Assembly (NCBI GenBank): GCA_044224705.1 | Contig: JBGAJY010000005.1 | Coordinates: 2,220-66,219 of the forward strand | DNA: 64,000 bases | Direction: 5' to 3' | DNA from: Saprospiraceae bacterium | GTDB lineage: Bacteria > Bacteroidota > Bacteroidia > Chitinophagales > Saprospiraceae | Shown here: in pieces, positions 1 through 64,000 of the stretch | How positions within the stretch are numbered: the stretch's first letter is position 1 | How the letters are laid out: each line of letters starts with the position of its first letter | Made by a program: the position numbers and the translations under genes | Notes under the pieces: generated by a model | The model's database searches: none | What the model saw: the letters and a program-made list of their open reading frames with translations, nothing else | What the model was told of the DNA's origin: nothing

Positions 1-591
1 ACCGTGAACGCCGAAGACTGGGCGCTCGTCGGCCGGCTCGACTACGAGTTCGGCCACGAACAGGCCGTCGGCGTTTCGGGCTACTTCGGCAATACCCGCA
101 ACAACCGCCCCAAACCCGACCTCGCCGTGGATGCCTACCTGAGCCTGTTCGATGCGCACGTCGTGTACGAATGGTCGCCTTTCGAGTTCTGCGGACAATT
201 GATTTACGGACAATTGCAGAACTCGGAAGCGGTCACCAACGCCAACCGCAACCTGTCCAACAACCTGAACGTGAAGCGAACGCCCGTGGCGCAATCGGCC
301 CTGGGCTGGAGCGCGGAACTGGGGTTCGAACTTTTCGACGTGCTGCCCCGGCACCCGAACGGCGAACTGATCATTTTCGGTCGCTATGATTATTATGATT
401 CCATGTTCCGCACCGAGGGGCAGGTGGTGGACAACCCGCGCTGGGAGCGCAACGTGATCACGGCCGGCGTCAATTACCAGCCGCTGCCGCAGATCGTTCT
501 GAAAACCCAATACGCCGTGGAAAAACTCGGCATCCCGTCCGCCAACCTGCAAAAAACCTTTTCCGTCGGTTTAGGATTTCATATTCAATAA
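1..591 (+). CDS. 3' fragment of an outer-membrane beta-barrel (porin-like) protein; 5' end outside window
   Basis: The frame is open from the window edge to TAA 589-591. The sequence is Gly/Tyr/Asn-rich with an alternating beta-strand pattern and ends ...KTFSVGLGFHIQ. It lies immediately upstream of an imelysin/DUF1111 pair. Confidence 0.45.
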   Translation, partial: TVNAEDWALVGRLDYEFGHEQAVGVSGYFGNTRNNRPKPDLAVDAYLSLFDAHVVYEWSPFEFCGQLIYGQLQNSEAVTNANRNLSNNLNVKRTPVAQSALGWSAELGFELFDVLPRHPNGELIIFGRYDYYDSMFRTEGQVVDNPRWERNVITAGVNYQPLPQIVLKTQYAVEKLGIPSANLQKTFSVGLGFHIQ

Positions 592-612
592 ATGCCTTAC
601 AGTCAATATTTT

Positions 613-1665
613 ATGAAAAAAAATCTCACACTTTTAGCCTTGATTTTCGTCGGCCTGTCGGCTTGCAAAGACGAAGAGCCCATCACGCCGCCCGGCGACT
701 ATTCCGCCATGTTGCGCACCACAGGGGAAGACGTTATTCTTCAAACCTACGCCGACCTGGATGAGAAAACGAGCCTGCTTGTCGCGGCCCTCACCGCGCT
801 CGAAACTGCCCCCACTACCGCTCATCTCGATGCCGCCCGCCAGGCTTGGCGCGATGCGCGCAAGCCCTGGGAACAGGCCGAGGGCTTCCTGTTCGGCCCC
901 GTGGATCAGCAGGGCATCGACCCGGCCATGGACTCCTGGCCGGTGAACGAGGTGGACCTTGAAAATGTGCTCAATAGCGGCAATGTGCTCACGAAGTCTT
1001 TTATCGATCAGCAGGAGGGTACGGTCAAGGGTTTTCACACCATCGAGTACCTTATTTTTGGTGTGGACGGCAACAAGGTGGTTGCCGATTTTGACCAACG
1101 CGAATTTGAATACCTGCGCGCCTGTGCCGAAAGCCTGAAAGGCGAAACGAACAAACTGTATACGGCCTGGGCCACTTCGGGGGGCAATTTTATCCGGAAT
1201 CTGCTGCAGGCCGGCACCGCGCAGAGCATTTATCCGAGCCAAAAAGCGGCCATCCAGGAAGTGGCGAACGGCCTGGTCACCATCGCGGACGAGGTGGCCA
1301 ACGGCAAGATCAACGATCCTTTTACCCAGCAAAACATCACCCTCGAAGAAAGCCGTTTCAGTGCCAATTCGAAGGCCGATTTTGCCGATAATATCCGCAG
1401 CATCCGCAACATCTATTTCGGCGCACTGAATGGCGGCCATTCTCCGGAAAGTATCCACGGCATTGTGGAAGAAAGAAATCCTGCCCTAAATGCCCGCATC
1501 GATGAAGAGATAGACGCTGCGATTGCTGCCATTGAAGGTATTCCGGGCACCTTTACGACCGCCATTTTTGACCAGCCCGCCAAGGTGCAGGATGCCCAAA
1601 ACAAGGTTCGCGACCTGCTCGAAACCTTGCAAAGCGACCTGCTGCCTTTTGTGCAGGGGTTATGA
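613..1665 (+). CDS. Imelysin-family (IrpA / peptidase M75-like) lipoprotein
   Basis: Signal peptide plus lipobox MKKNLTLLALIFVGLSAC. HxxE-type motif 'GFHTIEYLIFG'. Helical Ala/Glu-rich body. Classic pairing with a downstream DUF1111 gene. The ORF track starts at 592, but ATG 613 gives the clean signal peptide. Confidence 0.7.
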   Translation: MKKNLTLLALIFVGLSACKDEEPITPPGDYSAMLRTTGEDVILQTYADLDEKTSLLVAALTALETAPTTAHLDAARQAWRDARKPWEQAEGFLFGPVDQQGIDPAMDSWPVNEVDLENVLNSGNVLTKSFIDQQEGTVKGFHTIEYLIFGVDGNKVVADFDQREFEYLRACAESLKGETNKLYTAWATSGGNFIRNLLQAGTAQSIYPSQKAAIQEVANGLVTIADEVANGKINDPFTQQNITLEESRFSANSKADFADNIRSIRNIYFGALNGGHSPESIHGIVEERNPALNARIDEEIDAAIAAIEGIPGTFTTAIFDQPAKVQDAQNKVRDLLETLQSDLLPFVQGL

Positions 1666-1769
1666 ATCAGGAAGACAGAATGAGGCGGGATTGAAAGGGT
1701 TTGACGCGGCAATCGACTTTGACCTTTTCAATCCTTCTCCGTTCTGCCTTTAAAACATTTACCCAAACC

Positions 1770-3140
1770 ATGATACGACCATTCATTTTTCTTACCGCCT
1801 TTGTCCTGCTGGCCGCCTGTCGAAAGGACAATACCACTCCTCCCGAGGACCTGAGTGCCGAGTACCGGCCCGGTGGCGCCACCACCGTGTCCGGGTTTTT
1901 CAGCGATGGTTTTGAGCAACCCTGCGCCAACCTGACGGCCGATGAAGTGGCGCGCCACCTCGATGGCGACGTAGCTTTTGAGGCCATTTACGTCACCGCT
2001 CCGGCGCAGGTCAACAGCGGCCTGGGGCCGCTTTTTAACCAGAATTCCTGCGTTTCGTGCCACGGCCGCAATGGACGCGCGGCATTCCCGGCTTCGGAAG
2101 AGGATCTGGGCGGCTTACTGCTCAGGTTGAGTATGGAGGGCGCCGGTTCGCACGGAGAGCCATTGGTCCTGCCCGGATTCGGCGGGCAGTTGCAAACCAA
2201 AGCCGTTTGGGGCGTGCAGCCCGAAGCGCGGGTGAGCATTCAGTTTGTCGAGCGGGTACGCCAATTTACCGACGGTACGCCGTACACCTTGCGGGAGCCG
2301 GTATTTACCCTTAGCGACCCTTATACCACCTTGCCGGCGGGTTTTTTGCTTTCTCCGAGGCTCGCACCTCCCGTGTTCGGATTGGGGTTGCTGGAAGCAA
2401 TTCCTGAAAGCAGTATTGTTCAAAAAGAAGATCCGAACGACGCCGACGGCGATGGCATCAGCGGTCGCGCCAACCGTGTCTGGGATATTGAAAATGAGGT
2501 ATTTGCACTCGGTCGTTTTGGTTGGAAAGCCGGCCAGCCATCCCTTGTTCAGCAAACCGCGGCGGCTTTTTCGGGCGATATGGGCGTGACCAGCCCGCTT
2601 TTCCCGGTCGAATCGTCGGCAGGCCAGCCGCAGGCCGATCCATTGGCCGATGATCCGGAAATCGGTTGGGAAGGGCTGCGCCTTGGGGCGTTTTACACAC
2701 AAAGCCTGGCTGTGCCGGCGCCGCGCGAACTGGAAAATCCGGAGGTCGCTGCCGGCAAAAAACTGTTCCACAACGCCGGCTGCGCCAAATGCCACACCCC
2801 CAGCCAGCAAACCGGTTCTTTATCCGAAAATACTTTCCTCGCCAATCAGACGATCTGGCCCTACACCGATATGCTGCTCCATGACATGGGCGAAGGCCTG
2901 GCCGATGGCCGGCCTGAATTCGGCGCCAACGGTCAGGAGTGGCGCACGCCGCCGCTCTGGGGTATCGGCCTTACCCGTATCGTGAACGGACACGACAATT
3001 ACCTGCACGATGGCCGCGCACGGTCCTTGCTCGAAGCCGTGTTGTGGCACGGTGGCGAGGCCGAGAAAGCGCGGCAGAACGTAGAAAAAATGAGCGCTGC
3101 GGAGCGGGAGCAATTGATTCGTTTTCTTGAGGCCTTGTGA
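1770..3140 (+). CDS. Di-haem cytochrome-c-type oxidoreductase, DUF1111 family (imelysin-associated)
   Basis: Two CxxCH haem-binding motifs (CVSCH, CAKCH). Lipoprotein-type signal MIRPFIFLTAFVLLAAC from ATG 1770 (track start 1701 is a TTG). Confidence 0.8.
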   Translation: MIRPFIFLTAFVLLAACRKDNTTPPEDLSAEYRPGGATTVSGFFSDGFEQPCANLTADEVARHLDGDVAFEAIYVTAPAQVNSGLGPLFNQNSCVSCHGRNGRAAFPASEEDLGGLLLRLSMEGAGSHGEPLVLPGFGGQLQTKAVWGVQPEARVSIQFVERVRQFTDGTPYTLREPVFTLSDPYTTLPAGFLLSPRLAPPVFGLGLLEAIPESSIVQKEDPNDADGDGISGRANRVWDIENEVFALGRFGWKAGQPSLVQQTAAAFSGDMGVTSPLFPVESSAGQPQADPLADDPEIGWEGLRLGAFYTQSLAVPAPRELENPEVAAGKKLFHNAGCAKCHTPSQQTGSLSENTFLANQTIWPYTDMLLHDMGEGLADGRPEFGANGQEWRTPPLWGIGLTRIVNGHDNYLHDGRARSLLEAVLWHGGEAEKARQNVEKMSAAEREQLIRFLEAL

Positions 3141-3171
3141 ACCCCGGACCTGACAGGTCAAAAACACCCTG

Positions 3172-3687
3172 CTACTTTTTAAAAAGGTCCAGTTTTCGCA
3201 CCGTCAAGCCTTTGTTCGTCAGGAACTCCACCAGGGGAGCGGCGGCGTCTCCGCCTCTTTCGGCATGATGCAAAAGGGTCAGTCCATGTGGGCCCGGCGC
3301 ATGGAGCAGGGTCGGGAATTTGTCCAGCAGCGCCTTCACCAGCTCGACCTCCCCGAGCATGGTGTAGGTAAAAATGTCGGCCCGGGCGCCATTTTCGAGG
3401 AAAAACTGCACGATATCCTTGCGGCCGACATGCGAGGCGCCCCCGAGCCCGGTTTCGAAATCGCCGCCGCCGAGGTCCCAGGCGGCATTTAAAAGGTTGG
3501 GTTCATTGCCGAGCATTTCACGGACGCGATCGAGATCGTTGTGCGCCTTGGCGACGAATTCCCGAACGGTTTCAGGGGTAATTTGCGGGGGCTTCACGGG
3601 TTGCTGGGCGATGACCTTTGCCGGCGACCAAAGTATTCCTGTCGCCAGGCCGGAGAGTGAAATCCGGAGAAAGTTTTTGCGATTCAT
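3172..3687 (-). CDS. Exported ankyrin-repeat protein
   Basis: N-terminus MNRKNFLRISLSGLATGILWSPAKVIAQQ (Tat-like RKxFL followed by a hydrophobic core). Ankyrin-type repeats (GGASHVGRKDIVQFFLENGA; HGLTLLHHAERGGDAAAPLVEFLTNKG). ATG 3687 is preferred over track start 3759. Confidence 0.6.
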   Translation of the reverse strand: MNRKNFLRISLSGLATGILWSPAKVIAQQPVKPPQITPETVREFVAKAHNDLDRVREMLGNEPNLLNAAWDLGGGDFETGLGGASHVGRKDIVQFFLENGARADIFTYTMLGEVELVKALLDKFPTLLHAPGPHGLTLLHHAERGGDAAAPLVEFLTNKGLTVRKLDLFKK

Positions 3688-3904
3688 AGACTGGATGAGT
3701 GTTTGAAAGGGAGAGTTGTTTGTCTTCAAAATTGTCTGAGCTGCCGGAGCGGGAGCCAAAAATTAGGCAAACAACTGGACTGAAGGCGCGAAGACCCGGC
3801 TTTTGACCTTAAAAGGCGCAAGAGATTTGCGCAATTCCACTTTTTTAAAAAATCCGGGCGATTTTTGCACGACCCCATTCGCTGCCAACCTGTTTCATTC
3901 CGAC

Positions 3905-4480
3905 ATGCGACAACTCATTCAAAACGCTTTTTCTGCCAGCATTGCCACCAAGCAAGCTGTGCTGGCCGACCCCGTTTTTTTATCGAAAATAGAAGAGGCC
4001 GCCAACCTCATGGTGACGGCATTTCAAGCGCAGGGAAAAGTACTGTTTTGCGGCAATGGCGGCTCAGCAGCCGACGCCCAGCACCTGGCAGCCGAGCTCT
4101 CCGGGCGGTTTTATACCGACCGGCCGCCGCTGTTCGCCGAAGCGTTGCACGTCAATTCCTCCTTCGTCACGGCCGTGGCCAACGACTATGGCTACGACGA
4201 AGTGTTCGCCCGGATGGTGCAGGCCGCGGGCCGCTCAGGCGATGTGCTGGTGGCCATTTCCACCTCCGGCAATTCGCCCGGCATCCTCAAAGCGATTGAA
4301 AAAGGGCGAGAGGCGGGCATGCGAATCATCGGTTTTACGGGCGCTTCCGGCGGTAAAATGCGCGAGGCCTGCGATGTGCTGCTCAACGTGCCGTCCTCCG
4401 ACACCCCGCGTATTCAGGAAACGCACATCCTGATGGGGCATATTTTGTGCGAGATTGTTGAAACAGAATTGTTTGGCTAA
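3905..4480 (+). CDS. gmhA: SIS-domain phosphoheptose isomerase (GmhA/DiaA family)
   Basis: SIS motifs 'VLFCGNGGSAADAQHLAAEL' and 'LVAISTSGNSPGIL'. About 190 aa from ATG 3905 (the track ORF has an upstream extension). Confidence 0.7.
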   Translation: MRQLIQNAFSASIATKQAVLADPVFLSKIEEAANLMVTAFQAQGKVLFCGNGGSAADAQHLAAELSGRFYTDRPPLFAEALHVNSSFVTAVANDYGYDEVFARMVQAAGRSGDVLVAISTSGNSPGILKAIEKGREAGMRIIGFTGASGGKMREACDVLLNVPSSDTPRIQETHILMGHILCEIVETELFG

Positions 4481-4505
4481 CCTGTCAGACTAAAAAGTTA
4501 CCCAC

Positions 4506-5408
4506 ATGACACCCAGCTGGAACGGCGTGTATCCCGCCCTCACGACCCCCTTCACTGCCGATGGCGAATCGGTGGACTATCCTGTTTTTGAAAAAAACCT
4601 ACACGCCCAGCTCGATGCCGGCGTGGACGGCGTCATTCTGGGCGGCACGCTTGGCGAAGCCAGCAGTCTGCTGAACGAGGAGAAATACGAGCTCGTACGC
4701 TTCACCGTCGACAAGGTCGCCGGCCGTGTGCCCGTAGTGATGAATATTGCAGAGCAAACCACCCGCGCTGCCGTGGCCGCTGCCCGCGAGGCGGAGCGTT
4801 GTGGCGCCGCCGGCCTCATGCTCCTGCCGCCGATGCGGTACAAGGCCGACGACCGCGAAACGCTGGTCTATTTCCGCGCGGTGGCCGAAGCGACCATGCT
4901 GCCCATCATGATCTACAACAATCCGGTGGATTACAAGATCGAGGTCACGCTGGATATGTTCGAGGCCATGATCGACTGGCCGACGGTGCAGGCGGTGAAG
5001 GAAAGCACCCGCGACGTGAGCAACGTGACGCGCATGCTCAACCGTTTCGGCAACCGGTTTAAAATCCTTTGCGGGGTGGACACGCTCGCCCTGGAAAGCC
5101 TTTTCATGGGCGCCCACGGCTGGGTGGCGGGTCTGGTAGACGCATTTCCGCGCGAGACCGTGGCCATTTTTCAACTGGCCAAAACCGGCCGGTTCGAGGA
5201 CGCTTTGAAGATTTACCGCTGGTTTTTACCGCTTTTGGAGTTGGACATTCACCCCAAACTCGTGCAATACATCAAACTGGCCCAGGCGGAAGTGGGGTTG
5301 GGTACGGAGTACGTGCGGGCGCCGAGGCTGGTGCCGGAGGGAGAGGAGCGCGACGCCGTGCTGGGAGTGATCAGGCAGGCGCTGGCAGGCCGGCCGAATC
5401 TGGGGTGA
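4506..5408 (+). CDS. DapA/NAL-family class-I aldolase (dihydrodipicolinate synthase family protein)
   Basis: Motifs 'GVDGVILGGTLGEASSL' and 'PIMIYNNP', with Schiff-base Lys context 'VQAVKEST'. 300 aa. Confidence 0.75.
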   Translation: MTPSWNGVYPALTTPFTADGESVDYPVFEKNLHAQLDAGVDGVILGGTLGEASSLLNEEKYELVRFTVDKVAGRVPVVMNIAEQTTRAAVAAAREAERCGAAGLMLLPPMRYKADDRETLVYFRAVAEATMLPIMIYNNPVDYKIEVTLDMFEAMIDWPTVQAVKESTRDVSNVTRMLNRFGNRFKILCGVDTLALESLFMGAHGWVAGLVDAFPRETVAIFQLAKTGRFEDALKIYRWFLPLLELDIHPKLVQYIKLAQAEVGLGTEYVRAPRLVPEGEERDAVLGVIRQALAGRPNLG

Positions 5409-5579
5409 CCATCGCGGCGTGTGCTTCGGGTTATTGAAAACTGAAAATATAAATCCGTTCCGTCTGCGAACGAAAGGTTTTATCTGTAGTAATCGGCGGG
5501 AATGCAAAACAAAAATTACCCGCGTGATTTGTAGGTAGATTGTTGATAAATTCTACCTTGCAGTATAAAACCAAATTAT

Positions 5580-8500
5580 ATGACCCTGCCACCTGATTTT
5601 TATACTTTCCCGGATGGCCGGGAGAGAATCGGCCGTGAAATAGCCCAAAGGCTCAGTTTCAATCGAAACAAGTCGACGGCCGAATCAACAAAGACAGACA
5701 AATCTGTTATTGAAGTTTTATTCATCGGAGAAATATTCAAGGAAGACCTGTTTTACTCCTGGGTGGATCGGTTGCCGGACTCGATACAAAAGGTTCGTGT
5801 AACCACTATTTTTAATAAATATTCCTTCTACAGCCATGGCAAGGTAGTGCACCCTTCGGAACGGGTTATTGAAATAAATCAAGAGATAATAGAAGGTTAT
5901 TTAGACGATGATAATTTTTTTAAACAGCTCCCCTTCTCCCATTTCGACCTGATCGTTTGCTGTTTTGAATTGCACTTCTGTTTGAATTGGCGGTGGGCGC
6001 TGTTTAAGCTGCTTGAACGATTGAAAGAAGGAGGCAGTTTTCTTTTTGTCGACATTACTGAAGACTTCGAATTTTTTGACGGGAATTTTAAGAATAAGAA
6101 TTCCGATGTCAGGTTCCTCGACAAAGGGTCGGATCTCCTGCCTTTGGACGCGTTCAAGCGTTTTATGATGAAGTTCGATGAATTAAGATCGGAATATTTC
6201 TACTGGAAACCAGCCATCAGTACTTCTAATTACCAGGTTCTGGCCGAACAGATCGACCCGTTTTTCCAGGAAGTTCAGCGATTGGGGGATGAAGATATTA
6301 CCGAGGAAAAAAGCAGGCGATTCAGAAATACAGCGACTTACGAGCTCAGTATAGAACAGGTTCTGGACTGGCTGAAAACCAAGGCAGACAACAAAGTCCC
6401 GCTGAGTTATCTTCGAATGGGACTGTCTTATGACAACAGGATTAAGATCGCCTATGATTTGGAAGACTGGATGAAGCAAAATCCGGACATGCGCGGAAAG
6501 GAAAAGGTGACCTTTAAAATTGAAAAGGGCCTCCGGGTTTACCTGGCTTCCGGGCTGATTACCGAAAAATTGATGGGTTTCAACGGCTGGAGCTACAAGT
6601 CATTCCCGAAGGATATTCAATCCATCAACGACAGCAATATTGGTTCGTTGGCCAGGAAGGCTCTGGACCTGATGATCAGTCACGGCTTTTTCATACCTGA
6701 CCGCACATTATATGCTGCTGTCCTGTCGTGGCAGGATGACCATGAAGGATGGGATTATCCGATACACCTGATTCTCAATGAAAAACTCAATTATGAAGAA
6801 GACCCTGAACGTAACTTCATCGGCCGAACGGTACAATCATCCCAATTGGCAGACCGGAGGATGCGCAGCCGGTTTGCGAGGTTAATTTTGCTGGAGAAAA
6901 AACAAAAATATTCCGGACTGAAATCATTGTTTAAAACGTTGCCTTATAAATTCCAGGTCGTCATCCGGCTCTCCAAACATCCGGAATTGGAATATAAGGC
7001 TGATAAATTTGCCCTAATCGAGGACGAGGGATTGGTGCCGCAAAACGCCATACGCTACAGGTTAAACTTTGACTCAAAGAACCAAATCAAGCGCTTAACC
7101 ATACTGCTGCACTCGGATTTTAATGCTGTCAGGGAAAATAAGGTTGACCTGAAGGGTTACGAGGAGAAATTAAACCAGCCAGGACCGTTTGAAGACCTGA
7201 TATCTGTACCCATAAAGCCCGGATTATTACGGCGTTATGTGATCACCGACCAGTTTGCGGATTTTGTAAAATCCTTCGATGGCGGAGAAAGTGAGAACGT
7301 GGAGTCGGAATTGATTGGAAAACCCATTCTTTATCAGGATAATGACGATAGGCAGCGCCTTATGCAGGCTTTGCGGCTCGATGAAAATGGGTTCGAGCAA
7401 TTGTTGCGTGCGTTGGATGTGATCAAAAAATTCCAGTTGCGCGAGCCAGGTTTCCAGCTGTCCCTGTTCCCTTCGGGGGTCATTCAGCAGAAATCCGATC
7501 TGGTGAAAGGATTAGGCGGCATCCTGATCTATGAAAAGACAGATCCGCTTGCCCTGGGCACGGAAAGCGACGAGGAACAGGCCTACCTGGAATTGATTTT
7601 TTCCCGCAATCGCGCCATTGTGGAGGCTAACAACCTCATTTTTTACAAGGTGGGTATAGTGAACGCTCACCAGCACAATTTTAAAAAACTGGCTTTGCAG
7701 GCTGCAATTGCCAACGTTTTTGCGCGTAATGGCTCTCACGGGTTGGGAAGTCACGTGTTACCGGCGGTGGCTGCACTGGCTACTTCTTCCTTAAAGGATG
7801 ACCAGATACTGTTCAGTTATATCCAGCAACGACTGGATTTTATCGCACAGGCTACTGCGGGTTTCCCCAGATGGACGTATCCATCCTGGCTCATTAAAGA
7901 TGTCTTATCCCGGTATTTCAAACAAAAACACCTGCTGAGCAATCTTGCAGCCTCCGAAAACCTCGGAGCATTCGAATACGATAATGGTGAGCAATATAGT
8001 AAAATACAATTTGTGATCCGGAAACGGCAGATGATCCCACTGGGTGCGGATGAGGATATTCCCAAGGAAGAAGACTGGAACCACTTTGCGGCAAAAAAAA
8101 TGCTGGATGACAAATTGGAAAATACAGTTTATGCCACGCTGGAAGATAAATTCTATGGAATAGTTGTCAGGATGACCTTAGCCGAATCGGGCGAGGTCAA
8201 CTATGGCGCGGTAGATATATTGTTTCATAATTCCGCTATCACCTGTCTGCTGACCAAACCTGCAGAAAAAATTTACCAGCCAGGCGACCGGCTTTTGATC
8301 CAGGGAACGCTGCACCGGGATCTTTCGGACCCCGACCACCCCAAATACTGGTTTAATGACGGCCGGATCATTGCCGAAAGTAAAATTACAGAATTGATAG
8401 ATGAGAAAGGAGGAGGCGTGTTGAGCGAAGATGTCCAGGTTGCAATTCCGGGAGGAATCGTTGGCTACCAGGCTTTCTATTCTATTCTCGAGAATGCTAT

Positions 8501-10964
8501 TCGCAACGCAGCCAAACACAATTGGACAAAATTACTGCACCCGCCTTCGAATCTGATTCTCACTATTGAAATAGATGAGCGCCAAAACCAGCACTACCAT
8601 ATCTGCCGGATATGGACGAACTCCACCAACATGTTGGCGAAGGATGGACTATGGTCTCCGAGGCCTGATTTCGGTTTTACGCAGGAGCAAATACTGGATC
8701 CGGAAAAAGGGCCCAATATTTTGAGCCAAAACCTGAATAAATTCATTGCTGAGAACCTTATAGATAGGGATGGAAGAATGTCGAGAAACAATCTGGGTAT
8801 GGCTGAAATGAAAATCGCAGCCGGATTCCTGTACAAATACGGGCTCTTGGCTATCGGCTCTCTGGACGAAAAAAATCCAGCCCTGTTACACCGGACAAAG
8901 CCGGAATACGGCATTTTCAGGGCTTCCGATATATGGGAAAGAGACGGGAATGAGTTGATTCCCAGATTGGGGTTTAGGTTTAAATTGCTCAAACCGCGGG
9001 AAATCGTTTTTATCACAAACGATAGCCTTCTTGCAAGCAGCATGCAAATCCCTTCGGTGACCTTCGCCGATCTGCCTCGTGAAATTGAGTCAGGTAACCT
9101 CGATTATGAATTCTGCTTGTTACATCTTCGTCTGGAGGACCAGCAATCATCTACCCATCCTCTACTTTCGGATACAAGCCGTAATTTCCTGGGCACATTG
9201 TTCGCTTACCTTATCGAAGTCTTTGGCGGCACTACCGATGACCGCGACCCTGTCGGGACGGATCATCCAGGTGAAATAAAAGTAAGCAACCTCCAGAAAC
9301 TGATGGAGTTTATAGAAGATTACCCTTATCGGTTGATTCTTGTTTATCCCAAAGAGCGCCTTGCTGATTACATAGCGCCGCTTATTGAAAAAATTTATCT
9401 GGGACAAAGTACACGCGAAAACAAGGAGAATACAATCCTTCGGTTCCGGGAGTTTGAAGCCTGGATACAAGGGATGTCTATGAAAACCGATCTCGTGTCT
9501 GCCGAAATGCGAAAAAAGCTGCGTTTTATACAAAAACGAATTTACTGGTGGGACGATGAGTCATTCCGACAGGCCTGTGCCCAAAAAGGAACGGATGGCC
9601 TGACTTCAACGGAGATGTTCAAATTAAGGGTATACCGAACCTGGGTCAAATTATTCGAGGGCAAGGGCTGGAAATATCAATTGTCTGTAATCAACGAGGA
9701 CAAAAGCGACACTTCGGATATGAACATCTTTCAAATGTTTAAAAATGAAAGAACAGCGCTTGTCGAATTGGTTATCGCTTGCCTGGAGCAACAGCGTGCA
9801 TTGTCAAATAATTCCACCTCCTTGTCCGGTAAGCAGAAAATGCAAATCAGGGAGAAACTATCCGGAAACCTGCCCGGTGGCGAAAATAAAATCCGGTCTT
9901 TTTTGGGGGCATGGCTAGACATGATAAAGGAGGACTACCCGTTTGAAAAAAAGAATAGCGTGGTCAGCATTTTATATGACTACCTCGAGGATCGGATCAA
10001 GCATTTGTCCAGATCGGTTTCGACGGTGCCAATCTGCCTCCGACCCGGAAATAAGCCTTTTGATGAGAAATTCTTTGGCAAGGACATCAAATGGGATGAG
10101 GATATGCTCGAATCTGGCCGCCAATATTCTTCGGATCGGATAAAAACAATCTGCTATAAAAGGCATAGTTCGGAAGACAAGGGAAGTCATGTGTACTTTG
10201 AGCACCTGACGGGCAGTAAAATATCCTATGCATTATTCCAGCATTTGCCGGAATCGACCTACCTGAAGCGGAAATTTCAGATGCAGCTGGTTGAAAATGC
10301 CCTGATGACCGTACTCATTTTGGATGAGCGCATCCTGCATTTTGTCAACGATGAAGAATTTCGAAATGCAACCTATTTCAACCAGGTCAATATTGCTATC
10401 GTGCGGTATATCACAAAAGGCAATCAGACTGTTTTCCCTCAAAAAAGCGCGGTTGAATTTAAAAACGACAGCCAGAAGAAACTTGTTGATATCTACATAC
10501 AGGTTAAAAAAAGAGAAGACCACAAACGAAACAGGCCTGAAGGCAGGAATACCAAGTCCAGGAAGCCGCGTTTGCGGACCGACCATCTGCACACCGAGCC
10601 TGTCGATCTGGATCACTTTCATTTGTTTTTTGAATTGCCTGAAAATACCTTGATGCCGGGCAGCGATAACGACAAATTCCGTATTTCAACCATCATTCTG
10701 CACCATACTTTGCTGGAGAGCCTGTGCGAAAAGGATAAAACCCAAATGGATAATTTTATCAATGCGCTGAAATTGCAAATTCCAAGTGTCATGATCACTT
10801 CCGGGCGCGGAAGGCCTCAAAACTTGCCCGAGCTGGCTCGTTATCTCCCTTTTTCGCACCTGGAAAGCCATTTGCTCCAAAAATACCCGGACAAGTTGCT
10901 GTTCAGCCAGGCTATTTTCAAGGCTTTGCATTGGAAATGGTACCACGAAACCCACGAAAGTTAA
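5580..10964 (+). CDS. Island gene A: giant 1794-aa multidomain protein of unknown function (degenerate class-I methyltransferase-like N-terminus, histidine-kinase-like H-box/N-box core, pseudo-receiver-like C-terminus)
   Basis: Uninterrupted 5.4-kb ORF. aa ~40-165: 'VIEVLFIGEI...FDLIVCCFELHFCLNWRWALFKLLERLKEGGSFLFVD', a Rossmann MTase pattern without GxGxG. aa 713-727: 'FARNGSHGLGSHVLP' (compare HisKA FxxNxSHELRTPL). aa 969-981: 'ILENAIRNAAKHN' (HK-type N-box), followed by 'NNLGMAEMKIAAGFL' and 'GFRFKLLKP'. No canonical DxGxG G1 box and no Walker A. aa ~1576-1794: 'VLILDER..IILHHT..VMITSGRG..YLPF'. Sampled 60-nt lines hand-count to ~38-42% GC. Confidence refers to the region being coding, not to function. 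Confidence 0.85.
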   Translation: MTLPPDFYTFPDGRERIGREIAQRLSFNRNKSTAESTKTDKSVIEVLFIGEIFKEDLFYSWVDRLPDSIQKVRVTTIFNKYSFYSHGKVVHPSERVIEINQEIIEGYLDDDNFFKQLPFSHFDLIVCCFELHFCLNWRWALFKLLERLKEGGSFLFVDITEDFEFFDGNFKNKNSDVRFLDKGSDLLPLDAFKRFMMKFDELRSEYFYWKPAISTSNYQVLAEQIDPFFQEVQRLGDEDITEEKSRRFRNTATYELSIEQVLDWLKTKADNKVPLSYLRMGLSYDNRIKIAYDLEDWMKQNPDMRGKEKVTFKIEKGLRVYLASGLITEKLMGFNGWSYKSFPKDIQSINDSNIGSLARKALDLMISHGFFIPDRTLYAAVLSWQDDHEGWDYPIHLILNEKLNYEEDPERNFIGRTVQSSQLADRRMRSRFARLILLEKKQKYSGLKSLFKTLPYKFQVVIRLSKHPELEYKADKFALIEDEGLVPQNAIRYRLNFDSKNQIKRLTILLHSDFNAVRENKVDLKGYEEKLNQPGPFEDLISVPIKPGLLRRYVITDQFADFVKSFDGGESENVESELIGKPILYQDNDDRQRLMQALRLDENGFEQLLRALDVIKKFQLREPGFQLSLFPSGVIQQKSDLVKGLGGILIYEKTDPLALGTESDEEQAYLELIFSRNRAIVEANNLIFYKVGIVNAHQHNFKKLALQAAIANVFARNGSHGLGSHVLPAVAALATSSLKDDQILFSYIQQRLDFIAQATAGFPRWTYPSWLIKDVLSRYFKQKHLLSNLAASENLGAFEYDNGEQYSKIQFVIRKRQMIPLGADEDIPKEEDWNHFAAKKMLDDKLENTVYATLEDKFYGIVVRMTLAESGEVNYGAVDILFHNSAITCLLTKPAEKIYQPGDRLLIQGTLHRDLSDPDHPKYWFNDGRIIAESKITELIDEKGGGVLSEDVQVAIPGGIVGYQAFYSILENAIRNAAKHNWTKLLHPPSNLILTIEIDERQNQHYHICRIWTNSTNMLAKDGLWSPRPDFGFTQEQILDPEKGPNILSQNLNKFIAENLIDRDGRMSRNNLGMAEMKIAAGFLYKYGLLAIGSLDEKNPALLHRTKPEYGIFRASDIWERDGNELIPRLGFRFKLLKPREIVFITNDSLLASSMQIPSVTFADLPREIESGNLDYEFCLLHLRLEDQQSSTHPLLSDTSRNFLGTLFAYLIEVFGGTTDDRDPVGTDHPGEIKVSNLQKLMEFIEDYPYRLILVYPKERLADYIAPLIEKIYLGQSTRENKENTILRFREFEAWIQGMSMKTDLVSAEMRKKLRFIQKRIYWWDDESFRQACAQKGTDGLTSTEMFKLRVYRTWVKLFEGKGWKYQLSVINEDKSDTSDMNIFQMFKNERTALVELVIACLEQQRALSNNSTSLSGKQKMQIREKLSGNLPGGENKIRSFLGAWLDMIKEDYPFEKKNSVVSILYDYLEDRIKHLSRSVSTVPICLRPGNKPFDEKFFGKDIKWDEDMLESGRQYSSDRIKTICYKRHSSEDKGSHVYFEHLTGSKISYALFQHLPESTYLKRKFQMQLVENALMTVLILDERILHFVNDEEFRNATYFNQVNIAIVRYITKGNQTVFPQKSAVEFKNDSQKKLVDIYIQVKKREDHKRNRPEGRNTKSRKPRLRTDHLHTEPVDLDHFHLFFELPENTLMPGSDNDKFRISTIILHHTLLESLCEKDKTQMDNFINALKLQIPSVMITSGRGRPQNLPELARYLPFSHLESHLLQKYPDKLLFSQAIFKALHWKWYHETHES

Positions 10965-10971
10965 TCACACG

Positions 10972-11685
10972 ATGTTGCAGCCAGTGTACCTTCTGATCTC
11001 ACGGATTACATCAAGTGCCGAAAAACTGGAAAGCTTTGGAGACTTCTACTCGAACTGGACGCCCGGCAACGACTGGAAAATGCCATGGATCGACCAGCTC
11101 GGCCTTCACAAAGCGGAACACAGCGCATGGCTGGATGGCGTTATGTTGCCGGCTATACCCGAACTGGCTTCCCTTTGGGAAACTATATTAACAACCGGCG
11201 ACGAAAATATCCCGGCCAACTGGTTTGAAGCGTCAGCGTTCGCGCAGTTTTTAGTCAAATTGAGGTCGCACCTCGGAAAAGTACCGGATGATGCAACACC
11301 TGTGCTCCGCGTGCTTGTCCATTTCGGAAATACCGTGAGCCACGTAAAAAAATTCTACAAGCCCCGCCTGCTCCAATATCTGGAGCATCATAATCTGGCT
11401 GGCAGCGTCGAGATATTTCCCTATTCAACAGGTGAAAACTTCGACGGTATCCTATTGAGAGGCAGCGAATTCAATACAAGGCAGGGCGAAGCTGAGCTGA
11501 TTCAAAGCCTGGATGCGGAAATCGGCCGTCTGCTGGAGCATTCTTTCTTTCAGGAAATCAATCAGGAAATGGAAGAAAAAGTAAAAAAACGATTCTTGAA
11601 ACTGGTTTCGGACAAAGCCTCTCCTTCCGATTTGAAAAAAATTCTCAATAGAATCGAGCAGCGCCACAAACGCAAAATCAACTGA
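10972..11685 (+). CDS. Island gene B: 237-aa hypothetical protein, no recognisable motif
   Basis: ATG lies 7 nt after the gene A stop. No signal peptide or TM segment. C-terminus is helical and charged (EEKVKKRFLKLV...RHKRKIN). Confidence 0.7.
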   Translation: MLQPVYLLISRITSSAEKLESFGDFYSNWTPGNDWKMPWIDQLGLHKAEHSAWLDGVMLPAIPELASLWETILTTGDENIPANWFEASAFAQFLVKLRSHLGKVPDDATPVLRVLVHFGNTVSHVKKFYKPRLLQYLEHHNLAGSVEIFPYSTGENFDGILLRGSEFNTRQGEAELIQSLDAEIGRLLEHSFFQEINQEMEEKVKKRFLKLVSDKASPSDLKKILNRIEQRHKRKIN

Positions 11686-11689
11686 TCCG

Positions 11690-13450
11690 ATGAGCGCCCT
11701 TCTTTACCACGTACAACCGCTCCTGAGCACCAATGCCGCAGAAAACTATCTGGGCATTGCAGGAAGTCCGACTGATGAGAACCTGAAAGAAGTTGCGGCG
11801 GAGATCAGCAGACGCCTCAAAGAAGACGGCAGGTTTGAGCCCAACGCTGATGCCCCGCAGATTGTGCTTTTGCTGGCCCCCGCTGGCGATATCAGGAAAG
11901 AAGTAATCGATGCCCTGGCTGAAAAAACCCGGGAACGTGTCATACAAGCGATTGAAAGTAAGCCGGGCAAGGGTGCCGCAGCCGAAAATTCCCGGCATCT
12001 TGTCCCTGTGCTGACCGTAGGTTTGATCGACTGGATGGACGACTACAGGCCGAGGATAAAAAACGGAAAAAATACCATTCAAAATTTGTCCATGGGCAAC
12101 CCTTATGCCCGGCATGGCGATTTCGACCCGCGCTACCGGTTTTTGAACAGTAATATCTGGTTTCGGTACGCTCCTGTCATATTTCCCAAAAACGCCCCTG
12201 ATAATGACGGGCTGGATGCAGTGCGCTACGCCTTGAAAGAGGTTTCGAGGTTTTACAGAGAAGGCGCCTACGACACCAAAGTCGCCCATGAGTTCCTGGA
12301 ACTGCAGTTGCGCCTTTTGCTGCAATCCCACCTACGGGTTGGCAGCACCCATTCCAAGGTGGTTCCTTTTGCATTTTATTCGGATACTATCCTCTACAGC
12401 GAAGCATTAAAAGAACTGCGGTACCTCGAAGGCATCAAATGGAGAATTCTCATCGTAGACGACCAGGCGGAGGAGGCTATTGAACGCCTGGAAACTACTT
12501 GTCCTTCGCCTGAAAACGCCATCCAGTCAGAAGGCCAGCCGGACGCGATGAGCAAAAGACAGTTCGTTCAAAAACACCTGGAAGCTATCGTTCAAGACGC
12601 GAATGGGACTACCCGCGAGATTCAATCCGACAACTTTCTATGGTGTTGTCGATCCACGCTGGCCGAAGGGTTCGAGGCCGTTGTCAACCAGCCGGAAATT
12701 CATTATGATGTGATTATGCTGGATTACTTTTTTAAAGGGGAAAGATCTGGCCGGCAAAATCAGAGCGGCTTCAGCGACGACAAATCCGGGGAGCAATTAA
12801 TCGCGGAAATCGTTCAGCAGTTGCGAAAAAAAGACACCGACAGCCGGCAACTCCTGGGGCCCTTGAACAAACTTTTCTTTTTTTCCATATCCGCGTACGG
12901 ATCCGCCCTTGAAGAAAAACTGCAGCATCTCGCCATCCCGCAAAACGATCGAAAGTGGCTTTTTTCGCAGGGCGGGCACCCGATCTGTACGCCTTATTTG
13001 TTCCTGTTCCGGTTCTTTTCCCTGCTCCGGCAACAGGTGGAGGAAGTGGCGGAAATCGACTTGTCCAAGGCGGGCAGCGCACCCCAGTCCAAACTGGCCA
13101 TTCTGCTAAAAAAACTCACTTCCGATGGAAACTTTGACCCCCAAAAAGCCCTGGATCTGTTTCCCTCTTTTGTTGAACTGGGCGCAACTTTTAAAAGACT
13201 TTCCAATTTCAGGAAACAAAGTGTATTTGCCGACTCTGCCCTGAACCGGTACTTTTTTGGATTAACCATCGAACATTGGAACAGGTTGCAGCACCTGATT
13301 TATCTGCTGACCTACGGCACGGAACAGGAATACTGGGAAATGCGTGAAGAGTGGAAACACCTGAACCAGCTGGCCGAATTCAGCGCCGGCAACAACCACG
13401 CTTTGAATGTCATCGGCACATACATAGCCGATCTAAATATACGATCATGA
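11690..13450 (+). CDS. Island gene C: 586-aa protein with a central receiver (CheY/REC)-like domain
   Basis: ATG lies 4 nt after the gene B stop. aa ~250-440 follow the REC pattern: 'RILIVDDQ' (D257, D258), 'YDVIMLDYFF' (D345), 'LFFFSISAYGS', 'WLFSQGGHP'. The flanking N- and C-terminal regions have no recognisable motif. Confidence 0.8.
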   Translation: MSALLYHVQPLLSTNAAENYLGIAGSPTDENLKEVAAEISRRLKEDGRFEPNADAPQIVLLLAPAGDIRKEVIDALAEKTRERVIQAIESKPGKGAAAENSRHLVPVLTVGLIDWMDDYRPRIKNGKNTIQNLSMGNPYARHGDFDPRYRFLNSNIWFRYAPVIFPKNAPDNDGLDAVRYALKEVSRFYREGAYDTKVAHEFLELQLRLLLQSHLRVGSTHSKVVPFAFYSDTILYSEALKELRYLEGIKWRILIVDDQAEEAIERLETTCPSPENAIQSEGQPDAMSKRQFVQKHLEAIVQDANGTTREIQSDNFLWCCRSTLAEGFEAVVNQPEIHYDVIMLDYFFKGERSGRQNQSGFSDDKSGEQLIAEIVQQLRKKDTDSRQLLGPLNKLFFFSISAYGSALEEKLQHLAIPQNDRKWLFSQGGHPICTPYLFLFRFFSLLRQQVEEVAEIDLSKAGSAPQSKLAILLKKLTSDGNFDPQKALDLFPSFVELGATFKRLSNFRKQSVFADSALNRYFFGLTIEHWNRLQHLIYLLTYGTEQEYWEMREEWKHLNQLAEFSAGNNHALNVIGTYIADLNIRS

Positions 13451-15612
13451 ACACTGGGTACTGGTTTTTTCCCGATACAGTTATCCTTTCCGAATCCAGA
13501 CATTCTGTGTTTCGCTACAAGCGCGTGTCGATAACGGAAGAACATTCGACCAGCCTGGATTTTCCGGTCTATGTCGCTCTCGAACCCGACCAGATCAGGT
13601 TTTTTTTCGATGGCAACGAGCCTGGAAACAACAGGCACCATCATTACTGTGTATTGTCTTTGCCGTTGAAGCGACCGGAAGAAGTAGAAAGCAACCTCGC
13701 GTCGGCTTTGCGGGAAGAAATACGCGTTGACCCGGAATCGTACCGCCACATCCTGCCCGGGGATGCAGATCAAACCCAATCCTATTCGTATCTCCACAAT
13801 ACCCTGCCGACCAATGCATACCCTGTAACACACCAGTTGTTTCAGACAAAGATGGGCTCCTGGCAACAGGAAACCCTGCCCATTTGGGTGCTGCTGCTCG
13901 ATTTTTTGTTCGACCTCCGGCATTCGACAGTATTTCAGCGTTATCCGGCCTTCAATGAACTGCTCAATACACTGGAGGCCGATCCCTTGCTGCATGCCCT
14001 GCTGAAAAAATGCGAGTACTACTACTGCCAACTGCGCTATCAGGAAGACAAAACGGCCTGGAATAATGCCGATAATACCTTCAAACCATTCAAATCAAAA
14101 TTGTTGCACGCCAGTTCCAACGAACTTCAGGAGGCTGAGAAAAAGTGGCTGCATTTTATTCTTCGCGATCAGGATAACCACCCTCCCGAATTCGGAGAAG
14201 GATGGCTCTATCCGTCGGAACAGGAGCTGAGGGCTGTGCTGTTCAATGATGATATACATAAAAAGCATATTTTCGATCGCAGCATAATTAAACGCGTTTG
14301 TAATAAATGGCCTCCTCAAAACAAGAAAGTGTTCTGGCGCAGCGAATGGATAGTAGATCACATGAACCTGGTGTCAAATGGCGAAGAGCAAATTCATCCT
14401 CGGCAAACCAGGGAAGAAGTCTACCGGTTTTTCATCAGTCGGTTCGGCCTGTTTGCCGCTTGGCGGTTTTTTGTTTTGAACCTGAGTTGGGGCTGGATTT
14501 TTTATGTGTTGCTTATAGCGCTGATTGTATTGGAGGTTTGGTTTGGTCTGAACGATGAACTATTTGGTCTTTTTGCCTTGCCAGGTGCGTTTTTTGGACT
14601 TCTTATTCCGTTTGTTGCCTTTGTTCGGGTGGTTGCCCGTTATGCTTTTAAGTTAGCGCGCCGCATTTTGAACTGGATTGAACCCGGGATTATCCGTGAT
14701 TGGAAACAAGCCGAATCTTACAGCTTCGCCCTCGCATTGCCCAACCTGACACTGGGCATACTGGGCGGCTGGTTCGCTTTGATGCCATTTGCCGAGGAGG
14801 CCTGGGCTTTGAACCTCAGCGTTTCGGACACTGCTGTCACGATCGGATTTATAGGGCTGATGTCATTTTCGTTAATGGTAATTTTCAACACAATCAAGAC
14901 GTTAGTGCCCACGCTTCCCGGGTTCATTTCAGTGATACGAAGTTCAAGCGTACTGTTTGCCGGAATCAGTTTTTCACTTTGTTGCGGGTTAGGTACAATG
15001 GGCTTGCTGGGGCAAAGTGTATTCAACGACCCGCTCAAGTTTCTGCCGCATGAAAGACAGGCGGACAAATTGAACGATTTGAATGCAATGAAGGACAGTA
15101 TTTATTCGGTGATATTCATGCTCGAGGAGATGAAAGACTATTTGCACTCCCAACCGGATTCCATTCAGGCGGCAATATGCGAAACCGCTATTCAAGACGC
15201 GGATAACGAGGTTTGTTCACTGTACGCCAAATTCCTGCCACAGGAAAATCATTTTTGTGGCGGATTGGCACCCGCCATCAATAAATACTGGAATGATGCA
15301 AAAACCTCTGCAAATCCTGACTCAACGCTCTGTTTATGCATCTATACCTGTAAGCAGACATGGGATGCAGCATACGATCGGCAGAGAAAAGTTTATGCCC
15401 ATGATTTGATCCGTTCATTAGAAGAGCAGGAATCGTTCTGGCTTTGCCCCAACAGTCTCGATTGCCTCCATTTCCCGGTAAGGGGCAACAACCACAACCA
15501 CTGTATTTTCTTCTTCCCCCGCCTCCTCCTGATTTATTCCGCCATCACGTTTTTCATCGGCTTCTTCATACAGGTGACCATCCAACGGCTGGGCTACAAC
15601 CAACCGGTCTGA
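13447..15612 (+). CDS. Island gene D: 721-aa polytopic membrane protein with a Cys-rich loop
   Basis: ATG 13447 overlaps the gene C stop (ATGA at 13447-13450). About 330-aa soluble N-terminus. At least 6 hydrophobic helices (e.g. WGWIFYVLLIALIVLEVWF, LFALPGAFFGLLIPFVAFV, LTLGILGGWFALMPF, VTIGFIGLMSFSLMVIF, VLFAGISFSLCCGLGTMGLLG). A ~150-aa loop with 10 Cys, then a final helix LLLIYSAITFFIGFFIQV. The track start 13351 is an in-frame extension inside gene C. Confidence 0.8.
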   Translation: MNTGYWFFPDTVILSESRHSVFRYKRVSITEEHSTSLDFPVYVALEPDQIRFFFDGNEPGNNRHHHYCVLSLPLKRPEEVESNLASALREEIRVDPESYRHILPGDADQTQSYSYLHNTLPTNAYPVTHQLFQTKMGSWQQETLPIWVLLLDFLFDLRHSTVFQRYPAFNELLNTLEADPLLHALLKKCEYYYCQLRYQEDKTAWNNADNTFKPFKSKLLHASSNELQEAEKKWLHFILRDQDNHPPEFGEGWLYPSEQELRAVLFNDDIHKKHIFDRSIIKRVCNKWPPQNKKVFWRSEWIVDHMNLVSNGEEQIHPRQTREEVYRFFISRFGLFAAWRFFVLNLSWGWIFYVLLIALIVLEVWFGLNDELFGLFALPGAFFGLLIPFVAFVRVVARYAFKLARRILNWIEPGIIRDWKQAESYSFALALPNLTLGILGGWFALMPFAEEAWALNLSVSDTAVTIGFIGLMSFSLMVIFNTIKTLVPTLPGFISVIRSSSVLFAGISFSLCCGLGTMGLLGQSVFNDPLKFLPHERQADKLNDLNAMKDSIYSVIFMLEEMKDYLHSQPDSIQAAICETAIQDADNEVCSLYAKFLPQENHFCGGLAPAINKYWNDAKTSANPDSTLCLCIYTCKQTWDAAYDRQRKVYAHDLIRSLEEQESFWLCPNSLDCLHFPVRGNNHNHCIFFFPRLLLIYSAITFFIGFFIQVTIQRLGYNQPV

Positions 15613-15621
15613 TAAGAAAAA

Positions 15622-15655
15622 CGGCTGGGCTAGGGTTTGATCCCCGACCCAGCCG
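15622..15655. terminator. Stem-loop between convergent genes (island gene D / phosphohexomutase)
   Basis: CGGCTGGG (15622-15629) pairs with CCCAGCCG (15648-15655) around an 18-nt loop. It lies 10 nt after the gene D stop and 25 nt after the convergent gene's stop. The T-tract is weak. Confidence 0.5.
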
Positions 15656-15679
15656 CTCAAAAATTATTTCCTGTGCCCA

Positions 15680-17080
15680 CTAAAGTATCGTCTCCTTCGT
15701 CGCATCCAGCATTCGCCTGCACTCCGCCAGATCGCCCGACTGGGCATACACCCGCAGTACCGGTTCGGTGCCCGATGCACGGATCATGACCCATTTTTCG
15801 TCGCCAAAGACGAACTTCCAACCGTCGAGATCTTCCACGCTCTGGATTTTGTACGAGCCGAAAGCCTTGTAGGAACGGCTGTTGCAGGCGGCGATCACAG
15901 CCTGTTTCTGCGCTTCGGTGATGTGCAGGTCGTCGCGGTCGAAGGCGAATTTGCCGACTTCCTTGTACACTTCTTCTACGAGACCTTTTACTGTTTTCCC
16001 GGTTTTGGCCATGAATTCGAGCACCAAGAGGCCGATCCACACGCCGTCGCGTTCCGGAATGTGCCCTTTGACGGCCAGGCCGCCGGATTCTTCACCGCCC
16101 ACGATCACGTCTTCCTTGGTCATGATTTCGGCAATGTACTTGAAGCCGACTTTCGTGATCTCGTATGGGAGGCCGAATTTTTCAGCCATTTTTTTCAGTT
16201 TGTCGGTCACCGAGAAGGTGAAAACGACTTTGCCGCGCAGGTTTTTGTATTTGTACAGATACAGCAGCAGGATGAGCAGCAGGTGGTGGCTGTCCACAAA
16301 ATTGCCGTCTTCATCGTACATCCCGATGCGGTCGGCATCGCCGTCGGTGGCGAGGCCTGCCGTGATTTTGGGATTCTTTTTAACGGTATCGCTGAGCAGC
16401 GTCAGGTTGCGGTGGATGGGCTCGGGCGCCTGGCCGTGCATTCCCGGGTTTTCGTCGCAATGCAGGAAAATGGAGCGGGGCAGGAGTTTGCGCACGGCGC
16501 GCTGGCCGGCGCCGTACATGGCATCGTAGGCGAGGCGTCCGGCGCTTTGTTTGATGGCGCTCAGGTCGAAGTTCTTCTTCGCATGGCGCAGGTACATGGT
16601 TTCGAGGTCGGCGTCGGCGAAGAGTTTTTTCTGCGTCAGTTCGCCCAGGGTGGGCAGTGATTTCAGCGAGCACGCTTCGGGAATAAGTTTTTCCACCTCG
16701 GCAATGTCGGCGGGTATCATCGGGCCGCCGTAAGAGGCTTTGAGTTTGAAGCCGTTGTAGGAAGGCGGGTTGTGGCTGGCCGTGATCACGATGCCGAGGT
16801 CCGCTTTGAGTTTCACGACACCCAGAGAAACCATCGGAGTGGATACGAAGCCCACTCCGGCGTGCACTTTGATGCCGTAGGCGCCGAGTACGCGGGCAGT
16901 TGCGCTGACGAACAAATTGCCGCCGAAACGGTAGTCATGACCGATAACGGCCTTTTTCATTTTGCGTGCTTTCATGAACAAGGCGGTCGCCTCGGCCACG
17001 CGCATCACATTCTCCACCGTGTAATCGTCGGCGATGATGGCACGCCAGCCGTCCGTGCCGAATTTGATCGGAATTGCCAT
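15680..17080 (-). CDS. Alpha-D-phosphohexomutase (phosphoglucomutase/phosphomannomutase family)
   Basis: Active-site 'ITASHNPPSYNGFK', metal loop 'ATDGDADRIG' and sugar loop 'GGEESGG'. 466 aa. Confidence 0.88.
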   Translation of the reverse strand: MAIPIKFGTDGWRAIIADDYTVENVMRVAEATALFMKARKMKKAVIGHDYRFGGNLFVSATARVLGAYGIKVHAGVGFVSTPMVSLGVVKLKADLGIVITASHNPPSYNGFKLKASYGGPMIPADIAEVEKLIPEACSLKSLPTLGELTQKKLFADADLETMYLRHAKKNFDLSAIKQSAGRLAYDAMYGAGQRAVRKLLPRSIFLHCDENPGMHGQAPEPIHRNLTLLSDTVKKNPKITAGLATDGDADRIGMYDEDGNFVDSHHLLLILLLYLYKYKNLRGKVVFTFSVTDKLKKMAEKFGLPYEITKVGFKYIAEIMTKEDVIVGGEESGGLAVKGHIPERDGVWIGLLVLEFMAKTGKTVKGLVEEVYKEVGKFAFDRDDLHITEAQKQAVIAACNSRSYKAFGSYKIQSVEDLDGWKFVFGDEKWVMIRASGTEPVLRVYAQSGDLAECRRMLDATKETIL

Positions 17081-17090
17081 GGAACGAAAT

Positions 17091-17155
17091 GATTTTGATT
17101 GATTCGATTGATTCGATTGAAATGATTGATTCGATTGTGTGATTGATTCGATTGA
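17091..17155. repeat. Tandem 9-nt array (GATTCGATT-type, ~7 units), inverted partner of 17261-17330
   Basis: The sequence gattttgatt gattcgatt gattcgatt gaaatgatt gattcgatt gtgtgatt gattcgatt ends 10 nt from the phosphohexomutase ATG (17080, minus strand). Confidence 0.9.
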
Positions 17156-17195
17156 GGCGTACTAAAAATGGTGTTCAATAAGATGGTAAGGCGGG

Positions 17196-17224
17196 CAAAT
17201 TTATTCGAAAGCCCCTTAGCTTTG
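17196..17224. promoter_or_regulatory. Back-to-back candidate Bacteroidota -7 boxes for the divergent genes
   Basis: CAAATTTA at 17196-17203 reads TAAATTTG on the minus strand. TAGCTTTG lies at 17217-17224 on the plus strand. Both fit TAnnTTTG. No clean -33 TTTG was seen. Confidence 0.35.
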
Positions 17225-17260
17225 CCATTCTTCTGAAACGATTTCAAATTTTCCCCCACC

Positions 17261-17330
17261 CAATCGAACCAATCGAATCAATCGAATCAATCGAACCAAT
17301 CGAATCAATCAAATCAATCGAACCAATCCA
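17261..17330. repeat. Tandem 9-nt array (CAATCGAAY, ~7.7 units), inverted partner of 17091-17155
   Basis: The sequence caatcgaac caatcgaat caatcgaat caatcgaac caatcgaat caatcaaat caatcgaac caatcca abuts the pcm ATG (17331). Confidence 0.9.
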
Positions 17331-17984
17331 ATGACCGACTCCTACCGCCACAAAGGTTTGCGCAAACGCCTCGTAGATGCGCTGCGACGGCGCGGCATCC
17401 GCGACGAAGGCGTGCTCTCGGCCATGGGGGCGGTGCCCAGGCATTTTTTTCTCGATAAAGCTTTTGAGGAACATGCCTACGAGGACAAGCCTTTCCCGAT
17501 CGGCAACAAACAAACCATTTCCCAGCCGTACACCGTCGCCTACCAAACGGCTTTGCTGGAAGTCAAAAACCGCGACCGGGTGCTCGAAATTGGCACGGGT
17601 TCGGGCTATCAGGCTGCTATTCTGGGGGCCATGGGCGCCCGGGTTTTTACCGTGGAACGTCAGGAGGCCCTTCATCTGCGCGCCAAAGAGTTGCTGGACA
17701 AAATGGGTTTTTCCAACATCCGCTGCTTTTTTCGCGACGGCATGAAGGGCCTTCCGGAATATGCACCATACGATAAAATCATCGTCACCGCAGGCGCTCC
17801 CGTAGTGCCCGGACCGCTGAAAGAACAACTCGCCATCGGCGGTATTCTGGTGATCCCCGTTGGGGAAGATGTGCAGTACATGTACCGCATCACCCGTGTA
17901 TCGGCAACCGAATTCCGTGAAGAAATACTGGATGCCTTCCGGTTCGTGCCCTTTCTGGAAGGTTTACAGAAAAAAAAGGAGTGA
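17331..17984 (+). CDS. pcm: Protein-L-isoaspartate O-methyltransferase
   Basis: SAM motif 'VLEIGTGSGYQAAIL'. 'ISQPYTVA' and 'IIVTAGAP...L..GG.LVIPVG' are typical of Pcm. 217 aa. Confidence 0.88.
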   Translation: MTDSYRHKGLRKRLVDALRRRGIRDEGVLSAMGAVPRHFFLDKAFEEHAYEDKPFPIGNKQTISQPYTVAYQTALLEVKNRDRVLEIGTGSGYQAAILGAMGARVFTVERQEALHLRAKELLDKMGFSNIRCFFRDGMKGLPEYAPYDKIIVTAGAPVVPGPLKEQLAIGGILVIPVGEDVQYMYRITRVSATEFREEILDAFRFVPFLEGLQKKKE

Positions 17985-17988
17985 GGTG

Positions 17989-18312
17989 TCAATGGCCTCC
18001 CACGGAACCGCCCAAAATCGCCAACAAAAACGATTCTATCAGAAACATGCCTCCGGCAAAGCACATTTGCAACACGATCCCAAAGGCCGTGCGATACCGC
18101 CTGCGATACAAAGCCGTCGGCAGGCAAACCAACAGAATTGCACCTAAAAGGACCAAGACAAGGGTGGTATATCCAAAAATGGAGATGAAATTCTGTTCCG
18201 TCCACGACCAGTCCCGGATAAAAATGGCTTCAAATTCCAGAGACGTACCCAGAACCCCCAAAGCGCCAAGCAGCCAGCGCAGCCAACTTGTTTTAAAGTA
18301 AACGTCCAGCAT
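17989..18312 (-). CDS. Small membrane protein (about 3 TM helices), hypothetical
   Basis: Hydrophobic segments WLRWLLGALGVLG, TLVLVLLGAILLVCL and MFLIESFLLAILGG. It is the last gene of a same-strand four-gene run. Confidence 0.5.
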   Translation of the reverse strand: MLDVYFKTSWLRWLLGALGVLGTSLEFEAIFIRDWSWTEQNFISIFGYTTLVLVLLGAILLVCLPTALYRRRYRTAFGIVLQMCFAGGMFLIESFLLAILGGSVGGH

Positions 18313-18321
18313 CTAAGGGGG

Positions 18322-19062
18322 CTATGTTTGTTGTCCGTTGTTCAGCAAGACCTTCAACACCCCGTATCCGACCAGTAAAATACCCGACAACAACACTGAG
18401 ATGCCGAACGCCGTCACAAACTCGTGCGGCTGCCGCAGGGTATTTGCCAGATCGCGCAGCAAGGCGAAAGGATTGGTCGCCAGGTCCCAGGAGTTCCAGC
18501 GCTGAAACCGCCCGAGCCATACGCCGAAGCCACCCAGGCCGATCGCGCAGCAGAGCAAAAGCCAACTCAATCCTGCCGAAAACCAGCGCCGCAATACGTG
18601 CTGAACCTCATACAACGACAACAGCCCCAGCAACAGCCCCGTGCTCGCCGTGGCGAACAACAAGGTCATGTCGTACCACACCGGCACCGGCAGCCGCTGG
18701 CGCAGGTGCACAAAATCGGTGACGATATACGGTGCATTCGGGAAAAAGACCAGCCACAGCGCCAGCCAGCCGAACTGTATTGTTTTTCGGACGCCGAGTC
18801 GTGACAGCCGCTCAGTGCGCAAAGCAGCCAGATAAGGCACCCAGGCCAGGAACAAATTCCAGCCCAGAAACAGGTAAGTGCCCTGTACATTCCGGGTGGA
18901 TATGAGCTCGTCCAGCGAACGGATAGCCGTCAGATTGGACCAGTTGAAATACATGCGGCCGAACAGGAGCAGGCCCACACAACAGCTGGCCAGGGCGAGC
19001 ATCAAAAACAAATTGCGTTGCTGCTGATCCCGGAAATAAGTGGATAAGAATTTCATGATCAA
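18322..19062 (-). CDS. Polytopic membrane protein, DUF1361-like
   Basis: Six to seven hydrophobic helices. The 'GWNLFLAWVPY' motif recalls DUF1361. The family call rests on memory only. Confidence 0.5.
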   Translation of the reverse strand: MIMKFLSTYFRDQQQRNLFLMLALASCCVGLLLFGRMYFNWSNLTAIRSLDELISTRNVQGTYLFLGWNLFLAWVPYLAALRTERLSRLGVRKTIQFGWLALWLVFFPNAPYIVTDFVHLRQRLPVPVWYDMTLLFATASTGLLLGLLSLYEVQHVLRRWFSAGLSWLLLCCAIGLGGFGVWLGRFQRWNSWDLATNPFALLRDLANTLRQPHEFVTAFGISVLLSGILLVGYGVLKVLLNNGQQT

Positions 19063-19078
19063 TAGGCTGTAAGATTGT

Positions 19079-19387
19079 TCAGTCGTCGTCTCGACCCAGT
19101 TTTACGAGTGCTTCCAGGGCATCCAGATGCGCCCTGAACGCGGTGCGGCCCGTTTCGGTGGCCGCGTAAGTTGTCCGCGGTTTGCGACCTACAAATTCTT
19201 TTCGCACGGTGATGCATTCCGCCGCCTCGAGTGCTTTCAGGTGGCTCGCCAGGTTGCCATCGGTCAGGTCGAGCGCCTCCTTGAGGGTATTGTACTCCAC
19301 CCAATCGTTCACCACCAGAATGGACATGATGCCCAGCCGGTTGCGGTGATCGAAAGCAGGATTGAGTTGAGTAATAATGTTTTTCAT
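19079..19387 (-). CDS. Small winged-helix transcriptional regulator
   Basis: 102 aa. The pattern 'YNTLKEALDLTDGNLASHLKALEAAECITVRKEFVGRKPRTTYAATETG' fits helix-turn-helix plus a beta-wing. The ATG overlaps the upstream gene's stop (ATGA at 19384-19387). Confidence 0.6.
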   Translation of the reverse strand: MKNIITQLNPAFDHRNRLGIMSILVVNDWVEYNTLKEALDLTDGNLASHLKALEAAECITVRKEFVGRKPRTTYAATETGRTAFRAHLDALEALVKLGRDDD

Positions 19388-20040
19388 GTCGGCGTGCCGT
19401 CGTATTTGAGGTACATCCAGGCTCCGTAAAAAATGTGCATCAGCCCGAAACCGATGGCCCAGAGTTCGAGGCCCCGGCCCAGAAAAAAGACGCCGAGCAA
19501 ACCGAGCGCCGTTTCGGTCAGGCCGAGGTATTCGATGTCGCGCAGCGTGAATTTACTGCCGTTCACCAACGCCATGCCGTAAAAAACCAGCGTAGCCGGA
19601 GGCACCAGCGCCGGCAGGTCCCAGTACAGCAAACCCAGGCAAAAAATGCCGCCCGCTATCAAAGGCACTGCGAGGGCCGCCGCCAGACGCCGCGAAGTAT
19701 GGTCCCATACCCGGGCGCTTCGCCGCCGGGCTTTCCGCCATGTGAAAAACAAACCGCCCGCCAAAGCAGCCAGCAACACCGAACCCCCAATGAGCAAAAA
19801 GGCCATTTTGTAGTTCATTCCCCATTTAATGGTGTGCAAAGCGCGTACAAAATAGTCGCCCTCGTCGCCCGCAAAGGGCGTCATGCCAAGAAAAGCATAC
19901 ACTGCCGTAGCGCCCGCCAACGCACAGAGTCCGGCCCAAACGCCCGACAAGCCGCTCAGGCTCAAAAAACGGCTGTTGCGATCCATCAGCGCGCGCATGG
20001 CGGCCAGGTGTTCAAGATGTTGTTTCGCGTCTTCGATCAT
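19384..20040 (-). CDS. Membrane protein (5-6 TM), hypothetical; first gene of the wHTH operon
   Basis: Multiple hydrophobic helices. Translationally coupled to the wHTH gene. Confidence 0.55.
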   Translation of the reverse strand: MIEDAKQHLEHLAAMRALMDRNSRFLSLSGLSGVWAGLCALAGATAVYAFLGMTPFAGDEGDYFVRALHTIKWGMNYKMAFLLIGGSVLLAALAGGLFFTWRKARRRSARVWDHTSRRLAAALAVPLIAGGIFCLGLLYWDLPALVPPATLVFYGMALVNGSKFTLRDIEYLGLTETALGLLGVFFLGRGLELWAIGFGLMHIFYGAWMYLKYDGTPT

Positions 20041-20057
20041 GGTTGGTTGCGATAAAG

Positions 20058-20076
20058 AACTTTGTGTGGCAAAGTT
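20058..20076. promoter_or_regulatory. Small inverted repeat upstream of the wHTH operon (possible operator)
   Basis: AACTTTG-tgtgg-CAAAGTT lies 18 nt upstream of the operon's first start codon (20040, minus strand). Confidence 0.25.
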
Positions 20077-20219
20077 AAGTATTTTGAATGGACCGCCGAA
20101 CAGACTGAAGTTTGTTTTTATCCGTCAAAAATCCGCATTCCTGTATTCGTCAGCCGTCAATCAAAACAAGCCCCCACAAAGCCCGTACCTTGCCGCCACA
20201 TTCCCACTTTTTTTGAAAA

Positions 20220-20945
20220 ATGTTGATTTACGGTCATCATCCCGTTGTGGAAGCCATCGAGTCCGGTCGTCCGGTCGAAAAAGTTTTTTTCCAGCAAGGC
20301 CTTCGCGGCGAGATGGAAAAGGAGATCCGGCACCTTACCAAAGCGCACGACATCCCTCTGCAGGTGGTGCCGCGCGAACGTCTCAACAAAATGGTACGGG
20401 GCAACCATCAGGGTGTCGCCGCCTGGCTTTCGCTCGTCGAATTCCAGAACCTGGAAGATGTCGTCCCGCATTTGTTCGAACGGGGTGAAATACCCCTGCT
20501 CCTGCTGCTCGACGGCGTCACCGACGTGCGCAATTTCGGCGCCATCTGCCGTTCGGCGTTTTGCCTCGGCGCCCATGCGGTGATCATTCCCACTTCCGGC
20601 GCCGCGCCGGCCAACGAAGACGCCATGAAAGCCTCCGCCGGCGCCCTGGCCAAAGTGCAGCTCTGCCGTGTAAAAAGCATGTATTCCGCCGTGGATTGGC
20701 TCAAAGCCAGCGGCATACAGGTGGTCTCTACCGCGCTCACCGACCGATCTGTTCCAGTGTATGAAGTAGATTTTCGCCTGCCCACCGCTATCCTGATGGG
20801 CGCCGAAGACACGGGCGTAAGCCCGAAACTGCTCAAAATGTCCGACCAGGTGACCCGTATCCCGCAGGCTACCGATTTTGACTCCTTCAACGTAAGCGTC
20901 GCCGCCGGCATCGTGCTGTATGAGGCGCTTCGCCAAAGAACTTAA
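20220..20945 (+). CDS. rlmB: TrmH/SpoU-family 23S rRNA 2'-O-ribose methyltransferase (RlmB-like)
   Basis: N-terminal substrate-binding region 'IYGHHPVVEAIESGRPVEKVF'. SpoU motifs 'LLLLDGVTDVRNFGAICRSA', 'ILMGAEDTGVS' and 'IPQATDFDSFNVSVAAGIVLYE'. Confidence 0.75.
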   Translation: MLIYGHHPVVEAIESGRPVEKVFFQQGLRGEMEKEIRHLTKAHDIPLQVVPRERLNKMVRGNHQGVAAWLSLVEFQNLEDVVPHLFERGEIPLLLLLDGVTDVRNFGAICRSAFCLGAHAVIIPTSGAAPANEDAMKASAGALAKVQLCRVKSMYSAVDWLKASGIQVVSTALTDRSVPVYEVDFRLPTAILMGAEDTGVSPKLLKMSDQVTRIPQATDFDSFNVSVAAGIVLYEALRQRT

Positions 20946-20954
20946 CAGGAACAG

Positions 20955-21767
20955 ATGCACGTTTTTACCGATCAACTGGACCGGGACGTGTCACTACCCG
21001 GGTGGCCGCCGCAGCGGATCATTTCGCTCGTACCCTCGCAAACCGAGTTGCTGTACGAGCTGGGTTTGGAAAACGAAGTGGTCGGAATCACCAAATTCTG
21101 CGTTCATCCGTTGCACTGGTTTCGCGAAAAAACGCATATCGGTGGCACCAAGACCCTGAATTTTCAAAAAATAGCGGCGTTGCGCCCCGACTTGATCATC
21201 GGCAACAAAGAGGAAAACGAATTCGGACAAATCGCCGCCCTGGCCGAACAATTCCCCGTTTGGCTCAGTGACGTACGCACCCTGGAAGCGGCCTGGGACA
21301 TGATGCGCCGGATCGGGGCCCTGACGGGCAAAGCCACACAAGCCGCGGATTTGGTGCAGGCCATTCAGGCTGAATTTTTACGCCACGGATTGCCGGCTAC
21401 GGACTCCGCCCACCCGGGCATCCGGGCCGCCTATTTTATTTGGCGCAAACCGTGGATGGTTGCCGGCGACGATACGTTTATCGACGCTGTGATGCAGACG
21501 GCCGGTTTTGAAAACGTTTTTGCAGGCCTCGGGCGGTATCCGGAAATCTCGATGGAACAGTTGGCTGCGGCTCAGCCGGAGCATATTCTTTTGTCGTCCG
21601 AACCCTATCCGTTTGCCGAAAAACATGTCGGCGCCTTCCTCGAAATTTGCCCGCAGGCGAAGGTTCGGATCGTGGATGGCGAGCTGTTTTCATGGTACGG
21701 CAGCCGGCTCCGGTACGCGCCGGCTTATTTGTCCGACTTGCGAAAAGTCATTTTTGACCAAAAATGA
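20955..21767 (+). CDS. Periplasmic-binding-protein (BtuF/helical-backbone metal receptor-like) domain protein
   Basis: 'RIISLVPSQTELLYELGL..VVGIT', 'LRPDLIIGNKE' and 'IWRKPWMVAGDDTFI' are typical of PBP type 2 (PF01497-like). No obvious signal peptide. Confidence 0.6.
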   Translation: MHVFTDQLDRDVSLPGWPPQRIISLVPSQTELLYELGLENEVVGITKFCVHPLHWFREKTHIGGTKTLNFQKIAALRPDLIIGNKEENEFGQIAALAEQFPVWLSDVRTLEAAWDMMRRIGALTGKATQAADLVQAIQAEFLRHGLPATDSAHPGIRAAYFIWRKPWMVAGDDTFIDAVMQTAGFENVFAGLGRYPEISMEQLAAAQPEHILLSSEPYPFAEKHVGAFLEICPQAKVRIVDGELFSWYGSRLRYAPAYLSDLRKVIFDQK

Positions 21768-21841
21768 CGCGCCTCCAGCCAACCTTTTTTTAAAATTGAC
21801 CTTCTTTGAGGCAAAATCTATCACGCCTCCAGTTTTTAAAC

Positions 21842-23494
21842 ATGAAAAATCTGCTACTTACCGCCTTTGCCCTATTGGCTATCTCGGGTTTTTGTCAAAG
21901 CCCGAACCTGCAAACGGAGTCTTCCGGCAACCGCCGCGCGGGCGAAATCCTTGTGCAACTCGAGCCGAATCAAACCTTCGACAAGGTCTTCGCCGGGCAA
22001 AGTTTTTTTGTCCTGAAAAATGTTGTGGCGCCGGATTGGCACATCCTCTTGCTTGGTTTTGACGAGCAACCCGGCCAGGGCGAAGCAGCCCTGAACAAAG
22101 TAAACCGCCTCCCCGGTGTCCGGGTCGCCCAGTGGAACCACGAAGCCGAGTCGCGCGCCACGCCGAACGATCCCAGCTGGGCCTCCCAAACGGATATGAC
22201 CCTGATCGGCATGCCGCGGGCCTGGGACGGCTCCACCGGCGGAGTGATGTACACCCGCGACAGCATCCGGGGCGACACGATCGTCGTGGCGGTGCTGGAA
22301 GAAGGTTTTTTGATCACTCACCCCGATATTACGCCCAATCTCTGGCACAACTGGGGCGAACATCCGGGCAACAACTTTGACGACGACGGCAACGGCTACG
22401 TGGACGATTACACCGGCTGGGATCCCGTCGACGGCGCCTCCGGACCGGGCAATACCGCCCCCCACGGCACCTCGGTTTGCGGCATCGTCGGCGCCCGCGG
22501 CAACAACAACCTGGGTGTGAGCGGCGTCAACTGGAACGTCAAACTGATGGTGATGACCCATTCGGCCAAGTTTGAATCCGACATCGTGGCCGCCTATTAT
22601 TATGTCGCGAAAATGCGCCGCCGGTACAACGAATCCAACGGCAACGAAGGCGCCTTCGTCGTGGCCACCAACGCCTCCTTCGGGATCGACGGCGGCAAAC
22701 CTGCACAACACCCGCTCTGGTGTGCCGTGTACGATTCGCTCGGCAGGGTCGGCGTGCTGAATATTGGCGCCACGGCCAACAGCAACGTGAACGTGGACCT
22801 GGTCGGCGACATTCCGAGCACCTGCCCCAGCCAGTACCTCGTCGGGGTGACCAATGTCGTGGCCTCTTCCGATGTAAAAAGCATCAGCGCGGGCTATGGC
22901 GCGGAGTCCATCGACATCGGCTCGCCGGGCGACGGATCATTCACCACGGCCATCGGCTCCGGCGGGACGGCAGGGTATGCCAATTTCACCGGCACATCGG
23001 CTGCCACGCCGCACGTCACCGGCGCCGTGGCCTTGCTGTATTCGCTCGACTGCCCCAGCCTGGCCGGCGACGCGCTGAGCAATCCCGCCGCTTGCGCCCT
23101 TCGTTTTAAAGAACTGTTGCTCAAAAGCGCGACGCCGAACTCCAGCCTCGAAGGCATTACCGTCACCGGGGGGCGCCTCGATGTAGCAGCCGCAGCCGAT
23201 TCCGTGCGCGCTTCCTGCGGCGGCTCGTCCGGGCCGCTGGCTATTTTCGCCATCCAGCCCAACCCAACCCGCTCGACACTGGAGCTCCGGTATGAAACGC
23301 CCAATTTCGAACCTTACACTTTCCGCGTGTTCAACATGCTAGGACAATTGCTCTTCGAAGACGTGATCCATCCGGAACAATTCGGCGAGAAATACTACCG
23401 CTGGGACGATGTAAAATACCTTCCCGCAGGGGTGTATGTAGCGGCTATTACCCAGGGCCGCGCACGAGTAGCAAGGAAATTTGTGAAAATTTAA
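21842..23494 (+). CDS. Secreted subtilisin-family (S8) peptidase with T9SS C-terminal sorting domain
   Basis: Signal MKNLLLTAFALLAISGFCQ. His box 'HGTSVCGIVGA' and Ser box 'GTSAATPHVTGAVALL'. 'DDDGNGYVDDYTGWD' loop. C-terminus 'IQPNPTRSTLELRY...VFNMLGQ...LPAGVYVAAI'. The Asp box reads 'VAVLEEGF' instead of D(T/S)G. Confidence 0.8.
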   Translation: MKNLLLTAFALLAISGFCQSPNLQTESSGNRRAGEILVQLEPNQTFDKVFAGQSFFVLKNVVAPDWHILLLGFDEQPGQGEAALNKVNRLPGVRVAQWNHEAESRATPNDPSWASQTDMTLIGMPRAWDGSTGGVMYTRDSIRGDTIVVAVLEEGFLITHPDITPNLWHNWGEHPGNNFDDDGNGYVDDYTGWDPVDGASGPGNTAPHGTSVCGIVGARGNNNLGVSGVNWNVKLMVMTHSAKFESDIVAAYYYVAKMRRRYNESNGNEGAFVVATNASFGIDGGKPAQHPLWCAVYDSLGRVGVLNIGATANSNVNVDLVGDIPSTCPSQYLVGVTNVVASSDVKSISAGYGAESIDIGSPGDGSFTTAIGSGGTAGYANFTGTSAATPHVTGAVALLYSLDCPSLAGDALSNPAACALRFKELLLKSATPNSSLEGITVTGGRLDVAAAADSVRASCGGSSGPLAIFAIQPNPTRSTLELRYETPNFEPYTFRVFNMLGQLLFEDVIHPEQFGEKYYRWDDVKYLPAGVYVAAITQGRARVARKFVKI

Positions 23495-23501
23495 AATCCT
23501 G

Positions 23502-23534
23502 TTTGGTTTTTCAGGCGCTTGCATTCTATCTTTG
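23502..23534 (+). promoter_or_regulatory. Candidate Bacteroidota promoter for tRNA-Arg
   Basis: TTTG (23502-23505), a 21-nt spacer, then TATCTTTG (23527-23534), matching the -33 TTTG / -7 TAnnTTTG pattern. The tRNA starts 23 nt downstream. Confidence 0.5.
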
Positions 23535-23556
23535 CAGCCCGAAATCAAAGGGGAAT

Positions 23557-23632
23557 GGCTCCGTAGCTTAATGGATAGAGCATCTGACTACGGATCAGAA
23601 GGTTAGAGGTTCGAGTCCTCTCGGAGTCACCA
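23557..23632 (+). tRNA. tRNA-Arg (anticodon ACG), CCA encoded
   Basis: Manual cloverleaf. Acceptor GGCTCCG/CGGAGTC (one G-U pair). D-arm GCTT..GAGC. Anticodon stem TCTGA/TCAGA with loop C-T-ACG-G-A. T-arm AGAGG-TTCGAGT-CCTCT. Discriminator A followed by CCA. Confidence 0.92.
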
Positions 23633-23732
23633 CATTTTTCAAATGCCTGTCTGTCTGCACTTTAAATACCAAACGACACCGGGCATTTTTAACGCCAGGC
23701 TGCTTTTAGCAGTTTAAAATTCAGAAAGAGTC

Positions 23733-23990
23733 ATGCCGAAAGTTTGTGATTTGACGGGAAAAAAGCCGATTACCGGCAACCACGTGTCGCACTCCAACCG
23801 TAAGACGAAGCGCCGTTTTTACCCCAACCTGCAAACGAAGAAGTTCTTCATGCCGGAAACGGGCGAATGGGTGACGCTCAAAGTGAGCACCTCAGCCATT
23901 CGTACCATCAGTAAAATGGGCCTCTACGCTTACATCAAAAAACTGGAGAAAAAAGGCGAAATCGTCTTCCACTCCGAGCCGGCCTGCTGA
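23733..23990 (+). CDS. rpmB: 50S ribosomal protein L28
   Basis: MPKVCDLTGKKPITGNHVSHSNRKTKRRFYPNLQ... is the canonical L28 N-terminus. Confidence 0.92.
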   Translation: MPKVCDLTGKKPITGNHVSHSNRKTKRRFYPNLQTKKFFMPETGEWVTLKVSTSAIRTISKMGLYAYIKKLEKKGEIVFHSEPAC

Positions 23991-24041
23991 ACCGGAACGA
24001 TCCTCAGCACACAGTCTTAATATCCAGCTTAATATCCAGAT

Positions 24042-24230
24042 ATGGCAAAGAAAAGCAAAGGCAATCGCATCCAGGTGATCCTGGAGTGCACCGAGCACAA
24101 GACCAGCGGTCTGCCCGGCACCTCACGCTATGTGACCCAGAAAAACCGCAAAAACACGCCGGAGCGCATCGAGTTGAAAAAATACAACCCGATCATGCGG
24201 AAATACACTGTGCACCGCGAAATCAAGTAA
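24042..24230 (+). CDS. rpmG: 50S ribosomal protein L33
   Basis: [20 protein letters not shown]...[32 protein letters not shown] is the canonical L33 sequence. Confidence 0.92.
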
Positions 24231-24256
24231 TTTCCACTTATTCAATCACTTAGGTC

Positions 24257-24436
24257 ATGGCAAAGAAAGTATCCAAGAACGCCCGTGTGGCCCAGCGTGC
24301 CGCCAACGCCGGCTCGGGTAAAGACCACGTGAAAGTGGTAAAAGCCGTCAAAGACCCGGTTACGGGTAAATACACGTACAAGCAAATGATCGTGCACAAA
24401 GACAAGGTGAAAGACTTTTTCGCCGACGTGAAATAA
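24257..24436 (+). CDS. DUF4295-family small basic protein (59 aa; below the ORF-track cutoff)
   Basis: My own translation is MAKKVSKNARVAQRAANAGSGKDHVKVVKAVKDPVTGKYTYKQMIVHKDKVKDFFADVK*. Its position directly after rpmG is the conserved Bacteroidota arrangement. Confidence 0.75.
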   Translation: MAKKVSKNARVAQRAANAGSGKDHVKVVKAVKDPVTGKYTYKQMIVHKDKVKDFFADVK

Positions 24437-24460
24437 GCGCGCGTTGCTGCCGCAATGCAA

Positions 24461-24497
24461 AAGGGGCGTACTTCCGGTTTCCGGGAGTACGCCCCTT
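24461..24497 (+). terminator. Intrinsic terminator of the rpmB-rpmG-DUF4295 operon
   Basis: AAGGGGCGTACTTCCGG-ttt-CCGGGAGTACGCCCCTT (one mismatch) followed by TCTTTTTC. Confidence 0.75.
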
Positions 24498-24507
24498 TCT
24501 TTTTCGC

Positions 24508-24673
24508 GCAGGCGTATACAGATGTTTCACGCAGACGTTCGCAGACCTTTCCGCAGACGACCGCAGACATTAAACTCATACGCTCACCACTTCCAGATTT
24601 TGCAGAAATATTTTCTGCGGTCGTCTGCGGAAAGGTCTGCGAACGTCTGCGTGAAACATCTGTATACGCCTGC
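24508..24673. repeat. Long perfect palindromic element (60-nt arms, 46-nt spacer)
   Basis: Arm 24508-24567 (gcaggcgtatacagatgtttcacgcagacgttcgcagacctttccgcagacgaccgcaga) is the exact reverse complement of 24614-24673. The arms contain four GCAGAC iterations. Confidence 0.95.
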
Positions 24674-24692
24674 GTGAAACATCTCCGCGGAA

Positions 24693-26624
24693 TTATTGCT
24701 TCGACAAGCGCCCGCTAAACACCTGCCCATCCACTTCTATCCGCCAGGCCAGGATGCCCGCCGGCATGGATTGAACGGGCAAGTCAATCAGTTGATAACC
24801 TGCGGTAAGCGACCGTTTTTCCTGCCAGACCTTTTTCCCGTTCGCATCAAACAATGCGAGTATTGCCTCCGCAGCTTCCTCCGTACGTAACCCGATTTGG
24901 GCGACCTGATCGCAAGGATTGGGAAAAGGCGCAAAAACTTGGATGGCCGTGGCGGCATTCGTGCCCGCAGGGGAAAAACGGAGCGCTAGGGAGTGTCTGG
25001 CTCCGGCGGGCGTATAGGCTTCGGGGGCAAGTTGCTGTGCATCCAGTTGGAGCGCTTCGGACAACAGGGTTGGCTGTAAAGCTTTGACTTTCAGTTCAAA
25101 AACAACATCCCGCTTGCTGATGGCGTGCTCCGAAGCATCAAACCAAACAGCGCGCAAACTGCCGTCCGGAGAGAGGTAAAAGTTGTCGTCGGGCAGATTG
25201 TCCACGCCTTCGATGGTCAACAGGCGCGGGTCGGAACGCAGGGCCAGCTGCCAGCCGCTCAGTTCGGCCTCGCTGTCCCAGCGGACGGGCACCACCGCCG
25301 TTTCCCCGGCTGCTAGCCAGCGGTCCGGCACATCGAGGGTCAGGGCTGAACGGTCTTCCACGTCGTCTCCAACGAAGGAAGCCGACAGGTTGGCATCGCC
25401 AATTTTGATACCCACAAAATTCAGGTTTTGATAGGCAATGTCGTCGTTCAGGCTGGCCAGCAGGATTTGATAAGTGTCTTTGACCGTGGATAACAAGCCG
25501 AAATCGGCCGGGTTAGGTACCGGACGTATAAATCGCCACGAGGTATTGGCCGGGAAGGAATCATAGATGCCCAGGAGTAGTTTGCGGGTCTCCACGATGT
25601 CGAAAGTAGTAACTGAATTGCTTTTGTTTACATCCGAGCCCAGCCATTGATAAATGTTGGTAAAAGGATCAACGCCTAAAATATGTTTGCTCATCAGCAC
25701 AAGATCGAACGTGGAAACGCCGGCTTTGGGATCGCCGAAGCGTTCGGCGCGCAGGGTGGCGCGGTACTGACCGCCAAAAGGCAATTGGGTGGCCATGAAC
25801 GAATAGCAGGAGTCGGTGGAAATTTTGGAGATGTTTTTGGTCACAGGCGGCTGCACCCCGGAAAGTGATTCCACTTTGCCGCGTACGGTATATTCGGTGA
25901 GTTTTTTGTTTCCGGCGCTGCGCGCGCAGCCGCTCATGCCGAGCTCGCCGTCGGGGTTGCATTCACAATCAGTGCCGTTCAGCTGCACGAGCACATAATT
26001 CTGGCAAATGTTCATGAGCCCGTTGCCGTCCTTGATCCATATTTCCACGAAATTCAGCCCGATGTCGCATTGGTTAAAGGTCACTGTGTCCTGGTTGGGA
26101 AATCCCGTGCCGGTACCTGCTTCGCGAATGCCGAACTGGAGTTGATTGTTCGGGGTGCAATTGTCCGAATAGGTCAGAACAAACTGGTCGGGCGTAAAAC
26201 TCGTCGTACAGGTAAGAGGGTCGATATTTTGTGTTAAACCATTGATACACAATAAATTCGGGGGTGTGCAGTCCTTTACGGTAAAGAGATAATTGCAATT
26301 GGCAACATTGCCGCAATTGTCCGAAGCGCGCCAGTAAATTCGGTGTGTGCCCTTCGGGAAAACGCCCATGCAGGTGTCGTTGGCCGAGGTGACCTCGATG
26401 CCGCCGTTGTTGTTCAGGTCAATTTTGTAGGAATAATCCACGTCGCTTCCAAAAAAGCATCCTGTGACGGCTTGCTCCGTCATCATCACGGTACCCTGCG
26501 TGCAACCGCCCGGGTCGATGCAAAAGGTCTGGTCCGAACAGGCGGAAATCCAGGTAATGGATTGGGCAGGCATACGGACCGCGAGTGCCGACAGCAAAAG
26601 CAGGCTAAGTGTAAACCGATTCAT
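24693..26624 (-). CDS. Secreted multidomain protein (HYR-like domain) with T9SS C-terminal sorting domain
   Basis: Signal MNRFTLSLLLLSALAVRMPAQS from ATG 26624. HYR-like 'FPKGTHRIYWRASDNCGNVANCNYLFTVKDCTPPNLLC'. C-terminus 'FPNPCDQVAQIGL...LFDANGKKV...MPAGILAWRIEVDGQVFSGRLSKQ'. Confidence 0.65.
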   Translation of the reverse strand: MNRFTLSLLLLSALAVRMPAQSITWISACSDQTFCIDPGGCTQGTVMMTEQAVTGCFFGSDVDYSYKIDLNNNGGIEVTSANDTCMGVFPKGTHRIYWRASDNCGNVANCNYLFTVKDCTPPNLLCINGLTQNIDPLTCTTSFTPDQFVLTYSDNCTPNNQLQFGIREAGTGTGFPNQDTVTFNQCDIGLNFVEIWIKDGNGLMNICQNYVLVQLNGTDCECNPDGELGMSGCARSAGNKKLTEYTVRGKVESLSGVQPPVTKNISKISTDSCYSFMATQLPFGGQYRATLRAERFGDPKAGVSTFDLVLMSKHILGVDPFTNIYQWLGSDVNKSNSVTTFDIVETRKLLLGIYDSFPANTSWRFIRPVPNPADFGLLSTVKDTYQILLASLNDDIAYQNLNFVGIKIGDANLSASFVGDDVEDRSALTLDVPDRWLAAGETAVVPVRWDSEAELSGWQLALRSDPRLLTIEGVDNLPDDNFYLSPDGSLRAVWFDASEHAISKRDVVFELKVKALQPTLLSEALQLDAQQLAPEAYTPAGARHSLALRFSPAGTNAATAIQVFAPFPNPCDQVAQIGLRTEEAAEAILALFDANGKKVWQEKRSLTAGYQLIDLPVQSMPAGILAWRIEVDGQVFSGRLSKQ

Positions 26625-26755
26625 GCGATGGGATGGACTTTTTGACAACGATCAGTCTGGTCGACTATGGCAATTTGATTTTACTGCAAAAATTGAACCC
26701 TTTCCGACGGTTCTGTCGAAAAGGGTTCCAAAAAAATGAGTTTTGACCAATCGCG

Positions 26756-28237
26756 CTATGCAGCAGCCTTGCTGTGCCTGCTTTTTTGCCAATAATAAAC
26801 AGGAATGCCCAGTAACACGATCGCTACGCCCGGCCAGGTGTTTTCAGGTGCTGTGAACAACAAAATGGCACAAACTGCCCCCGCCAGTACAATGTACAGG
26901 ATGGGCAAAAATGGATAAGCAAACACCCGGTACGGCCGTTCGGCATCCGGCTCCTTGCGGCGCAGGATAAAAATGCCGCCGATGGTGACCATGTAAAAAA
27001 GCAGGGACGCAAAGGTGCAGTACGTCAGCAAGGCGCCATAAGTGCCTGACAAACAGAGGACACTGGCCCATGCCGCCTGCGCTGCGAGGGCAAAGCCCGG
27101 TACATCGTGACGGTTCAGGGTGCCTGCTTTCTTCAGGAATAAACCTTCCTGGGCCATCACGTAATACACTCGTGCGCCGGCCAGTATCAGGCCGTTGTTG
27201 CAGCCAAAAGTGGAGACCATGATAAGTCCTGCCATGATGGCTGCCGAGAGTCCGCCGAAGATCATGGAGCCTGCGGCGGTGCCCACCCGGTCGTTGGTGA
27301 TGCCGTTGGCATAGCCCGCAAACTGGATGCCCTGGCCCGTGGCGTCCACTGCCGACGGGTCGCCGTGCAGCGGCAAAAGGGCGAGGTAGGCGATATTAGC
27401 CATCAGGTACAGGGCAGTCACGATACACACGCCGAACAGCAGGCTGAGCGGGATATTGCGGCGTGGGTTTTTCATTTCCCCGGCCACAAAAGTCACGTTG
27501 TTCCAGGCATCGCTGGCGAACAGGGGCCCGATCAGGGCGGTGCCAAAGGCCATCAGTAACCCGAAGCCGACCAGCGGACTGGTGACCCATTGGCCGTTCT
27601 GAAGGCTGGTTTGGGTGGCTTGCCAGGGTGCCTGCCAGTTTTGAGCGAACGTGTCGGTTTGCAAGCCCACGGCCAGGCCGAGTACGATCAGGGCCAGCAG
27701 GGCCAGCAATTTTGCCGAAGTAAAGACCAGTTGGATGGTTTTTCCCGCCTGCAGGCCTCGGCTGTTCACCAGGGTGAGCAGGCCGATCATGGCAATGGCA
27801 AAGAGCTGTCCCGCTGAAATGGTAAAACTGCCGATTTGCAAGAGCACGTTTTGCGGGCCCAGCACCGGGAAAAAATAGGCCGTGTATTTGGCAAAAGCCA
27901 CGGCCACGGCCGCGATCGTCCCAGTTTGAATGACGGTGAAGACCGTCCAGCCATACAAAAAGGCCGGAAGCTGGCCGTACGCCCGCTCAATATACACGAA
28001 CTGGCCGCCCGCTTTGGGCATCATACCCGCCAGCTCGCCGTAGCTCAGAGCCGCCATGATGGTAACGACACCGGCCACCAGCCACAACAACAGCATCCAG
28101 CCCGAAGAACCTACCATGCGGGCACAATCGGCGCTGACGATAAATATCCCGGATCCGATCATGCCGCCGGCGACGAGCATCGCGCCGTCGAGCAGTCCAA
28201 GAGAGCGTTGTAATTGGTGCTCGTTCGGATCAGCCAT
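26756..28237 (-). CDS. APC-superfamily amino-acid permease
   Basis: 12-TM profile. 'GSGIFIVSA', 'ELAGMMPKAGGQFVY' and 'EMKNPRRNIP' are typical APC signatures. Confidence 0.85.
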   Translation of the reverse strand: MADPNEHQLQRSLGLLDGAMLVAGGMIGSGIFIVSADCARMVGSSGWMLLLWLVAGVVTIMAALSYGELAGMMPKAGGQFVYIERAYGQLPAFLYGWTVFTVIQTGTIAAVAVAFAKYTAYFFPVLGPQNVLLQIGSFTISAGQLFAIAMIGLLTLVNSRGLQAGKTIQLVFTSAKLLALLALIVLGLAVGLQTDTFAQNWQAPWQATQTSLQNGQWVTSPLVGFGLLMAFGTALIGPLFASDAWNNVTFVAGEMKNPRRNIPLSLLFGVCIVTALYLMANIAYLALLPLHGDPSAVDATGQGIQFAGYANGITNDRVGTAAGSMIFGGLSAAIMAGLIMVSTFGCNNGLILAGARVYYVMAQEGLFLKKAGTLNRHDVPGFALAAQAAWASVLCLSGTYGALLTYCTFASLLFYMVTIGGIFILRRKEPDAERPYRVFAYPFLPILYIVLAGAVCAILLFTAPENTWPGVAIVLLGIPVYYWQKSRHSKAAA

Positions 28238-29726
28238 TGTTCTGGTTTTGAAGCTTGCTGTGGAATCGGCTGTACGTAAAGTAAATCACGAGGCCGATCA
28301 CCATCCAAATAGCAGCGGTCAGCTGGGTTTGTGCATCCAGACCGTAAATCATGGCCGCACAAACGATGATGCCCAGAATAGGCACCAGTGGCACCAGCGG
28401 CGTGCGGAAGGGGCGTGGCGTAACCGGATCGGCGCGACGCATGATCCATACGCCGGCACTCACGAGTACAAAGGCGAACAGGGTGCCGATACTCGTCAGG
28501 TTGCCCGCAACAAAACCAGGAACGAAAGCCGCGAACAATCCAACAAAGACAAACAGAATCCAGTTCGATTTGTATGGCGTGCGGTACACCGGGTGCACTT
28601 CGGAAAATGCCTTGGGCAACAAACCGTCGTTCGACATGGAATAAAACACGCGGCTTTGCCCCAAAAGCATCACAAGGATGACGGAGGAAAAGCCTGCCAG
28701 GATAGCTACGGTTACCAGTGTGGCCAACCAGCCATACCCCGTCATCGCTTTTGATATGGCATAGGCCACGGAGGCTTCGCGCCCTTCGCGAACGAAATCC
28801 GTATAGGGAACCAGACCCGTCAGGACGTGCGAAAACAAAATGTACAACAGCGTACATACGAACAGCGAACCGAGGATGCCAATTGGCATGTCGCGGCTCG
28901 GGTTTTTGGCCTCCTGCGCTGCCGTAGAAACGGCATCAAAACCGATGAACGCAAAAAATACGATGCCTGCGCCCGCCAAAACACCGCCCCACCCATGCCG
29001 GAAAGCATCAGCGTAGCTGTACGGCGTGCCGTCGGGCTGGACGGCATCCGGCGCGTCGGCCGGGATCATGTACGGCGTATGGAACGCAGGGTTGATGAAT
29101 TTCCAGCCCAGGAAAATGAACATCAGCACAATGGCTACTTTGATAAAAACGATGACGGCGTTCACTGCGGCCGAACCCTTCGTGCCGCGGATCAGCAGCA
29201 TGGTTAATGCCAGCAAGATGACCAGCGCAGGTACGTTCATAATGCCCGTGTGCATGGTGCCATTTATCAGCGCCGATTCGAACGGCGAATGACACCACTC
29301 GTAGGGTATTGCACCTCCGAGCAATAGATTTAGATATTCACTCCAGGCAATGGAAACGGTAGCGGCGCCCAGTGCATATTCGAGCACCAGGGCCCAGCCG
29401 ATGATCCAGGCGACCATCTCGCCCATCGTTGTGTAAGCATACGTATAAGCGCTTCCGGCGATGGGGATCATGCTGGCAAATTCTGCATAGCAGAGCCCCG
29501 CAAACAAACATCCGAGCGCTGCAATCAAAAATGAAATGGTGACGGCCGAACCGGCATGACCGCCGGCGGCAGCCGCCGTACGCACAAACAAGCCTGCGCC
29601 AATGATCGCGCCGATCCCCAGGGCGATAAGATTGTATGCGCCGAGGGTGCGTTTGAGGCTTTTTTCCGAGTCGCCGGCTTGGGCCAGCAACTGCGACAAG
29701 GGCTTTTTCGCCCAAAGATTTGCCAT
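28230..29726 (-). CDS. APC-superfamily amino-acid permease (cationic amino-acid transporter-like)
   Basis: 'GIGAIIGAGLFV', 'CYAEFASMIPIAGSAYTY' and 'QEAKNPSRDMPIGI'. ATG 29726 (MANLWAKKPL) is preferred over track start 29903. 8-nt overlap with the downstream permease. Confidence 0.85.
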   Translation of the reverse strand: MANLWAKKPLSQLLAQAGDSEKSLKRTLGAYNLIALGIGAIIGAGLFVRTAAAAGGHAGSAVTISFLIAALGCLFAGLCYAEFASMIPIAGSAYTYAYTTMGEMVAWIIGWALVLEYALGAATVSIAWSEYLNLLLGGAIPYEWCHSPFESALINGTMHTGIMNVPALVILLALTMLLIRGTKGSAAVNAVIVFIKVAIVLMFIFLGWKFINPAFHTPYMIPADAPDAVQPDGTPYSYADAFRHGWGGVLAGAGIVFFAFIGFDAVSTAAQEAKNPSRDMPIGILGSLFVCTLLYILFSHVLTGLVPYTDFVREGREASVAYAISKAMTGYGWLATLVTVAILAGFSSVILVMLLGQSRVFYSMSNDGLLPKAFSEVHPVYRTPYKSNWILFVFVGLFAAFVPGFVAGNLTSIGTLFAFVLVSAGVWIMRRADPVTPRPFRTPLVPLVPILGIIVCAAMIYGLDAQTQLTAAIWMVIGLVIYFTYSRFHSKLQNQNNG

Positions 29727-29956
29727 AGGGTAGTTGTAAAATTTTAGTTCATGAAGAAGATTGTCCAGCGACGAGGGTCGCGTTTTTGTGGCGGGAAAGA
29801 TAGCATGGATTTTGAAATCGACATTTTTCATGGCGGCTTTTCCACCATCAGCCAATTTTTCTCTTTTCGCAACAACCGAAAGGAAACGGCAATTTTCCCG
29901 CACCTGCGTTGCGGGTTTTCCGGCACTTTTGTGCGCCGAAACTGCGTTTCCCAGAG

Positions 29957-30640
29957 ATGACTGTTTTTATTTCCCGCGAGCTTTCTCCCGATTCGGATTT
30001 CCGGCGCATCCTCACAACCGCCGGCTGGCAGCCCCGCGGGATGTCGCTGGTGAACCTTACTCCGCTGGATTTCGATCTCCCGGCAGAGCCGCCGGACTGG
30101 GTGTTTTTTGCGAGCGCGTTTGGGGTGAAGTGTTTTTTTGAAGGGACGGGCAGTTCATCTCCGGAAGGCATATTTGGAAATCTTGTTCGCTTCGCCGCCC
30201 TCGGCCCCGCCACAGCCGCCGCCCTTTCCCAATACATCCCTGAAATCCACTTCGTCGGTACCGGCGATCCGGGGTTGACAGCTGCGGAATTTCTTTCCCT
30301 GGCAAAAGGTCAAACCATACTTTTCCCGGCGGCAGTGAACTCCCGGCGCAGCGTGGCGGATTTGTTGGAAGAGTATTGCACGGTGTCGCACCTGCCGGTT
30401 TATGAGAATACGCCGCTGTCCGGAGCACCATTTCTGCCGGAAGATGTGCTGGTGTTTACCAGCCCGATGAATGCACAGGCATATTTGTCCAGACACCGCC
30501 CGGAGCAGAAACAGACACTGATCGCCATCGGCGCCACGACCGCACAGACGTTCCGTGCATTTGGCGTGAGCGACTTTATGATCAGCCCGGAAGCCAGTGA
30601 AGCCGCATTGGCAGAATCTGTGCTGCGCAGCAGGACTTGA
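29957..30640 (+). CDS. hemD: Uroporphyrinogen-III synthase (HemD family)
   Basis: ~227 aa from ATG 29957. Duplicated flavodoxin-like halves with 'WVFFASAFGV' and 'VLVFTSPMNAQAY' (the 'xFTSxNxV' HemD pattern). Confidence 0.6.
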   Translation: MTVFISRELSPDSDFRRILTTAGWQPRGMSLVNLTPLDFDLPAEPPDWVFFASAFGVKCFFEGTGSSSPEGIFGNLVRFAALGPATAAALSQYIPEIHFVGTGDPGLTAAEFLSLAKGQTILFPAAVNSRRSVADLLEEYCTVSHLPVYENTPLSGAPFLPEDVLVFTSPMNAQAYLSRHRPEQKQTLIAIGATTAQTFRAFGVSDFMISPEASEAALAESVLRSRT

Positions 30641-30681
30641 AAACGCTATTTTTGCCCTCGCTTAAAACAGGCAACAGCAAA

Positions 30682-32730
30682 ATGGCGAAAAAACCCACAT
30701 ATTCGAAGTCCTCCCAAAGACCGCAATCCAAACCCCAGGCGCGTTCCACAACCATCCGTCTGACCGAACACGCCTCCCGCTGGGAGCCCGCCGGATGGCT
30801 GTGGTATGCTCTGATTGCGTTGGCAATCACAGCATTGTGTTACATTCCTTCTTTGAAGAACGGCTTTGTCAATTGGGACGACGACCCGAACATTACGGAG
30901 AATCCGAACCTGACCCACGTGGGCAACGGACAACCCTGGGGCGAGACGATCAGCAATATTTTCAGCATCGAAAAAGGAGCGGTAATCGGCAACTATAACC
31001 CCCTGCCCATCCTCACTTTTGCCATCGAGAAGTCCATAGGCAAGGGTAACCAGGACCCCTGGCTCGTGCATTTCGACAATTTGCTGCTGCATTTGCTCAC
31101 CGTATTTTTTGCCTTCCGGCTCCTGACACACCTCGGCATCGGCCGATTGGGCGCTTTGGCCGGCGGACTGCTGTTTGGCATACACCCGATGCGGGTAGAG
31201 TCGGTCGCCTGGGCAACGGAGCGCAAGGACGTGCTGTTTGCCATGTTCTTTTTTGCCGCGCTGATGTATTATGTCCGATGGGTGAAAACGGAGGAACAAA
31301 GCAAAAAAACGGGCCTTTACGTCGGCATGCTGGTGCTGGCCTTGTTGTCGCTGTTTTCAAAAGTGCAGGCAGTCACCCTGCCCCTGTCGATGCTGGCCAT
31401 CGATTACCTGCTGCGCAGGCCATTTTCCGTAAAAACGGTCATCGTGGAAAAACTGCCGTTCTGGCTGCTTTCCCTGGCATTCGGTCTGATCAACCTGTAC
31501 ACCCTCAAATTGCAGGGCTCGACTAACGACGACATCACCAATTTCAACATATTCGACCGGCTTTGCATCGGGGCGTATTCGTTCTGTGTGTACCTGTTCA
31601 AACTGGTGGTGCCGTACCCGATGTCGCCCTTGTACCCTTATCCCAAACCCCTGCCCCCGCAGGTGTACGCGGCGCCGCTGCTCTTCGCAGCCATCTGGGT
31701 AGGTGTGTACTGGCTGTTCCGTAAAGAGCGCCGCATGCTGGTTTTCGGGGTGCTGTTCTTTTTTCTCAACGTCATGTTCCTGCTCCAGGTGCTCGGCGCC
31801 GGGCAGGGCTACCTGGCCGACCGCTTCACTTATGTGCCTTATTTCGGCTTTTTTGCAATCGTGGCATGGCTGGTCGACCGCTACGGAACGCAGGAGGGTA
31901 CTCGAACAGCAATGCTGGGCGGGCTGGGCGTCATCTTGGCCGCTTACGGCGTTTGGACGGTGCGGCAAATTGCCGTCTGGGAAAACGGTGAAACACTTTG
32001 GTCGCACGTGATCAAATATGAAGGCAAGTCCAATTCCTTGCCGTACTGGAACCGCGGACAGTATTACCGCTCCAAAGGGGACTACGCCAAATCCCTGCAG
32101 GATTACTCACAGGCCGTCACGATCAATCCGAAAAACCCCGAGCTGTTCAACAGTCGCGGGAAAACCTATTTCGACATGGCTATGTCTGGAAAATACCCCA
32201 AGCAGGAAGCCGAATACGTGCAAAAAGCCATGGACGACTATAACGCTGCACTGCAAAACACCGACAAAGCCAAGCCAAAACAGCGCGCGGAGGTTCTTAT
32301 AAACCGTGGCGCAGCGCTCGGCGCGCAGAAAAACTTCCCCATGGCGCTCAAAGACCTGAACGAAGGCATCGGTCTCGACCCGACCAATGAGAACGGTTAC
32401 CTGAACCGCTCACTCGTTTATTTCAACCTGGGGAAATACGAAGAGACCATCGCCGACTATACTTCCTACCTCAAATACGACCCTAAAAACGCGAATATCC
32501 ACTACGAACGCGGCATGTTGCGGCGCAGCATGAACCGCAACCAGGAGGCCATTGAAGACCTGACCACGGCCATCAAACTCGATCCGTCCCTCGCATTGGC
32601 TTACCTCGAACGTGCCCGGGCTTACGCCCAGGCAGGCAACCACGCGTCTGCCCAACAGGACTATCAGCGCGCCCAGCAGTTCAAAATACAACTTACCCCG
32701 CGGGATATGGAGTTGATGAACGGGAAGTAA
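30682..32730 (+). CDS. Membrane protein with PMT/TMTC-like glycosyltransferase N-terminal domain and C-terminal TPR repeats
   Basis: About 10 TM helices. 'NGFVNWDDDPNITENP' loop (DD motif) and 'HPMRVESVAWATERKDVL'. At least 6 TPR units in the last ~250 aa. ATG 30682. Confidence 0.7.
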   Translation: MAKKPTYSKSSQRPQSKPQARSTTIRLTEHASRWEPAGWLWYALIALAITALCYIPSLKNGFVNWDDDPNITENPNLTHVGNGQPWGETISNIFSIEKGAVIGNYNPLPILTFAIEKSIGKGNQDPWLVHFDNLLLHLLTVFFAFRLLTHLGIGRLGALAGGLLFGIHPMRVESVAWATERKDVLFAMFFFAALMYYVRWVKTEEQSKKTGLYVGMLVLALLSLFSKVQAVTLPLSMLAIDYLLRRPFSVKTVIVEKLPFWLLSLAFGLINLYTLKLQGSTNDDITNFNIFDRLCIGAYSFCVYLFKLVVPYPMSPLYPYPKPLPPQVYAAPLLFAAIWVGVYWLFRKERRMLVFGVLFFFLNVMFLLQVLGAGQGYLADRFTYVPYFGFFAIVAWLVDRYGTQEGTRTAMLGGLGVILAAYGVWTVRQIAVWENGETLWSHVIKYEGKSNSLPYWNRGQYYRSKGDYAKSLQDYSQAVTINPKNPELFNSRGKTYFDMAMSGKYPKQEAEYVQKAMDDYNAALQNTDKAKPKQRAEVLINRGAALGAQKNFPMALKDLNEGIGLDPTNENGYLNRSLVYFNLGKYEETIADYTSYLKYDPKNANIHYERGMLRRSMNRNQEAIEDLTTAIKLDPSLALAYLERARAYAQAGNHASAQQDYQRAQQFKIQLTPRDMELMNGK

Positions 32731-32805
32731 AGGGCAAGAGGCAAAGGGCAAGGGGCAAAAGGCAAGAGGCAAAGGGCAAGAGGCAAAGGGCAGAAGGCGA
32801 GGGGC
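32731..32805. repeat. Tandem 14-nt array (AGGGCAAGAGGCAA-type, ~5 units), inverted partner of 33201-33280
   Basis: agggcaagaggcaa agggcaaggggcaa aaggcaagaggcaa agggcaagaggcaa agggcagaaggcga ggggc, starting 1 nt after the TPR gene stop. Confidence 0.92.
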
Positions 32806-32832
32806 TTATAAGAAAAAGCAAATGAGTGATTT

Positions 32833-33198
32833 ATGGCAGCAACAAATTTCAAGGAACTGAGTGCTTACAGGAAAGCATTCGATCTGGCTATGCAGGTATT
32901 CGAAATTTCAAAGAGATTTCCGAAAGAAGAGACTTACTCACTTACCGACCAGATCCGCCGGTCTTCAAGAGCAGTTTGTGCTAATTTATCAGAGGCATTT
33001 CGCAAAAAAAGGTACCCTTTGCACTTCATATCCAAATGCACGGACAGTGATGCAGAAAATTCTGAAACACAGGTTTGGCTGGATTTTGCTTTGAAATGTA
33101 ATTATTTATCGCACAACGAGTATCAAGCACTTCACACCGAATCTGAGGAAATTGGCCGCTTGTTGCATCATATGATTTACAATCCCGATAAATATTAA
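32833..33198 (+). CDS. Four-helix-bundle protein (23S rRNA intervening-sequence protein family)
   Basis: 'AYRKAFDLAMQVFEISKRFPKEETYSLTDQIRRSSRAVCANLSEAFRKK...E..VWLDFALKCNYLS..EYQAL..E.EEIGRLLHHMI' is the hallmark pattern of this family. 121 aa. Confidence 0.85.
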   Translation: MAATNFKELSAYRKAFDLAMQVFEISKRFPKEETYSLTDQIRRSSRAVCANLSEAFRKKRYPLHFISKCTDSDAENSETQVWLDFALKCNYLSHNEYQALHTESEEIGRLLHHMIYNPDKY

Positions 33199-33200
33199 TT

Positions 33201-33280
33201 TTTGCCCCTTGCCTTTTGCCCCTTGCCTTTTGCCCCTTGCCTTTTGCCCCTTGCCTTTTGCCCCTTGCCTTTTGCCCCTT
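33201..33280. repeat. Tandem 14-nt array (TTTTGCCCCTTGCC, ~5.7 units), reverse complement of the 32731-32805 unit
   Basis: tttgccccttgcc followed by (ttttgccccttgcc) repeated about five times, starting 3 nt after the four-helix-bundle stop and touching the stop of the convergent GT2 gene. Confidence 0.92.
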
Positions 33281-33995
33281 ATTTCCCGTACCTCCGTCCG
33301 CGCATTTGCAGTACCCCCAGCATGGCTTCCTTGATAATTTTCAGGGACATTTTTGAAACCCCCTTTTCGCGATCCTTAAAGGTGATGGGCACTTCGTGAA
33401 TGACGAAACCCAGGGTGTGGGCCGCGTATTTCATTTCGATCTGAAAGGCGTATCCGATGAAGCGGATTTTATCCAAATCCATGGTTTCCAGCACCTTGCG
33501 CCGGTAGCAGATAAAGCCTGCGGTGGGGTCGCTCACGTGCATCCACAGGATGGCCGAGGCATACATCGAGGCGCCTCGGGAGAGGATGATACGGTCGGCG
33601 GGCCAGTTGCGGACATGGCCGCCGGAACAATACCTTGACCCTACGGCCACGTCGGCGCCTTCATCGCGGCAGGCGGCCAGGAGCCGTGGCAGGTCTTCGG
33701 GGTTGTGGGAAAAATCGGCGTCCATCTCGAAAAAGTACTGGTAGGACCGTTCCAGCCCCCAGCGAAACCCCGCGATATAAGCAGTCCCAAGACCCTGCTT
33801 GCCCTTGCGTTCCAGCAGGTGCAGGCGCGCCGGCCATTGGTTTTGCATGCCGCGCACGAGACCGGCCGTGCCATCGGGGGAGCTGTCGTCCACGATCAGC
33901 ACATGGAAGGGTTCGGGCAGGGCGAATACCGCTCCGATGATCGCTTCAATGTTTTCGCGTTCGTTGTATGTGGGAATGATGACGAGGGAGGACAT
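33279..33995 (-). CDS. Polyprenol/dolichol-phosphate mannosyltransferase (GT2, Dpm1-like)
   Basis: 'LVIIPTYNERENI', 'VLIVDDSSPDGT', 'GKQGLGTAY..G' and 'FFEMDADFSHNPEDLP' are the canonical pattern. Confidence 0.85.
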   Translation of the reverse strand: MSSLVIIPTYNERENIEAIIGAVFALPEPFHVLIVDDSSPDGTAGLVRGMQNQWPARLHLLERKGKQGLGTAYIAGFRWGLERSYQYFFEMDADFSHNPEDLPRLLAACRDEGADVAVGSRYCSGGHVRNWPADRIILSRGASMYASAILWMHVSDPTAGFICYRRKVLETMDLDKIRFIGYAFQIEMKYAAHTLGFVIHEVPITFKDREKGVSKMSLKIIKEAMLGVLQMRGRRYGK

Positions 33996-34079
33996 GGCAC
34001 AGGTTTCAGGTATCAGGGTTACAGGATGTCATTTCCGGCGGTTGCTTTTTTGGAACCTGGAGCCCTGAAACGTGGAGAT

Positions 34080-35336
34080 TTACACCGCAAAAGCGATGGC
34101 GAAAGCCAGCACCGATGTGATGAGGCCGTACATGAAAATATTGTAGCACCAGCTGAGGTATTTGTATTTTTTGGCCAGAACGATGCCGAGGAAATACAAA
34201 TCGCGGCTCATGGAGCTGTATAGAAATTCGGGGTCCTTCAGCATTTCGTTCACGCCCCACTGAAATTCCTCCAGTTGCATGTTGTAAAAATTGCCGAAAA
34301 AGAGCAGGTTGGCCTTGCGCTGCCGGATGGCTTCGCGGTCTACCTTGCCTTCGGTCACTTTCGGACGGGTGCTGAGCGTGGCGTAAATCATGGAGCCCAG
34401 GCAGGTCAGGGTGAGGATGAGGGTCGGGATCGCCAGTTGATAGAAAGATTTGCCTTCGCCGTCCAGGATTTTGGGCAGCAGGTTGCTGACGAGGATGGAG
34501 ATGACGATGGCGTTGACCGAAAGCATGAGGTTGGCCTTGCTGTCGGCCATGGAACTGAGGTTGGTGTGTGTCCGGTAGGTGGTGCGGTACATGGTTTCGA
34601 CGCCTCGGCCGAAGCGCGCCATTTTGAGTTCGTTTTCGCTTTCGCGCAGGATTTTGTCGAGGTCGGTTTTCTTTTCTTTTTCATCGAGCAGGGCCAGTTC
34701 CTGCACCGTGGGTGCCTTGTCGGGATTGAGGCGGCGTTTTTGTTTCAGCAGTTGCTGGATGTGTTTGGCCTTGCGTTTGTTGAACAGGTCGCTGGCGACT
34801 GCTGTGTGGTAGTCGTGGTTGAGCATAAAATTGAGCTCGAAATCCACCCAGTCCGAATCGCTCATCACCGTTTGGCGGGTGAGGGTCAGTTCCTGGCGCA
34901 GGCGGCTGGTCCGGTCCCAGTAGCTTTCCATGCCGAGGTGGCTGAGATCGGCGTCGCAGATCACTTGTTCGAGCAAGGTTTCGGGTCGTTGGGGCACTTT
35001 GGTGCTGCGGATGCAGCCGAGGAGGATCGCAATGTCTTCGTCGGATATTTTTCCTTGAAAATATGCCTTGGCGTAGTTACAGCTTCGCTCTTCGTGGTCT
35101 TGGGGGCCGTGGGAGTAGCCGGTATCATGAAACCATGTCGCCAATTGGAGCAACATCAGGTCGTGTTCGTCCAGCGAAAATCCTTCGCCGATCATCCGGA
35201 CTGCCGCGACGGTTTGCAGGGTATGGTCCCAGTCGTGAAAGACATATTCCGTGGACACTTTTTCAGCAAAAAACTCCCGTACATAGGCTTCGGTTTCCTG
35301 CAACAGTTGTGCGGCATTGACAGTGGTAGTTGTCAT
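34080..35336 (-). CDS. HD-domain phosphohydrolase fused to a C-terminal multi-TM module
   Basis: HD motifs 'VFHDWDHT' and 'ATWFHDTGY'. Charged linker. Then helices 'ANLMLSVNAIVISILVSNLL', 'LAIPTLILTLTCLGSMIYATL' and 'LYFLGIVLA...YNIFMYGLITSVLAFAIAFAV'. ATG 35336 (track start 35360 is a TTG). Confidence 0.7.
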   Translation of the reverse strand: MTTTTVNAAQLLQETEAYVREFFAEKVSTEYVFHDWDHTLQTVAAVRMIGEGFSLDEHDLMLLQLATWFHDTGYSHGPQDHEERSCNYAKAYFQGKISDEDIAILLGCIRSTKVPQRPETLLEQVICDADLSHLGMESYWDRTSRLRQELTLTRQTVMSDSDWVDFELNFMLNHDYHTAVASDLFNKRKAKHIQQLLKQKRRLNPDKAPTVQELALLDEKEKKTDLDKILRESENELKMARFGRGVETMYRTTYRTHTNLSSMADSKANLMLSVNAIVISILVSNLLPKILDGEGKSFYQLAIPTLILTLTCLGSMIYATLSTRPKVTEGKVDREAIRQRKANLLFFGNFYNMQLEEFQWGVNEMLKDPEFLYSSMSRDLYFLGIVLAKKYKYLSWCYNIFMYGLITSVLAFAIAFAV

Positions 35337-35414
35337 ATTTTTTTCAAAGATGGCAGGCAAAGGTAAGGGAGTTTACATGTCTTCTGCGGGGCCTGTGGGC
35401 CTGCTGCAGTTTTT

Positions 35415-36464
35415 TCAAAGAAAATCAACATCCACCGCGTAAGGGTAGGTCATGAGGTATTCCAGCGCTTTTTCCACCGGCAAATCCTGAAAAACCACTC
35501 CATAAAGCGTGGAGGTGATCGGGACGTGCAGTTTGTACTGGCGGGCCAGTTGCCTGGCAATTCGCAGGGTTCGGACGCCTTCGGCCAGTTCGGGCATGTT
35601 CTGGCGGATTTCCTCCGCCGATTCGCCTTTGGCCAGCCGGGTGCCGAAAGTGTAATTCCGGCTGTTCACGCTCGTCGCCGTCGCCACCAGGTCGCCGATG
35701 CCGGCAACGCCTATAAACGCCTGACTGGAGGCGCCAAGTGCCTTGCCGAAATAAACCATTTCCGCCAGTCCGCGCGCGATGAGCAGGCCCTGGATGTTTC
35801 GTCCGAGGCCGAGCCCTCCCAAGACACCCGAGCCGAGCGCCACGATGTTTTTCAAAGCCCCTGCCAGCTCGGCACCCAGGATGTCGTAGGATCCGAAAAC
35901 ATGGAATTTCTGGCTGTTGAGGGCCGTCTGGCCGGCCTGGATCACTTCCCTGAAACGGCTGCCCACGACGGTGGCGGCGGGTTGGCCGGCCATGATCTCC
36001 GCGGCGAGATTGGGCCCCGAAAGGCACCCGACACGCACTACGCTGCTTTCTTCCTGCACGACCTCGCTCATGGTGCGCACGTTGCTGCGCGTCACGGCGA
36101 TGCCGGGTTTGGTCAGGTCTTCTTCTTCCAGGTCTTTGAGGTCAAATCCTTTTGTGCCGTGGATGATGATGTGGTGTGGTCGCAGGTAGGGGGCCAGCGC
36201 CTGCATCATGCGCCGGAAGCTGGTGGAGGGAACGATCGGGAAAATAAGGGTGCAGTGTTCCGCCAGTTCGCTCAGTTCGCTTGTGGCCGTTACCCGCGGC
36301 GACAGGGAGACGCCGAGGTGCATTCGGGTCCGGTTGATCTCCTCAACGGTCTCCTGTTTACGGCTGAACAACAGTACGTCGGCATTGCTGGCCAATAAGT
36401 TGGCCACGGCGGTGCCGAAACTGCCTGCACCCAAAACGCCGACCGGATTAAACGGTGATTTCAT
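35415..36464 (-). CDS. gpsA: NAD(P)H-dependent glycerol-3-phosphate dehydrogenase
   Basis: 'VGVLGAGSFGTAVANLLA' Rossmann motif, 'GPNLAAEI' and 'LKNIVALGSG' are typical of GpsA. Confidence 0.85.
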   Translation of the reverse strand: MKSPFNPVGVLGAGSFGTAVANLLASNADVLLFSRKQETVEEINRTRMHLGVSLSPRVTATSELSELAEHCTLIFPIVPSTSFRRMMQALAPYLRPHHIIIHGTKGFDLKDLEEEDLTKPGIAVTRSNVRTMSEVVQEESSVVRVGCLSGPNLAAEIMAGQPAATVVGSRFREVIQAGQTALNSQKFHVFGSYDILGAELAGALKNIVALGSGVLGGLGLGRNIQGLLIARGLAEMVYFGKALGASSQAFIGVAGIGDLVATATSVNSRNYTFGTRLAKGESAEEIRQNMPELAEGVRTLRIARQLARQYKLHVPITSTLYGVVFQDLPVEKALEYLMTYPYAVDVDFL

Positions 36465-36500
36465 CGAGTTGTATTTTGAAAGAACAATAGCTGAATGGGG

Positions 36501-37841
36501 TTATAATTCATTGGCTTTCAGTGTTTTTTTCCATAATTCTTTTCCGTTGGCGTCGTGCACGGCGATTTCCATCTGCCGGTCGGTTCGCGGACCGCTGAAA
36601 CGCAGGAGCGCGAAGTTGTGCTGCGTCACGATGGTGCCTTCCACGCGCAGGGCGTTCTGGGTTTTGGTAGCGGCGTCGGTAAAAGAGCCGGCTGTGAGCG
36701 AGGAGGCAGTGAGGTCGTACACCCAGTTGCCGTTGGCGTTTTTGAGCGCGCTGAGTTCGGTGAAATGCTGGTCGCCGGTGAGAAAGATCACGCCTTTGAT
36801 TTTTTCGCGTTCGATGCGGGCGAGGATGGTGTCGCGTTCGGCGGGGTATAAGTTGCTGAATGTTTCGCCGCCTTTGTTGGTGGAGAGCAATTGTCCGCCG
36901 ATGGCCACGATCTTGAAGGGCGCCCAACTGTTGGCCAGCGACCCGATGAGCCAGTCGATCTGAGCCTTGCCCAGTTGCGTGCGTTCGCAAGTGTTGCAGT
37001 AGTTGGGGGAGCGGAAGTAGCGGTCGTCGAGCAGGAAAAAATCCACGTCGTTGTACTGAAAGTAGGTGGTGCAGCCTTTTTGACCGGGCAGTCCGAAAGT
37101 CGGGTTGCCCCAGAAAGCGCGGAATACCTCCCATGAATCTTCCTTGTGCACCCAGTTGGCGTCGCTGTCGTTGGGGCCGTAGTCGTGATCGTCCCAGATC
37201 GCGTATTGGTTGGTATTAGCCAGGAAAGGCTGCAGTTCTGGAAGGGAGCGGGTGTGGGTGTAGCGGCGCAGCATGCCGTTGCGGGTGGCCCAGTCCGGTT
37301 CGCGGGTGTAGGTATTGTCGCCCAGCCAGATCATCAGGTCGGGATGCTGCTGATAAAGGCTGGTCGTAATTTGATAATCAGAGCCGTAGGGTTTTCCGGG
37401 GCGGTCGTATTGCGGTTCGTTGATGTAAAAACAGCTGCCTGTGGCGACGGTAAATGCCGGCGGATCGCTGCGCCAGCGCCAGAGCGCCTGCGTTTTGAAC
37501 GTGGTGGGATAGGGCAGCGTCACCTTGCGGCCATTGATGCGCAGGCGGTAGCCGTAGCTGCGGCCGGGTTCGAGTTCGTCCGCGATACATTTAGCCGTAA
37601 AACCCGTGTTTTTTTCGGTTTTGACCTTGTCGGTCCGGTGAATGACGTTGGGGGTTTCCAGGTCCCAGTAGTCAAACTGGACCGTGGCGGCGCGTTTGGT
37701 TTGCGCCCAAAGCAGGACCTCCTTGAGATCGGCATAGCCCAACATGGGCCCCGACTGGAGCAGCGACCGCTGCGAAAAGCCCGAATCTGGTGTTAAAAAA
37801 AAGCAAAGGAAAGCAACTGAAATGCTGAATCGGAGGGGCAT
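36501..37841 (-). CDS. PhoD-like alkaline phosphatase/phosphodiesterase (metallophosphatase)
   Basis: Signal peptide. 'IWLGDNTYT', 'AIWDDHDYGPNDSD' and 'VIFLTGDQHFTE' metallophosphatase motifs. Confidence 0.8.
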   Translation of the reverse strand: MPLRFSISVAFLCFFLTPDSGFSQRSLLQSGPMLGYADLKEVLLWAQTKRAATVQFDYWDLETPNVIHRTDKVKTEKNTGFTAKCIADELEPGRSYGYRLRINGRKVTLPYPTTFKTQALWRWRSDPPAFTVATGSCFYINEPQYDRPGKPYGSDYQITTSLYQQHPDLMIWLGDNTYTREPDWATRNGMLRRYTHTRSLPELQPFLANTNQYAIWDDHDYGPNDSDANWVHKEDSWEVFRAFWGNPTFGLPGQKGCTTYFQYNDVDFFLLDDRYFRSPNYCNTCERTQLGKAQIDWLIGSLANSWAPFKIVAIGGQLLSTNKGGETFSNLYPAERDTILARIEREKIKGVIFLTGDQHFTELSALKNANGNWVYDLTASSLTAGSFTDAATKTQNALRVEGTIVTQHNFALLRFSGPRTDRQMEIAVHDANGKELWKKTLKANEL

Positions 37842-38035
37842 GGCAAGGGCAATTGTTGAGCCGGCGAAAGTACGGGAAAAGGTCGTTTAAACTTTTTTTT
37901 AGCAAAAAAGTCATACTGTCACCCAACCATTTCAGCACGGCCTGCGTCGTTAAAATAAAAATAAAATTCTCCAAAAACCTTGGATTATCCAATTATAAAT
38001 CCTTACTTTGAAGCAAATAAAAAAGGAGGTTCGCT

Positions 38036-38464
38036 ATGATGACCCGCACAACCACGTTCTTATTCCTCCTTGTCCTTTCCTGCTCTGCCGCTGCCCAATC
38101 TTCCGGCAAAACTTTTTCCAAGTCTTTCAACACGGATGGAAAAATGAAGGTCGCTCTCGATTTACCGGGCGAGGTGGATTTAAAAGTTTGGGACAATCCG
38201 TCAATCCGCATTGAGATCAGCGTCACGTTGCCTGACGGCACCAACAGCGCCATGCTCAATGAACTGGCCAACGTAGGCCGTTACAATCTGGTCGCCAAAT
38301 CTGAAGAGGAGTTGCTGCTTATCACAGCCCCTAATTTGCAGCGCCAGGTCAAAGTAAAAGGTCAGGACTTGAAAGAATCGCTGTCTTTCGTCGTCTACGT
38401 GCCGAAAAAAATGGAGGTCGAGATGCGCAACGCCGCGTTGCTGGCCGCTTCCAAGAACAAATAA
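38036..38464 (+). CDS. Small secreted hypothetical protein (paralog of 38604-39026)
   Basis: Signal MMTRTTTFLFLLVLSCSAAAQ. Shares the pattern V.LDL...V.L..W...SI.IE..V.L......L..L...GRY with the next gene. Confidence 0.6.
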   Translation: MMTRTTTFLFLLVLSCSAAAQSSGKTFSKSFNTDGKMKVALDLPGEVDLKVWDNPSIRIEISVTLPDGTNSAMLNELANVGRYNLVAKSEEELLLITAPNLQRQVKVKGQDLKESLSFVVYVPKKMEVEMRNAALLAASKNK

Positions 38465-38494
38465 TTCCAGCGATACCAGGCTGCGAAACACTAC

Positions 38495-38529
38495 TTATTG
38501 CCCGTGCCGCATGAGCGGCCGGGCAATAA
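38495..38529 (+). terminator. Stem-loop after the first paralog
   Basis: TTATTGCCCG (38495-38504) pairs with CGGGCAATAA (38520-38529). The T-tract is weak (ttcttt). Confidence 0.4.
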
Positions 38530-38603
38530 TTCTTTAGCGGAAACTGCGTTTTTATCAAAACACAACAGGCATTCCCGAACTTTGTCCCGAAAAATTACTG
38601 AAC

Positions 38604-39026
38604 ATGCCCTACCGCCTGCCCATTCTGCTGTTGTTCCTGTCGTTGAGTCTTCCGGCATCCGCCCAAATGGAACGCACGATCTACCAGGTCTTTGAGGTGG
38701 ATTCGGTGAAAACCGTTTCGCTCGACCTCGCCGACGTGTACGACATTTACAGCTGGGGCGGCAGCAGCATCCTGGTCGAAACCAACATCAAGATTTCCTT
38801 CGCCTCGCCCGACATCCTCGATTACCTGATCAAGGAAGGCCGCTACGCCATTGCCATGGATACCCTGGCGCCCGACGCCATGAAGATTTATACCAAAAAT
38901 CGCAACCGAAAACCCATCAAAACCCCCAACGGGGTATGCACCGAAATCCCGGATGCCAAAATTTTCGTTCCCGATACCTTCATCTGGACCGACGACAAAA
39001 AGACGCTTACCCGTAAAACGCAGTGA
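38604..39026 (+). CDS. Small secreted hypothetical protein (paralog of 38036-38464)
   Basis: Signal MPYRLPILLLFLSLSLPASAQ. Same beta-rich pattern as the upstream gene. Confidence 0.6.
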   Translation: MPYRLPILLLFLSLSLPASAQMERTIYQVFEVDSVKTVSLDLADVYDIYSWGGSSILVETNIKISFASPDILDYLIKEGRYAIAMDTLAPDAMKIYTKNRNRKPIKTPNGVCTEIPDAKIFVPDTFIWTDDKKTLTRKTQ

Positions 39027-39035
39027 TTTTTATTT

Positions 39036-39200
39036 TTAAACCACATGAAGGACACATAAAGGGCATATGAAGAAAAGGAAAGTGGATGCCCCAATGTATG
39101 AGGCGCAAAGTGAGGTTAAGCATGGAAAGCCGGACGTAACCCGCAATCTTTCTTACCCTTTTTCTTCATGAGCCTTTTATCTGTCCTTCATGTGGTTTAA
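39036..39200. repeat. MITE-like element: ~43-nt imperfect terminal inverted repeats around a ~78-nt core
   Basis: The left arm ttaaaccacatgaaggacacataaagggcatatgaagaaaagg compares with the reverse complement of the right arm ttaaaccacatgaaggacagataaaaggctcatgaagaaaaagg (about 4 mismatches plus 1 indel). Confidence 0.8.
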
Positions 39201-39252
39201 AACATCCTTCAGTGGTAACCCAGTTTCCCGATAAATACGGGACCTCCGACCC

Positions 39253-40842
39253 ATGCCTCACTTAGTCGAACTCGTTGTCTCGCCCGCCGAGCGCCATGAC
39301 GCCCGGCTTTTGCTACAAAAAGCCGCCCGGCAAACCGGCCTTTCCCCCGGCGCCATTGTGCACATTCAAATCCTGAAATCTTCACTCGATGCCCGCAGCC
39401 GTAACCCGGTGTTCCGCCTGCGCGTTGAGGTATATGGCCCGGGTGAGGTTTTTACCCCCGAACCGGCTTTGCTATCGGGTTATCACCCCGTGGACGGCAG
39501 CAGGAAGGTCATCATCGTCGGAGCCGGACCGGCCGGATATTTCGCCGCTTTGGAACTGCTGGAACGCGGCATACGGCCCATCGTACTCGACCGCGGAGAA
39601 GATGCCCGCACCCGCCGGCGCGCCCTGCGCGACATCCAGCAGTTCGGCATCGTACACCCTCACTCCAATTATTGTTTCGGCGAAGGCGGCGCAGGTACGT
39701 ACTCGGACGGCAAGCTGTACACCCGCTCGGTCAAACGCGGCGACATCCAGAAAGCCCTGCGACTGCTGGTGGAACACGGCGCCAAATCGGACATCCTCGT
39801 TGAAGCGCACCCCCACATCGGCTCCAATAAACTACCTGGCGTGGTGCAAAACCTGCGCGCCACCATCGAACACTTTGGCGGCGAGGTGCATTTCAACCAA
39901 TACGTCTCCGATTTTTTGATCAAAAACGGCCGTATGGTCGGTGTTGTATCCGAAAACGTCGGCCCGGAAAACGCCGGTGCAGCTTCTTCCTCCGTCCATC
40001 TCGCCGACGCTGTAATCCTTGCCACCGGCCACTCCGCCCGCGATATTTACCGGCTGCTGCACGCCAAAAACCTGCGCCTCGAAGCGAAACCGTTTGCCCT
40101 CGGCGTTCGGGTGGAACATCCACAGGCGCTCGTCGACGACATTCAGTACCGCCAGAATCCGCGCGACGAACATTTGCCGCCGGCGAGTTACAGTCTCGTA
40201 TGCCAGGTAGGTGCAAGGGGCGTGTTTTCTTTTTGTATGTGTCCCGGTGGGCTGATTGTTCCGGCCGCCACCGCTCCAGGCGAAATCGTGGTGAACGGCA
40301 TGAGTATGAGCCGCCGCGATTCGCCCTTTGCCAATTCAGGCATGGTGACTGCGGTAGAAGCCGAAGACCTGGCTCCCTGGGCAAAGCACGGGGTTTTTGC
40401 GGCACTCGAATTCCAGCAATCGGTAGAGCAACGCCTTTTTGCCGCCGGCGACGGCAGTCAGAAAGGCCCGGCATTGCGGTTGCCCGATTTTATTTCGGGA
40501 AAATTATCCGCCGATTTGCCGGCCACGAGTTACATCCCCGGACTTTATCCCGCTCCGCTGCATGAATTGCTTCCTGCATTCATCTACCAGCGACTGCGCG
40601 AAGGGCTGAGCCAGTTTGGCAAAATGATGCGCGGGTTTTACACCCGCGAAGCCAATGTCGTGGCCACGGAGAGCCGTACCAGTGCTCCGGTTCGTATCCC
40701 GCGCGATGCCACAACGCTCATGCATCCCGATGTGGAAGGCCTATTTCCCTGTGGTGAAGGCGCAGGCTATGCCGGGGGAATTATTTCTGCTGCGTTGGAT
40801 GGGCAAAATGTGGCGCGGGCGGTGGCAGTGTTTTTTGAATAG
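39253..40842 (+). CDS. NAD(P)/FAD-dependent oxidoreductase (COG2509-like, FAD-dependent protein C-terminal domain)
   Basis: Dinucleotide fold 'KVIIVGAGPAGYFAALEL'. 'GEGGAGTYSDGKL', 'CMCPGG' and 'PCGEGAGYAGGIISAALDG'. Confidence 0.75.
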   Translation: MPHLVELVVSPAERHDARLLLQKAARQTGLSPGAIVHIQILKSSLDARSRNPVFRLRVEVYGPGEVFTPEPALLSGYHPVDGSRKVIIVGAGPAGYFAALELLERGIRPIVLDRGEDARTRRRALRDIQQFGIVHPHSNYCFGEGGAGTYSDGKLYTRSVKRGDIQKALRLLVEHGAKSDILVEAHPHIGSNKLPGVVQNLRATIEHFGGEVHFNQYVSDFLIKNGRMVGVVSENVGPENAGAASSSVHLADAVILATGHSARDIYRLLHAKNLRLEAKPFALGVRVEHPQALVDDIQYRQNPRDEHLPPASYSLVCQVGARGVFSFCMCPGGLIVPAATAPGEIVVNGMSMSRRDSPFANSGMVTAVEAEDLAPWAKHGVFAALEFQQSVEQRLFAAGDGSQKGPALRLPDFISGKLSADLPATSYIPGLYPAPLHELLPAFIYQRLREGLSQFGKMMRGFYTREANVVATESRTSAPVRIPRDATTLMHPDVEGLFPCGEGAGYAGGIISAALDGQNVARAVAVFFE

Positions 40843-40857
40843 GGTTGTTTCAGGAGG

Positions 40858-40949
40858 GTTACCACGATTTTAAAAGGATTTACCAGGATGGAGGGCAGGA
40901 ACAAACCAATGCTCTCCATCCTGGTAAATCCTTTTAAAATCCTGGTAAC
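40858..40949. repeat. Long hairpin (36-nt arms, one mismatch, 20-nt loop) between convergent genes
   Basis: gttaccacgattttaaaaggatttaccaggatggag (40858-40893) pairs with ctccatcctggtaaatccttttaaaatcctggtaac (40914-40949). Confidence 0.9.
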
Positions 40950-40950
40950 T

Positions 40951-41589
40951 CTATTCAAAAATACCGAACCCCGGAAGCCCGCGGATAAAATCCGTCAGCG
41001 GTGGCGTGTGCAAATCTGCCAAATTCACTTCGTAGGTGTCGGTGTAAAAAGTGAAACTGGTGCCATCAGCCCGGATGCGTGAAGCGCCTGAAGGAAACAA
41101 TTGCCCCACGACCCCCGATCTTATTTCGTCTTTTCCCACAAAACCGACAAACGACCCGACAAATCGCCCGCCGGCTTCTTCGTGCAGGTTGATATGGAAA
41201 TAGCAATCGGTCAGCGAGCCGGGACGGTTGAGTTGGGAGGCGGGGATATTGAGCACGTAACCCCTGCCGAAACGATTGGTTTTTCGGCGCATCGTTTTGA
41301 CATCAAAGCATTTATAGACGCCGTCCACGAACAGTTCGAAGTCTTTTCCCCAATCCTGCCCGTCGTCGGCGCCGAAAGACCGGGACGGCCGCTGCAACTG
41401 GTAGGCATCGGCAAATAACACCTCGCCGAGGCTGCCGGTAAAGCGCAATTCAACGGTGCGGGCCTGGTGGCCGGTGCCGTCCCAGATGTTCGGGATGCGG
41501 TGGTGCTGCATGGAATATTCCACCAATTGGCGGGCGAAGGCCACTTGTTCGGTCGTAGCATGAATTTGGAAAAAGGCCCGGTGTCGCAT
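40951..41589 (-). CDS. Hypothetical protein with PD-(D/E)xK nuclease-like motif
   Basis: 'GSLGEVLFADAY...GKDFELFVDGVYKCFDVKT' fits an E...D...(D/E)xK core. ATG 41589 (MRHRAFF) is preferred over track start 41664. Confidence 0.55.
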   Translation of the reverse strand: MRHRAFFQIHATTEQVAFARQLVEYSMQHHRIPNIWDGTGHQARTVELRFTGSLGEVLFADAYQLQRPSRSFGADDGQDWGKDFELFVDGVYKCFDVKTMRRKTNRFGRGYVLNIPASQLNRPGSLTDCYFHINLHEEAGGRFVGSFVGFVGKDEIRSGVVGQLFPSGASRIRADGTSFTFYTDTYEVNLADLHTPPLTDFIRGLPGFGIFE

Positions 41590-41848
41590 AGGAAGACAGG
41601 TTTGACGGGTCCTAAGATAAATTTCGGGACGGCACAGGGGGCTGGTTTTAGGGTGTTGCGCCAAAAATTTATTTCAATTTTTCGTTGAATTTCCACGGCA
41701 TCAGCCGTGGTCCAACAAGCAATTTTAAGGTCGCCAGGCCAGTTTTTTTGCTCTTTTGCCTGCCTTGGCAGCATTCCTGAGGACCATTTTTAGTGGTGTC
41801 GCCAATTTTTGCAAATCTTGTCCGGTTCCTTGTTGACCTGCTTTTACT

Positions 41849-44398
41849 ATGACAAAATCTTTTTCGCTGCTCGCCTTAGTCCTGTTATTACTCTCTGCCT
41901 GCGCCGATCGCCACAACCAAGTCTCCGAAGAAGGGGAAGACCATTCGCCTTCCAAAGCAGGCGAAGCCTTGCGCACCTGGGCTATGGCGCGGTTGTTCCC
42001 CGACGGCCATTTTCATACGGAACAATACGCCGAAGCCCTCACGCAAATGCGTCTGGAAGCCAGCCTGCGCAGCGGCTTCAATAACACCTGGGAGGCCCTC
42101 GGTCCCAAAAACATTGGTGGGCGCACTTTGTGCCTGGCAGTCAATCCGCTGGATACCAATATTTTATATGCCGGCAGCGCCTCGGGCGGAATTTGGAAAA
42201 GCACCACAGCCGGCCGCGGCGCGACCGCCTGGATGCGCCTCGAAACCGGGTTTCCCGTGCTGGGCGTGAGCGCTATCGCTCTCGATCCGGCCAACCCGGA
42301 CGTCGTTTACGCCGGCACCGGAGAAGTGTACAATGTGGAAAATTCAGCCCCCAATGTCGCCTTTCGCACGACCCGCGGCACTTATGGCATCGGTATTTTA
42401 AAAAGCACCGACGGCGGACAAAGCTGGTCGCACAGCCTCGACTGGACCTACGGCGACCTCCGCGGCGTGCAGGACATCAAGATCAATCCGCTGCGCCCGG
42501 CCACCCTTTTTGCCGCCACCACAGAAGGCCTGCTGCGCAGCCGCGACGCCGGCGCCAGCTGGCAAACCGTACACGCCCAGCCTATGGCCGTCGACATCGA
42601 GATCAATCCCCTGGACACCAACATCATTTTCGTGACCCACGGATCCCTGAACGACGACGCCGTGAGCGGTGTGTACCGCTCTGTCGACGGCGGCGATTCC
42701 TTCGAAAAACTGACCAATGGCCTGCCCGAATCATATTCGGGAAAAACCCTGTTGGGCCTTTGCCACAACCAGCCGAACATCGTGTACGCCTCCGTAGCCA
42801 ACGATTTTAACCAGCAGGGCCTCTACCGCTCCGAGGACGATGGCGACTCCTGGGAACTGGCTAATCCGACGGATGTCTGTACTTACCAGGGCTGGTATTC
42901 GCACGACGTGGCTGTGCACCCCAACAACCCGGACATGTTCATCTGGACAGGCATAGACGCCTGGTTATCGACGGATGGTGGCGCTTCTGTTGACAAAAAA
43001 ACCTACTGGGCTGCCTGGTATTTCGGTCAAACGATCGCCGGCGAGCCCGAAGGGCCTCCGCATTACGTGCACGCCGACATCCACCGCGCCTACTGGCTGG
43101 ACAACGACCCGAACAAGGTTTACGTGGTCACCGACGGCGGCATTTTCGTTTCCTACGACGGCGGTACCAACTGGGAAGGCCGAAACGGCGGCTACCAAAC
43201 CCAACAGTTCTACGCCAATTTCGGCAACTCCGCGACCAACCCCAACCTCGGTATCGGCGGTATGCAGGACAATTCCACCGCCATTTTTACCGGCACGGGC
43301 AACTGGACCCGCGTGCTCGGCGGCGACGGCGAATGCGCCGCCATTCACCCGCTCGACGATCAGATCATGTACGGCTCCTCGCAGTACCTCAATCTCCGCA
43401 AATCGATCAACGGCGGCCAGAGTTTCTACGGCATCAGCCCGGGTTGGAACGGCGAAGCCACGGCTTTCAACGGCCCTTTCGAACTCGCGCCCTCCGATCC
43501 CAATATCCTCTACGCCGGCGCCCAAAGCCTCTGGCGCTCCGACGACGGCGGCGAAACCTGGAACACCGCCACCCAAAACCTGTTTGCCGATGGCGATTTT
43601 ATCGTCAATATCGCCGTCCATCCGGCCAATCCTGATATCGTTTATTGCAGCACGGCGCCCGCCCAAACCGCTACAGCCCGCGTGTTTAAAGTGACTGCCA
43701 ACGCTCCTTTTGTCACCGAATTGACGGGCCTGCCCAACCGGATGTGCATGGACATCGCCTGGCACCCCACGAATTACAATATCGCCTACGCAGTGTTCGC
43801 GGGTTTCGGCGCGCCGCACGTGTGGCGCACCACCGACAGCGGCGCCAGCTGGCAGGCCATCGACAACGGCCTGCCCGACGTACCCACCAACACCATCCTC
43901 GTAGATCCGCTCCTGCCCGACCACCTCTACGTCGGCAATGACTTGGGCATCTGGCTCTCCACCGACGCCGGCGCCTCCTGGTCACTCTACTCGGCCGATG
44001 CACCCAATGCCATGCTGGTGATGCACCTCAGCGAAGCGCCGGACCGGAAACTGCGCGTGGCGACTTACGGACTGGGCGTTTGGCAAACGGAAATGCAGGG
44101 CTCGGTGGGTACGCAGGAACTGTCGTTTGAACCTTCCGTGTCGCTCGCGCCCAACCCGGCTGCCGAACTGACGACCTTGCGCTTTACGCTGCCTGACGAG
44201 GCAGTGGTTTCGTGGCAAGTTGTTGATATTCAGGGTAAAATGGTGTTTCAAAGCAGCCGTGGGAAAAGGGCTGCGGGCGATTATTCCGAATCCCTGGATT
44301 TGCACAATTTGCCCGCCGGGACTTACGGCGTAGTGCTGGAAGGGAAAATAAAAGGGAAACAATTTCGGGTGGCGCGGGTATTAAGCAAGCAAAAATAG
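41849..44398 (+). CDS. Secreted BNR/Asp-box (sortilin/GH74-like beta-propeller) repeat protein with T9SS C-terminal domain
   Basis: Lipoprotein signal LLLLSAC. At least 11 Asp-box units (STDGGQSW, SRDAGASW, SVDGGDSF, SEDDGDSW, SYDGGTNW, SDDGGETW, TTDSGASW, STDAGASW and others). C-terminus 'LAPNPAAELTTLRFTL...VVDIQGKMV...LPAGTYGVVLEG'. Confidence 0.75.
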   Translation: MTKSFSLLALVLLLLSACADRHNQVSEEGEDHSPSKAGEALRTWAMARLFPDGHFHTEQYAEALTQMRLEASLRSGFNNTWEALGPKNIGGRTLCLAVNPLDTNILYAGSASGGIWKSTTAGRGATAWMRLETGFPVLGVSAIALDPANPDVVYAGTGEVYNVENSAPNVAFRTTRGTYGIGILKSTDGGQSWSHSLDWTYGDLRGVQDIKINPLRPATLFAATTEGLLRSRDAGASWQTVHAQPMAVDIEINPLDTNIIFVTHGSLNDDAVSGVYRSVDGGDSFEKLTNGLPESYSGKTLLGLCHNQPNIVYASVANDFNQQGLYRSEDDGDSWELANPTDVCTYQGWYSHDVAVHPNNPDMFIWTGIDAWLSTDGGASVDKKTYWAAWYFGQTIAGEPEGPPHYVHADIHRAYWLDNDPNKVYVVTDGGIFVSYDGGTNWEGRNGGYQTQQFYANFGNSATNPNLGIGGMQDNSTAIFTGTGNWTRVLGGDGECAAIHPLDDQIMYGSSQYLNLRKSINGGQSFYGISPGWNGEATAFNGPFELAPSDPNILYAGAQSLWRSDDGGETWNTATQNLFADGDFIVNIAVHPANPDIVYCSTAPAQTATARVFKVTANAPFVTELTGLPNRMCMDIAWHPTNYNIAYAVFAGFGAPHVWRTTDSGASWQAIDNGLPDVPTNTILVDPLLPDHLYVGNDLGIWLSTDAGASWSLYSADAPNAMLVMHLSEAPDRKLRVATYGLGVWQTEMQGSVGTQELSFEPSVSLAPNPAAELTTLRFTLPDEAVVSWQVVDIQGKMVFQSSRGKRAAGDYSESLDLHNLPAGTYGVVLEGKIKGKQFRVARVLSKQK

Positions 44399-44493
44399 GC
44401 GCCAATGGAATGTTATTTAAGCAAAGCACCCCTCCCGGTACAGCCTGTCCATTCTACCTTTATTTACCTTTTTTAATTTCACAACCCGTAAAA

Positions 44494-45012
44494 ATGATGT
44501 TCCAATCACTGATCAAAACCTCGTTCATCCTTTCCCTTTGCATCTTTTCGGCTTGTAAAGACAAAGCCAGCGATCCCGAAATTCTGTTCAAAAACCTCAG
44601 TCTGACAGACGAAAACGGACAGGCCTTGTCCAGCCCCGATCCCGACGACTGGCGCACGAACGACGCCTGGTTTCCCAAGGAAACGGCGTTGTTTGCCGGC
44701 ATTCCGGAATTGCCCATCTGTACTGAAGATGCCGACGTGGAAGTGTATGACGCGTATCCCAATCCGGCCCGGAATTACTTTCACCTCACTTTCCGTTGCC
44801 GGGCCGGCACGCAACTGGAATTACGGCTGGTGAACCAGGATTTCGAAGTACTACGCTCGTTCTCCCTGCCCGGTTTTGCGGCCGGTTCCAATACGGTCTC
44901 CATCCAGGTAGACGACCTTCCCGGCATCAATGGCCAAACCCTTCGCCTGTATTACAAACTGCTCGACGGAAATTGTGAATTCCGGGGTCACGGCGATATT
45001 CTGGTGCAGTGA
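44494..45012 (+). CDS. Small lipoprotein with T9SS-like C-terminal beta-sandwich, hypothetical
   Basis: Signal plus lipobox MMFQSLIKTSFILSLCIFSAC from ATG 44494. 'YPNPARNYFHLTF...LVNQDFEVL' tail. Confidence 0.55.
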   Translation: MMFQSLIKTSFILSLCIFSACKDKASDPEILFKNLSLTDENGQALSSPDPDDWRTNDAWFPKETALFAGIPELPICTEDADVEVYDAYPNPARNYFHLTFRCRAGTQLELRLVNQDFEVLRSFSLPGFAAGSNTVSIQVDDLPGINGQTLRLYYKLLDGNCEFRGHGDILVQ

Positions 45013-45015
45013 TCC

Positions 45016-45070
45016 GGTAGCCCGGAATTTATTCCGGGCATATCCTGCCCGGAATAAATTCCGGGCTACC
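45016..45070. terminator. Bidirectional hairpin (25-bp perfect stem, 5-nt loop) between convergent genes
   Basis: ggtagcccggaatttattccgggca (45016-45040) pairs with tgcccggaataaattccgggctacc (45046-45070). Each arm is itself a small palindrome (cccggaa..ttccggg). Confidence 0.7.
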
Positions 45071-46526
45071 AGAAGAATTTTACTAAAATCGTCAGGCTCC
45101 ACACGATAATCATCAGCCCTACCCCGATCAGCATTTTCCGCACGGGCAACCGGCCCACCAAACGGGCCGCCAGCGGCGCGGCGGCCACCCCGCCGACCGT
45201 CAGGCCCAAAATCACCGGCCAGTGCCGGATGCCGATGACGGCAAAAAACGTGACGGCGCTGGCGAGGGTCACAAAGAACTCCGACAGGCTCACCGAGCCG
45301 ATCACGTAGCGCGGCGTTTTGCCTTTGGTGATCAGTGTGCCCGTGACCAAGGGCCCCCAGCCGCCGCCGCCGAAGGAGTCGAGAAACCCGCCGATGCCGG
45401 CGAGCCAACCCACTTTTTTCACTTCACTTTCAACGGTTTGCGGGAAAAAAGCGCGGTACAAAATGCGCACGCCCAACACCATCAAATAGGCCGCCAGCAG
45501 GGGTTTTACAAATTCCGCCCCACGGCCGTCGAGCCACGACAGCAAGAGCGCGCCGGCGATGGCGCCCAGCACGCCGGGGAGCAGCAGCGCCCGGAACAGG
45601 TCTTTTTTTACATTGCCAAAGCGGTAATGACTATACCCCGAAGCCCCCGAAGCGAACATTTCGGCCGTGTGGATGGAGGAGGAGACGGCCGCGACGGGCA
45701 CGTTCAGGGTCATCAGGCCCATGGCCGCCGTGATGCCGTAGCCCATACCGAGGAGCCCATCGATCAGCTGAGCAAAAAAACCGACCGCAAGGAAAGGCCA
45801 GAATTCGGGCGCGATCTGCTCGTTAAGGCCCGTCATGAAGACGATATTTGCCAATAACAGTACGCCGAAAGCGCTGAGGGCGGCCGTAGCGATTTTGCGC
45901 CAGCGGCGCCCGTCGAATTTTTCCAGGCCTTCGGGTCGGGCGGCCAGTTTGCGCGTTACGTGGTTGAGAATGCGCACTTTATGTGAAAAATCGCCTTTCA
46001 GGTGCTCACGCAGGGCGTGCAGATTTTGGGCCACATCGTCGAGTTCGTCGGGTAGTGATTCGTGCAGGGTTTCCTTGACGCGTTTGGCGAGGGTGGGCGA
46101 TTTGCCGTTGGTGGAAATCGCGATTTTCAGGTCGCCTTTTTTCACCACCGAAGACAGGTAAAAATCGCATAGTTCGGGGGTGTCGGCTACGTTGGCGAGG
46201 ATACCTCGGGCGGCGGCGAGCGACTTGATCTGCCGGTTGCGGTGCGGATCGTCGGTGGCGATGATGACCAGTTGTTTGTGGTCGAGATCGCGGCGCTCAA
46301 AGGGTTTTTCAAAAATTTCGACCTCGGGGAAAAGGGCGGCGTATTCCCGTATTTCGGGCAAAACCGTCTCTCCCAGCAGCGTCACTCGCGTGGCCGGACT
46401 GTTTCTGAGCACGGCCCGGAGTTTTTCAAAACCGACGTTCCCGCCGCCGACGATGAGCACGTCGAAGTGTTCCAGTTTGAGGAAAACGGGGAAAAGGGTG
46501 TTGCCGGTGGAGGCGGTAGTTGACAT
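45066..46526 (-). CDS. Fusion protein: precorrin-2 dehydrogenase/sirohydrochlorin ferrochelatase (SirC/CysG-N) + TauE/SafE (DUF81) membrane transporter
   Basis: N-terminus: 'FPVFLKLEHFDVLIVGGGNVGFEKL', 'ILANVADTPELCDFYLSSVV' and 'LKIAISTNGKSPTLAKRV'. C-terminal ~270 aa: 7-8 TM with 'LIDGLLGMGYGI' and 'GGGGWGPL'. Confidence 0.75.
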   Translation of the reverse strand: MSTTASTGNTLFPVFLKLEHFDVLIVGGGNVGFEKLRAVLRNSPATRVTLLGETVLPEIREYAALFPEVEIFEKPFERRDLDHKQLVIIATDDPHRNRQIKSLAAARGILANVADTPELCDFYLSSVVKKGDLKIAISTNGKSPTLAKRVKETLHESLPDELDDVAQNLHALREHLKGDFSHKVRILNHVTRKLAARPEGLEKFDGRRWRKIATAALSAFGVLLLANIVFMTGLNEQIAPEFWPFLAVGFFAQLIDGLLGMGYGITAAMGLMTLNVPVAAVSSSIHTAEMFASGASGYSHYRFGNVKKDLFRALLLPGVLGAIAGALLLSWLDGRGAEFVKPLLAAYLMVLGVRILYRAFFPQTVESEVKKVGWLAGIGGFLDSFGGGGWGPLVTGTLITKGKTPRYVIGSVSLSEFFVTLASAVTFFAVIGIRHWPVILGLTVGGVAAAPLAARLVGRLPVRKMLIGVGLMIIVWSLTILVKFFW

Positions 46527-46537
46527 GGTTGGCTGTT

Positions 46538-48247
46538 TTAAACGTGAAAATCCGTTCCGTGCGTTGTCGTTTGTACCCAGCCTTGCCGTACGGCAAAATC
46601 GCCGAAACGCTCGCCGGGTTCCCGGTCCCGGGCATACGCCGAAAACAGCGGCGCAAGTTCCCGCAGAATCCCGTCCTCGTCCAGCATTTCACGGTAAAGT
46701 TTGTTCAACCTTTCGCCGTTGAAGGCTGCGCCGAGATAGAGGTTGTACTTGCCCGGGGCGCGTCCCACAAGCCCGATTTCTCCCAGATACGGGCGCCCGC
46801 AACCGTTGGGGCAGCCGGTCATGCGGATCAGGATTTCGTCCTGTTCAAGGCTGTTGGCTTTGAGTATGAGGTCGATTTTGTCGATCAGCGAAGGCAAATA
46901 CCGCTCGGCTTCGGCGAAAGCCAGCGTGCAGGTGTTGAGCGCCACACAGGAGATCGAATGGAGCCGAAGTCCTGTTTTTTCCAGTTCGGGCAACACCCGG
47001 TATTCTTCCAGTATTCTGTAAATCAGCGATTTGTGCTCCGGCGTAATCCGGCAGATCATCAGGTTTTGATTGCCTGTGAGGCGGAAATCGCCTTCGTGGA
47101 TGGTCGCGATTTTAGCCAGAGCCGTTTTGAGCAGGTAGGTTTTTTCGGTGGTTCGGATATCTGCCACGCGGCCGCCTTCAATGAAGAGCATGACGTTCCA
47201 GGTGCCGTCCTCGTTCTGCGACCAGCCGTATTCGTCGCCCGAACGCTCGAAGCGGTACGGCCGCAGCGGCTCGAAAATGCATCCTGCGCGGCGCTCCACT
47301 TCGGCTTTGAACACGTCCGGACCCACCCGGTCGATCGTGTATTTGAGCCGTGAAAATTTGCGGTTCTCCCGGTTGCCCCAGTCGCGTTGGGTGGTCAGGA
47401 TGGCTTCCAGGACGGCCAGAAGCCGGTCTTTCGGCACAAAACCGAGCAAATCGGCGAGGCGCGGATAGGTGTCGGGCATCCCGAAAGTCATGCCCATGCC
47501 GCCGCCTGCCGCGACGTTGTAGCCTTGCAAAACGCCGCTCTCAGCGATGGCGATGAGGCCCACGTCGTTGGCAAAAATGTCGGTGTCGTTGTGCGGCGGG
47601 ATCGCGAGGGCGATTTTGAATTTGCGGGGGAGGTAGGTTTTGCCGTAAATCGGCTCCTCGTCGGGCTGCGAGGTGATGGTTTCGACCAGTTCGCCGTTGA
47701 GCCAGATTTCCTGATAAGCTGTGCTGCGCGGCGTAAAATGCCGTGAAATTTCCACCGCATCGGCCAGCACGGCAGCATGCAGGGTCGATTGGGCGGGGTT
47801 GGGATGGCACATCACGTTGCGGTTCACGTCGCCGCAACCCGCGATGCTGTCCATTGCCACGGCGTTGAAGCCGCGGATCGTCGCTTTGAGCGCGCGTTTG
47901 CGGATGCCGTGCAACTGGATGGCCTGGCGGGTGGTGAGTTTGAGCGTGCCCGAGCCGTATTGTTCGGCCAGGGCGTCGAGGCGCAGCCATTGGGCGGGCG
48001 AGAGCACGCCTCCGGGCACGCGGATGCGGATCATGTAGGAGAACAGCGGCTCCAGTTTTTGCCGTTTGCGCTCGGCGTCGAGGTCGCGGTCGGTCTGTTG
48101 GTAAAAGCCGTGGAACTTGATCAATTGGGTATCATCGGGAGCGAAGGCGCCCGTGATCTCGTTGCCCAGGCTTTCGTGCAGGGTGCCGCGGAGGTAATCG
48201 CTGCCTTCTTTGATATGCTCAACTTCGGAGCGTTTCGGTTGTGACAT
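46538..48247 (-). CDS. cysI: Assimilatory sulfite reductase hemoprotein beta-component
   Basis: 'HGFYQQ.DRD', siroheme/4Fe-4S Cys clusters 'SCVALNTCTLAFAEAE' and 'TGCPNGCGRPYLGEIG'. ATG 48247 (MSQPKRSEVEHIK). Frame intact. Confidence 0.9.
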   Translation of the reverse strand: MSQPKRSEVEHIKEGSDYLRGTLHESLGNEITGAFAPDDTQLIKFHGFYQQTDRDLDAERKRQKLEPLFSYMIRIRVPGGVLSPAQWLRLDALAEQYGSGTLKLTTRQAIQLHGIRKRALKATIRGFNAVAMDSIAGCGDVNRNVMCHPNPAQSTLHAAVLADAVEISRHFTPRSTAYQEIWLNGELVETITSQPDEEPIYGKTYLPRKFKIALAIPPHNDTDIFANDVGLIAIAESGVLQGYNVAAGGGMGMTFGMPDTYPRLADLLGFVPKDRLLAVLEAILTTQRDWGNRENRKFSRLKYTIDRVGPDVFKAEVERRAGCIFEPLRPYRFERSGDEYGWSQNEDGTWNVMLFIEGGRVADIRTTEKTYLLKTALAKIATIHEGDFRLTGNQNLMICRITPEHKSLIYRILEEYRVLPELEKTGLRLHSISCVALNTCTLAFAEAERYLPSLIDKIDLILKANSLEQDEILIRMTGCPNGCGRPYLGEIGLVGRAPGKYNLYLGAAFNGERLNKLYREMLDEDGILRELAPLFSAYARDREPGERFGDFAVRQGWVQTTTHGTDFHV

Positions 48248-48284
48248 GGTGTTCGATGATGCTTGGTGGTATTGCTGGACATTG

Positions 48285-48369
48285 CTGGCGCGAGGCTTTG
48301 CCTCGTGCCTTCCGATTCTGTCGGGCTGAGCCCGACTAATTCTTGGCACGAGGCAAAGCCTCGCGCCAG
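48285..48369. repeat. Nested palindromic element (25-bp perfect outer arms with an inner hairpin)
   Basis: ctggcgcgaggctttgcctcgtgcc (48285-48309) pairs with ggcacgaggcaaagcctcgcgccag (48345-48369). Inner hairpin gtcgggc-tga-gcccgac. Followed by CGCGCCAGC iterations. Confidence 0.9.
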
Positions 48370-48424
48370 CGAAGCCTCGCGCCAGCAATGCCCCGCGCCA
48401 GCAGCGCCTTGTGCAGGCAAGTGG

Positions 48425-49735
48425 TTAAAGAAAATATTTTAGAAGACCGGCGGCTACGCTGACGCCGATCCAGACCATGAGATTTACTTTAAAAAAGTGC
48501 AAAGCCGCCAGTGAAATGACCGCCCAGACCAGGGAAACCCAGGCCACAGCCTGCTGCTCCGGAAAAATGACGGCCTTGCCGAGGTACAGGCAAAGGCTCA
48601 GCATGACGCCGGCCACTGCCGCAGTGGCAAATTGCAGCACCGATTTCACCGCCGGATTGGCGTGTGTCCGTTCGATGAGCGGCGCACCGGCCAGCACGAA
48701 CAGGAACGACGGCAGAAAGGTGTAAAACACCGTGGCCGCCAAACCGGCCGTCGCGGTCAGCAGCGAGCCATCGAAAGTGTGGTAACCCGCCATGAACCCC
48801 ACAAAAGCCAGCACAATGATCAGCGGCCCCGGCGTGGTTTCGCCCAGCGCCAATCCGTCGAGCATTTCGAGCTGACTCAGCCAGCCAAATTTTTCGACGC
48901 TCACCTGCGCCACGTAAGGCAGCACGGCGTACGCGCCGCCAAAGGTGACCAGGGCCGCCTGGGTGAAGAACAGGCAAAGTTTTTTCCAGAAATCAAAATG
49001 GGGCGCGAAAGCGAACAGCAGCCCAATCGGTAGGGACCATAACAACAAAGCCGTAGCAGCTTGCCGCGCCAGCCTGCTCGCCGAAAATGTACTGCCGGGT
49101 ACCACCGAACCCTGATGAATGAGGTACGACGCTTCGTCGTAGCTGGCTTCGGGTTCGTTGTTTTGCCTTGATTCTGAATGTTTTGAAGTAAAAAAGTGCT
49201 CGCCTGCACCTAAAAAAATCGCTCCCAGAATGATGAGCGGGAAAGGCATTTTCAAAAAATAAATCGCCGCGAAAGCAGCCGCCGCGACGGTGTAATGCAA
49301 GGGCGTTTGCAGCGATTTTTTACCAATTTTGACAATAGCCACCACGACGAGGGCCAGCACTGCGGGTTTCAGCAAATCAAAAACCGCCTGAATGGCCGGC
49401 GCGTGACCGAAGCTGACGTACAGTATGCTCAGTCCCCACAGAATGACTGCCGAAGGCAGCACGAACAGGATGCCCGCCGCCAGTCCGCCGCGCGTGCCGT
49501 GCAGCATCCAGCCGGTGTAGGTGGCGAGTTGCTGCGCTTCGGGGCCGGGCAGGAGCATGCAATAGTTGAGCGCGTGCAGGAATTTGGCGTTGCTGATCCA
49601 GCGCTTTTTATCCACGAGAAAATCGTGCAGGATGGCAATCTGGCCTGCCGGTCCGCCGAAGCTGATAAACCCAAGCCGCAGCCAGAAGGCCAGGGCTTCG
49701 CGGAAACTGGGCGGTGGTGGAGCGGGTGTTTGCAT
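48425..49735 (-). CDS. chrA: CHR-family chromate ion transporter (ChrA)
   Basis: '[27 protein letters not shown]...[20 protein letters not shown]', and a second-half repeat '[10 protein letters not shown]...[12 protein letters not shown]'. Confidence 0.85.
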
Positions 49736-49753
49736 CGCGCAGGAAGTGCCGGG

Positions 49754-50503
49754 TTAACGTTTGTCGGGCGCCTTTCGCCAGTCAAAATTGTGGAAATAAA
49801 AGACCCGGATGGCGTGGATGTTTTTGAACTGGTCGCCGCTGGCCTGTTGCTGAAAAACATTCAGATAGCCGCCCTGCAACTGCGAATGACCCGTGATTTG
49901 CCAGGCCAATCCCGCGAAAAACCGGTTCTGATCGAAGTGGTTGTACACGACGTTTTTTCCAAAAGCAATGTGCGCTTCGTCGTTCAGCAACAACTGCAGA
50001 CCGCCGGGTTCGAAGCCCTTTTTCGTCAAGGGGATAAAGGCGGCAAGGTTGTAGCGGGCGCGCCAGTTGAATACGTAGCCCTCATCCAGTTCGCTGTTAT
50101 TCAACACCTTGCGGCGAAAACGCTCCTCCAGTCGCACCCAGTTCATGATCCGCAGCCGGGGAAAGCGGCTGAACCACTGCACCTGCTGCCAGGGCCGGTG
50201 CTCGGGCCGGCTGATGTCCTCGTGGCCTTCGGTCGGAAAATGGTTGATGAAGGCGTAGCCGGCCGTGAGGCGTACGTCTTCGTACAGGTAATACGTCAGC
50301 CCCGGCCGGATAATGGCGAGCGAAGGCTCGTTCAGGAAATCGTCTTTGAGGCGGAAATGCCCGTCGAACCAGAGCCCCCAGCGCTCGCTCAGCCGCGCCT
50401 GACTGAAAAAGCCGAGCCAGGTTTGTTGGTCGGTGCTGATGGTTTTTTGGGCGCTGAGCAGCAAGGGAAGTAGTGCTGTAAAAATCGTCAACTGAATTCG
50501 CAT
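49754..50503 (-). CDS. DUF2490-like outer-membrane protein
   Basis: Signal MRIQLTIFTALLPLLLSAQ from ATG 50503. Aromatic-rich beta-strand pattern 'QQTWLGFFSQARLSERWGLWFDGHFRL'. The family call rests on memory. Confidence 0.5.
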   Translation of the reverse strand: MRIQLTIFTALLPLLLSAQKTISTDQQTWLGFFSQARLSERWGLWFDGHFRLKDDFLNEPSLAIIRPGLTYYLYEDVRLTAGYAFINHFPTEGHEDISRPEHRPWQQVQWFSRFPRLRIMNWVRLEERFRRKVLNNSELDEGYVFNWRARYNLAAFIPLTKKGFEPGGLQLLLNDEAHIAFGKNVVYNHFDQNRFFAGLAWQITGHSQLQGGYLNVFQQQASGDQFKNIHAIRVFYFHNFDWRKAPDKR

Positions 50504-50519
50504 GATGGAAAAACGTAAC

Positions 50520-50572
50520 CACGGAGACACGGAGGCACGGAGAAATCCTCTCCGTTGCTCCGTGTCTCCGTG
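50520..50572. terminator. Hairpin (24-nt arms, 2 mismatches) downstream of the TonB-dependent receptor gene
   Basis: cacggagacacggaggcacggaga-aatcc-tctccgttgctccgtgtctccgtg. The arms are built of CACGGAGA iterations. Confidence 0.6.
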
Positions 50573-50587
50573 TTGAATTGTCAAAAA

Positions 50588-53449
50588 TTATTTGATCACG
50601 GTCCCGTCGTAGGTCACCGCTACGTAGTACAGCCCCCCGATCGTCGGTCCCGCGGCATACTGGAAGTAACGCTGATTGAGCAGGTTGGTTCCGCCGGCCT
50701 TGATCGTCGTGTGCAGGGCCGGCAGCCGGAAATTGACCTGCGCGTCCAGGGTGTGGTAGGCCGGTACGGCGCCGTCGGCCAGCGGGCTTTGCCAGAGGAA
50801 GGCGTCCTGCCAGCGCCAGACGACGTTGAAGCCCACGTTTTTGGCCACTTCGCGGTTGGCGAAAGAGACATTGGTCACGTAGCGCGGCGTGTTGAAAGCC
50901 GTCACGAACACATCCTGTTGCGTATTCGCCGCAATATCGTTGAAATTGAAATTGGCGGATACGGTGAATCTTTTCCAGAAATTATAGGTCACGCCGAGGT
51001 TGGAGCCGTAGCTGTAATACGTGTTGCGGGCATTGGTGAACACCCGGTAGCGGTCCTGCTTCGAGCGCGTCAGCATGTCGAGTACCGAGGCGTCGGTGCC
51101 TACGCGATCGGTTTTGGGCACGGCCACTTCCACCTGGCCCAGGAAGCCCTCGTAGATGTTGTAGTACGCCTCCCAATCGAGCGAAATGCGGTTGCCGGCC
51201 AGCACCGAGCGGTAACCGACTTCGAAAGCATTGATGTGCTCGGGCTTGAGTGCCGGCAGGTTGGCAATCACGAGTTTGTCGCGGTTGGCCAGTGCGGCTT
51301 CCTGCTGCGCTTGACCGCCTGCGACGGCGGTATTGACGGCGGCGAGGAAATTGTCGATAGAGCTTAGCGTGTACGAATTATCGTTGTAGCCCAGTCCTTC
51401 GTTCACCCGTGCCAGCCCGCCGACGCGCCGCACGTTGCCGTTGTTGACAAAAGACAAGGCCTCGAACAGCGCCGGGAAGCGCCAGCCGTTCTGGTACGAC
51501 GCGCGGAAATTGTGCCGGTCGGCGGCGGTGTACACCACGGCGATACGCGGGTTGATTTTCGGATCGAATACAGGGTTGTAATCCACCCGGAGCGAACCGG
51601 TGAGTTTCAGTTTTTCGTCGAACAGCAGTTTGGTGGCCTGCCCGAAAGCGCCGGTTTTGCCGTAATACTGGTTGTTGCCGCCGGGCTGGGTGCGTTCGGC
51701 CAGGGGGCGGGAGAAATCCACGAAGTTGTTGCCGTCGGGGATCACTTCGTACAGGCGGGTATCCACGCCGACCTGCACGCTGGCCCATCGGATGCGCTGA
51801 CCGATATTCCATTGAAAATCAGTGTGGTACAGGTTGCTGCGTTGTTTCAGCCAGGCGCCGCCGGTTGCGGGTGCACCGGGTACGTTCACAGCGATGTCCC
51901 AGTTGTTGGTGCCGGTGATGGTGTTTTTCAGGGCGTCGAATTCGGGTGTTCCGGGCTCCACTCGGCCCTGGTCGGCCACGAGACGGGCCTGCTGAAAAGC
52001 TTGGGCCAAGGGCACGTCCTGGTTGATGGCGTCCTGCAAGGCGGTTTTAAAACGCGCGCCCCACTGGCTGTTCGAGCCGTTGTTCAGGTCGAGGTTGTCG
52101 GACAAAGGTTTGAGGTTGTAGGAATCGCCCGTGCGTTCCTGCGACACGTAGGCGCGCACGAAAAAGTCGGCGCCGCGCAGTTCGAGGCGGTGGTTTTGCA
52201 CGGTGACGCCCGTGAGTTGCACCTTGTTGCCGCGCTGGAAAACGCCGTCCATGAGACCGAAACGGTAGGTGTAGGAGAGTTCGAGTTTGTCGTTCAATTT
52301 ATAAAAAAGGCCGGCGTCGGCTTTGGCGTTGCGGACGGTCGGATTAATCAGGTCGCGTTCCCAGTAGCCTGTGCGGCGCACGTTGAAGGTCTCGTTGCGG
52401 CCCTGGTACAGCACCGACACAGCCACGTTGTTGTTGCGTTCGTCGCCGTAGCGGTTCCAGAGGTCGGCGGCCGGGTTGTCGGCGCCGGAGAGTTCGGGGA
52501 AGCGCGGATTGGCTGAATTTTTCGCCTGCGGGTTCTGGTCCGTACCGTTGTTGGAGAGCCAGTCGGTGCCTTGCAGGTAGGAAAAATTCACTTTGAAAGC
52601 CCAGCGGTCGTTCCAGGCTTTGGCATAGCGGATGGCCGATTCGGTGAGTACGGATGGGTCGTAATCGGTACCGTCCACGTGGTTGACGCCCACTTTTTGG
52701 TACACGCTCAGGCCCTGGTAAGTGAAAGGGCTTTTGGTGGTCAGGTTGGCCATGCCGTTCACGGCGTTCATGCCGTAGAGGGCCGAGGCGGCTCCGGGGG
52801 TGATCTCCACCCCGGCGATATCGAGTTCGGTGGGGCCGATGGCGTTGCCCAGCGGCACGCCAAGCGTTGCCGCCTGCATGTCGACGCCGTCCACGAGTTG
52901 CATGAAACGGAAGTTGTTCGGGATATTGAACCCTCGGGTGTTGGGCACCTTGAACGTGAGGCTGGAAGTGGTCATTTGCACGCCTTTGACGTTTTCCAAA
53001 GCGTCGTAAAAGCTCGGCGCGGGCGTCTCGCGAATAGCCCGGATGTCGAGTTTTTCAATGGCCACCGGCGATTTCAGGATGCTTTCTTCCACACGGGAAG
53101 CCGACACGACCACCTCGCGACCCAGCAGGGCCTGGGTGTTCAGTTCTACGGCCAGGTGTTCGCCGGCGCTCAGGATTTCGACCTCTTTCGGTTCGAAACC
53201 GATCACGTTGAACACCAGCGTGAGGGGAAATTTTAATTTGGTTCGAAGGGAAAAATTGCCCTCGCCATCGGACAGGGTACCGGTAACGGAACCTTTGACC
53301 GACACGCTCGTGCCGGGCAAAGCCTGTCCCGAACTTTGTTCGCGCACGGTGCCGCTAATCACGATCACGTCTTCCTGCGCCGAAGCCACGCTGGCGGCCG
53401 CCAAAGCGGTGAAGACGATCAGAAACAGTTGGAGAAAATGTTTTTTCAT
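50588..53449 (-). CDS. TonB-dependent outer-membrane receptor with carboxypeptidase-regulatory-like N-terminal domain
   Basis: Signal peptide. 'ISGTVREQSSGQALPGTSVSVKG' (CarbopepD_reg). Plug 'IEKLDIRAIRETP...DALENVKGV'. Long beta-barrel, 953 aa. Confidence 0.88.
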   Translation of the reverse strand: MKKHFLQLFLIVFTALAAASVASAQEDVIVISGTVREQSSGQALPGTSVSVKGSVTGTLSDGEGNFSLRTKLKFPLTLVFNVIGFEPKEVEILSAGEHLAVELNTQALLGREVVVSASRVEESILKSPVAIEKLDIRAIRETPAPSFYDALENVKGVQMTTSSLTFKVPNTRGFNIPNNFRFMQLVDGVDMQAATLGVPLGNAIGPTELDIAGVEITPGAASALYGMNAVNGMANLTTKSPFTYQGLSVYQKVGVNHVDGTDYDPSVLTESAIRYAKAWNDRWAFKVNFSYLQGTDWLSNNGTDQNPQAKNSANPRFPELSGADNPAADLWNRYGDERNNNVAVSVLYQGRNETFNVRRTGYWERDLINPTVRNAKADAGLFYKLNDKLELSYTYRFGLMDGVFQRGNKVQLTGVTVQNHRLELRGADFFVRAYVSQERTGDSYNLKPLSDNLDLNNGSNSQWGARFKTALQDAINQDVPLAQAFQQARLVADQGRVEPGTPEFDALKNTITGTNNWDIAVNVPGAPATGGAWLKQRSNLYHTDFQWNIGQRIRWASVQVGVDTRLYEVIPDGNNFVDFSRPLAERTQPGGNNQYYGKTGAFGQATKLLFDEKLKLTGSLRVDYNPVFDPKINPRIAVVYTAADRHNFRASYQNGWRFPALFEALSFVNNGNVRRVGGLARVNEGLGYNDNSYTLSSIDNFLAAVNTAVAGGQAQQEAALANRDKLVIANLPALKPEHINAFEVGYRSVLAGNRISLDWEAYYNIYEGFLGQVEVAVPKTDRVGTDASVLDMLTRSKQDRYRVFTNARNTYYSYGSNLGVTYNFWKRFTVSANFNFNDIAANTQQDVFVTAFNTPRYVTNVSFANREVAKNVGFNVVWRWQDAFLWQSPLADGAVPAYHTLDAQVNFRLPALHTTIKAGGTNLLNQRYFQYAAGPTIGGLYYVAVTYDGTVIK

Positions 53450-53541
53450 GGTTAATGATGTGAGAGTGTGTTGAAAATTTTGACGGTCAGGTAATTGCTG
53501 CAGTGGCTCAATACATTTTCCAAAAACCTGGCAGGATTAGT

Positions 53542-55416
53542 TCAATACACGTCTTCGAGGTAGCGCCGTTGTTTTTTTAACTGTTGGAAATAGTCGTCAG
53601 CTTGTTCGGCAGTCTGGCCGCCATGCACCTGAATGATCTGGCGGAATGCTGCACGCACATCGGCCGCCATCCGGTTTTTGTCGCCACAGACATATACCTG
53701 CGCCCCCGATTCGAGCCAGTCGAACACTTCGCGGCCCTGCTTCAGCAGTTTGTGCTGCACGTACACCTTTTCCGTGTGATCGCGGGAAAAAGCCACGTCC
53801 AGGCGGCTCAGTATGCCTTTTTTCAGCGCCTGTTGCCATTCAGCCTGGTATAAAAAATCGGTTTCAAAATGCGGATTGCCGAAAAACAGCCAGGATTTTC
53901 CCGCAGCTCCGGCGGCCTCGCGCTCCTGCACAAAAGCCCGGAACGGCGCTACACCCGTGCCCGGACCGATCATGAGGATGGGCGTGGCGGGGTCGGCCGG
54001 GAGCTTGAAATATTCGTTGCGTTCGATGAACACGCGGGCTTTTTCCCCAACGGCCAGCGCATCGGGCAGGAAGGTCGAAGCGACCCCGCGTTTTTGCCGT
54101 TTGCCCGCGGTATAGCGCAGGGCGCTGACGGTCAAATGCACTTCATCGGGTGCGAACAAGGGGCTGGAAGCGATGGAATACAGCCTCGGTTGCAAAGGCC
54201 GCAGGATGCTCAGCAGCGCTTCGGCCGACCAGATGTCCGGAAAATCGCGCAACAGATCGGCCAGGTCGTGGCCCCAGGTGTACTGCCGCAGTGCTTCGGC
54301 GTCGGTCAGCAGGGCGGCGAGTTTGGGCGCGCGGTGGCGGGCGTGCAGTTTTTCCAATACGTCGCGGGTGATCAGCGAGATCTCGGTCCTGTGGCTCAGC
54401 GCCTCTTCCAGCGTCATTTTTTCAGCTTGCCATTCGACGTGTTCCTGAGCGGGCAAAATGCTCGCTTTCAGCACTTCCCGCACCAGTTCAGGCGGGTTTT
54501 GCGGAAAAATACCCAGGGAATCGCCGGGTTGGAATTGCAGCCCCGAGCCTTCCAGCGACCATTCGAGGTGCCAGGTTTCTTTGACGGAGCCGCGGCCGTT
54601 GAGCTGGATTTTTTCGAGGAGTGGGGCTGGGAAGGGGTTTTTGCGAGAGCCAAGCCTGGGTTCCTGTGCAAAAAGGGGCTCAGTTCCGTTGCCCCTCTCC
54701 AAAGGAGAGGGGGAGACTTTCGCTTGGCTTTCCGAAAAGGCTAAGCTGGTGCTCTCCCCCTCTCCTTTGGAGAGGGGGCCGGGGAGGCCATCGATAGGGG
54801 ACCCGGCGTTAAGGCCTCGAGCACGGCGTCAATCCACTCCTCCGCATCCTCCTCAAAATCCGTATCGCAATCCACTCGCTTCGTCAGGCGCTGCGCGCCG
54901 AGTTGGGCCAGATTTTCGTCAAAATCCCGTCCGGCTTTGCAAAATAGCGGTAGGAGCGGACGCCGAGCGCCAGCACAGCATCGCAGTTCGGGCACTTTAG
55001 GCGCCCGGGCCGAGTGTAAAAACTGGTGCAGGGTTTCCGCAGCCACTGGCGGCTCTCCTTCTCCGTGGGTGCTGACGACTATGAGCAACCGCCGTTCATT
55101 TTTCAGCAGCTGCGGCATGTAATCATTCATGTCCGTGAGCGCCGCTTCGAAACCGCGTTCACGTATGGCGTTCGGCGGCTCGTTTCCGTCACGGACTTGC
55201 TGTTGCCGGTCTGGGAGCCGTACAGGACAGCTCCTGCTGCGTTCCAGTTGCCGGCCCGACTGTCGCGGGATGACAGGGTTGCGGGCGCGGCTTGGCCTTT
55301 GCCGACCGACACGCCGTAGAGGTAGCCGCTGAGCCAGAGCTGCTGCGTGGCGTCGAGCCGAGTTTTCGCAGCAATACTTCTTCGAAGCGGGGGAGCGAAG
55401 CGTGTAAGGTTGACAT
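53542..55416 (-). pseudogene. cysJ: Sulfite reductase flavoprotein alpha-component, disrupted: intact FAD/NADPH half, frameshifted flavodoxin half, 86-bp palindrome insertion
   Basis: The C-terminal 386 aa are intact (RLYSIASS, GPGTGVAPFRAF, YVCGD...YLEDVY). The N-terminal part is split over at least 3 frames (MSTLHASLP.. / LDATQQLWLSGYLYGV..AVLYGSQTGNSKSV / LLIVVSTHGEGEPP..FCKAGRDFD). The stop at 54741 lies inside the inserted palindrome. Confidence 0.7.
54692..54777. mobile_element. 86-bp nested palindromic insertion (MITE/REP-like) inside cysJ
   Basis: cccctctccaaaggagagggggaga (54692-54716) is the exact reverse complement of 54753-54777. Each arm is itself palindromic, and there is a central hairpin. 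Deleting exactly these 86 nt joins ...LSMASPA to NGTEPLFAQEP... in frame. Confidence 0.8.
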
Positions 55417-55485
55417 ACCTGTTGAATATGAGATTGTGGTATTTGATCAACAATCATGTAATCGTCCATCGTCAATTAAACGGTA

Positions 55486-56257
55486 TCAAACATCCGCTAC
55501 CAGATCCGCCAAAATCTGGTCCAGGTCATAGGACCGCAGCCCCACCACCTCGCCCAACACGATGACGGCCGGGGATCCGATACCTTCTGTTTCAACTTTT
55601 TGGACAATGCTTTTCACCGTGCCGAACACCGAATGAGCCGTTGGCAAGGAACCGTTTTGCAAAACGGCGACGGGCAATTTGCCTTTGCCGGCTTTTTCAA
55701 ACTCGGCGGCGATTTCCGGTAGTTTGGACAATCCCATCAGAACCACCACCGTTGCGTCGGATGCGGCGGCCTGGCGGATGTCGGGCGACAGCGAGCCGTC
55801 GGAGGTGGTGGCGGTGACCACCCAGAAGCTCCGGCTCAGGTCGCGGTACGTTGCCGGAATGCCGGCCATTCCTGCCACTGCTATGGCGCTGGACACACCG
55901 GGCACATATTCGGTGGGAATGCCTTCTGCTTCCGCGTAGGTCACTTTCTTCAAAACCCCGGCCGAACACGAAGGGGTCGCCGCCTTTGAGGCGCACGACG
56001 TGGCCGTGGGTGCGCGCCAGTTCGACGATCAGCCGGTTGATCTCGTCCTGACCGCAAGCTTTGTAGCCGCGGCGTTTGCCCACGAAGACCAGGGGCGCTT
56101 CGAGGGGCGCGTAGGCCAGCAGTTCTTCGCTCACGAGGGCGTCGTACAGCACGGCGCCGGCGTTTTGCAGGGCGCGCAAACCTTTGAGGGTCAGTAACTC
56201 AGGATCGCCGATGCCGGCGCCCACGAGCGTGAGGCGTGGTGAAATTTCAGATGACAT
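55486..56257 (-). pseudogene. cobA: Uroporphyrinogen-III C-methyltransferase (SUMT) with one frameshift
   Basis: 'LVGAGIGDPELLTLKG...RLKGGDPFVFGRG' in one frame continues as 'VTYAEAEGIPTEYVPGVSSAIAVAGMAGIPAT' in another. The switch occurs at an A-run near 55945. Confidence 0.65.
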
Positions 56258-57516
56258 AGTTGGGTGAAGTGGCTTGGATCATGCCGGCAGCAAGCGTTTG
56301 GCCGCTGAGTTCGTGGATGAGGATAAAGGCGCCGGTCTGGCGGTTGTCCTGGTAAGGATCGAAGGCCAAAGGCGTGCCGCGCAGCGCAGGCGGACGTGCA
56401 CGAGGTCATTGACGTGCAGGGCATGTGGTTGCGGGATTTTTTCAAAGAGTGTTGACGTCCAGTTTGTAAAAAACGTCTTTGATCACGGCTTTTACCACAG
56501 CGCTGTTGTGCTGCAACAACACCCGCGAACCGACGTGCAAAGGCGCCGAATCCGTCACGCAAAGCAACGCTTCGACATCCTGGCTGACCGTCGGGAGCTG
56601 ATCACTCGGCACGATCACGGCGCCACGGCTCACATCGAGATCATCGGCTAAATGCAGCACTACGGGCTGGGGCGCAAACGCCACTTCGACCTCGTGCTGG
56701 TTCACTTCGATGGCTTTGATCGTTGTGGACAGTCCCGAGGGGAACACCGTGACGGCTTGCCCTTTTCGGAAAATGCCGCTCTGGATCGGACCGGCGTAGC
56801 CGCGGTAGTCGTGCAAATCCTCGCTTTTGGGCCGGATGACGTATTGCACCTGGAAACGCGGCGCTTTCTGCGTTCACGCTGCGCGCCACTTCCACGGTTT
56901 CAAGGTAGTCGAGCAGGGTCGGGCCTTTGTACCACGGCAGGCGCGTGGAGGCTTTGGCCACGTTGTCGCCCTGTAAGGCGCTGACGGGATAAAAACGGGG
57001 TGTTTGATCGTCAGTGTTTGAGCGAAAAGCCTGATAGTCAGCGACAATCCGGTCATAAACGGTTTGGGAAAAATCCACCAGGTCCATTTTGTTGATGCAC
57101 ACCACCACGTGCGGCAAGCCCAGCAGCGAGGCGATGATCGAATGCCGCCTCGTCTGCTCGATCACGCCCTGGCGGGCGTCGATCAGGATAATAGCGGCCT
57201 CGGAATTGGAGGCGCTGGTGATCATATTGCGGGTGTATTGCATCGCCCGGCGCGTCGGGCGATGATGAATTTTGCGCCGCGCGGTGCTGAAATACTTGTA
57301 CGCTACGTCGATGGTGATACCTTGCTCGCGCTCGGAACGCAGTCCGTCCGTCAGCAAAGCCAGGTCGATTTCGCCGTTCTGCTTGTTTTTACTCTGCCGC
57401 TCGATGGCCGCCAGAATATCGGGCGACACGGCCCGGCTATCGTACAGCAGCCGCCCGATGAGGGTGCTTTTTCCGTCGTCGACGCTGCCGCAGGTGATGA
57501 ATTTGAGGAGATCCAT
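56247..57516 (-). pseudogene. cysN: Sulfate adenylyltransferase subunit 1 (GTPase), multiple frameshifts
   Basis: P-loop 'GSVDDGKSTLIGRLL' and 'NKMDLV' are present. The DxxGH region is scrambled (RKIHHRPTRRAMQYT). Later segments ('MQYVIRPKSEDLHDYRGYAG..', 'LFEKIPQPHALHVNDLVHV', 'PLAFDPYQDNRQTGAFILI') lie in different frames. Confidence 0.65.
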
Positions 57517-57617
57517 TTTTTAATGATGAATGATGAATGATAAATGATGAATTGAGGATGATGAGCGGAGAACAGTTTTCAAGTATTCATCATTCATCGC
57601 TCATCATTCATCATTAT

Positions 57618-58526
57618 TTAGAAATATCCATTCACTTTCCGGTCTTCCAGCCGCTTCGGACACGAGGTCGTCGATGCGGGTGGCGCCCCGTTCGGAGGTT
57701 TGGGTGATCAGCAGGTCGGCGATGATGTCGTCGACGCTGCGGGCCAGGCTGCGCACGGCGGCGGTGCAGGTGGCGTCGCCGACGGTGCGGAAGCGCACTT
57801 CGGCCTCGACGACGCGGTCGCCGGGTCGATGCGGATGAAGGGCGTCACGGCCAGCAGCTGGCCGGAATCCAGTTCGATACATTCGCGGCGATGGGTCGAA
57901 TAGATCGAAGGCAGTTCGATGCCTTCGCGGCGGATGTAGTGCCATACGTCGAGTTCGGTCCAGTTGGAAATCGGGAAGGCGCGGATGTTTTCACCGGGCT
58001 GCAGTCGGCCATTGTAAATGTTCCAGAGCTCCGGGCGCTGGTTTTTGGGGTTCCACTGGCCGAATTCGTCGCGGTGACTGAACATGCGCTCCTTGGCGCG
58101 GGCCTTCTCTTCGTCGCGGCGGGCGCCGCCGATGAGGGCGTCGAACTGGAATTCCTCGATGGTATCGAGCAGGGTGTAGGTCTGCAGGGGATTGCGGCTC
58201 GGGTATTTGCCGCCCGGTTCGGGCAGCCGGCGCTCGCGAATGGTGTCCTCGACCTGCCGGACGATGAGCCGCTCGCCCAGCCGGGTGGCAAGGCGGTCGC
58301 GGAATTCGAGCACTTCGGGGAAGTTGTGGCCCGTGTCGATGTGCACCAGCGGGAAGGGAAAACGGCCGGGCCGGAAGGCTTTTTCTGCCAGGCGGACCAG
58401 GGTGATCGAGTCTTTGCCCCCGGAAAACAGCAGGGCAGGGCGTTCGAACTGCCCCGTGACTTCGCGCAGCACGTGAATGGCTTCGGCTTCCAGGAGATCG
58501 AGGTGGTTGAGGCGGTGGTTGTGCAT
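57618..58526 (-). pseudogene. cysD: Sulfate adenylyltransferase subunit 2, frameshifted near the 3' end
   Basis: 'LLFSGGKDSITL...HIDTGHNFPE' is intact. The frame changes at ..FIRIDP|GDRVVEAEVRFRTVGD and again before the terminal ..EDRKVNGYF* (stop 57618-57620). Confidence 0.65.
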
Positions 58527-58583
58527 GAGATGAGCTTTATCTATTGATTATTAATCACGGTGATTTGGTTATTGAAAAAGGAC

Positions 58584-59361
58584 CTAACGGTTTTGAGGAA
58601 CATCCGAAGGACCCATCACCCAAATCACCGCATCACAAAATACACGATGGAGGAAATACAGCCTCGCATTCCTTCTTCGACGCGTCCTCCCACCACCAAC
58701 GGCCTGCGCGGAAATCTTCGCCGGGTTGGATGGCACGGGTGCAGGGCGCGCAGCCGATGCTGACGAAACCCTTGTCGTGCAGAGCGTTGTAAGGGATATG
58801 GTGTTGCCGGATGAAGTCGCGGGTACTGTTCCCAGGTCCAGTCGAAGAGCGGGTGGGAATTTGTAGGAGTTTCGGTGGCCGGGGTCCCATTCGAGGTCCT
58901 GCATGTCGAGGCGGTTGGGCGATTGTTCGGCACGGATGCCGGTGACCCATGCCGACTGGCCCCTGAGGGCATTGGCCAGCGGAGCCACTTTTCGGATATG
59001 GCAGCAGGTTTTGCGGTGGTCGACGGAGTCGTAGAAGCTGTTGGGGCCGTTTGGGAGAGGAATGGCTGGAGTCTGCGGCGTCGGGAGAGAAGGCTTCGAT
59101 GGGCTGTTTGTAGCGTTCGAAAGTGCGCGCCCAGGTGGAATAGGTTTCGGAAAAAAGCCGTCCGGTGTCGAGCGTGAAAACCCGGATGGGCAGCTCGTTG
59201 TCAAAGATCAGGTGCGTAATAGCCTGATCTTCAAGACCGAAACTCGTCGAGAAAACGACTTTTCCGGGAAATGTTTCGGCCAGGTTGCGTAGTCGGGAGA
59301 CAACACTTCCCAGCCCTAACCCGGCGCGCAAGGCGCCGAGCCGGTGTACAGGATCGGACAT
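58584..59361 (-). pseudogene. cysH: Phosphoadenosine-phosphosulfate (PAPS/APS) reductase, multiple frameshifts
   Basis: 'VVFSTSFGLEDQAITHLI..VFTLDTGRLFSETY' (frame 1), 'CCHIRKVAPLANALRGQSAWVTGIRAEQSPNR' (frame 2), 'HPLFDWTWEQ' (frame 3) and 'IPYNALHDKGFVSIGCAPCTRAI..GRWWWE..KKEC' (frame 1). The 3' end is uncertain. Confidence 0.6.
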
Positions 59362-59376
59362 AGCAGCAATTTGGAT

Positions 59377-59420
59377 GAAAAAGAAACAGCCCTTCGGAAA
59401 GGTCATTTCCGAAGGGCTGT
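59377..59420 (-). terminator. Intrinsic terminator-like hairpin 16 nt upstream of the cysH start
   Basis: On the minus strand, ACAGCCCTTCGGAAA-tgacc-TTTCCGAAGGGCTGT is followed by TTCTTTTT. It could terminate the upstream transposase transcript or act as a leader attenuator. Confidence 0.6.
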
Positions 59421-59635
59421 CAAAGCAATGTGGGCGTTTGGATCGTCTCCGTCAATTCGCAGCGCCGCTTCAACTGTTCCCCGGATACCGTGGCGACAGC
59501 AGCAACACAGACACATACATTGTTGAGCGGCGATGATCATAACGGGGGCAAACATAGGGGCAATGGGTTGATATTTCCAAACTACCCGACTGGAGTGGTG
59601 GACTATTTGTTCGGATGACAGGGCGAATTTGGTTG

Positions 59636-60280
59636 CTACCGGCTTGATTTTCGGGGGTAATTTTTGGGGTTCGTGTTTTTCACGAAGGGTGCAGTAGGTG
59701 GAACGGCGCACATTTTGGTAAAATGGTATGTCGTAGAGAGGCCAGAACGGCGTAGCCGTGGCGTTATTATCATGACTACCATTTGGTTTGCGGTCCAAGG
59801 GATTTTAAATGTCTGGCTGCGCCGCAGGTCGTGGAAAATGTATTTTTCGTCGTGATCGATCTCGAACTTTTGCATAAAATCGAGATATTCCTCTCGGAAT
59901 GTTCGCTTTTTGTGGTGCGCTTCCTGGTTTTGGACATATTTGAGAACGGCCACTACTTGTGATTTACCGTAAGAAAATGCGCCATAACCTTTCTGCCATT
60001 CAAACCGGGGCTGCAAAAACTTTTGTTCATTCACCCAAGCCGATGAATTGGCCTTGACCTCCCGCATCAAATCGGCCAATGCCTGCTTGGGGTCCAAGCC
60101 GAAAAAACAGTGAATATGATCGGAAACACCATTGACGATTACAGTTTTGTGTCCCAGATTGTTGATAGTTTGACCAATGTACCCAAAGAGTTCCTGGCGG
60201 AAATCGGGCAAGATCAGTGCCTCGCGGAATTGGACTGCAAATACGGTCTGGATGAAGATTTGGTGATAGGTATTTGCCAT
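59636..60280 (-). CDS. IS200/IS605-family Y1 (HUH) transposase, REP-associated (RAYT-like)
   Basis: From ATG 60280: 'MANTYHQIFIQTVFAV', HUH motif 'SDHIHCFF', 'QKGYGAFSY' and catalytic-Tyr context 'LKYVQNQEAHH'. The C-terminal tail runs into a REP copy (59744-59765), so the true 3' end is uncertain. Confidence 0.8.
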   Translation of the reverse strand: MANTYHQIFIQTVFAVQFREALILPDFRQELFGYIGQTINNLGHKTVIVNGVSDHIHCFFGLDPKQALADLMREVKANSSAWVNEQKFLQPRFEWQKGYGAFSYGKSQVVAVLKYVQNQEAHHKKRTFREEYLDFMQKFEIDHDEKYIFHDLRRSQTFKIPWTANQMVVMIITPRLRRSGLSTTYHFTKMCAVPPTAPFVKNTNPKNYPRKSSR

Positions 60281-60318
60281 GATCAAGATGTTTAAAATAA
60301 GAATATTAGTGAAAAAGG

Positions 60319-60625
60319 CCCAAACGTCGTAGCTGTGGCATTTTGGTAGTAGCAGGAATATCGGAGAAAGCGGCAAGAACGGCGTAGCCGTGGCATTTTG
60401 GCAGTAGCAGGAGTATCGGAGAAAGCGGCAAGAACGGCGTAGCCGTGGCATTTTGGTAGCAGGAATATTGTGAGGAAAGGTAAGAACGGCGTAGCCGTGG
60501 CATTATGGTAGTAGTAGCAGGAATATTGTGAGGAAAGGTAAGAACGGCGTAGCCGTGGCATTTTGGTAGTAGGGATATCGAAGAAACAGTCAAGAACGGC
60601 GTAGTCGTGGCATTATAATGTCATG
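60319..60625. repeat. Array of 6 direct REP-like units (52-58-nt period), core AAGAACGGCGTAGCCGTGGCATT
   Basis: Units start at about 60319 (degenerate), 60375, 60430, 60482, 60540 and 60592. The core contains the hairpin ACGGC-gta-GCCGT. The inter-core segments are also conserved between units. Confidence 0.92.
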
Positions 60626-60664
60626 CCTACGGCATTTGAATCGCGGTTCGATCAGGCGGTTTTT

Positions 60665-60890
60665 ACCAAAATGTCACGGCTACGCCGTTCTTCACGGTGT
60701 CATCGTTGTTTTTACCAAAATGTCACGGCTACGCCGTTTTTCACGGTGTCATCGTCGTTTTTACCAAAATGTCACGGCTGCGCCGTTCTTCACGGTGTCA
60801 TCGTTGTTTTACCAAAATGTCACAGCTGCGCCGTTCTTCACGGTGTCATCGTCGTTTTTACCAAAATGTCACGGCTACGCAGTTTGCAAA
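60665..60890. repeat. Array of 5 REP-like units in the opposite orientation (48-49-nt period), core ACCAAAATGTCACGGCTACGCCGTTCTT
   Basis: Units start at 60665, 60714, 60763, 60811 and 60860. The core is the near reverse complement of the 60319-60625 core. The array ends at the stop of the MocR gene. Confidence 0.92.
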
Positions 60891-60892
60891 GA

Positions 60893-62371
60893 TTAAAAAA
60901 CCAATTGTTGCCCCACCACCTCCTTCAACACCCTCATCCCCCGCTCCATCTCCTCCTCATCCACCGACGCGAACCCCAGCCGCGTCGCGTTCAAATGCGC
61001 TCCGTAAACCGCCCCGTCTGAAATCAACAACCCTTTTTCGCGGCATTTCCGCGCCACCTCGGCAAGGGAAATGGACCGGTCGAGCCGCGCCCAAACCGCC
61101 AGTCCGCCCGTGGGCGGCGTGAATTCCAGGACATGCCCCAGTTCCGTTTTCAGCATTTCGCAAAACACGTCGCGGCGGCGGTGGTAGATTTTCTGCGCTT
61201 TTTTCAGGTGCCGGCGCATGTCGCCGTCGCGGAAGAGCACGGCCACTGCGCTTTCCAGCAGGTTGTCGCCCTGCCGGTCGATGATGCGCCGCAGGTTGGC
61301 CATGGCCTCGATCACCTCCGCCGGGGCGACCACGTAGCCGACGCGCAGGGCGGGGGAAAACACCTTGCTCAAAGAGCCGACGTACACCACATTCCGACCC
61401 GGGTCCGCGGCGGCGAGGGGCAGGATGGGGCTGCTGTCGTAGTGAAAATCGTAGTCGTAATCGTCTTCGAGGATGCAAAAGCCGTGTTCCCGCGCCAGTT
61501 GGAGCAGCCGCAGGCGGCGCTCGGCGGGCATGATCACCGTGGTCGGGTGCTGGTGGTGCGAGGTGACGTACACCATGCGGACCGACGTCGTTTGGCACAG
61601 TTGCGCAATGGCCTCCACGTCGATGCCCTGCTCGTCTACGGGCACGGTCAGGAGCGTGGCGCCGCCATGGTGCATGATCAGGTTGCAGGAGGCGTACGAT
61701 ACTTCGCCGACCACCACCACCTCGCCAGGCCGCAGGATGCATTGCACGGCGAGGTGGATGGCCATCATGGTGCCGCGCGTAATCAGCACATTATCCATAG
61801 AAATAGGCAGGCCCCGGCTCTCGCGGAGGTAGTCGGTCATGGCGTTGCGCAGCGAGGGTTCGCCGCTGGTGTCGCTGTAAAACAGCAGGTTTTTGCGGTA
61901 GCCCTGGCGCAGGGAAGTCCGGTAGGCGCGACTCAGGGCGTCCCATGGAGCGATGCGCACGTCGGGGAAGCCGTCGTCAAAGGCCAGGGCGTTGGAGCCT
62001 TTGGAGACGGGGAAGGCCAGCAGAGGGTTTTTTGTAAATGGAAACCCGGCTTTTGGCACGGCGCCGCCGGGCGGAGCGCCGGCGGCCTTTTCAAAAGCAA
62101 GCGGCTGAATGTCGGGCAATTTCGGGCTCACGAAGGTGCCGCGGGAGTTCTGCGTTTCGAGCCAACCCTGCGCCAGCAATTCCTCGTAGGCCGCGACGAC
62201 CGTTTTTCGGTGTACGCCAAGGGTTTCGGACATGCTGCGGGTGCCGGGCAGTTTGGCGCCCGCCGGGATGATTCCGCGGCGGATCTGCTCGGTCAGCCCC
62301 GTTGCGATTTGCAGGAAAACGGGCGTTTTGGCGGTTTTGTCGATGGAGAGGAGGGAGGAAAAGGGCAGCAT
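60893..62371 (-). CDS. MocR/PdxR-type regulator: GntR wHTH fused to a fold-type-I aminotransferase domain
   Basis: N-terminus 'PVFLQIATGLTEQIRRGIIPAGAKLPGTRSMSETLGVHRKTVVAAYEEL'. Aminotransferase body with 'YVGSLSKVFSPALRVGY' (PLP-Lys context). Confidence 0.85.
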   Translation of the reverse strand: MLPFSSLLSIDKTAKTPVFLQIATGLTEQIRRGIIPAGAKLPGTRSMSETLGVHRKTVVAAYEELLAQGWLETQNSRGTFVSPKLPDIQPLAFEKAAGAPPGGAVPKAGFPFTKNPLLAFPVSKGSNALAFDDGFPDVRIAPWDALSRAYRTSLRQGYRKNLLFYSDTSGEPSLRNAMTDYLRESRGLPISMDNVLITRGTMMAIHLAVQCILRPGEVVVVGEVSYASCNLIMHHGGATLLTVPVDEQGIDVEAIAQLCQTTSVRMVYVTSHHQHPTTVIMPAERRLRLLQLAREHGFCILEDDYDYDFHYDSSPILPLAAADPGRNVVYVGSLSKVFSPALRVGYVVAPAEVIEAMANLRRIIDRQGDNLLESAVAVLFRDGDMRRHLKKAQKIYHRRRDVFCEMLKTELGHVLEFTPPTGGLAVWARLDRSISLAEVARKCREKGLLISDGAVYGAHLNATRLGFASVDEEEMERGMRVLKEVVGQQLVF

Positions 62372-62388
62372 GGCAAGAAGAACGGCGC

Positions 62389-62423
62389 TACGTTTACGAA
62401 ACTTTCAAAGTTTCGTAAACGTA
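62389..62423. promoter_or_regulatory. 35-bp perfect palindrome in the MocR / DinB-PNPOx divergent region (candidate operator)
   Basis: TACGTTTACGAAACTTT-C-AAAGTTTCGTAAACGTA lies 18 nt upstream of the MocR start codon. No gene ends here, so it is not a terminator. Confidence 0.55.
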
Positions 62424-62439
62424 CGAAAAACCACCATCC

Positions 62440-62490
62440 GGACTACCCGGTATTTAAAAACCGGCCGATTCGGGTAGTCCAAAATCGGCC
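62440..62490. promoter_or_regulatory. Overlapping inverted repeats upstream of the DinB-family gene
   Basis: GGACTACCCG (62440-62449) pairs with CGGGTAGTCC (62471-62480). GGCCGATT (62463-62470) pairs with AATCGGCC (62483-62490). Confidence 0.4.
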
Positions 62491-62519
62491 TAATTTTGCA
62501 CCCTGAAAACAAACTTTTT

Positions 62520-63047
62520 ATGAAAAAATCAGCCCTCAGCTGGCCCCCCTGCTACTTCGACACTTACATCAACCAGGTGGACGACGTCGAACTCTCCGAA
62601 GCCTTTCAGCAAAGCATCGCCGCGCTGGATACCCTCGACCTCGAAAATCTCCACGCCATTGGTCATCAGGTGTATACACCCGGTAAATGGACGCTGCCGG
62701 ACCTGTTCCAGCACCTGATCGACACGGAGCGCGTGTTCTCCTACCGCGCCCTGCGCTTTGCCCGCAACGACAAAACGACGCTGCCGGGTTTTGACGAAAA
62801 CCTGTTTGCCGACAATGCAGGCGCCAACCGGCGCTCTATCGGGGATTTGCTGGAGGAGCTCCGCAGCGTCCGGACCAGTTCCATGCTGCTTTTTCAATCA
62901 TTTGATGACGAAGCCCTATGCCGTACCGGCGTGGCCTACCAGGCCGAATTGCCCGTGCTGGCCATTGGTTTTATCCTCGTCGGTCACCAGAACCACCACT
63001 TCCGCGTGATGGAAGAACGATATTTTCCTATCCTTGAAACGGCTTGA
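62520..63047 (+). CDS. DinB-family (DinB_2) four-helix metal-binding protein
   Basis: 'LFQHLIDTERVFSYRAL...', 'LL.HQNHHFRVM' His-triad-type pattern. ATG 62520 (MKKSALSW). Confidence 0.65.
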   Translation: MKKSALSWPPCYFDTYINQVDDVELSEAFQQSIAALDTLDLENLHAIGHQVYTPGKWTLPDLFQHLIDTERVFSYRALRFARNDKTTLPGFDENLFADNAGANRRSIGDLLEELRSVRTSSMLLFQSFDDEALCRTGVAYQAELPVLAIGFILVGHQNHHFRVMEERYFPILETA

Positions 63048-63056
63048 AATTGCGCT

Positions 63057-63707
63057 ATGAAAACAAAAAACACCCTCACCGAAGGCAGCCGCTACTACCC
63101 CAAACGTTACGATTTCGACCCCGCCAGCCGCGACGCCATTCTGGACGAAGGCCTCGTTTGTCACGTCTCTTTTACCCTTGACAACCAGCCGTTTATCCTC
63201 CCGACGGGCTATTGCCGCGCGGGCAACACCCTGTACCTGCACGGCTCCGTCGGCAGTCATTTTTTTATGCAAATGGCGCGGGGTATCCCCGTGTGCATCA
63301 GCGTGACCCTGCTGGACGGGCTGGTGCTGGCGCGCTCGGTGTTTCACCATTCGATGAACTACCGCTCCGTGGTGGCTTTCGGTAAAACGCGGCTCGTAGA
63401 ATCGGACGAGGAGCGCTGGCTGGCCGCCGAAAAATTCATGGACCACGTGATGCCAGGCCGCTGGGCCGATGCGCGCCAGCCCGACGCCGGCGACATGAAA
63501 AAAACGATGTTCATCGCCGTGGAAATGGACGAGGCTTCGGTCAAATTCCGCGATCACGGCGTACTGGACGATCCGGAAGACCTGGAACTCAACGTATGGG
63601 CGGGAGTGTTGCCGCTGAAACTCACGCCGCTGGCGCCCGTATCCGATGAAAGCGGCAAACCGGGGCTGTCGGTGCCGGCGTATGTGCTGAATGCCCCGCG
63701 TTTTTGA
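63057..63707 (+). CDS. Pyridoxamine-5'-phosphate-oxidase-like FMN-binding split-barrel protein
   Basis: 'CHVSFTLDNQPFILPTGYCRAGNTLYLHGS', 'HSMNYRSVVAFG' and 'FIAVEMDEASVKFR' are typical of the Pyridox_ox_2 family. The position next to a MocR regulator fits. Confidence 0.7.
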   Translation: MKTKNTLTEGSRYYPKRYDFDPASRDAILDEGLVCHVSFTLDNQPFILPTGYCRAGNTLYLHGSVGSHFFMQMARGIPVCISVTLLDGLVLARSVFHHSMNYRSVVAFGKTRLVESDEERWLAAEKFMDHVMPGRWADARQPDAGDMKKTMFIAVEMDEASVKFRDHGVLDDPEDLELNVWAGVLPLKLTPLAPVSDESGKPGLSVPAYVLNAPRF

Positions 63708-63759
63708 GATATCATCCCGATGCGAAATCAGGACAGGCTATTTTTCTGACAAAAGTTTC

Positions 63760-63874
63760 TGTAGACAGGACAAACATAATCAACAGGATGAAAGCATGGC
63801 GGCTTCACCGCCAGGTATGAGTAAGTCGGCGGAGCCGACGCTTTTCCTGTTGATCATGTTTGTCCTGTCTACAA
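63760..63874. repeat. MITE-like element: ~34-nt imperfect inverted repeats around a hairpin-rich ~46-nt core
   Basis: tgtagacaggacaaacataatcaacaggatgaaag compares with the reverse complement of cttttcctgttgatcatgtttgtcctgtctaca. The core contains ggcgg-cttca-ccgcc and gtcggc-gga-gccgac. Confidence 0.75.
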
Positions 63875-64000
63875 AACTCCACCTTGTCGCAAACGCCAGA
63901 CTTTTTTAGCTCCTCATTCGCATGGCCTGTCAATAAATTTACCAATCAACCGGTATAAAGCGATTTCGATGGAAATCCTGAACAGCACCCTCTCCGACCT

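Follow-up and report, generated by a model that had tools for sequence, protein, structure and literature searches.

Detocs, a defensive two-component system, consists of DtcA, DtcB and DtcC, and its detection rule requires matches to all three together (bioRxiv 10.1101/2023.01.24.525353). Receiver domains of conflict systems may also work independently of kinases (PMC8195603), and pseudo-receivers are described as common (PMC12632262). The locus described here lies in a window of 64,000 nt, which is the whole stretch of DNA that was analysed, of a Saprospiraceae bacterium. It comprises four genes, A to D, set between two housekeeping genes, and these four appear to form a signalling or defence module that derives from two-component systems and has not been described. 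This reading, first proposed in the first-pass annotation, was supported by the distribution of the genes in other genomes and by family searches. Searches of Pfam, NCBIfam, PADLOC and PDB sequences gave no match at threshold for any of the four proteins, consistent with the earlier statement that they belong to no named family. The PADLOC run proposed for the locus called no system for A-D, and a scan at E <= 0.1 gave no match; profile searches placed the proteins neither in a housekeeping pathway nor in a named defence system.

Layout and insertion of the four-gene block

The four ORFs are tightly packed on one strand, with a 7-nt gap at the A/B junction, a 4-nt gap at the B/C junction and an ATGA overlap where the start codon of D (ATG, 13447) overlaps the stop of C; the 721-aa version of D, ending at 15612, is the form found in a public protein collection. 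All ORF and junction coordinates of the first-pass annotation were reproduced exactly. The features of the locus are as follows.

5443-15616, plus strand: inserted block of ~10.17 kb, leader and genes A-D (alignment to the empty sites of L006, L007 and L008; GC)
5443-5579, plus strand: AT-rich, island-borne leader 5' of A, 35.8% GC (empty-site alignment; composition)
5580-10964, plus strand: gene A, 1794 aa, giant cytoplasmic protein whose core is divergent and histidine-kinase-like (ORF; no TM; HMMER)
5847-6086, plus strand: A residues 90-169, Rossmann region resembling class-I methyltransferases, SAM loop degenerate (sub-threshold Pfam matches)
7656-7859, plus strand: A residues 693-760, predicted DHp-like helical hairpin (AlphaFold model; invariant columns; Foldseek)
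7875-8450, plus strand: A residues 766-957, predicted beta-rich insert from hairpin to ATPase domain, A's clade only (gap lengths; model)
8451-9125, plus strand: A residues 958-1182, predicted histidine-kinase-type catalytic (GHKL) domain (Foldseek; HATPase_c; invariants)
10137-10961, plus strand: A residues 1520-1794, conserved C-terminal alpha/beta-type domain (148 of 149 relatives; invariants)
10972-11685, plus strand: gene B, 237 aa, small orphan; a small gene in this slot 3' of A is conserved (family searches)
11690-13450, plus strand: gene C, 586 aa, receiver-like adaptor (homologs P0007 and P0008; C-like family in 12 loci)
11987-12424, plus strand: C residues 100-245, conserved N-module (motif columns)
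12434-13039, plus strand: C residues 249-450, REC-like region with D257, D258, D345 (12722-12724) and S399/S401 (motif columns)
13447-15612, plus strand: gene D, 721 aa, polytopic membrane protein (hydropathy; D-like family)
13447-14466, plus strand: D residues 1-340, N-terminal soluble domain (hydropathy)
14494-15006, plus strand: D residues 350-520, TM cluster (hydropathy)
15502-15558, plus strand: D residues 686-704, C-terminal TM (hydropathy)
15622-15655, no strand assigned: stem-loop, ancestral convergent terminator of the dapA-like and mutase genes, outside the insert (L007 spacer alignment; fold)

The flanking dapA-like and phosphohexomutase genes are adjacent in the three closest relatives, L006, L007 and L008 (85-87% identity for DapA-like, 90% for the mutase), where they are spaced 84-370 bp apart; the 84-bp spacer of L007 aligns on its left to window positions 5430-5442 and on its right from 15617 onward. 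Therefore, the block (~5443-15616) is an insertion. No homologs of A-D were encoded among 80 Bacteroidota loci; with the flanks adjacent in the closest relatives, this is not a core block inherited vertically. GC content is 46.8% in the inserted block compared to 56.5% in the remaining window; by gene it is 45.3% for A, 48.0% for B, 50.7% for C and 47.7% for D, versus 61.6% for the DapA-like gene and 56.8% for the mutase gene. GC3 (53-59% in the block genes, 66-78% in flanking genes) and tetranucleotide distance (0.32-0.375 within the block, 0.11-0.17 elsewhere) deviate likewise; a tetranucleotide check had been suggested earlier. The GC contrast that had been estimated by hand is thus real, although the hand counts were too extreme. 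The 171-nt leader (5409-5579) has 39% GC, and neither a TAnnTTTG motif nor a sigma-70-like site was found in 5443-5579. The empty sites of L006, L007 and L008 and the atypical composition both bear out the proposed horizontal acquisition, and we read the block as a self-contained cassette acquired in this way.

The stem-loop at 15622-15655 (-21.8 kcal/mol, z = -3.4) is present and folds, but it is not part of the island as had been assumed; its counterpart sits at the matching position in the dapA-mutase spacer of L007, and the ancestral terminator now terminates the inserted operon too, besides the dapA-like and mutase genes. The 9-mer CAAAAATTA, described earlier as a direct repeat at both edges, is found at 5510-5518 and 15658-15666. 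It was rejected as a target-site duplication or insertion scar because it occurs six times in the window (1.05 expected), at some unrelated sites, and because its right copy falls outside the insert, past the ancestral terminator. No integrase or transposase gene was found inside the insert and no meaningful direct or inverted repeats flank it; as to a tRNA target, the nearest tRNA is 8 kb off. The insert is without a mobility gene and, here, without a surrounding defence island.

The kinase-like protein A and its partners

Protein A has no TM segment. An exhaustive HMMER search recovered at least 2000 cluster representatives and, judged by sequence similarity, A is a member of a very large unannotated family and not an orphan. 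Family proteins are 1000-2200 aa long, and three modules of A are common to 148-149 of 149 relatives. The AlphaFold model of residues 680-1200 (pLDDT 81.8, pTM 0.84) predicts a DHp-type hairpin of helices, the first of which carries a conserved His, and after it a Bergerat-fold CA domain with an N-box Asn. The hairpin helices span segment residues 14-53 and 59-81 (pLDDT above 90) and carry the invariant residues R716, S719, H720 and G723; H720 (codon 7737-7739, segment residue 41) belongs to the invariant RNGSH motif in the first helix. In the GHKL domain, the N-box residues E971/R975/N976/K979/H980 are all invariant, and G1073/E1076 form a G2-like motif. Top Foldseek matches of this domain were WalK, YycG, ThkA, CheA-P4, CusS and HK853 (probability 0.9-0.99), nearly all top matches of the core were histidine kinases, and three ~460-column alignments covered DHp+CA of HK853 (TMt 0.42-0.48). 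HisKA-type and HATPase_c models did not match A or its segments at the Pfam gathering threshold. Among 30 A-family members, nine had a sub-threshold HATPase_c match (best E 0.0015), which was the sole recurrent Pfam match, other Pfam families being matched by one member each. H720 and N976, singled out earlier as key residues, are invariant across the entire recovered family, as is the G2-like motif. By its modelled fold, A has the core of a histidine kinase, though a highly divergent one. What the first-pass annotation noticed as remnants of two-component chemistry is upheld for this core by a confident model, fold searches and weak HATPase_c matches, and more weakly for C.

The gap from hairpin to ATPase domain has a family median of 42 aa, whereas the 11 long members listed have gaps of about 250-520 aa; in A, residues 766-957 are modelled as beta strands with Foldseek matches to AspRS/LysRS, and P0010 has a weak tRNA_anti-like match. 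Residues 90-169 lie within a 690-aa N-terminal extension (5580-7649) specific to A's clade. This region, present in 18 of 149 relatives and unrelated to the companion families f1, f5, f7, f13, f14 and f16, has sub-threshold matches to four related Pfam methyltransferase families (best 20.5 bits, cut-off 30). The motifs NWR and LDGNF are kept, and the Gly-rich SAM loop is missing throughout the subfamily, reading ILY[IV]G..; a class-I SAM methyltransferase was rejected on both the Pfam threshold and the absent loop. The C-terminal domain has the conserved motifs D1582-E-R, H1708, T1740-x-G-R-G-x-P and K1772 and no match among PDB sequences. No likeness to a receiver was detected (hhalign probability to REC 0.8%), which leaves the earlier suggestion of a receiver-like fold in A unsupported.

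In C, a receiver motif set is found in register, formed by the acidic pair D257/D258, D345 and S399/S401. Of 12 C-like proteins, 8 have Asp at the acceptor position, D345, which was also highlighted earlier as a key residue. Response_reg did not match C of this window at the Pfam gathering threshold; it matched 3 of 10 C-family members below threshold (best E 0.0048), and hhalign of C to genuine REC domains gave a probability of 14-15% (E 0.002) in the correct register. The protein ends in a 136-aa helical tail, and its structure model (pLDDT 32) is unusable for fold. B had no family match in Pfam, NCBIfam or PADLOC and no Response_reg signal; no relation was detected to f5, f7, f8 and f10, to proteins encoded in the equivalent position or to the N-terminal extension that fused C-like proteins have. 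The PADLOC model Mem_01 was matched by four of seven D-family members (best E 7.8e-8), D of this window itself being unmatched.

Relatives of the cassette and competing readings

Outside this genome, an A-like gene followed by a C-like gene was found in 12 independent loci of distant bacteria, seven of which also have a D-like gene 3' of the C-like gene (GC 29-50%, protein identity 25-30%), a co-occurrence that the first-pass annotation had made a test of its reading. In 34 of 35 loci, the gene 3' of the A-like gene shares its strand and lies no more than 60 nt away. In P0007 and P0008, the C-like module is fused to LRR+CHAT and in L105 to an adenosine deaminase domain; CHAT protease and adenosine deaminase domains are typical cell-killing or immune outputs. 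A separate downstream family, f11 (~1090 aa), carries a deaminase domain that matches PADLOC CARF_ADA with 281 bits (E 7e-84) versus 167 bits for housekeeping adenosine deaminase models. Going by these domain assignments, effectors are swapped among relatives.

With confidence slightly short of even, we favour the explanation that the cassette is a horizontally acquired, two-component-derived sensor/adaptor/membrane-effector switch with a conflict or defence role. The N-terminal 690 aa of A (Rossmann/methyltransferase-like with a dead SAM loop, and further domains) would be the likely sensor, and a cue would shift the state of A, which may then autophosphorylate His720 and pass the phosphoryl group to Asp345 of C. 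C would be the cognate partner of A, its receiver-like domain preceded by a conserved module for docking; where relatives carry Asn as the acceptor, signalling could occur by docking alone. Activated C would turn on the putative output D, which resembles Mem_01 and would span the membrane several times with its N-terminal domain in the cytoplasm; D could then alter the membrane and lead to growth arrest or abortive infection. B may be a small, fast-evolving accessory protein. Counted against this explanation are that no curated threshold was reached and no PADLOC system called, the Thr at G1 of A and its closest relatives, the acceptor Asn of several C-like partners together with the lack of an evident strand-5 Lys, the unusable model of C, the neighbours of the wider A family, the insert's want of a mobility gene and of a surrounding defence island, and the distribution of the A family, which was found in none of 72,556 plasmids and 50,697 phages and is nearly absent from viral contigs.

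These neighbours could instead indicate an ordinary, non-immune signalling or transport module. A would then be a cytoplasmic sensor kinase of a large environmental family whose usual partners are a solute-binding protein, an NtrC-type regulator and an ABC transporter; in the reduced version found here, a niche-adaptive accessory trait, it would control a permease- or channel-like D via C (uptake, export, envelope physiology). The binding protein f1 is encoded 5' of the A-like gene in 36 of 39 loci, with Liv-type ABC permease and ATPase genes, and these operons also encode HTH_8-bearing sigma-54 activators. A Liv-type ABC transporter, binding protein and NtrC-type factors are typical of nutrient or solute signalling. 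The chromosomal location of the family and its absence from the plasmids and phages searched, the 11-12 TM segments of relatives' D-like proteins, which are transporter-like, and the position of the insert between genes of sugar and amino-acid metabolism also fit this reading. However, loci of the A-C-D subtype contain no transporter, binding protein or DNA-binding regulator, and the CHAT and deaminase fusions, the Mem_01 matches of the D family to a defence-system library and the patchy presence/absence of the block in close relatives are not what an ordinary module would suggest; we consider it somewhat unlikely. A defence role for the cassette is plausible but putative; the ABC transporter and NtrC-type neighbours that most of the wider family has fit ordinary signalling equally well.

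A switch without phosphotransfer is more doubtful still. Here A would be a GHKL-fold NTP-binding switch or scaffold, perhaps with altered nucleotide specificity, the receiver-like domain of C a docking or nucleotide-responsive module, and D would be signalled by protein-protein contacts only. The G1 Asp of GHKL ATPases binds adenine; in A this position is Thr1013 (RIWTNST, codon 8616-8618), and Thr is found in most of its closest relatives and counted as conserved throughout its clade, whereas most of the wider family has the canonical Asp. The acceptor is Asn in the C-like proteins of L171, L173, L175 and L105, the first three of which are among the five C-like partners in A's own clade, and no conserved Lys on strand 5 is evident in the motif columns of C-like proteins; therefore, phosphotransfer is not universal. 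The kinase-independent receivers and pseudo-receivers cited above count on the same side. Against this, His720, Asn976 and the G2-like motif are invariant in the A family, C of this window retains D257, D258, D345 and the Ser, and most A-family members have the canonical G1 Asp and adjoining genuine REC partners. REC-containing genes, among them those for NtrC-type regulators and stand-alone receivers, were present in 24 of the 33 A-like loci that exceed 12 kb, which also counts for the favoured reading; a stand-alone REC is encoded in the related locus L119 but not in this window.

A non-functional transfer remnant or an assembly chimera is very improbable: although the source is a metagenome-assembled genome, the right junction is seen on this contig only and B has homologs only in conspecific assemblies, none of the four long ORFs is interrupted and their junctions are coupled, all family-invariant residues are retained, the left junction was seen again in two independent assemblies, and other assemblies and read sets repeat the left junction and A-B-C-D order with proteins that are 99.8-100% identical. 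For the favoured sensor/adaptor/effector switch, the insertion, the operon layout, the family assignments, the fold of the A core, the joint occurrence of A-, C- and D-like genes and the effector swapping of relatives rest on observation, while phosphotransfer, the role of D as effector and a part in conflict or defence are inferred.

Comparison with known systems

The best structural matches of the A core are classical histidine kinases (WalK/YycG, HK853, CusS), with which it shares a His in hairpin helix 1, followed by a Bergerat-fold domain with an N-box Asn and a G2-like motif; as with these kinases, most A-family members adjoin REC or NtrC-type partner genes. By contrast, similarity of A is under all curated thresholds, its His motif, RNGSHxxGSH, is no known H-box, its clade has a ~190-aa beta-rich insert from hairpin to CA and Thr for the G1 Asp, and A has no membrane anchor, the giant proteins of its family having a C-terminal DER/HQG/TSGRG domain in common. 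C resembles receivers and pseudo-receivers in having the acidic pair, then an Asp where the acceptor is expected and a Ser/Thr one strand further on, all correctly ordered and spaced, and in the weak but recurrent Response_reg matches of its family; it differs in a long insertion from the first strand to the acceptor strand, the lack of an evident conserved Lys, the acceptor Asn of several relatives and the conserved ~150-aa N-terminal module ahead of the receiver-like region. The overall architecture of D is that of Mem_01 (6TM, N-terminal globular domain), even though D alone is unmatched. Cad1, the CARF-adenosine deaminase effector of type III CRISPR, is similar only via f11 and the L105 fusion of relatives; the window has no deaminase, and the sensor part in relatives is C-like or of another kind, not CARF. 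This likeness is relevant solely as evidence for effector swapping.

Detocs differs from the cassette in several respects. A-D gave no PADLOC match, and thus not the joint DtcA, DtcB and DtcC matches; the kinase core of A is too divergent for HisKA/HATPase_c models; and A has an extra conserved C-terminal domain and Thr at G1. DtcB, a stand-alone receiver "buffer", is lacking here, and B has no receiver signal, while DtcC is a receiver-effector fusion and D is a separate gene, fusions being found in relatives only. Detocs is a defence system, whereas the defence role of the cassette is putative. Both nevertheless have a compact single-strand operon and a sensor kinase that is cytoplasmic and has an extensive sensor region at its N-terminus, a putative one in A; in both, by analogy for the cassette, a receiver-bearing partner would control a cell-killing output. 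The outputs are modular in each case, including PNP, endonuclease and transmembrane types in Detocs and membrane protein, CHAT and adenosine deaminase types in the cassette and its relatives.

Insertion of a four-gene block between dapA-like and phosphohexomutase genes

Recomputation of the open reading frames (ORFs) of the block gave coordinates and junctions identical to those in the first-pass annotation. The features of the block and its edges are as follows.

5580-10964, plus strand: gene A, ORF for a histidine-kinase-like giant protein, 1794 aa
10972-11685, plus strand: gene B, ORF for a small protein, 237 aa
11690-13450, plus strand: gene C, ORF for a receiver-like adaptor, 586 aa
13447-15612, plus strand: gene D, ORF for a polytopic membrane protein, 721 aa, ATG at 13447
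15622-15655: stem-loop, -21.8 kcal/mol, z = -3.4
3757, 5510, 15658, 33196 (minus strand), 50582 and 59658 (minus strand): 9-mer CAAAAATTA, at least three copies intergenic

The start of D and the stop of C overlap in an ATGA, and D is present in a public protein collection in the 721-aa form. A search of the leader for sigma-70-type and Bacteroidota-type promoter motifs found none. GC content was 45.3% in A, 48.0% in B, 50.7% in C and 47.7% in D, as compared to 61.6% in the DapA-like gene, 56.8% in the phosphohexomutase (mutase) gene and 56.5% in the remainder of the window; the contrast reported previously is real (45.3-50.7% vs 56.5%), although the hand counts behind it were a few points too extreme. 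GC3 was 53-59% in the block genes and 66-78% in the flanking genes, and tetranucleotide distances to the window background were 0.32-0.375 in the block and 0.11-0.17 across the rest of the window.

The DapA-like protein is closest to proteins from Saprospiraceae metagenome-assembled genomes (MAGs) in a species-level genome collection (85-87% identity), which places the source organism in the Saprospiraceae (Bacteroidota). In the three closest relatives (L006, L007 and L008), the block is absent; the dapA-like and mutase genes are adjacent and convergent, with a spacing of 84 to approximately 370 bp and a mutase identity of 90%. Homologues of A to D were found in none of 80 fetched Bacteroidota loci. 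The 84-bp spacer of L007 aligns with window positions 5430-5442 on the left and from 15617 onward on the right, and the insert therefore spans approximately 5443-15616. The block is thus an insertion, and the horizontal acquisition initially proposed from composition is supported by three empty sites as well as by the atypical composition itself. The left junction and the A-B-C-D order recur in the assemblies of two further MAGs and of three read sets (99.8-100% protein identity), which argues against an assembly artefact.

The stem-loop at 15622-15655 aligns with a stem-loop in the same place in L007 and is an ancestral, shared terminator outside the island. The 9-mer CAAAAATTA, previously taken as a possible mark of insertion at both edges, occurs six times in the window as compared to 1.05 expected copies (none of 100 shuffles reached six); a target-site duplication is ruled out by these six copies and by the position of the right-hand copy beyond the insert. 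This 9-mer may represent a host regulatory or terminator-associated motif unconnected with the island. No integrase or transposase in the insert, no adjoining tRNA and no convincing terminal repeats, inverted repeats at the insert ends included, were found. The single Rfam/ARAGORN match in the 64-kb window, a tRNA-Arg(ACG) gene at 23557-23632, is 8 kb away from the insert and did not serve as its site of integration.

A large family of proteins related to gene A

In agreement with the initial failure to place A to D in a named family, none of the four proteins had a match at threshold in Pfam, NCBIfam, PADLOC or the PDB sequences. Searches of the PDB sequences with A, C and a 30-row family profile returned nothing even at E <= 10, and no description of the A family or its gene neighbourhood was found in the literature searched. 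Word-indexed homology searches, with A alone or with a 42-row profile, retrieved a single relative besides A itself. These searches were misleading; an exhaustive HMMER search with A residues 595-1794 against 1.84 billion cluster representatives yielded at least 2000 relatives at E <= 0.001, ruling out that A is an orphan; an E-value of 1e-10 or below was reached by 858 of them and one of 1e-30 or below by 311. Among the best 150 matches listed, lengths ranged from approximately 760 to 2230 aa.

Two modules (A 680-830 and 930-1200) are common to all 149 retrieved relatives and a third (A 1540-1794) to 148 of them, while the N-terminal region of A was found in only 18. The first two modules are contiguous in most members (median gap 42 aa) and separated by approximately 250-520 aa in the long members nearest A. 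Invariant residues (A numbering) include R716, S719, H720 and G723, within a family consensus RNGSHxxGSH, followed by E971, R975, N976, K979 and H980 and by G1073 and E1076; H720 and N976 had already been singled out by eye. The C-terminal module carries an invariant D1582, H1708 and a T1740-x-G-R-G-x-P motif, with E1583 and R1584 kept in at least 90% of family members.

When 30 members were scanned individually against Pfam, HATPase_c was the sole recurrent family (9/30, best E 0.0015), every other family matching one member each. A 680-1200 was modelled with confidence by AlphaFold from an alignment of 51 rows (mean pLDDT 81.8, pTM 0.84). The model starts with a long helical hairpin, whose first helix carries the invariant His motif at its centre, and continues with a beta-rich region and an alpha/beta domain. 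The best Foldseek matches of this model in the PDB were almost all histidine kinases (among them WalK/YycG, ThkA, CheA P4, CusS, HK853, DivL and BceS), with probabilities of 0.9-0.99 and approximately 190 columns aligned across the catalytic domain; three HK853 alignments extended over approximately 460 columns, covering both the phosphoacceptor hairpin (DHp) and the ATP-binding domain (CA), with TM scores of 0.42-0.48 normalised to the target. The E-values were modest (1e-3 to 2e-2) and therefore indicate fold-level likeness rather than close homology. The core of A is histidine-kinase-like. Of the two-component remnants proposed for A in the first-pass annotation, the core with its H-box-like and N-box motifs is supported by model, Foldseek and HATPase_c matches, while the receiver-like fold is not supported; hhalign aligned the C-terminal domain to receivers with a probability of 0.8%.

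In the clade of A, a beta-rich insert (window 7875-8450, A residues 766-957) lies between the hairpin and the ATPase domain. AspRS and LysRS recurred among the Foldseek matches, probably reflecting this insert, and a relative of A (P0010) has a weak match to the tRNA_anti-like (OB-fold) Pfam family in the equivalent region. At the end of the strand after the N-box helix, A carries Thr1013 at the position of the G1 Asp, which contacts adenine in GHKL ATPases. Most of the closest relatives of A also have Thr there, while most of the family has 'IWDN'; the Thr is a conserved, clade-specific change and not random decay. Sub-segment Pfam scans yielded only sub-threshold class-I methyltransferase matches at A 90-169. 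Across the subfamily, this N-terminal region is without a Gly-rich SAM loop and has conserved motifs of its own; sensing is a more likely role for it than catalysis. Kinship of the N-terminal extension with the binding protein or other companion families encoded near A-like genes was tested, and no relation was found.

Partners, neighbours and outputs of A-like genes

Profile iteration over the fetched loci defined a C-like family, which includes two homologues (P0007 and P0008) of 28% identity to C. A conserved N-terminal module is followed by 'WR.LLVDD', 'FD.I.LDYLL' and 'FWIFPISAF', corresponding, in the right order, to the acidic pair, acceptor Asp (D345 in C) and Ser/Thr of receivers. The receiver-like character initially assigned to C is consistent with these motifs, with weak Response_reg matches in 3 of 10 members and with hhalign of C-like proteins to genuine receivers (REC) from the same loci, which gave E ~0.002 in the correct register but a probability of only 14-15%. 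No conserved beta5 Lys was evident in the alignment. The acceptor is Asp in C and seven other C-like proteins and Asn in L171, L173, L175 and L105. A structure model of C from four alignment rows had a pLDDT of 32.

D comprises a soluble N-terminal domain of approximately 340 aa and five hydrophobic segments above the hydropathy threshold. D-like genes recur downstream of C-like genes, and 4 of 7 D-family members matched PADLOC Mem_01 (best E 7.8e-8), a 6TM protein whose N-terminus forms a globular domain; D itself did not match it. No link between Mem_01 and a particular defence system was found in the literature searched. B had no detectable relative in any collection searched, and no relation was found to companion families f5, f7, f8 and f10, to positional equivalents or to the N-terminal extension of fused C-like proteins. 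In 34 of 35 loci, a same-strand gene, often small and fast-evolving, follows the A-like gene within 60 nt; B shares with other loci this position alone.

Co-occurrence of these genes outside this genome, on which the initial proposal of a module depended, was found at loci including the following.

L171/L172 (A-like protein P0009), GC 50%: A-like, C-like with N-terminal extension, D-like (11-12 TM)
L173/L174 (P0010), GC 34%: A-like, C-like with N-terminal extension, D-like (11-12 TM)
L175 (P0011), GC 29%: A-like, two small ORFs, C-like, D-like
L177 (P0017), GC 41%: A-like, C-like, where the contig ends

An A-like gene is also followed by a C-like gene in L088-090, L103, L119 and L159, with a D-like gene in all but L159. 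In total, A-like and C-like genes co-occur at 12 independent loci, 7 of which also carry a D-like gene, with protein identities to the window of 25-30%. The A-C-D triad is a conserved functional module.

The 25.8-kb loci L171 and L172, from sister MAGs, are 99.65% identical; of the 69 mismatches and 15 indels between them, 56 and 15, respectively, are located in the D-like gene of the closest relative of A (L171:18877-22125, L172:18877-22119). The differences cluster in a patch of approximately 400 nt in the membrane-spanning part (gene positions ~1500-1900), which by eye is ~80% identical, with a frameshift in L172. The patch could be a mosaic or a hypervariable stretch of local extent, or the putative effector could have been inactivated; strain-mixture assembly is an alternative.

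Clustering of the neighbours around 79 metagenomic A-like loci showed that most A-family genes (L091-L169; e.g., L103:3384-20225) lie in a conserved same-strand cluster of 10-12 genes. Its canonical order is a small REC protein, two Liv-type permeases, two ABC ATPases, a Peripla_BP_6 binding protein (in 36 of the 39 A-like loci whose upstream flank was long enough), in some cases a radical-SAM or QueD-like enzyme, the A-like gene, small f5 and f7 genes, an NtrC-type REC-sigma54-AAA+-HTH regulator and a variable large gene. That genuine receivers are encoded beside most A-like genes supports the view that kinase and receiver are true partners in this family. Among the variable large genes are C-like genes, the 620-aa family f6 and the ~1090-aa family f11, whose C-terminal adenosine deaminase is closest to the PADLOC CARF_ADA model (E 7e-84). 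Deaminase-domain proteins of ~1090-1155 aa are encoded downstream of A-like genes at L146:13507-16773, where the domain scored 281 bits against CARF_ADA and 167 bits against housekeeping adenosine deaminase models, and at L105:15517-18984; in L105, the deaminase is fused to a C-like module with an Asn acceptor. In P0007 and P0008, the C-like module is fused to LRR and CHAT/caspase-like domains.

Other neighbours include QueD-like (6-carboxytetrahydropterin synthase family) and radical-SAM genes directly upstream of some A-like genes (L146:7992-8501, L088:8784-10013 and L113:5582-6814), the latter with weak viperin/MoaA-like matches; these hint at a nucleotide- or pterin-derived small molecule in A-like systems. 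Genes associated with conflict also occur near some of the related operons: a BrxL-like Lon protease homologue (L088:2546-4132) lies upstream of the locus of another relative (P0158), and Peptidase_C14 (caspase-like) genes (L173:23036-25417 and L086:12862-16416) adjoin the operons of L173 and L086. The A family was absent from plasmids and phages; the one match among 2.9 million viral contigs is on a contig without viral features.

A candidate two-component-derived switch and its comparison with Detocs

The feature is real and well defined, and A to D would represent two-component signalling coupled to an effector. The block is best supported as a horizontally acquired, two-component-derived switch in which A would act as sensor, C as adaptor, D as membrane output and B as lineage-specific accessory. 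Since this genome retains the catalytic His and N-box Asn together with the Asp, acidic pair and Ser of a receiver, phosphoryl transfer from His720 of A to Asp345 of C would most likely be the coupling here. The clade's Thr in place of the G1 Asp, and the acceptors that are Asn in sister loci, indicate that it is drifting towards, or already uses, phosphorylation-independent signalling. The initial reading of sensor kinase, receiver and membrane effector is thus largely upheld, now within a large unannotated family; its defence component is unproven. In favour of a conflict or defence role are the status of the block as an insertion, its patchy occurrence, the exchange of effectors among relatives and the match of the D family to Mem_01. 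A serious rival is that the cassette is a niche-adaptive signalling or transport system, as the transporter, binding protein and transcription factor beside most A-family genes are typical of ordinary environmental signalling; against this, CHAT, deaminase and membrane outputs are interchangeable among the relatives, as is typical of conflict systems.

It is possible, if rather doubtful, that the cassette represents the minimal form of a large, apparently unrecognised class of two-component-derived immune or conflict systems with swappable outputs. This class would be built on non-canonical histidine kinases (at least 2000 clusters at 50% identity) without a Pfam, NCBIfam or PADLOC model, and its output would be a membrane protein resembling Mem_01, a CHAT protease or a deaminase with CARF_ADA as its nearest model. 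In its full form, a solute-binding protein, an ABC transporter and sigma-54 regulators would be coupled to these outputs, so that an extracellular or metabolic cue would control defence or altruistic death. If so, a very large histidine-kinase-like family, distinguished by a particular His motif, by an additional conserved domain at the C-terminus and by nucleotide-site changes specific to lineages, has escaped all curated domain and defence-system libraries. The four-gene version described here, without transporter or transcription factor, would be the simplest to clone and test, and the D/N and D/T polymorphisms at catalytic positions would provide a natural series from phosphorelay to phosphorylation-independent switch.

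To our knowledge, Detocs (DtcA-DtcB-DtcC) is the single two-component system used directly for immunity, and a conflict role for the A family would extend this case to a far wider group that evolved independently and has other outputs. The first-pass annotation had recognised Detocs-like logic without a fit to Detocs, and this view stands: the phosphorelay logic of Detocs resembles that proposed for A-C-D, but A to D fall outside Detocs by every membership criterion tested and have no PADLOC match. By analogy, the A-D system would work like a Detocs-type phosphorelay while belonging outside the Detocs family.

Follow-up and report, generated by a model that had tools for sequence, protein, structure and literature searches.

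A large unannotated family of highly divergent histidine-kinase-like proteins with a member in a Saprospiraceae operon

Histidine kinases (HKs) are one of the best-catalogued protein families. The canonical enzymes (HisKA plus HATPase_c, such as T. maritima HK853 and E. coli EnvZ) share with ORF1, the protein described here, a helical hairpin (predicted in ORF1) whose conserved His lies within N-x-S-H, and a catalytic/ATP-binding (CA) domain of the Bergerat fold, which combines an NxxxNxxK(Y/H) N-box with a G2-like loop and has F-x-h-x-(K/L)-P as its last strand. They also share an adjacent receiver partner, with NtrC-type activators in the relatives of ORF1. Unlike them, ORF1 escapes the curated models, is devoid of DxGxG and carries Thr at the Asp-equivalent position, has about 185 extra residues between hairpin and CA domain and a near-invariant H725 five residues past H720, and lacks a transmembrane sensor. 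Moreover, its family adds an obligatory helical region of about 350 aa, followed by a novel C-terminal alpha/beta domain of about 260 aa.

Two further systems are close enough to be compared. HEF_HK (PF19191) and Response_reg_2 (PF19192) form TCS-like pairs with a relationship to paraMORC (Bellieny-Rabelo et al. 2021, PMC8011034), and the HEF_HK-type proteins have recognisable HATPase_c and HATPase_c_3 domains and are found beside R-M systems, mostly in Proteobacteria (PMC8011034). Like the ORF1 system, they are a computational find made of soluble, divergent kinase-like and receiver-like pairs associated with methyltransferases (MTases); however, ORF1 matches none of these models, and its context is either an ABC importer with NtrC or the genes ORF3 and ORF4. 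The sensor kinases that depend on solute-binding proteins have been reviewed (PMC8050422), and the likeness to them lies in the Peripla_BP_6 binding protein and ABC transporter encoded directly upstream of the core gene, on the same strand, in 37 of 58 related loci. In contrast to these kinases, the ORF1-family core is cytoplasmic and without a periplasmic docking domain, and the clade of the window (the whole stretch of 64,000 nucleotides that was analysed) has lost the transporter genes altogether.

The genes of the window that concern us are the following:
5580..10964, plus strand: ORF1, 1794 aa, ATG start, a multidomain atypical histidine-kinase-like protein made of a family core and a clade-specific N-terminal extension
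10972..11685, plus strand: ORF2, 237 aa, in the operon, in a slot that is variable across related loci
11690..13450, plus strand: ORF3, 586 aa, a conserved partner of ORF1 that contains a divergent receiver domain
13447..15612, plus strand: ORF4, about 721 aa from MNTGYWFF, a conserved polytopic membrane protein and the last gene of the module

ORF1 is real, and it is a member of a large unannotated family of highly divergent histidine-kinase-like proteins. The relatives came from an exhaustive HMMER search of representatives, which gave 2002 of them at E ≤ 1e-3 and 312 at E ≤ 1e-30, all 2002 being without annotation; a word-indexed homologue search returned ORF1 itself only, and one relative when a profile was used as the query. 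When ORF1-4 and segments of ORF1 were compared with Pfam, NCBIfam, PADLOC and PHROGs, only sub-threshold MTase matches were obtained, and the HisKA and HATPase_c models did not match the ORF1 segments even at E ≤ 10. HATPase_c is nonetheless the most frequent sub-threshold Pfam match in the relatives (10 of 32, best E 0.0043). A PDB sequence search with ORF1 alone and with the profiles A3 and A4 gave no relevant match, and a literature search found no description of the family. Contigs scanned with the single ORF1 sequence gave no match, whereas the profile scan did yield loci and revealed a patchy distribution over many bacterial phyla, CPR and Asgard archaea, the contig loci examined (L009-L085) all belonging to MAG or uncultured-isolate assemblies.

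Within ORF1 the following features can be told apart:
5697..6074, plus strand: class-I MTase-derived domain, aa ~40-165, with the degenerate SAM loop VLFIGEIF
7656..7859, plus strand: DHp-like helical hairpin, aa 693-760, from the AF2 model
7719..7763, plus strand: H-box-like motif FARNGSHGLGSHVLP, with H720 as predicted phospho-acceptor and H725 near-invariant too
8412..9014, plus strand: CA (Bergerat-fold) domain, aa 945-1145, from Foldseek and hhalign
8484..8522, plus strand: N-box of the CA domain, N972xxxN976xxK979H980, HK type
aa 1073-1078, plus strand: G2-like GMAEMK of the CA domain, aligned with GLGLaIxK
9027..10139, plus strand: helical linker, aa ~1150-1520, mostly helical, from AF2 secondary structure and conservation
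10140..10922, plus strand: family-specific C-terminal alpha/beta domain, aa 1521-1781, not a receiver

The initial annotation of this DNA had quoted a set of motif strings, and all of them were located in the ORF1 translation. The one it had read as an H-box, FARNGSHGLGSHVLP, is present, although its numbering had been shifted by one residue and the true position is aa 714-728 (nt 7719-7763). The reading itself is consistent with an alignment of 120 family members, in which R716, S719, H720 and G723 occur in 120/120, N717 in 118/120, and S724 and H725 in 119/120, so that both histidines singled out earlier are retained. The resulting family pattern, RNxSHxxGSH, is found on a long helix, the first of the two that form the hairpin in the AF2 model (aa 693-733 and 736-760, or model positions 93-133 and 136-160), and Foldseek alignments of the ORF1 core to full-length kinases cover the helices and the CA domain (8a7h, 546 columns). 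The likeness to the HisKA sequence N-x-S-H-E-L-R-T-P is one seen by eye, and the hhalign comparison of the DHp region of the ORF1 family with that of HisKA was not significant, the alignment picking helix 2. The hairpin is followed by about 185 poorly modelled residues before the CA domain begins.

The CA domain contains the N-box ILENAIRNAAKHN (aa 969-981, nt 8484-8522), continues with LILTIEID (aa 992-999) and ICRIWTNSTN (aa 1008-1017), reaches the G2-like stretch in NNLGMAEMKIAAGFL (aa 1070-1084) and closes with GFRFKLLKP (aa 1131-1139). In the same alignment E971, N972, R975, N976, K979, H980, G1073 and E1076 show little or no variation; N972 is found in 112/120 members, N976 and K979 in 120/120, and H980, which takes the place of Tyr, in 117/120. 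The N-box is in register with N376/N380/K383/Y384 of HK853, and the suggestion that it is of the HK type, with N972 and N976 as its conserved asparagines, agrees with both the residue counts and the fold. The AF2 model of the ORF1 core has a pTM of 0.77, and its best 50 Foldseek matches in the PDB are all histidine kinases, either CA domains or full HKs, which supports the earlier proposal of a Bergerat fold. The CA matches include ThkA, WalK, PrrB, HK853, CusS and CheA with probabilities up to 0.98, although the best E is only 4e-3 and the TM-scores to CA domains are about 0.45-0.49. Profile comparison points the same way: the ORF1-family CA profile aligned with that of 121 canonical CA sequences over 110 columns (hhalign prob 64%, E 6.4e-5), the register holding all the way from the N-box through the last strand, against an E of 0.28 in cross-domain controls. 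The single EnvZ sequence compared with the ORF1-family profile was not significant.

The nucleotide pocket departs from the canonical one, as the idea of an atypical HK core had implied. The canonical DxGxG G1 box is absent from ORF1, which has no GxG there, and at position 1013, the equivalent of the G1 Asp, the window and 15/19 members of its clade have Thr, while Asp occurs in 58/120 members of the family overall. To our knowledge, all GHKL proteins characterised so far use the G1 Asp to contact adenine. Because the clade has Thr at this position, ATP binding in it is uncertain. The G2-like loop reads G1073-(L/M)-A-E1076-M-K, with G1073 and E1076 invariant and just one Gly kept.

The initial annotation had described ORF1 as a hybrid-kinase-like scaffold. 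This is the wrong architecture, since the genuine receiver is encoded by the adjoining ORF3 and ORF1 belongs to a conserved operon. ORF3 shows the receiver landmarks WRILIVDD (251-258), D345 in YDVIMLD (nt 12722-12724) and SISAY (399-403), of which D345 is the predicted phospho-acceptor; the ORF3-family profile aligned with the receiver profile with a probability of 97% (hhalign E 4.8e-11), and the receiver HMM matched the ORF3 frame with an E of 6e-4. Homologues of ORF3 were found after the core gene in 15 loci and those of ORF4 in 17, the latter on the same strand and invariably downstream. The start of ORF4 is backed by alignment to Met1 of a homologue, and hydrophobic segments are present. 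The gene order core, ORF3-like, ORF4-like is kept in Bacteroidota, Calditrichota, Kiritimatiellia and Cloacimonadota. For ORF2, no family match was obtained in the databases searched and no counterpart was found in the loci of relatives, and BLAST of ORF3 or of the N-terminal domain against the short-clade neighbours (L003) detected no similarity.

Among the 60 loci whose sequence extends at least 3 kb past the core, 46 have a receiver-domain gene downstream within 7 kb. Across the 1.34 Mb of related loci plus the window, the receiver HMM found 80 ORFs and the canonical HK HMM (E < 0.01) found no kinase. In other phyla the core is flanked on one side by a Liv-type ABC importer, binding protein included, and on the other by an NtrC-type receiver/sigma-54 activator, one neighbouring receiver protein being composed of REC, Sigma54_activat and HTH_8. 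From this importer and NtrC-type context, the family appears to supply the kinase in a signalling operon of the multi-component kind, and the conserved operons with receiver-domain partners mean that it is probably a new branch of two-component signalling in bacteria and archaea.

The reading we prefer, to which a rough probability of 55% can be given on the basis of sequence and predicted structure, is that ORF1 would be a cytoplasmic atypical sensor histidine kinase of this large unannotated family, acting in a module with ORF3 and ORF4 and with the variable ORF2 in between. ORF1 would dimerise via the helical hairpin, bind a nucleotide in its atypical CA pocket and autophosphorylate H720, from which the phosphoryl group would pass to D345 of ORF3. 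ORF3 would then control ORF4, which may be a membrane effector or a transducer, while the degenerate MTase domain of ORF1 may serve as a sensor or scaffold and its C-terminal domain may modulate or extend the relay.

A doubtful alternative has to do with the biological role and does not conflict with the kinase mechanism: the operon may be a conflict or defence-type system and not a nutrient or environment sensor, in which the kinase-like protein would respond to infection or stress and the receivers would trigger a toxic terminal effector, ORF4 here and a Cad1-like ATP deaminase in other lineages. The module of the window forms an island of low GC content (45-50%, compared with 55-60% in the flanking DNA) with housekeeping genes on either side, and the family's patchy occurrence, in many bacterial phyla as well as in CPR and archaea, fits such a role, as do the SAM enzymes associated with the operon. 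So do the terminal modules, which are swappable: they consist of the ORF3-like protein with an ORF4-like TM protein, of a fusion between a receiver-like part and an adenosine deaminase, or of other TM proteins, and the deaminase part of the lineage-specific fusion, found in 3 other loci, matches the PADLOC model CARF_ADA (E 1.6e-49). On the other hand, neither PADLOC nor PHROGs matched the core, ORF2, ORF3 or ORF4 or their homologues (for PADLOC, ORF1-4 and the homologues of the core, ORF3 and ORF4), known defence genes were not seen as neighbours within the window, and the main context, the Liv-type ABC importer with an NtrC-type activator, is typical of metabolic regulation. Scans of the island for repeats and terminators found no integration signature.

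The N-terminus of ORF1 had been described as a degenerate class-I MTase, and this description is supported. The domain sits inside a clade-specific N-terminal module (aa ~6-357), and aa 90-170 gave sub-threshold matches to four Pfam families, Methyltransf_12, 23, 11 and 25 (17.5-20.7 bits against a cut-off of 30). It shares with class-I SAM MTases (Methyltransf_12/23/25/31) the core that follows motif I, FDhIhCxFELHF ... LKxGGxFhF, with FDLIVCCFELHF at aa 122-133 of ORF1, but differs from them in scoring under the Pfam cut-offs and in that the ORF1 clade has no glycine-rich SAM loop. Indeed, motif I is ILYIG..FQE across all 18 clade relatives and VLFIGEIF (aa 46-53) in the window, and the glycine-rich motif hhDhGxGxG is absent from all of these sequences. 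The closest link is to the stand-alone MTase L056:8164-9177, encoded upstream of the core gene of a relative, to which the N-terminal domain aligned with a probability of 92% (hhalign E 5e-7) and which scores above the Pfam cut-off (35.7 bits) and keeps an intact GxGxG (LLIGCGTG). By these alignments the N-terminus of ORF1 appears to be derived from a SAM methyltransferase, whose homologue other lineages encode as a separate gene just upstream of the core.

The loss of the SAM loop also bears on an unlikely reading, that ORF1 is a pseudokinase or scaffold: it would retain the kinase fold and the invariant His and Asn residues for structure or ligand sensing but, in the window's Bacteroidota clade if not more widely, would neither bind ATP nor autophosphorylate, the signal passing by conformational coupling or by catalysis in the C-terminal domain. 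The Thr at the G1-Asp equivalent in 15/19 clade members, the lack of conservation of this position family-wide, the missing DxGxG and the dense set of invariant polar residues that the C-terminal domain has of its own all speak in its favour. Yet the conservation of the eight CA residues listed above among the 120 members is hard to account for without nucleotide or Mg binding, H720 is found in every one of them, and the receiver partners encoded next to the core are conserved and have kept their Asp.

The C-terminal domain is preceded by the linker, where P1249, R1251, W1355, T1482 and P1484 are conserved in the family. In 19 of 81 non-redundant loci, linker and C-terminal domain form a separate adjacent gene; the domain is thus obligatory, being always either fused or encoded by the next gene. 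Its strings VLILDER (aa 1578-1584), IILHHT (aa 1705-1710), VMITSGRG (aa 1737-1744) and YLPF (aa 1755-1758) had been taken for a receiver pattern. In the alignment of 120 members R1528, H1529, D1582, E1583, R1584, H1708, T1740, G1742, R1743 and G1744 are invariant or nearly so, and conservation of the ORF1 motifs as a whole exceeds chance by far. The invariant residues are enzyme-like (RH, SG, EN, DER, HQ and T[ST]GRG), and the TSGRG loop with the RH and DER residues suggests that the domain binds or turns over a phosphorylated ligand. Its AF2 model (pLDDT 78, pTM 0.78) found no significant fold match in the PDB or BFVD with Foldseek. Several candidates were considered and set aside: a flavodoxin-like (beta/alpha)5 fold, as the AF2 model has no alpha4 and contains large insertions; a SIS domain, proposed for the TSG loop, given a probability of 0.5% in hhalign to the GmhA of the window itself and Foldseek matches only at E > 2; a duplicate of the N-terminal MTase module (hhalign prob 0.1%); an MT-A70-type MTase, which is the best Foldseek match and not significant (E 0.14, prob 0.21); and a histidine phosphatase (RHG), for which there is motif likeness alone and no fold match among the matches listed.

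The initial annotation had gone further and proposed that ORF1 is a hybrid-kinase-like scaffold whose last ~220 aa are a CheY-like pseudo-receiver with a His-His pair in place of Asp. A permissive alignment does set LIIDER, IIHQ and VITSG at strand ends in the order beta1, beta3, beta4, and AF2 models an alpha/beta domain with the same residues at strand C-termini. This reading is nevertheless very improbable: hhalign against a profile of 73 receivers gave a probability of 6.4%, with 18 columns only at default stringency, no receiver is among the best 50 Foldseek matches in the PDB, headed by the MT-A70-type methyltransferases mentioned above, and aa ~1575-1794 have no Response_reg match in Pfam. 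In the AF2 model, moreover, 'beta4' and 'beta5' are not joined by a helix, and the domain carries an additional hairpin at its N-terminus as well as a large insertion of beta structure, while the same methods readily pick up the divergent receiver of ORF3. The His-His pair did not survive either, for the position equivalent to the phospho-acceptor is His and not Asp in 117/120 relatives, but the second His (H1709) is Gln in 109/120.

That ORF1 is a MORC/paraMORC-type or other non-kinase GHKL ATPase linked to an MTase, as in R-M-associated systems, would accord with the GHKL fold, the methyltransferase association and the precedent of HEF_HK/HATPase_c_3 proteins near R-M systems (PMC8011034), but is hardly credible, given that HATPase_c_3, HEF_HK and Response_reg_2 do not match, that the motif is the NxxxN of kinases, with Asn four residues ahead of N976, instead of the ExxxN of GHKL ATPases, that MORC, MutL, GyrB and Hsp90 are absent among the best 50 PDB matches, all of them HKs, and that the module of the window is without R-M genes.

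Returning to ORF1 as an atypical sensor kinase, a broader and tentative possibility is that the operons of bacteria, CPR and Asgard archaea together represent a new multi-component phosphorelay or conflict system, with a kinase that lacks the adenine-binding Asp, an obligatory catalytic alpha/beta domain not seen before, divergent receivers and interchangeable effectors. In it, the C-terminal domain may act as a phosphotransfer or phosphatase module of a new kind, or else bind phosphorylated ligands.

The finding means that at least 2000 sequence clusters of large HK-like proteins have been missed by every curated model tried. If the family is active, its lack of the G1 Asp would widen the range of sequences known for the kinase ATP pocket; two-component signalling would acquire a partner domain that is both new and obligatory; and many seemingly orphan NtrC-type and divergent receivers of uncultured lineages would gain an assigned kinase. 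If the swappable effectors, that is, the membrane proteins and the Cad1-like ATP deaminase, reflect a role in conflict, they would belong to a new type of kinase-triggered immune or stress module. Either way, the ORF1 family is a concrete target for a Pfam or NCBIfam model and for biochemistry.

ORF1, the core protein, is encoded by an uninterrupted reading frame of 1794 codons and belongs to a module of four same-strand genes. The module and the other features of the window discussed here are as follows.

Features of the window
4506-5408: DapA-family gene, one flank of the module
5580-10964, + strand: ORF1, 1794 aa
10972-11685, + strand: ORF2, 237 aa
11690-13450, + strand: ORF3, 586 aa, with a receiver region at nt ~12440-12919
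within the module, + strand: ORF4, ~721 aa, polytopic membrane protein
15680-17080, - strand: phosphoglucosamine/phosphomannomutase-type gene, other flank of the module
21806-23494 and 41849-44398, + strand: T9SS-sorted subtilase and BNR/sortilin-like protein with Por_Secre_tail
23557-23632, + strand: tRNA-Arg(ACG) gene

The module forms a low-GC island of ~10 kb (5500-15650), with 45-50% G+C against 55-60% in the flanks, and its borders show no sign of direct repeats, a tRNA or an integrase. ORF2 has no detectable relative, the closest related operons included, where its slot holds unrelated small ORFs or is empty; possibly, it is an accessory gene of this lineage alone. Elsewhere in the window, genes with T9SS sorting domains and one SusC-like TonB receptor indicate that the replicon is a Bacteroidota chromosome, of which the two T9SS-sorted proteins and the tRNA-Arg(ACG) gene are ordinary content. 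A 650-aa ORF (24693-26648, - strand), with no Pfam match at E<=1e-5, adjoins two amino-acid permease genes.

Pfam returns only sub-threshold methyltransferase matches for ORF1 (aa ~90-170; Methyltransf_12, 23, 11 and 25, best E 7e-4 with a 300-aa segment), NCBIfam, PADLOC and PHROGs have no match for any of ORF1-ORF4, the PDB gives none for ORF1 by sequence, and a word-indexed search of 5.8 billion proteins retrieved only ORF1 itself. The family, whose members share a helical hairpin, a catalytic/ATP-binding (CA) domain and a C-terminal alpha/beta domain, was collected with an exhaustive HMMER search of 1.84 billion cluster representatives, using aa 601-1794 as the query, in which 2002 proteins reached E<=1e-3, 312 of them with E<=1e-30. 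The sole relative cluster with an NCBI source name is labelled "hypothetical protein", and a literature search found no description of the family. The best 150 relatives are 750-2230 residues long, with identities of 31-43%; four blocks (aa 700-800, 945-1150, 1526-1600 and 1700-1775) are common to nearly all of the best 149, and the first ~690 residues to only ~18 relatives.

Column counts over an alignment of 120 sequences revealed (near-)invariant residues in every block: R716, N717, S719, H720, G723, S724 and H725 in the hairpin (consensus SRNGSHNIGSHVL); G958, G959, G962, E971, N972, R975, N976, K979 and H980 around the N-box (AIPGGxVGxxAFYTILENIIRNAAKH); G1073 and E1076 in a G2-like block (GLAEMKI); R1528, H1529, S1544, G1545, E1572, D1582, E1583 and R1584 in the C-terminal block; and H1708, T1740, G1742, R1743 and G1744 in the last one. 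Thus, the motifs picked by eye in the initial annotation, whose twelve quoted peptide strings are all present within one residue of their assigned positions, are a family signature and not a product of chance.

From look-ups and from species-representative genomes scanned with a profile, 85 related loci (L numbers) were obtained, 81 of them non-redundant with the window counted in; the 77 found by the genome scan (L009-L085) all belong to MAGs or to other assemblies of uncultured isolates. The loci span Bacteroidota, Calditrichota, Kiritimatiellia, Lentisphaerae, Delta-proteobacteria, Planctomycetota, Nitrospirota, Acidobacteriota, Chloroflexota, Clostridia, CPR phyla (L065 and L077) and Archaea (L017, L031, L047 and L058, from Promethearchaeota, Heimdallarchaeota, Aenigmatarchaeota and Methanobacteriota), the CPR and archaeal cases being placed as their MAGs are labelled. 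Clustering of the ORFs neighbouring the core gene defined an operon archetype, in which two BPD_transp_2 permeases, two ABC ATPases, a Peripla_BP_6 binding protein and often a SAM enzyme precede, in this order, the core gene, followed by one or two small proteins, an NtrC-type receiver/sigma-54 activator and a variable terminal module. Of the 58 loci with enough upstream sequence, 37 encode the binding protein, and of the 60 with enough downstream sequence, 46 carry a receiver-domain gene. The window's Bacteroidota clade is without the transporter and the NtrC gene, and its order is core, variable small ORF, ORF3-like and ORF4-like gene.

The terminal module takes several forms. In 15-17 loci, including the window, an ORF3-like divergent receiver comes before an ORF4-like six-TM protein; the receiver of ORF3 itself bears an insertion and has no Pfam match (E<=10 included), its DD pair (257-258) is intact, and Asp345 is the predicted acceptor. 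Another form consists of other membrane proteins. A further form, a protein of ~1190 aa, stands in place of ORF3 and ORF4 at three loci and joins a divergent receiver-like region to an adenosine deaminase:

L020:15665-19096
L021:15577-19149
L084:11847-15437

The deaminase part matches the PADLOC CARF_ADA (Cad1-type) model at E 1.6e-49, and the whole protein is possibly a receiver-controlled ATP deaminase. Such swappable membrane or ATP-deaminase effectors, the low-GC island and the patchy distribution across domains would all fit a conflict or abortive-infection-type operon rather than one for nutrient or environment sensing. However, the ABC importer and NtrC context favours nutrient sensing, and we regard a conflict function as rather doubtful. 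The question is largely independent of whether ORF1 is a kinase or a pseudokinase.

An atypical histidine-kinase core had been proposed for ORF1, and both structure and profile comparisons support it. With 70 relatives as input, AlphaFold2 gave a model of aa 601-1794 (mean pLDDT 70.9, pTM 0.77) in which three long helices (aa 664-691, 693-733 and 736-760), the second with the SRNGSH..GSH motif mid-helix, precede a poorly modelled insertion and a confident alpha/beta domain (aa ~953-1140). The top 50 Foldseek matches of this model in the PDB are all histidine kinases, none at E<1e-3; full-length LOV-HK chimeras align over 546 columns (E 4e-3), and further matches are the CA domains of CusS, ThkA, HK853, WalK, VraS, PrrB, ETR1 and CheA P4 (probability up to 0.98), CA-only entries having target-normalised TM-scores of 0.42-0.49. 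MORC, MutL, GyrB and Hsp90 are absent from the PDB matches listed. In an independent test, family aa 945-1145 aligned with the CA profile of 120 canonical HisKA+HATPase_c kinases (seed HK853) at E 6.4e-5 (probability 64%, 110 columns), against E 0.28 for cross-domain controls; the N-box, the G1 position, the G2 loop and the last strand all fall in register. HATPase_c is also the commonest Pfam match at E<=1 among relatives (10/32). N972xxxN976xxK979H980 is a kinase-type N-box, equivalent to N376/N380/K383/Y384 of HK853, and differs from the ExxxN of GHKL ATPases.

The helical region has no significant similarity to HisKA by profile comparison; H720 is the predicted phospho-acceptor because it is invariant, lies in an N-x-S-H context and is placed on a hairpin helix. 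The second hairpin helix (window 7830-7868, aa 751-763, RLDFIAQATAGFP), with the conserved family motif RMDFIAQxTTEFP, resembles the HisKA H-box flank EFIANISHELRTP, with Thr (Ala in the window) at the His position, and is the pairing with HisKA that hhalign prefers, at a non-significant E of 0.009. DxGxG is absent from the core, and the G2 loop has one Gly left. The position of the adenine-binding Asp is occupied by Thr in the window and in 15 of 19 clade members, and by Asp in only 58 of the 120 sequences overall. Because the G1 Asp is missing in this clade, the possibility that ORF1 is a pseudokinase is a serious rival, which we judge unlikely.

Among known systems, ORF1 comes closest to the canonical two-component histidine kinase and, on present indications, would work like one; it departs from it at the G1 box and in reaching no curated model threshold, and its DHp (the helical hairpin) is a predicted one. 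The HEF_HK/Response_reg_2 paraMORC-like pairs differ from ORF1 in keeping recognisable HATPase_c and HATPase_c_3 domains (PMC8011034).

The C-terminal domain had been described as a pseudo-receiver, and this assignment was rejected: a profile of 73 receiver domains from neighbouring genes gives it a probability of 6.4%, compared with 97% for the divergent receiver of ORF3, and no receiver is among its top 50 Foldseek matches in the PDB. Of the His-His pair noted at the supposed acceptor position, the first His is kept in 117/120 sequences, whereas the second is replaced by Gln in 109/120. Modelled separately, aa 1500-1794 (pLDDT 78, pTM 0.78) form an alpha/beta domain with the invariant residues at the C-terminal strand ends. 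It has no significant neighbour in the PDB (best E 0.14, probability 0.21, MT-A70-type methyltransferases; small GTPases and SIS domains match weakly) and no match in BFVD. The invariant set (RH, SG, EN, DER, HQ, DK and T[ST]GRGxP) looks like a putative active site or phosphate-binding site. In 19 of the 81 non-redundant loci (including L016, L022, L025, L035, L038, L047, L050, L054, L059, L066 and L085), the domains are divided between two neighbouring genes, one for the hairpin and CA domain and the other for a helical linker and the C-terminal domain. This natural split indicates that the C-terminal part is an autonomous but obligatory partner module.

The N-terminal module of ~350 residues is common to the window's clade. 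Its second half keeps the class-I methyltransferase pattern FDhIhCxFELHFxxNWR...LKxGGxFhF, and all of 18 clade members have ILYIG..FQE in place of the glycine-rich SAM loop, in agreement with the degenerate methyltransferase fold recognized earlier. The module is homologous (hhalign probability 92%, E 5e-7) to a 337-aa protein whose gene (L056:8164-9177) immediately precedes that of a shorter family member; this protein passes the Pfam Methyltransf_12 cut-off and retains LLIGCGTG. SAM enzymes recur immediately upstream of the core gene, either as separate class-I methyltransferases (L003:2634-3497 and L021:8246-8941) or as radical-SAM enzymes (L010:7948-8913 and L020:6811-7983), one of which bears a SPASM domain. 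The N-terminal domain is thus most plausibly an operon methyltransferase copy that has become fused to the core and has decayed.

Among the ORFs from all six frames of the loci (1.34 Mb in total) and the window, a canonical kinase HMM detected no kinase at E<0.01, whereas a receiver HMM matched 80 ORFs, which makes the family the sole kinase candidate for the neighbouring receivers. With a probability of about 0.55, ORF1 is an atypical kinase that would dimerise, bind nucleotide, autophosphorylate at H720 and relay the phosphoryl group to D345 of ORF3, which would in turn act on ORF4; the decayed methyltransferase domain would provide input or scaffolding, and the C-terminal domain may modulate or extend the relay. 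Taken as a whole, the family probably consists of divergent kinases that are coupled to a novel, obligatory domain and encoded in conserved multi-gene surroundings.
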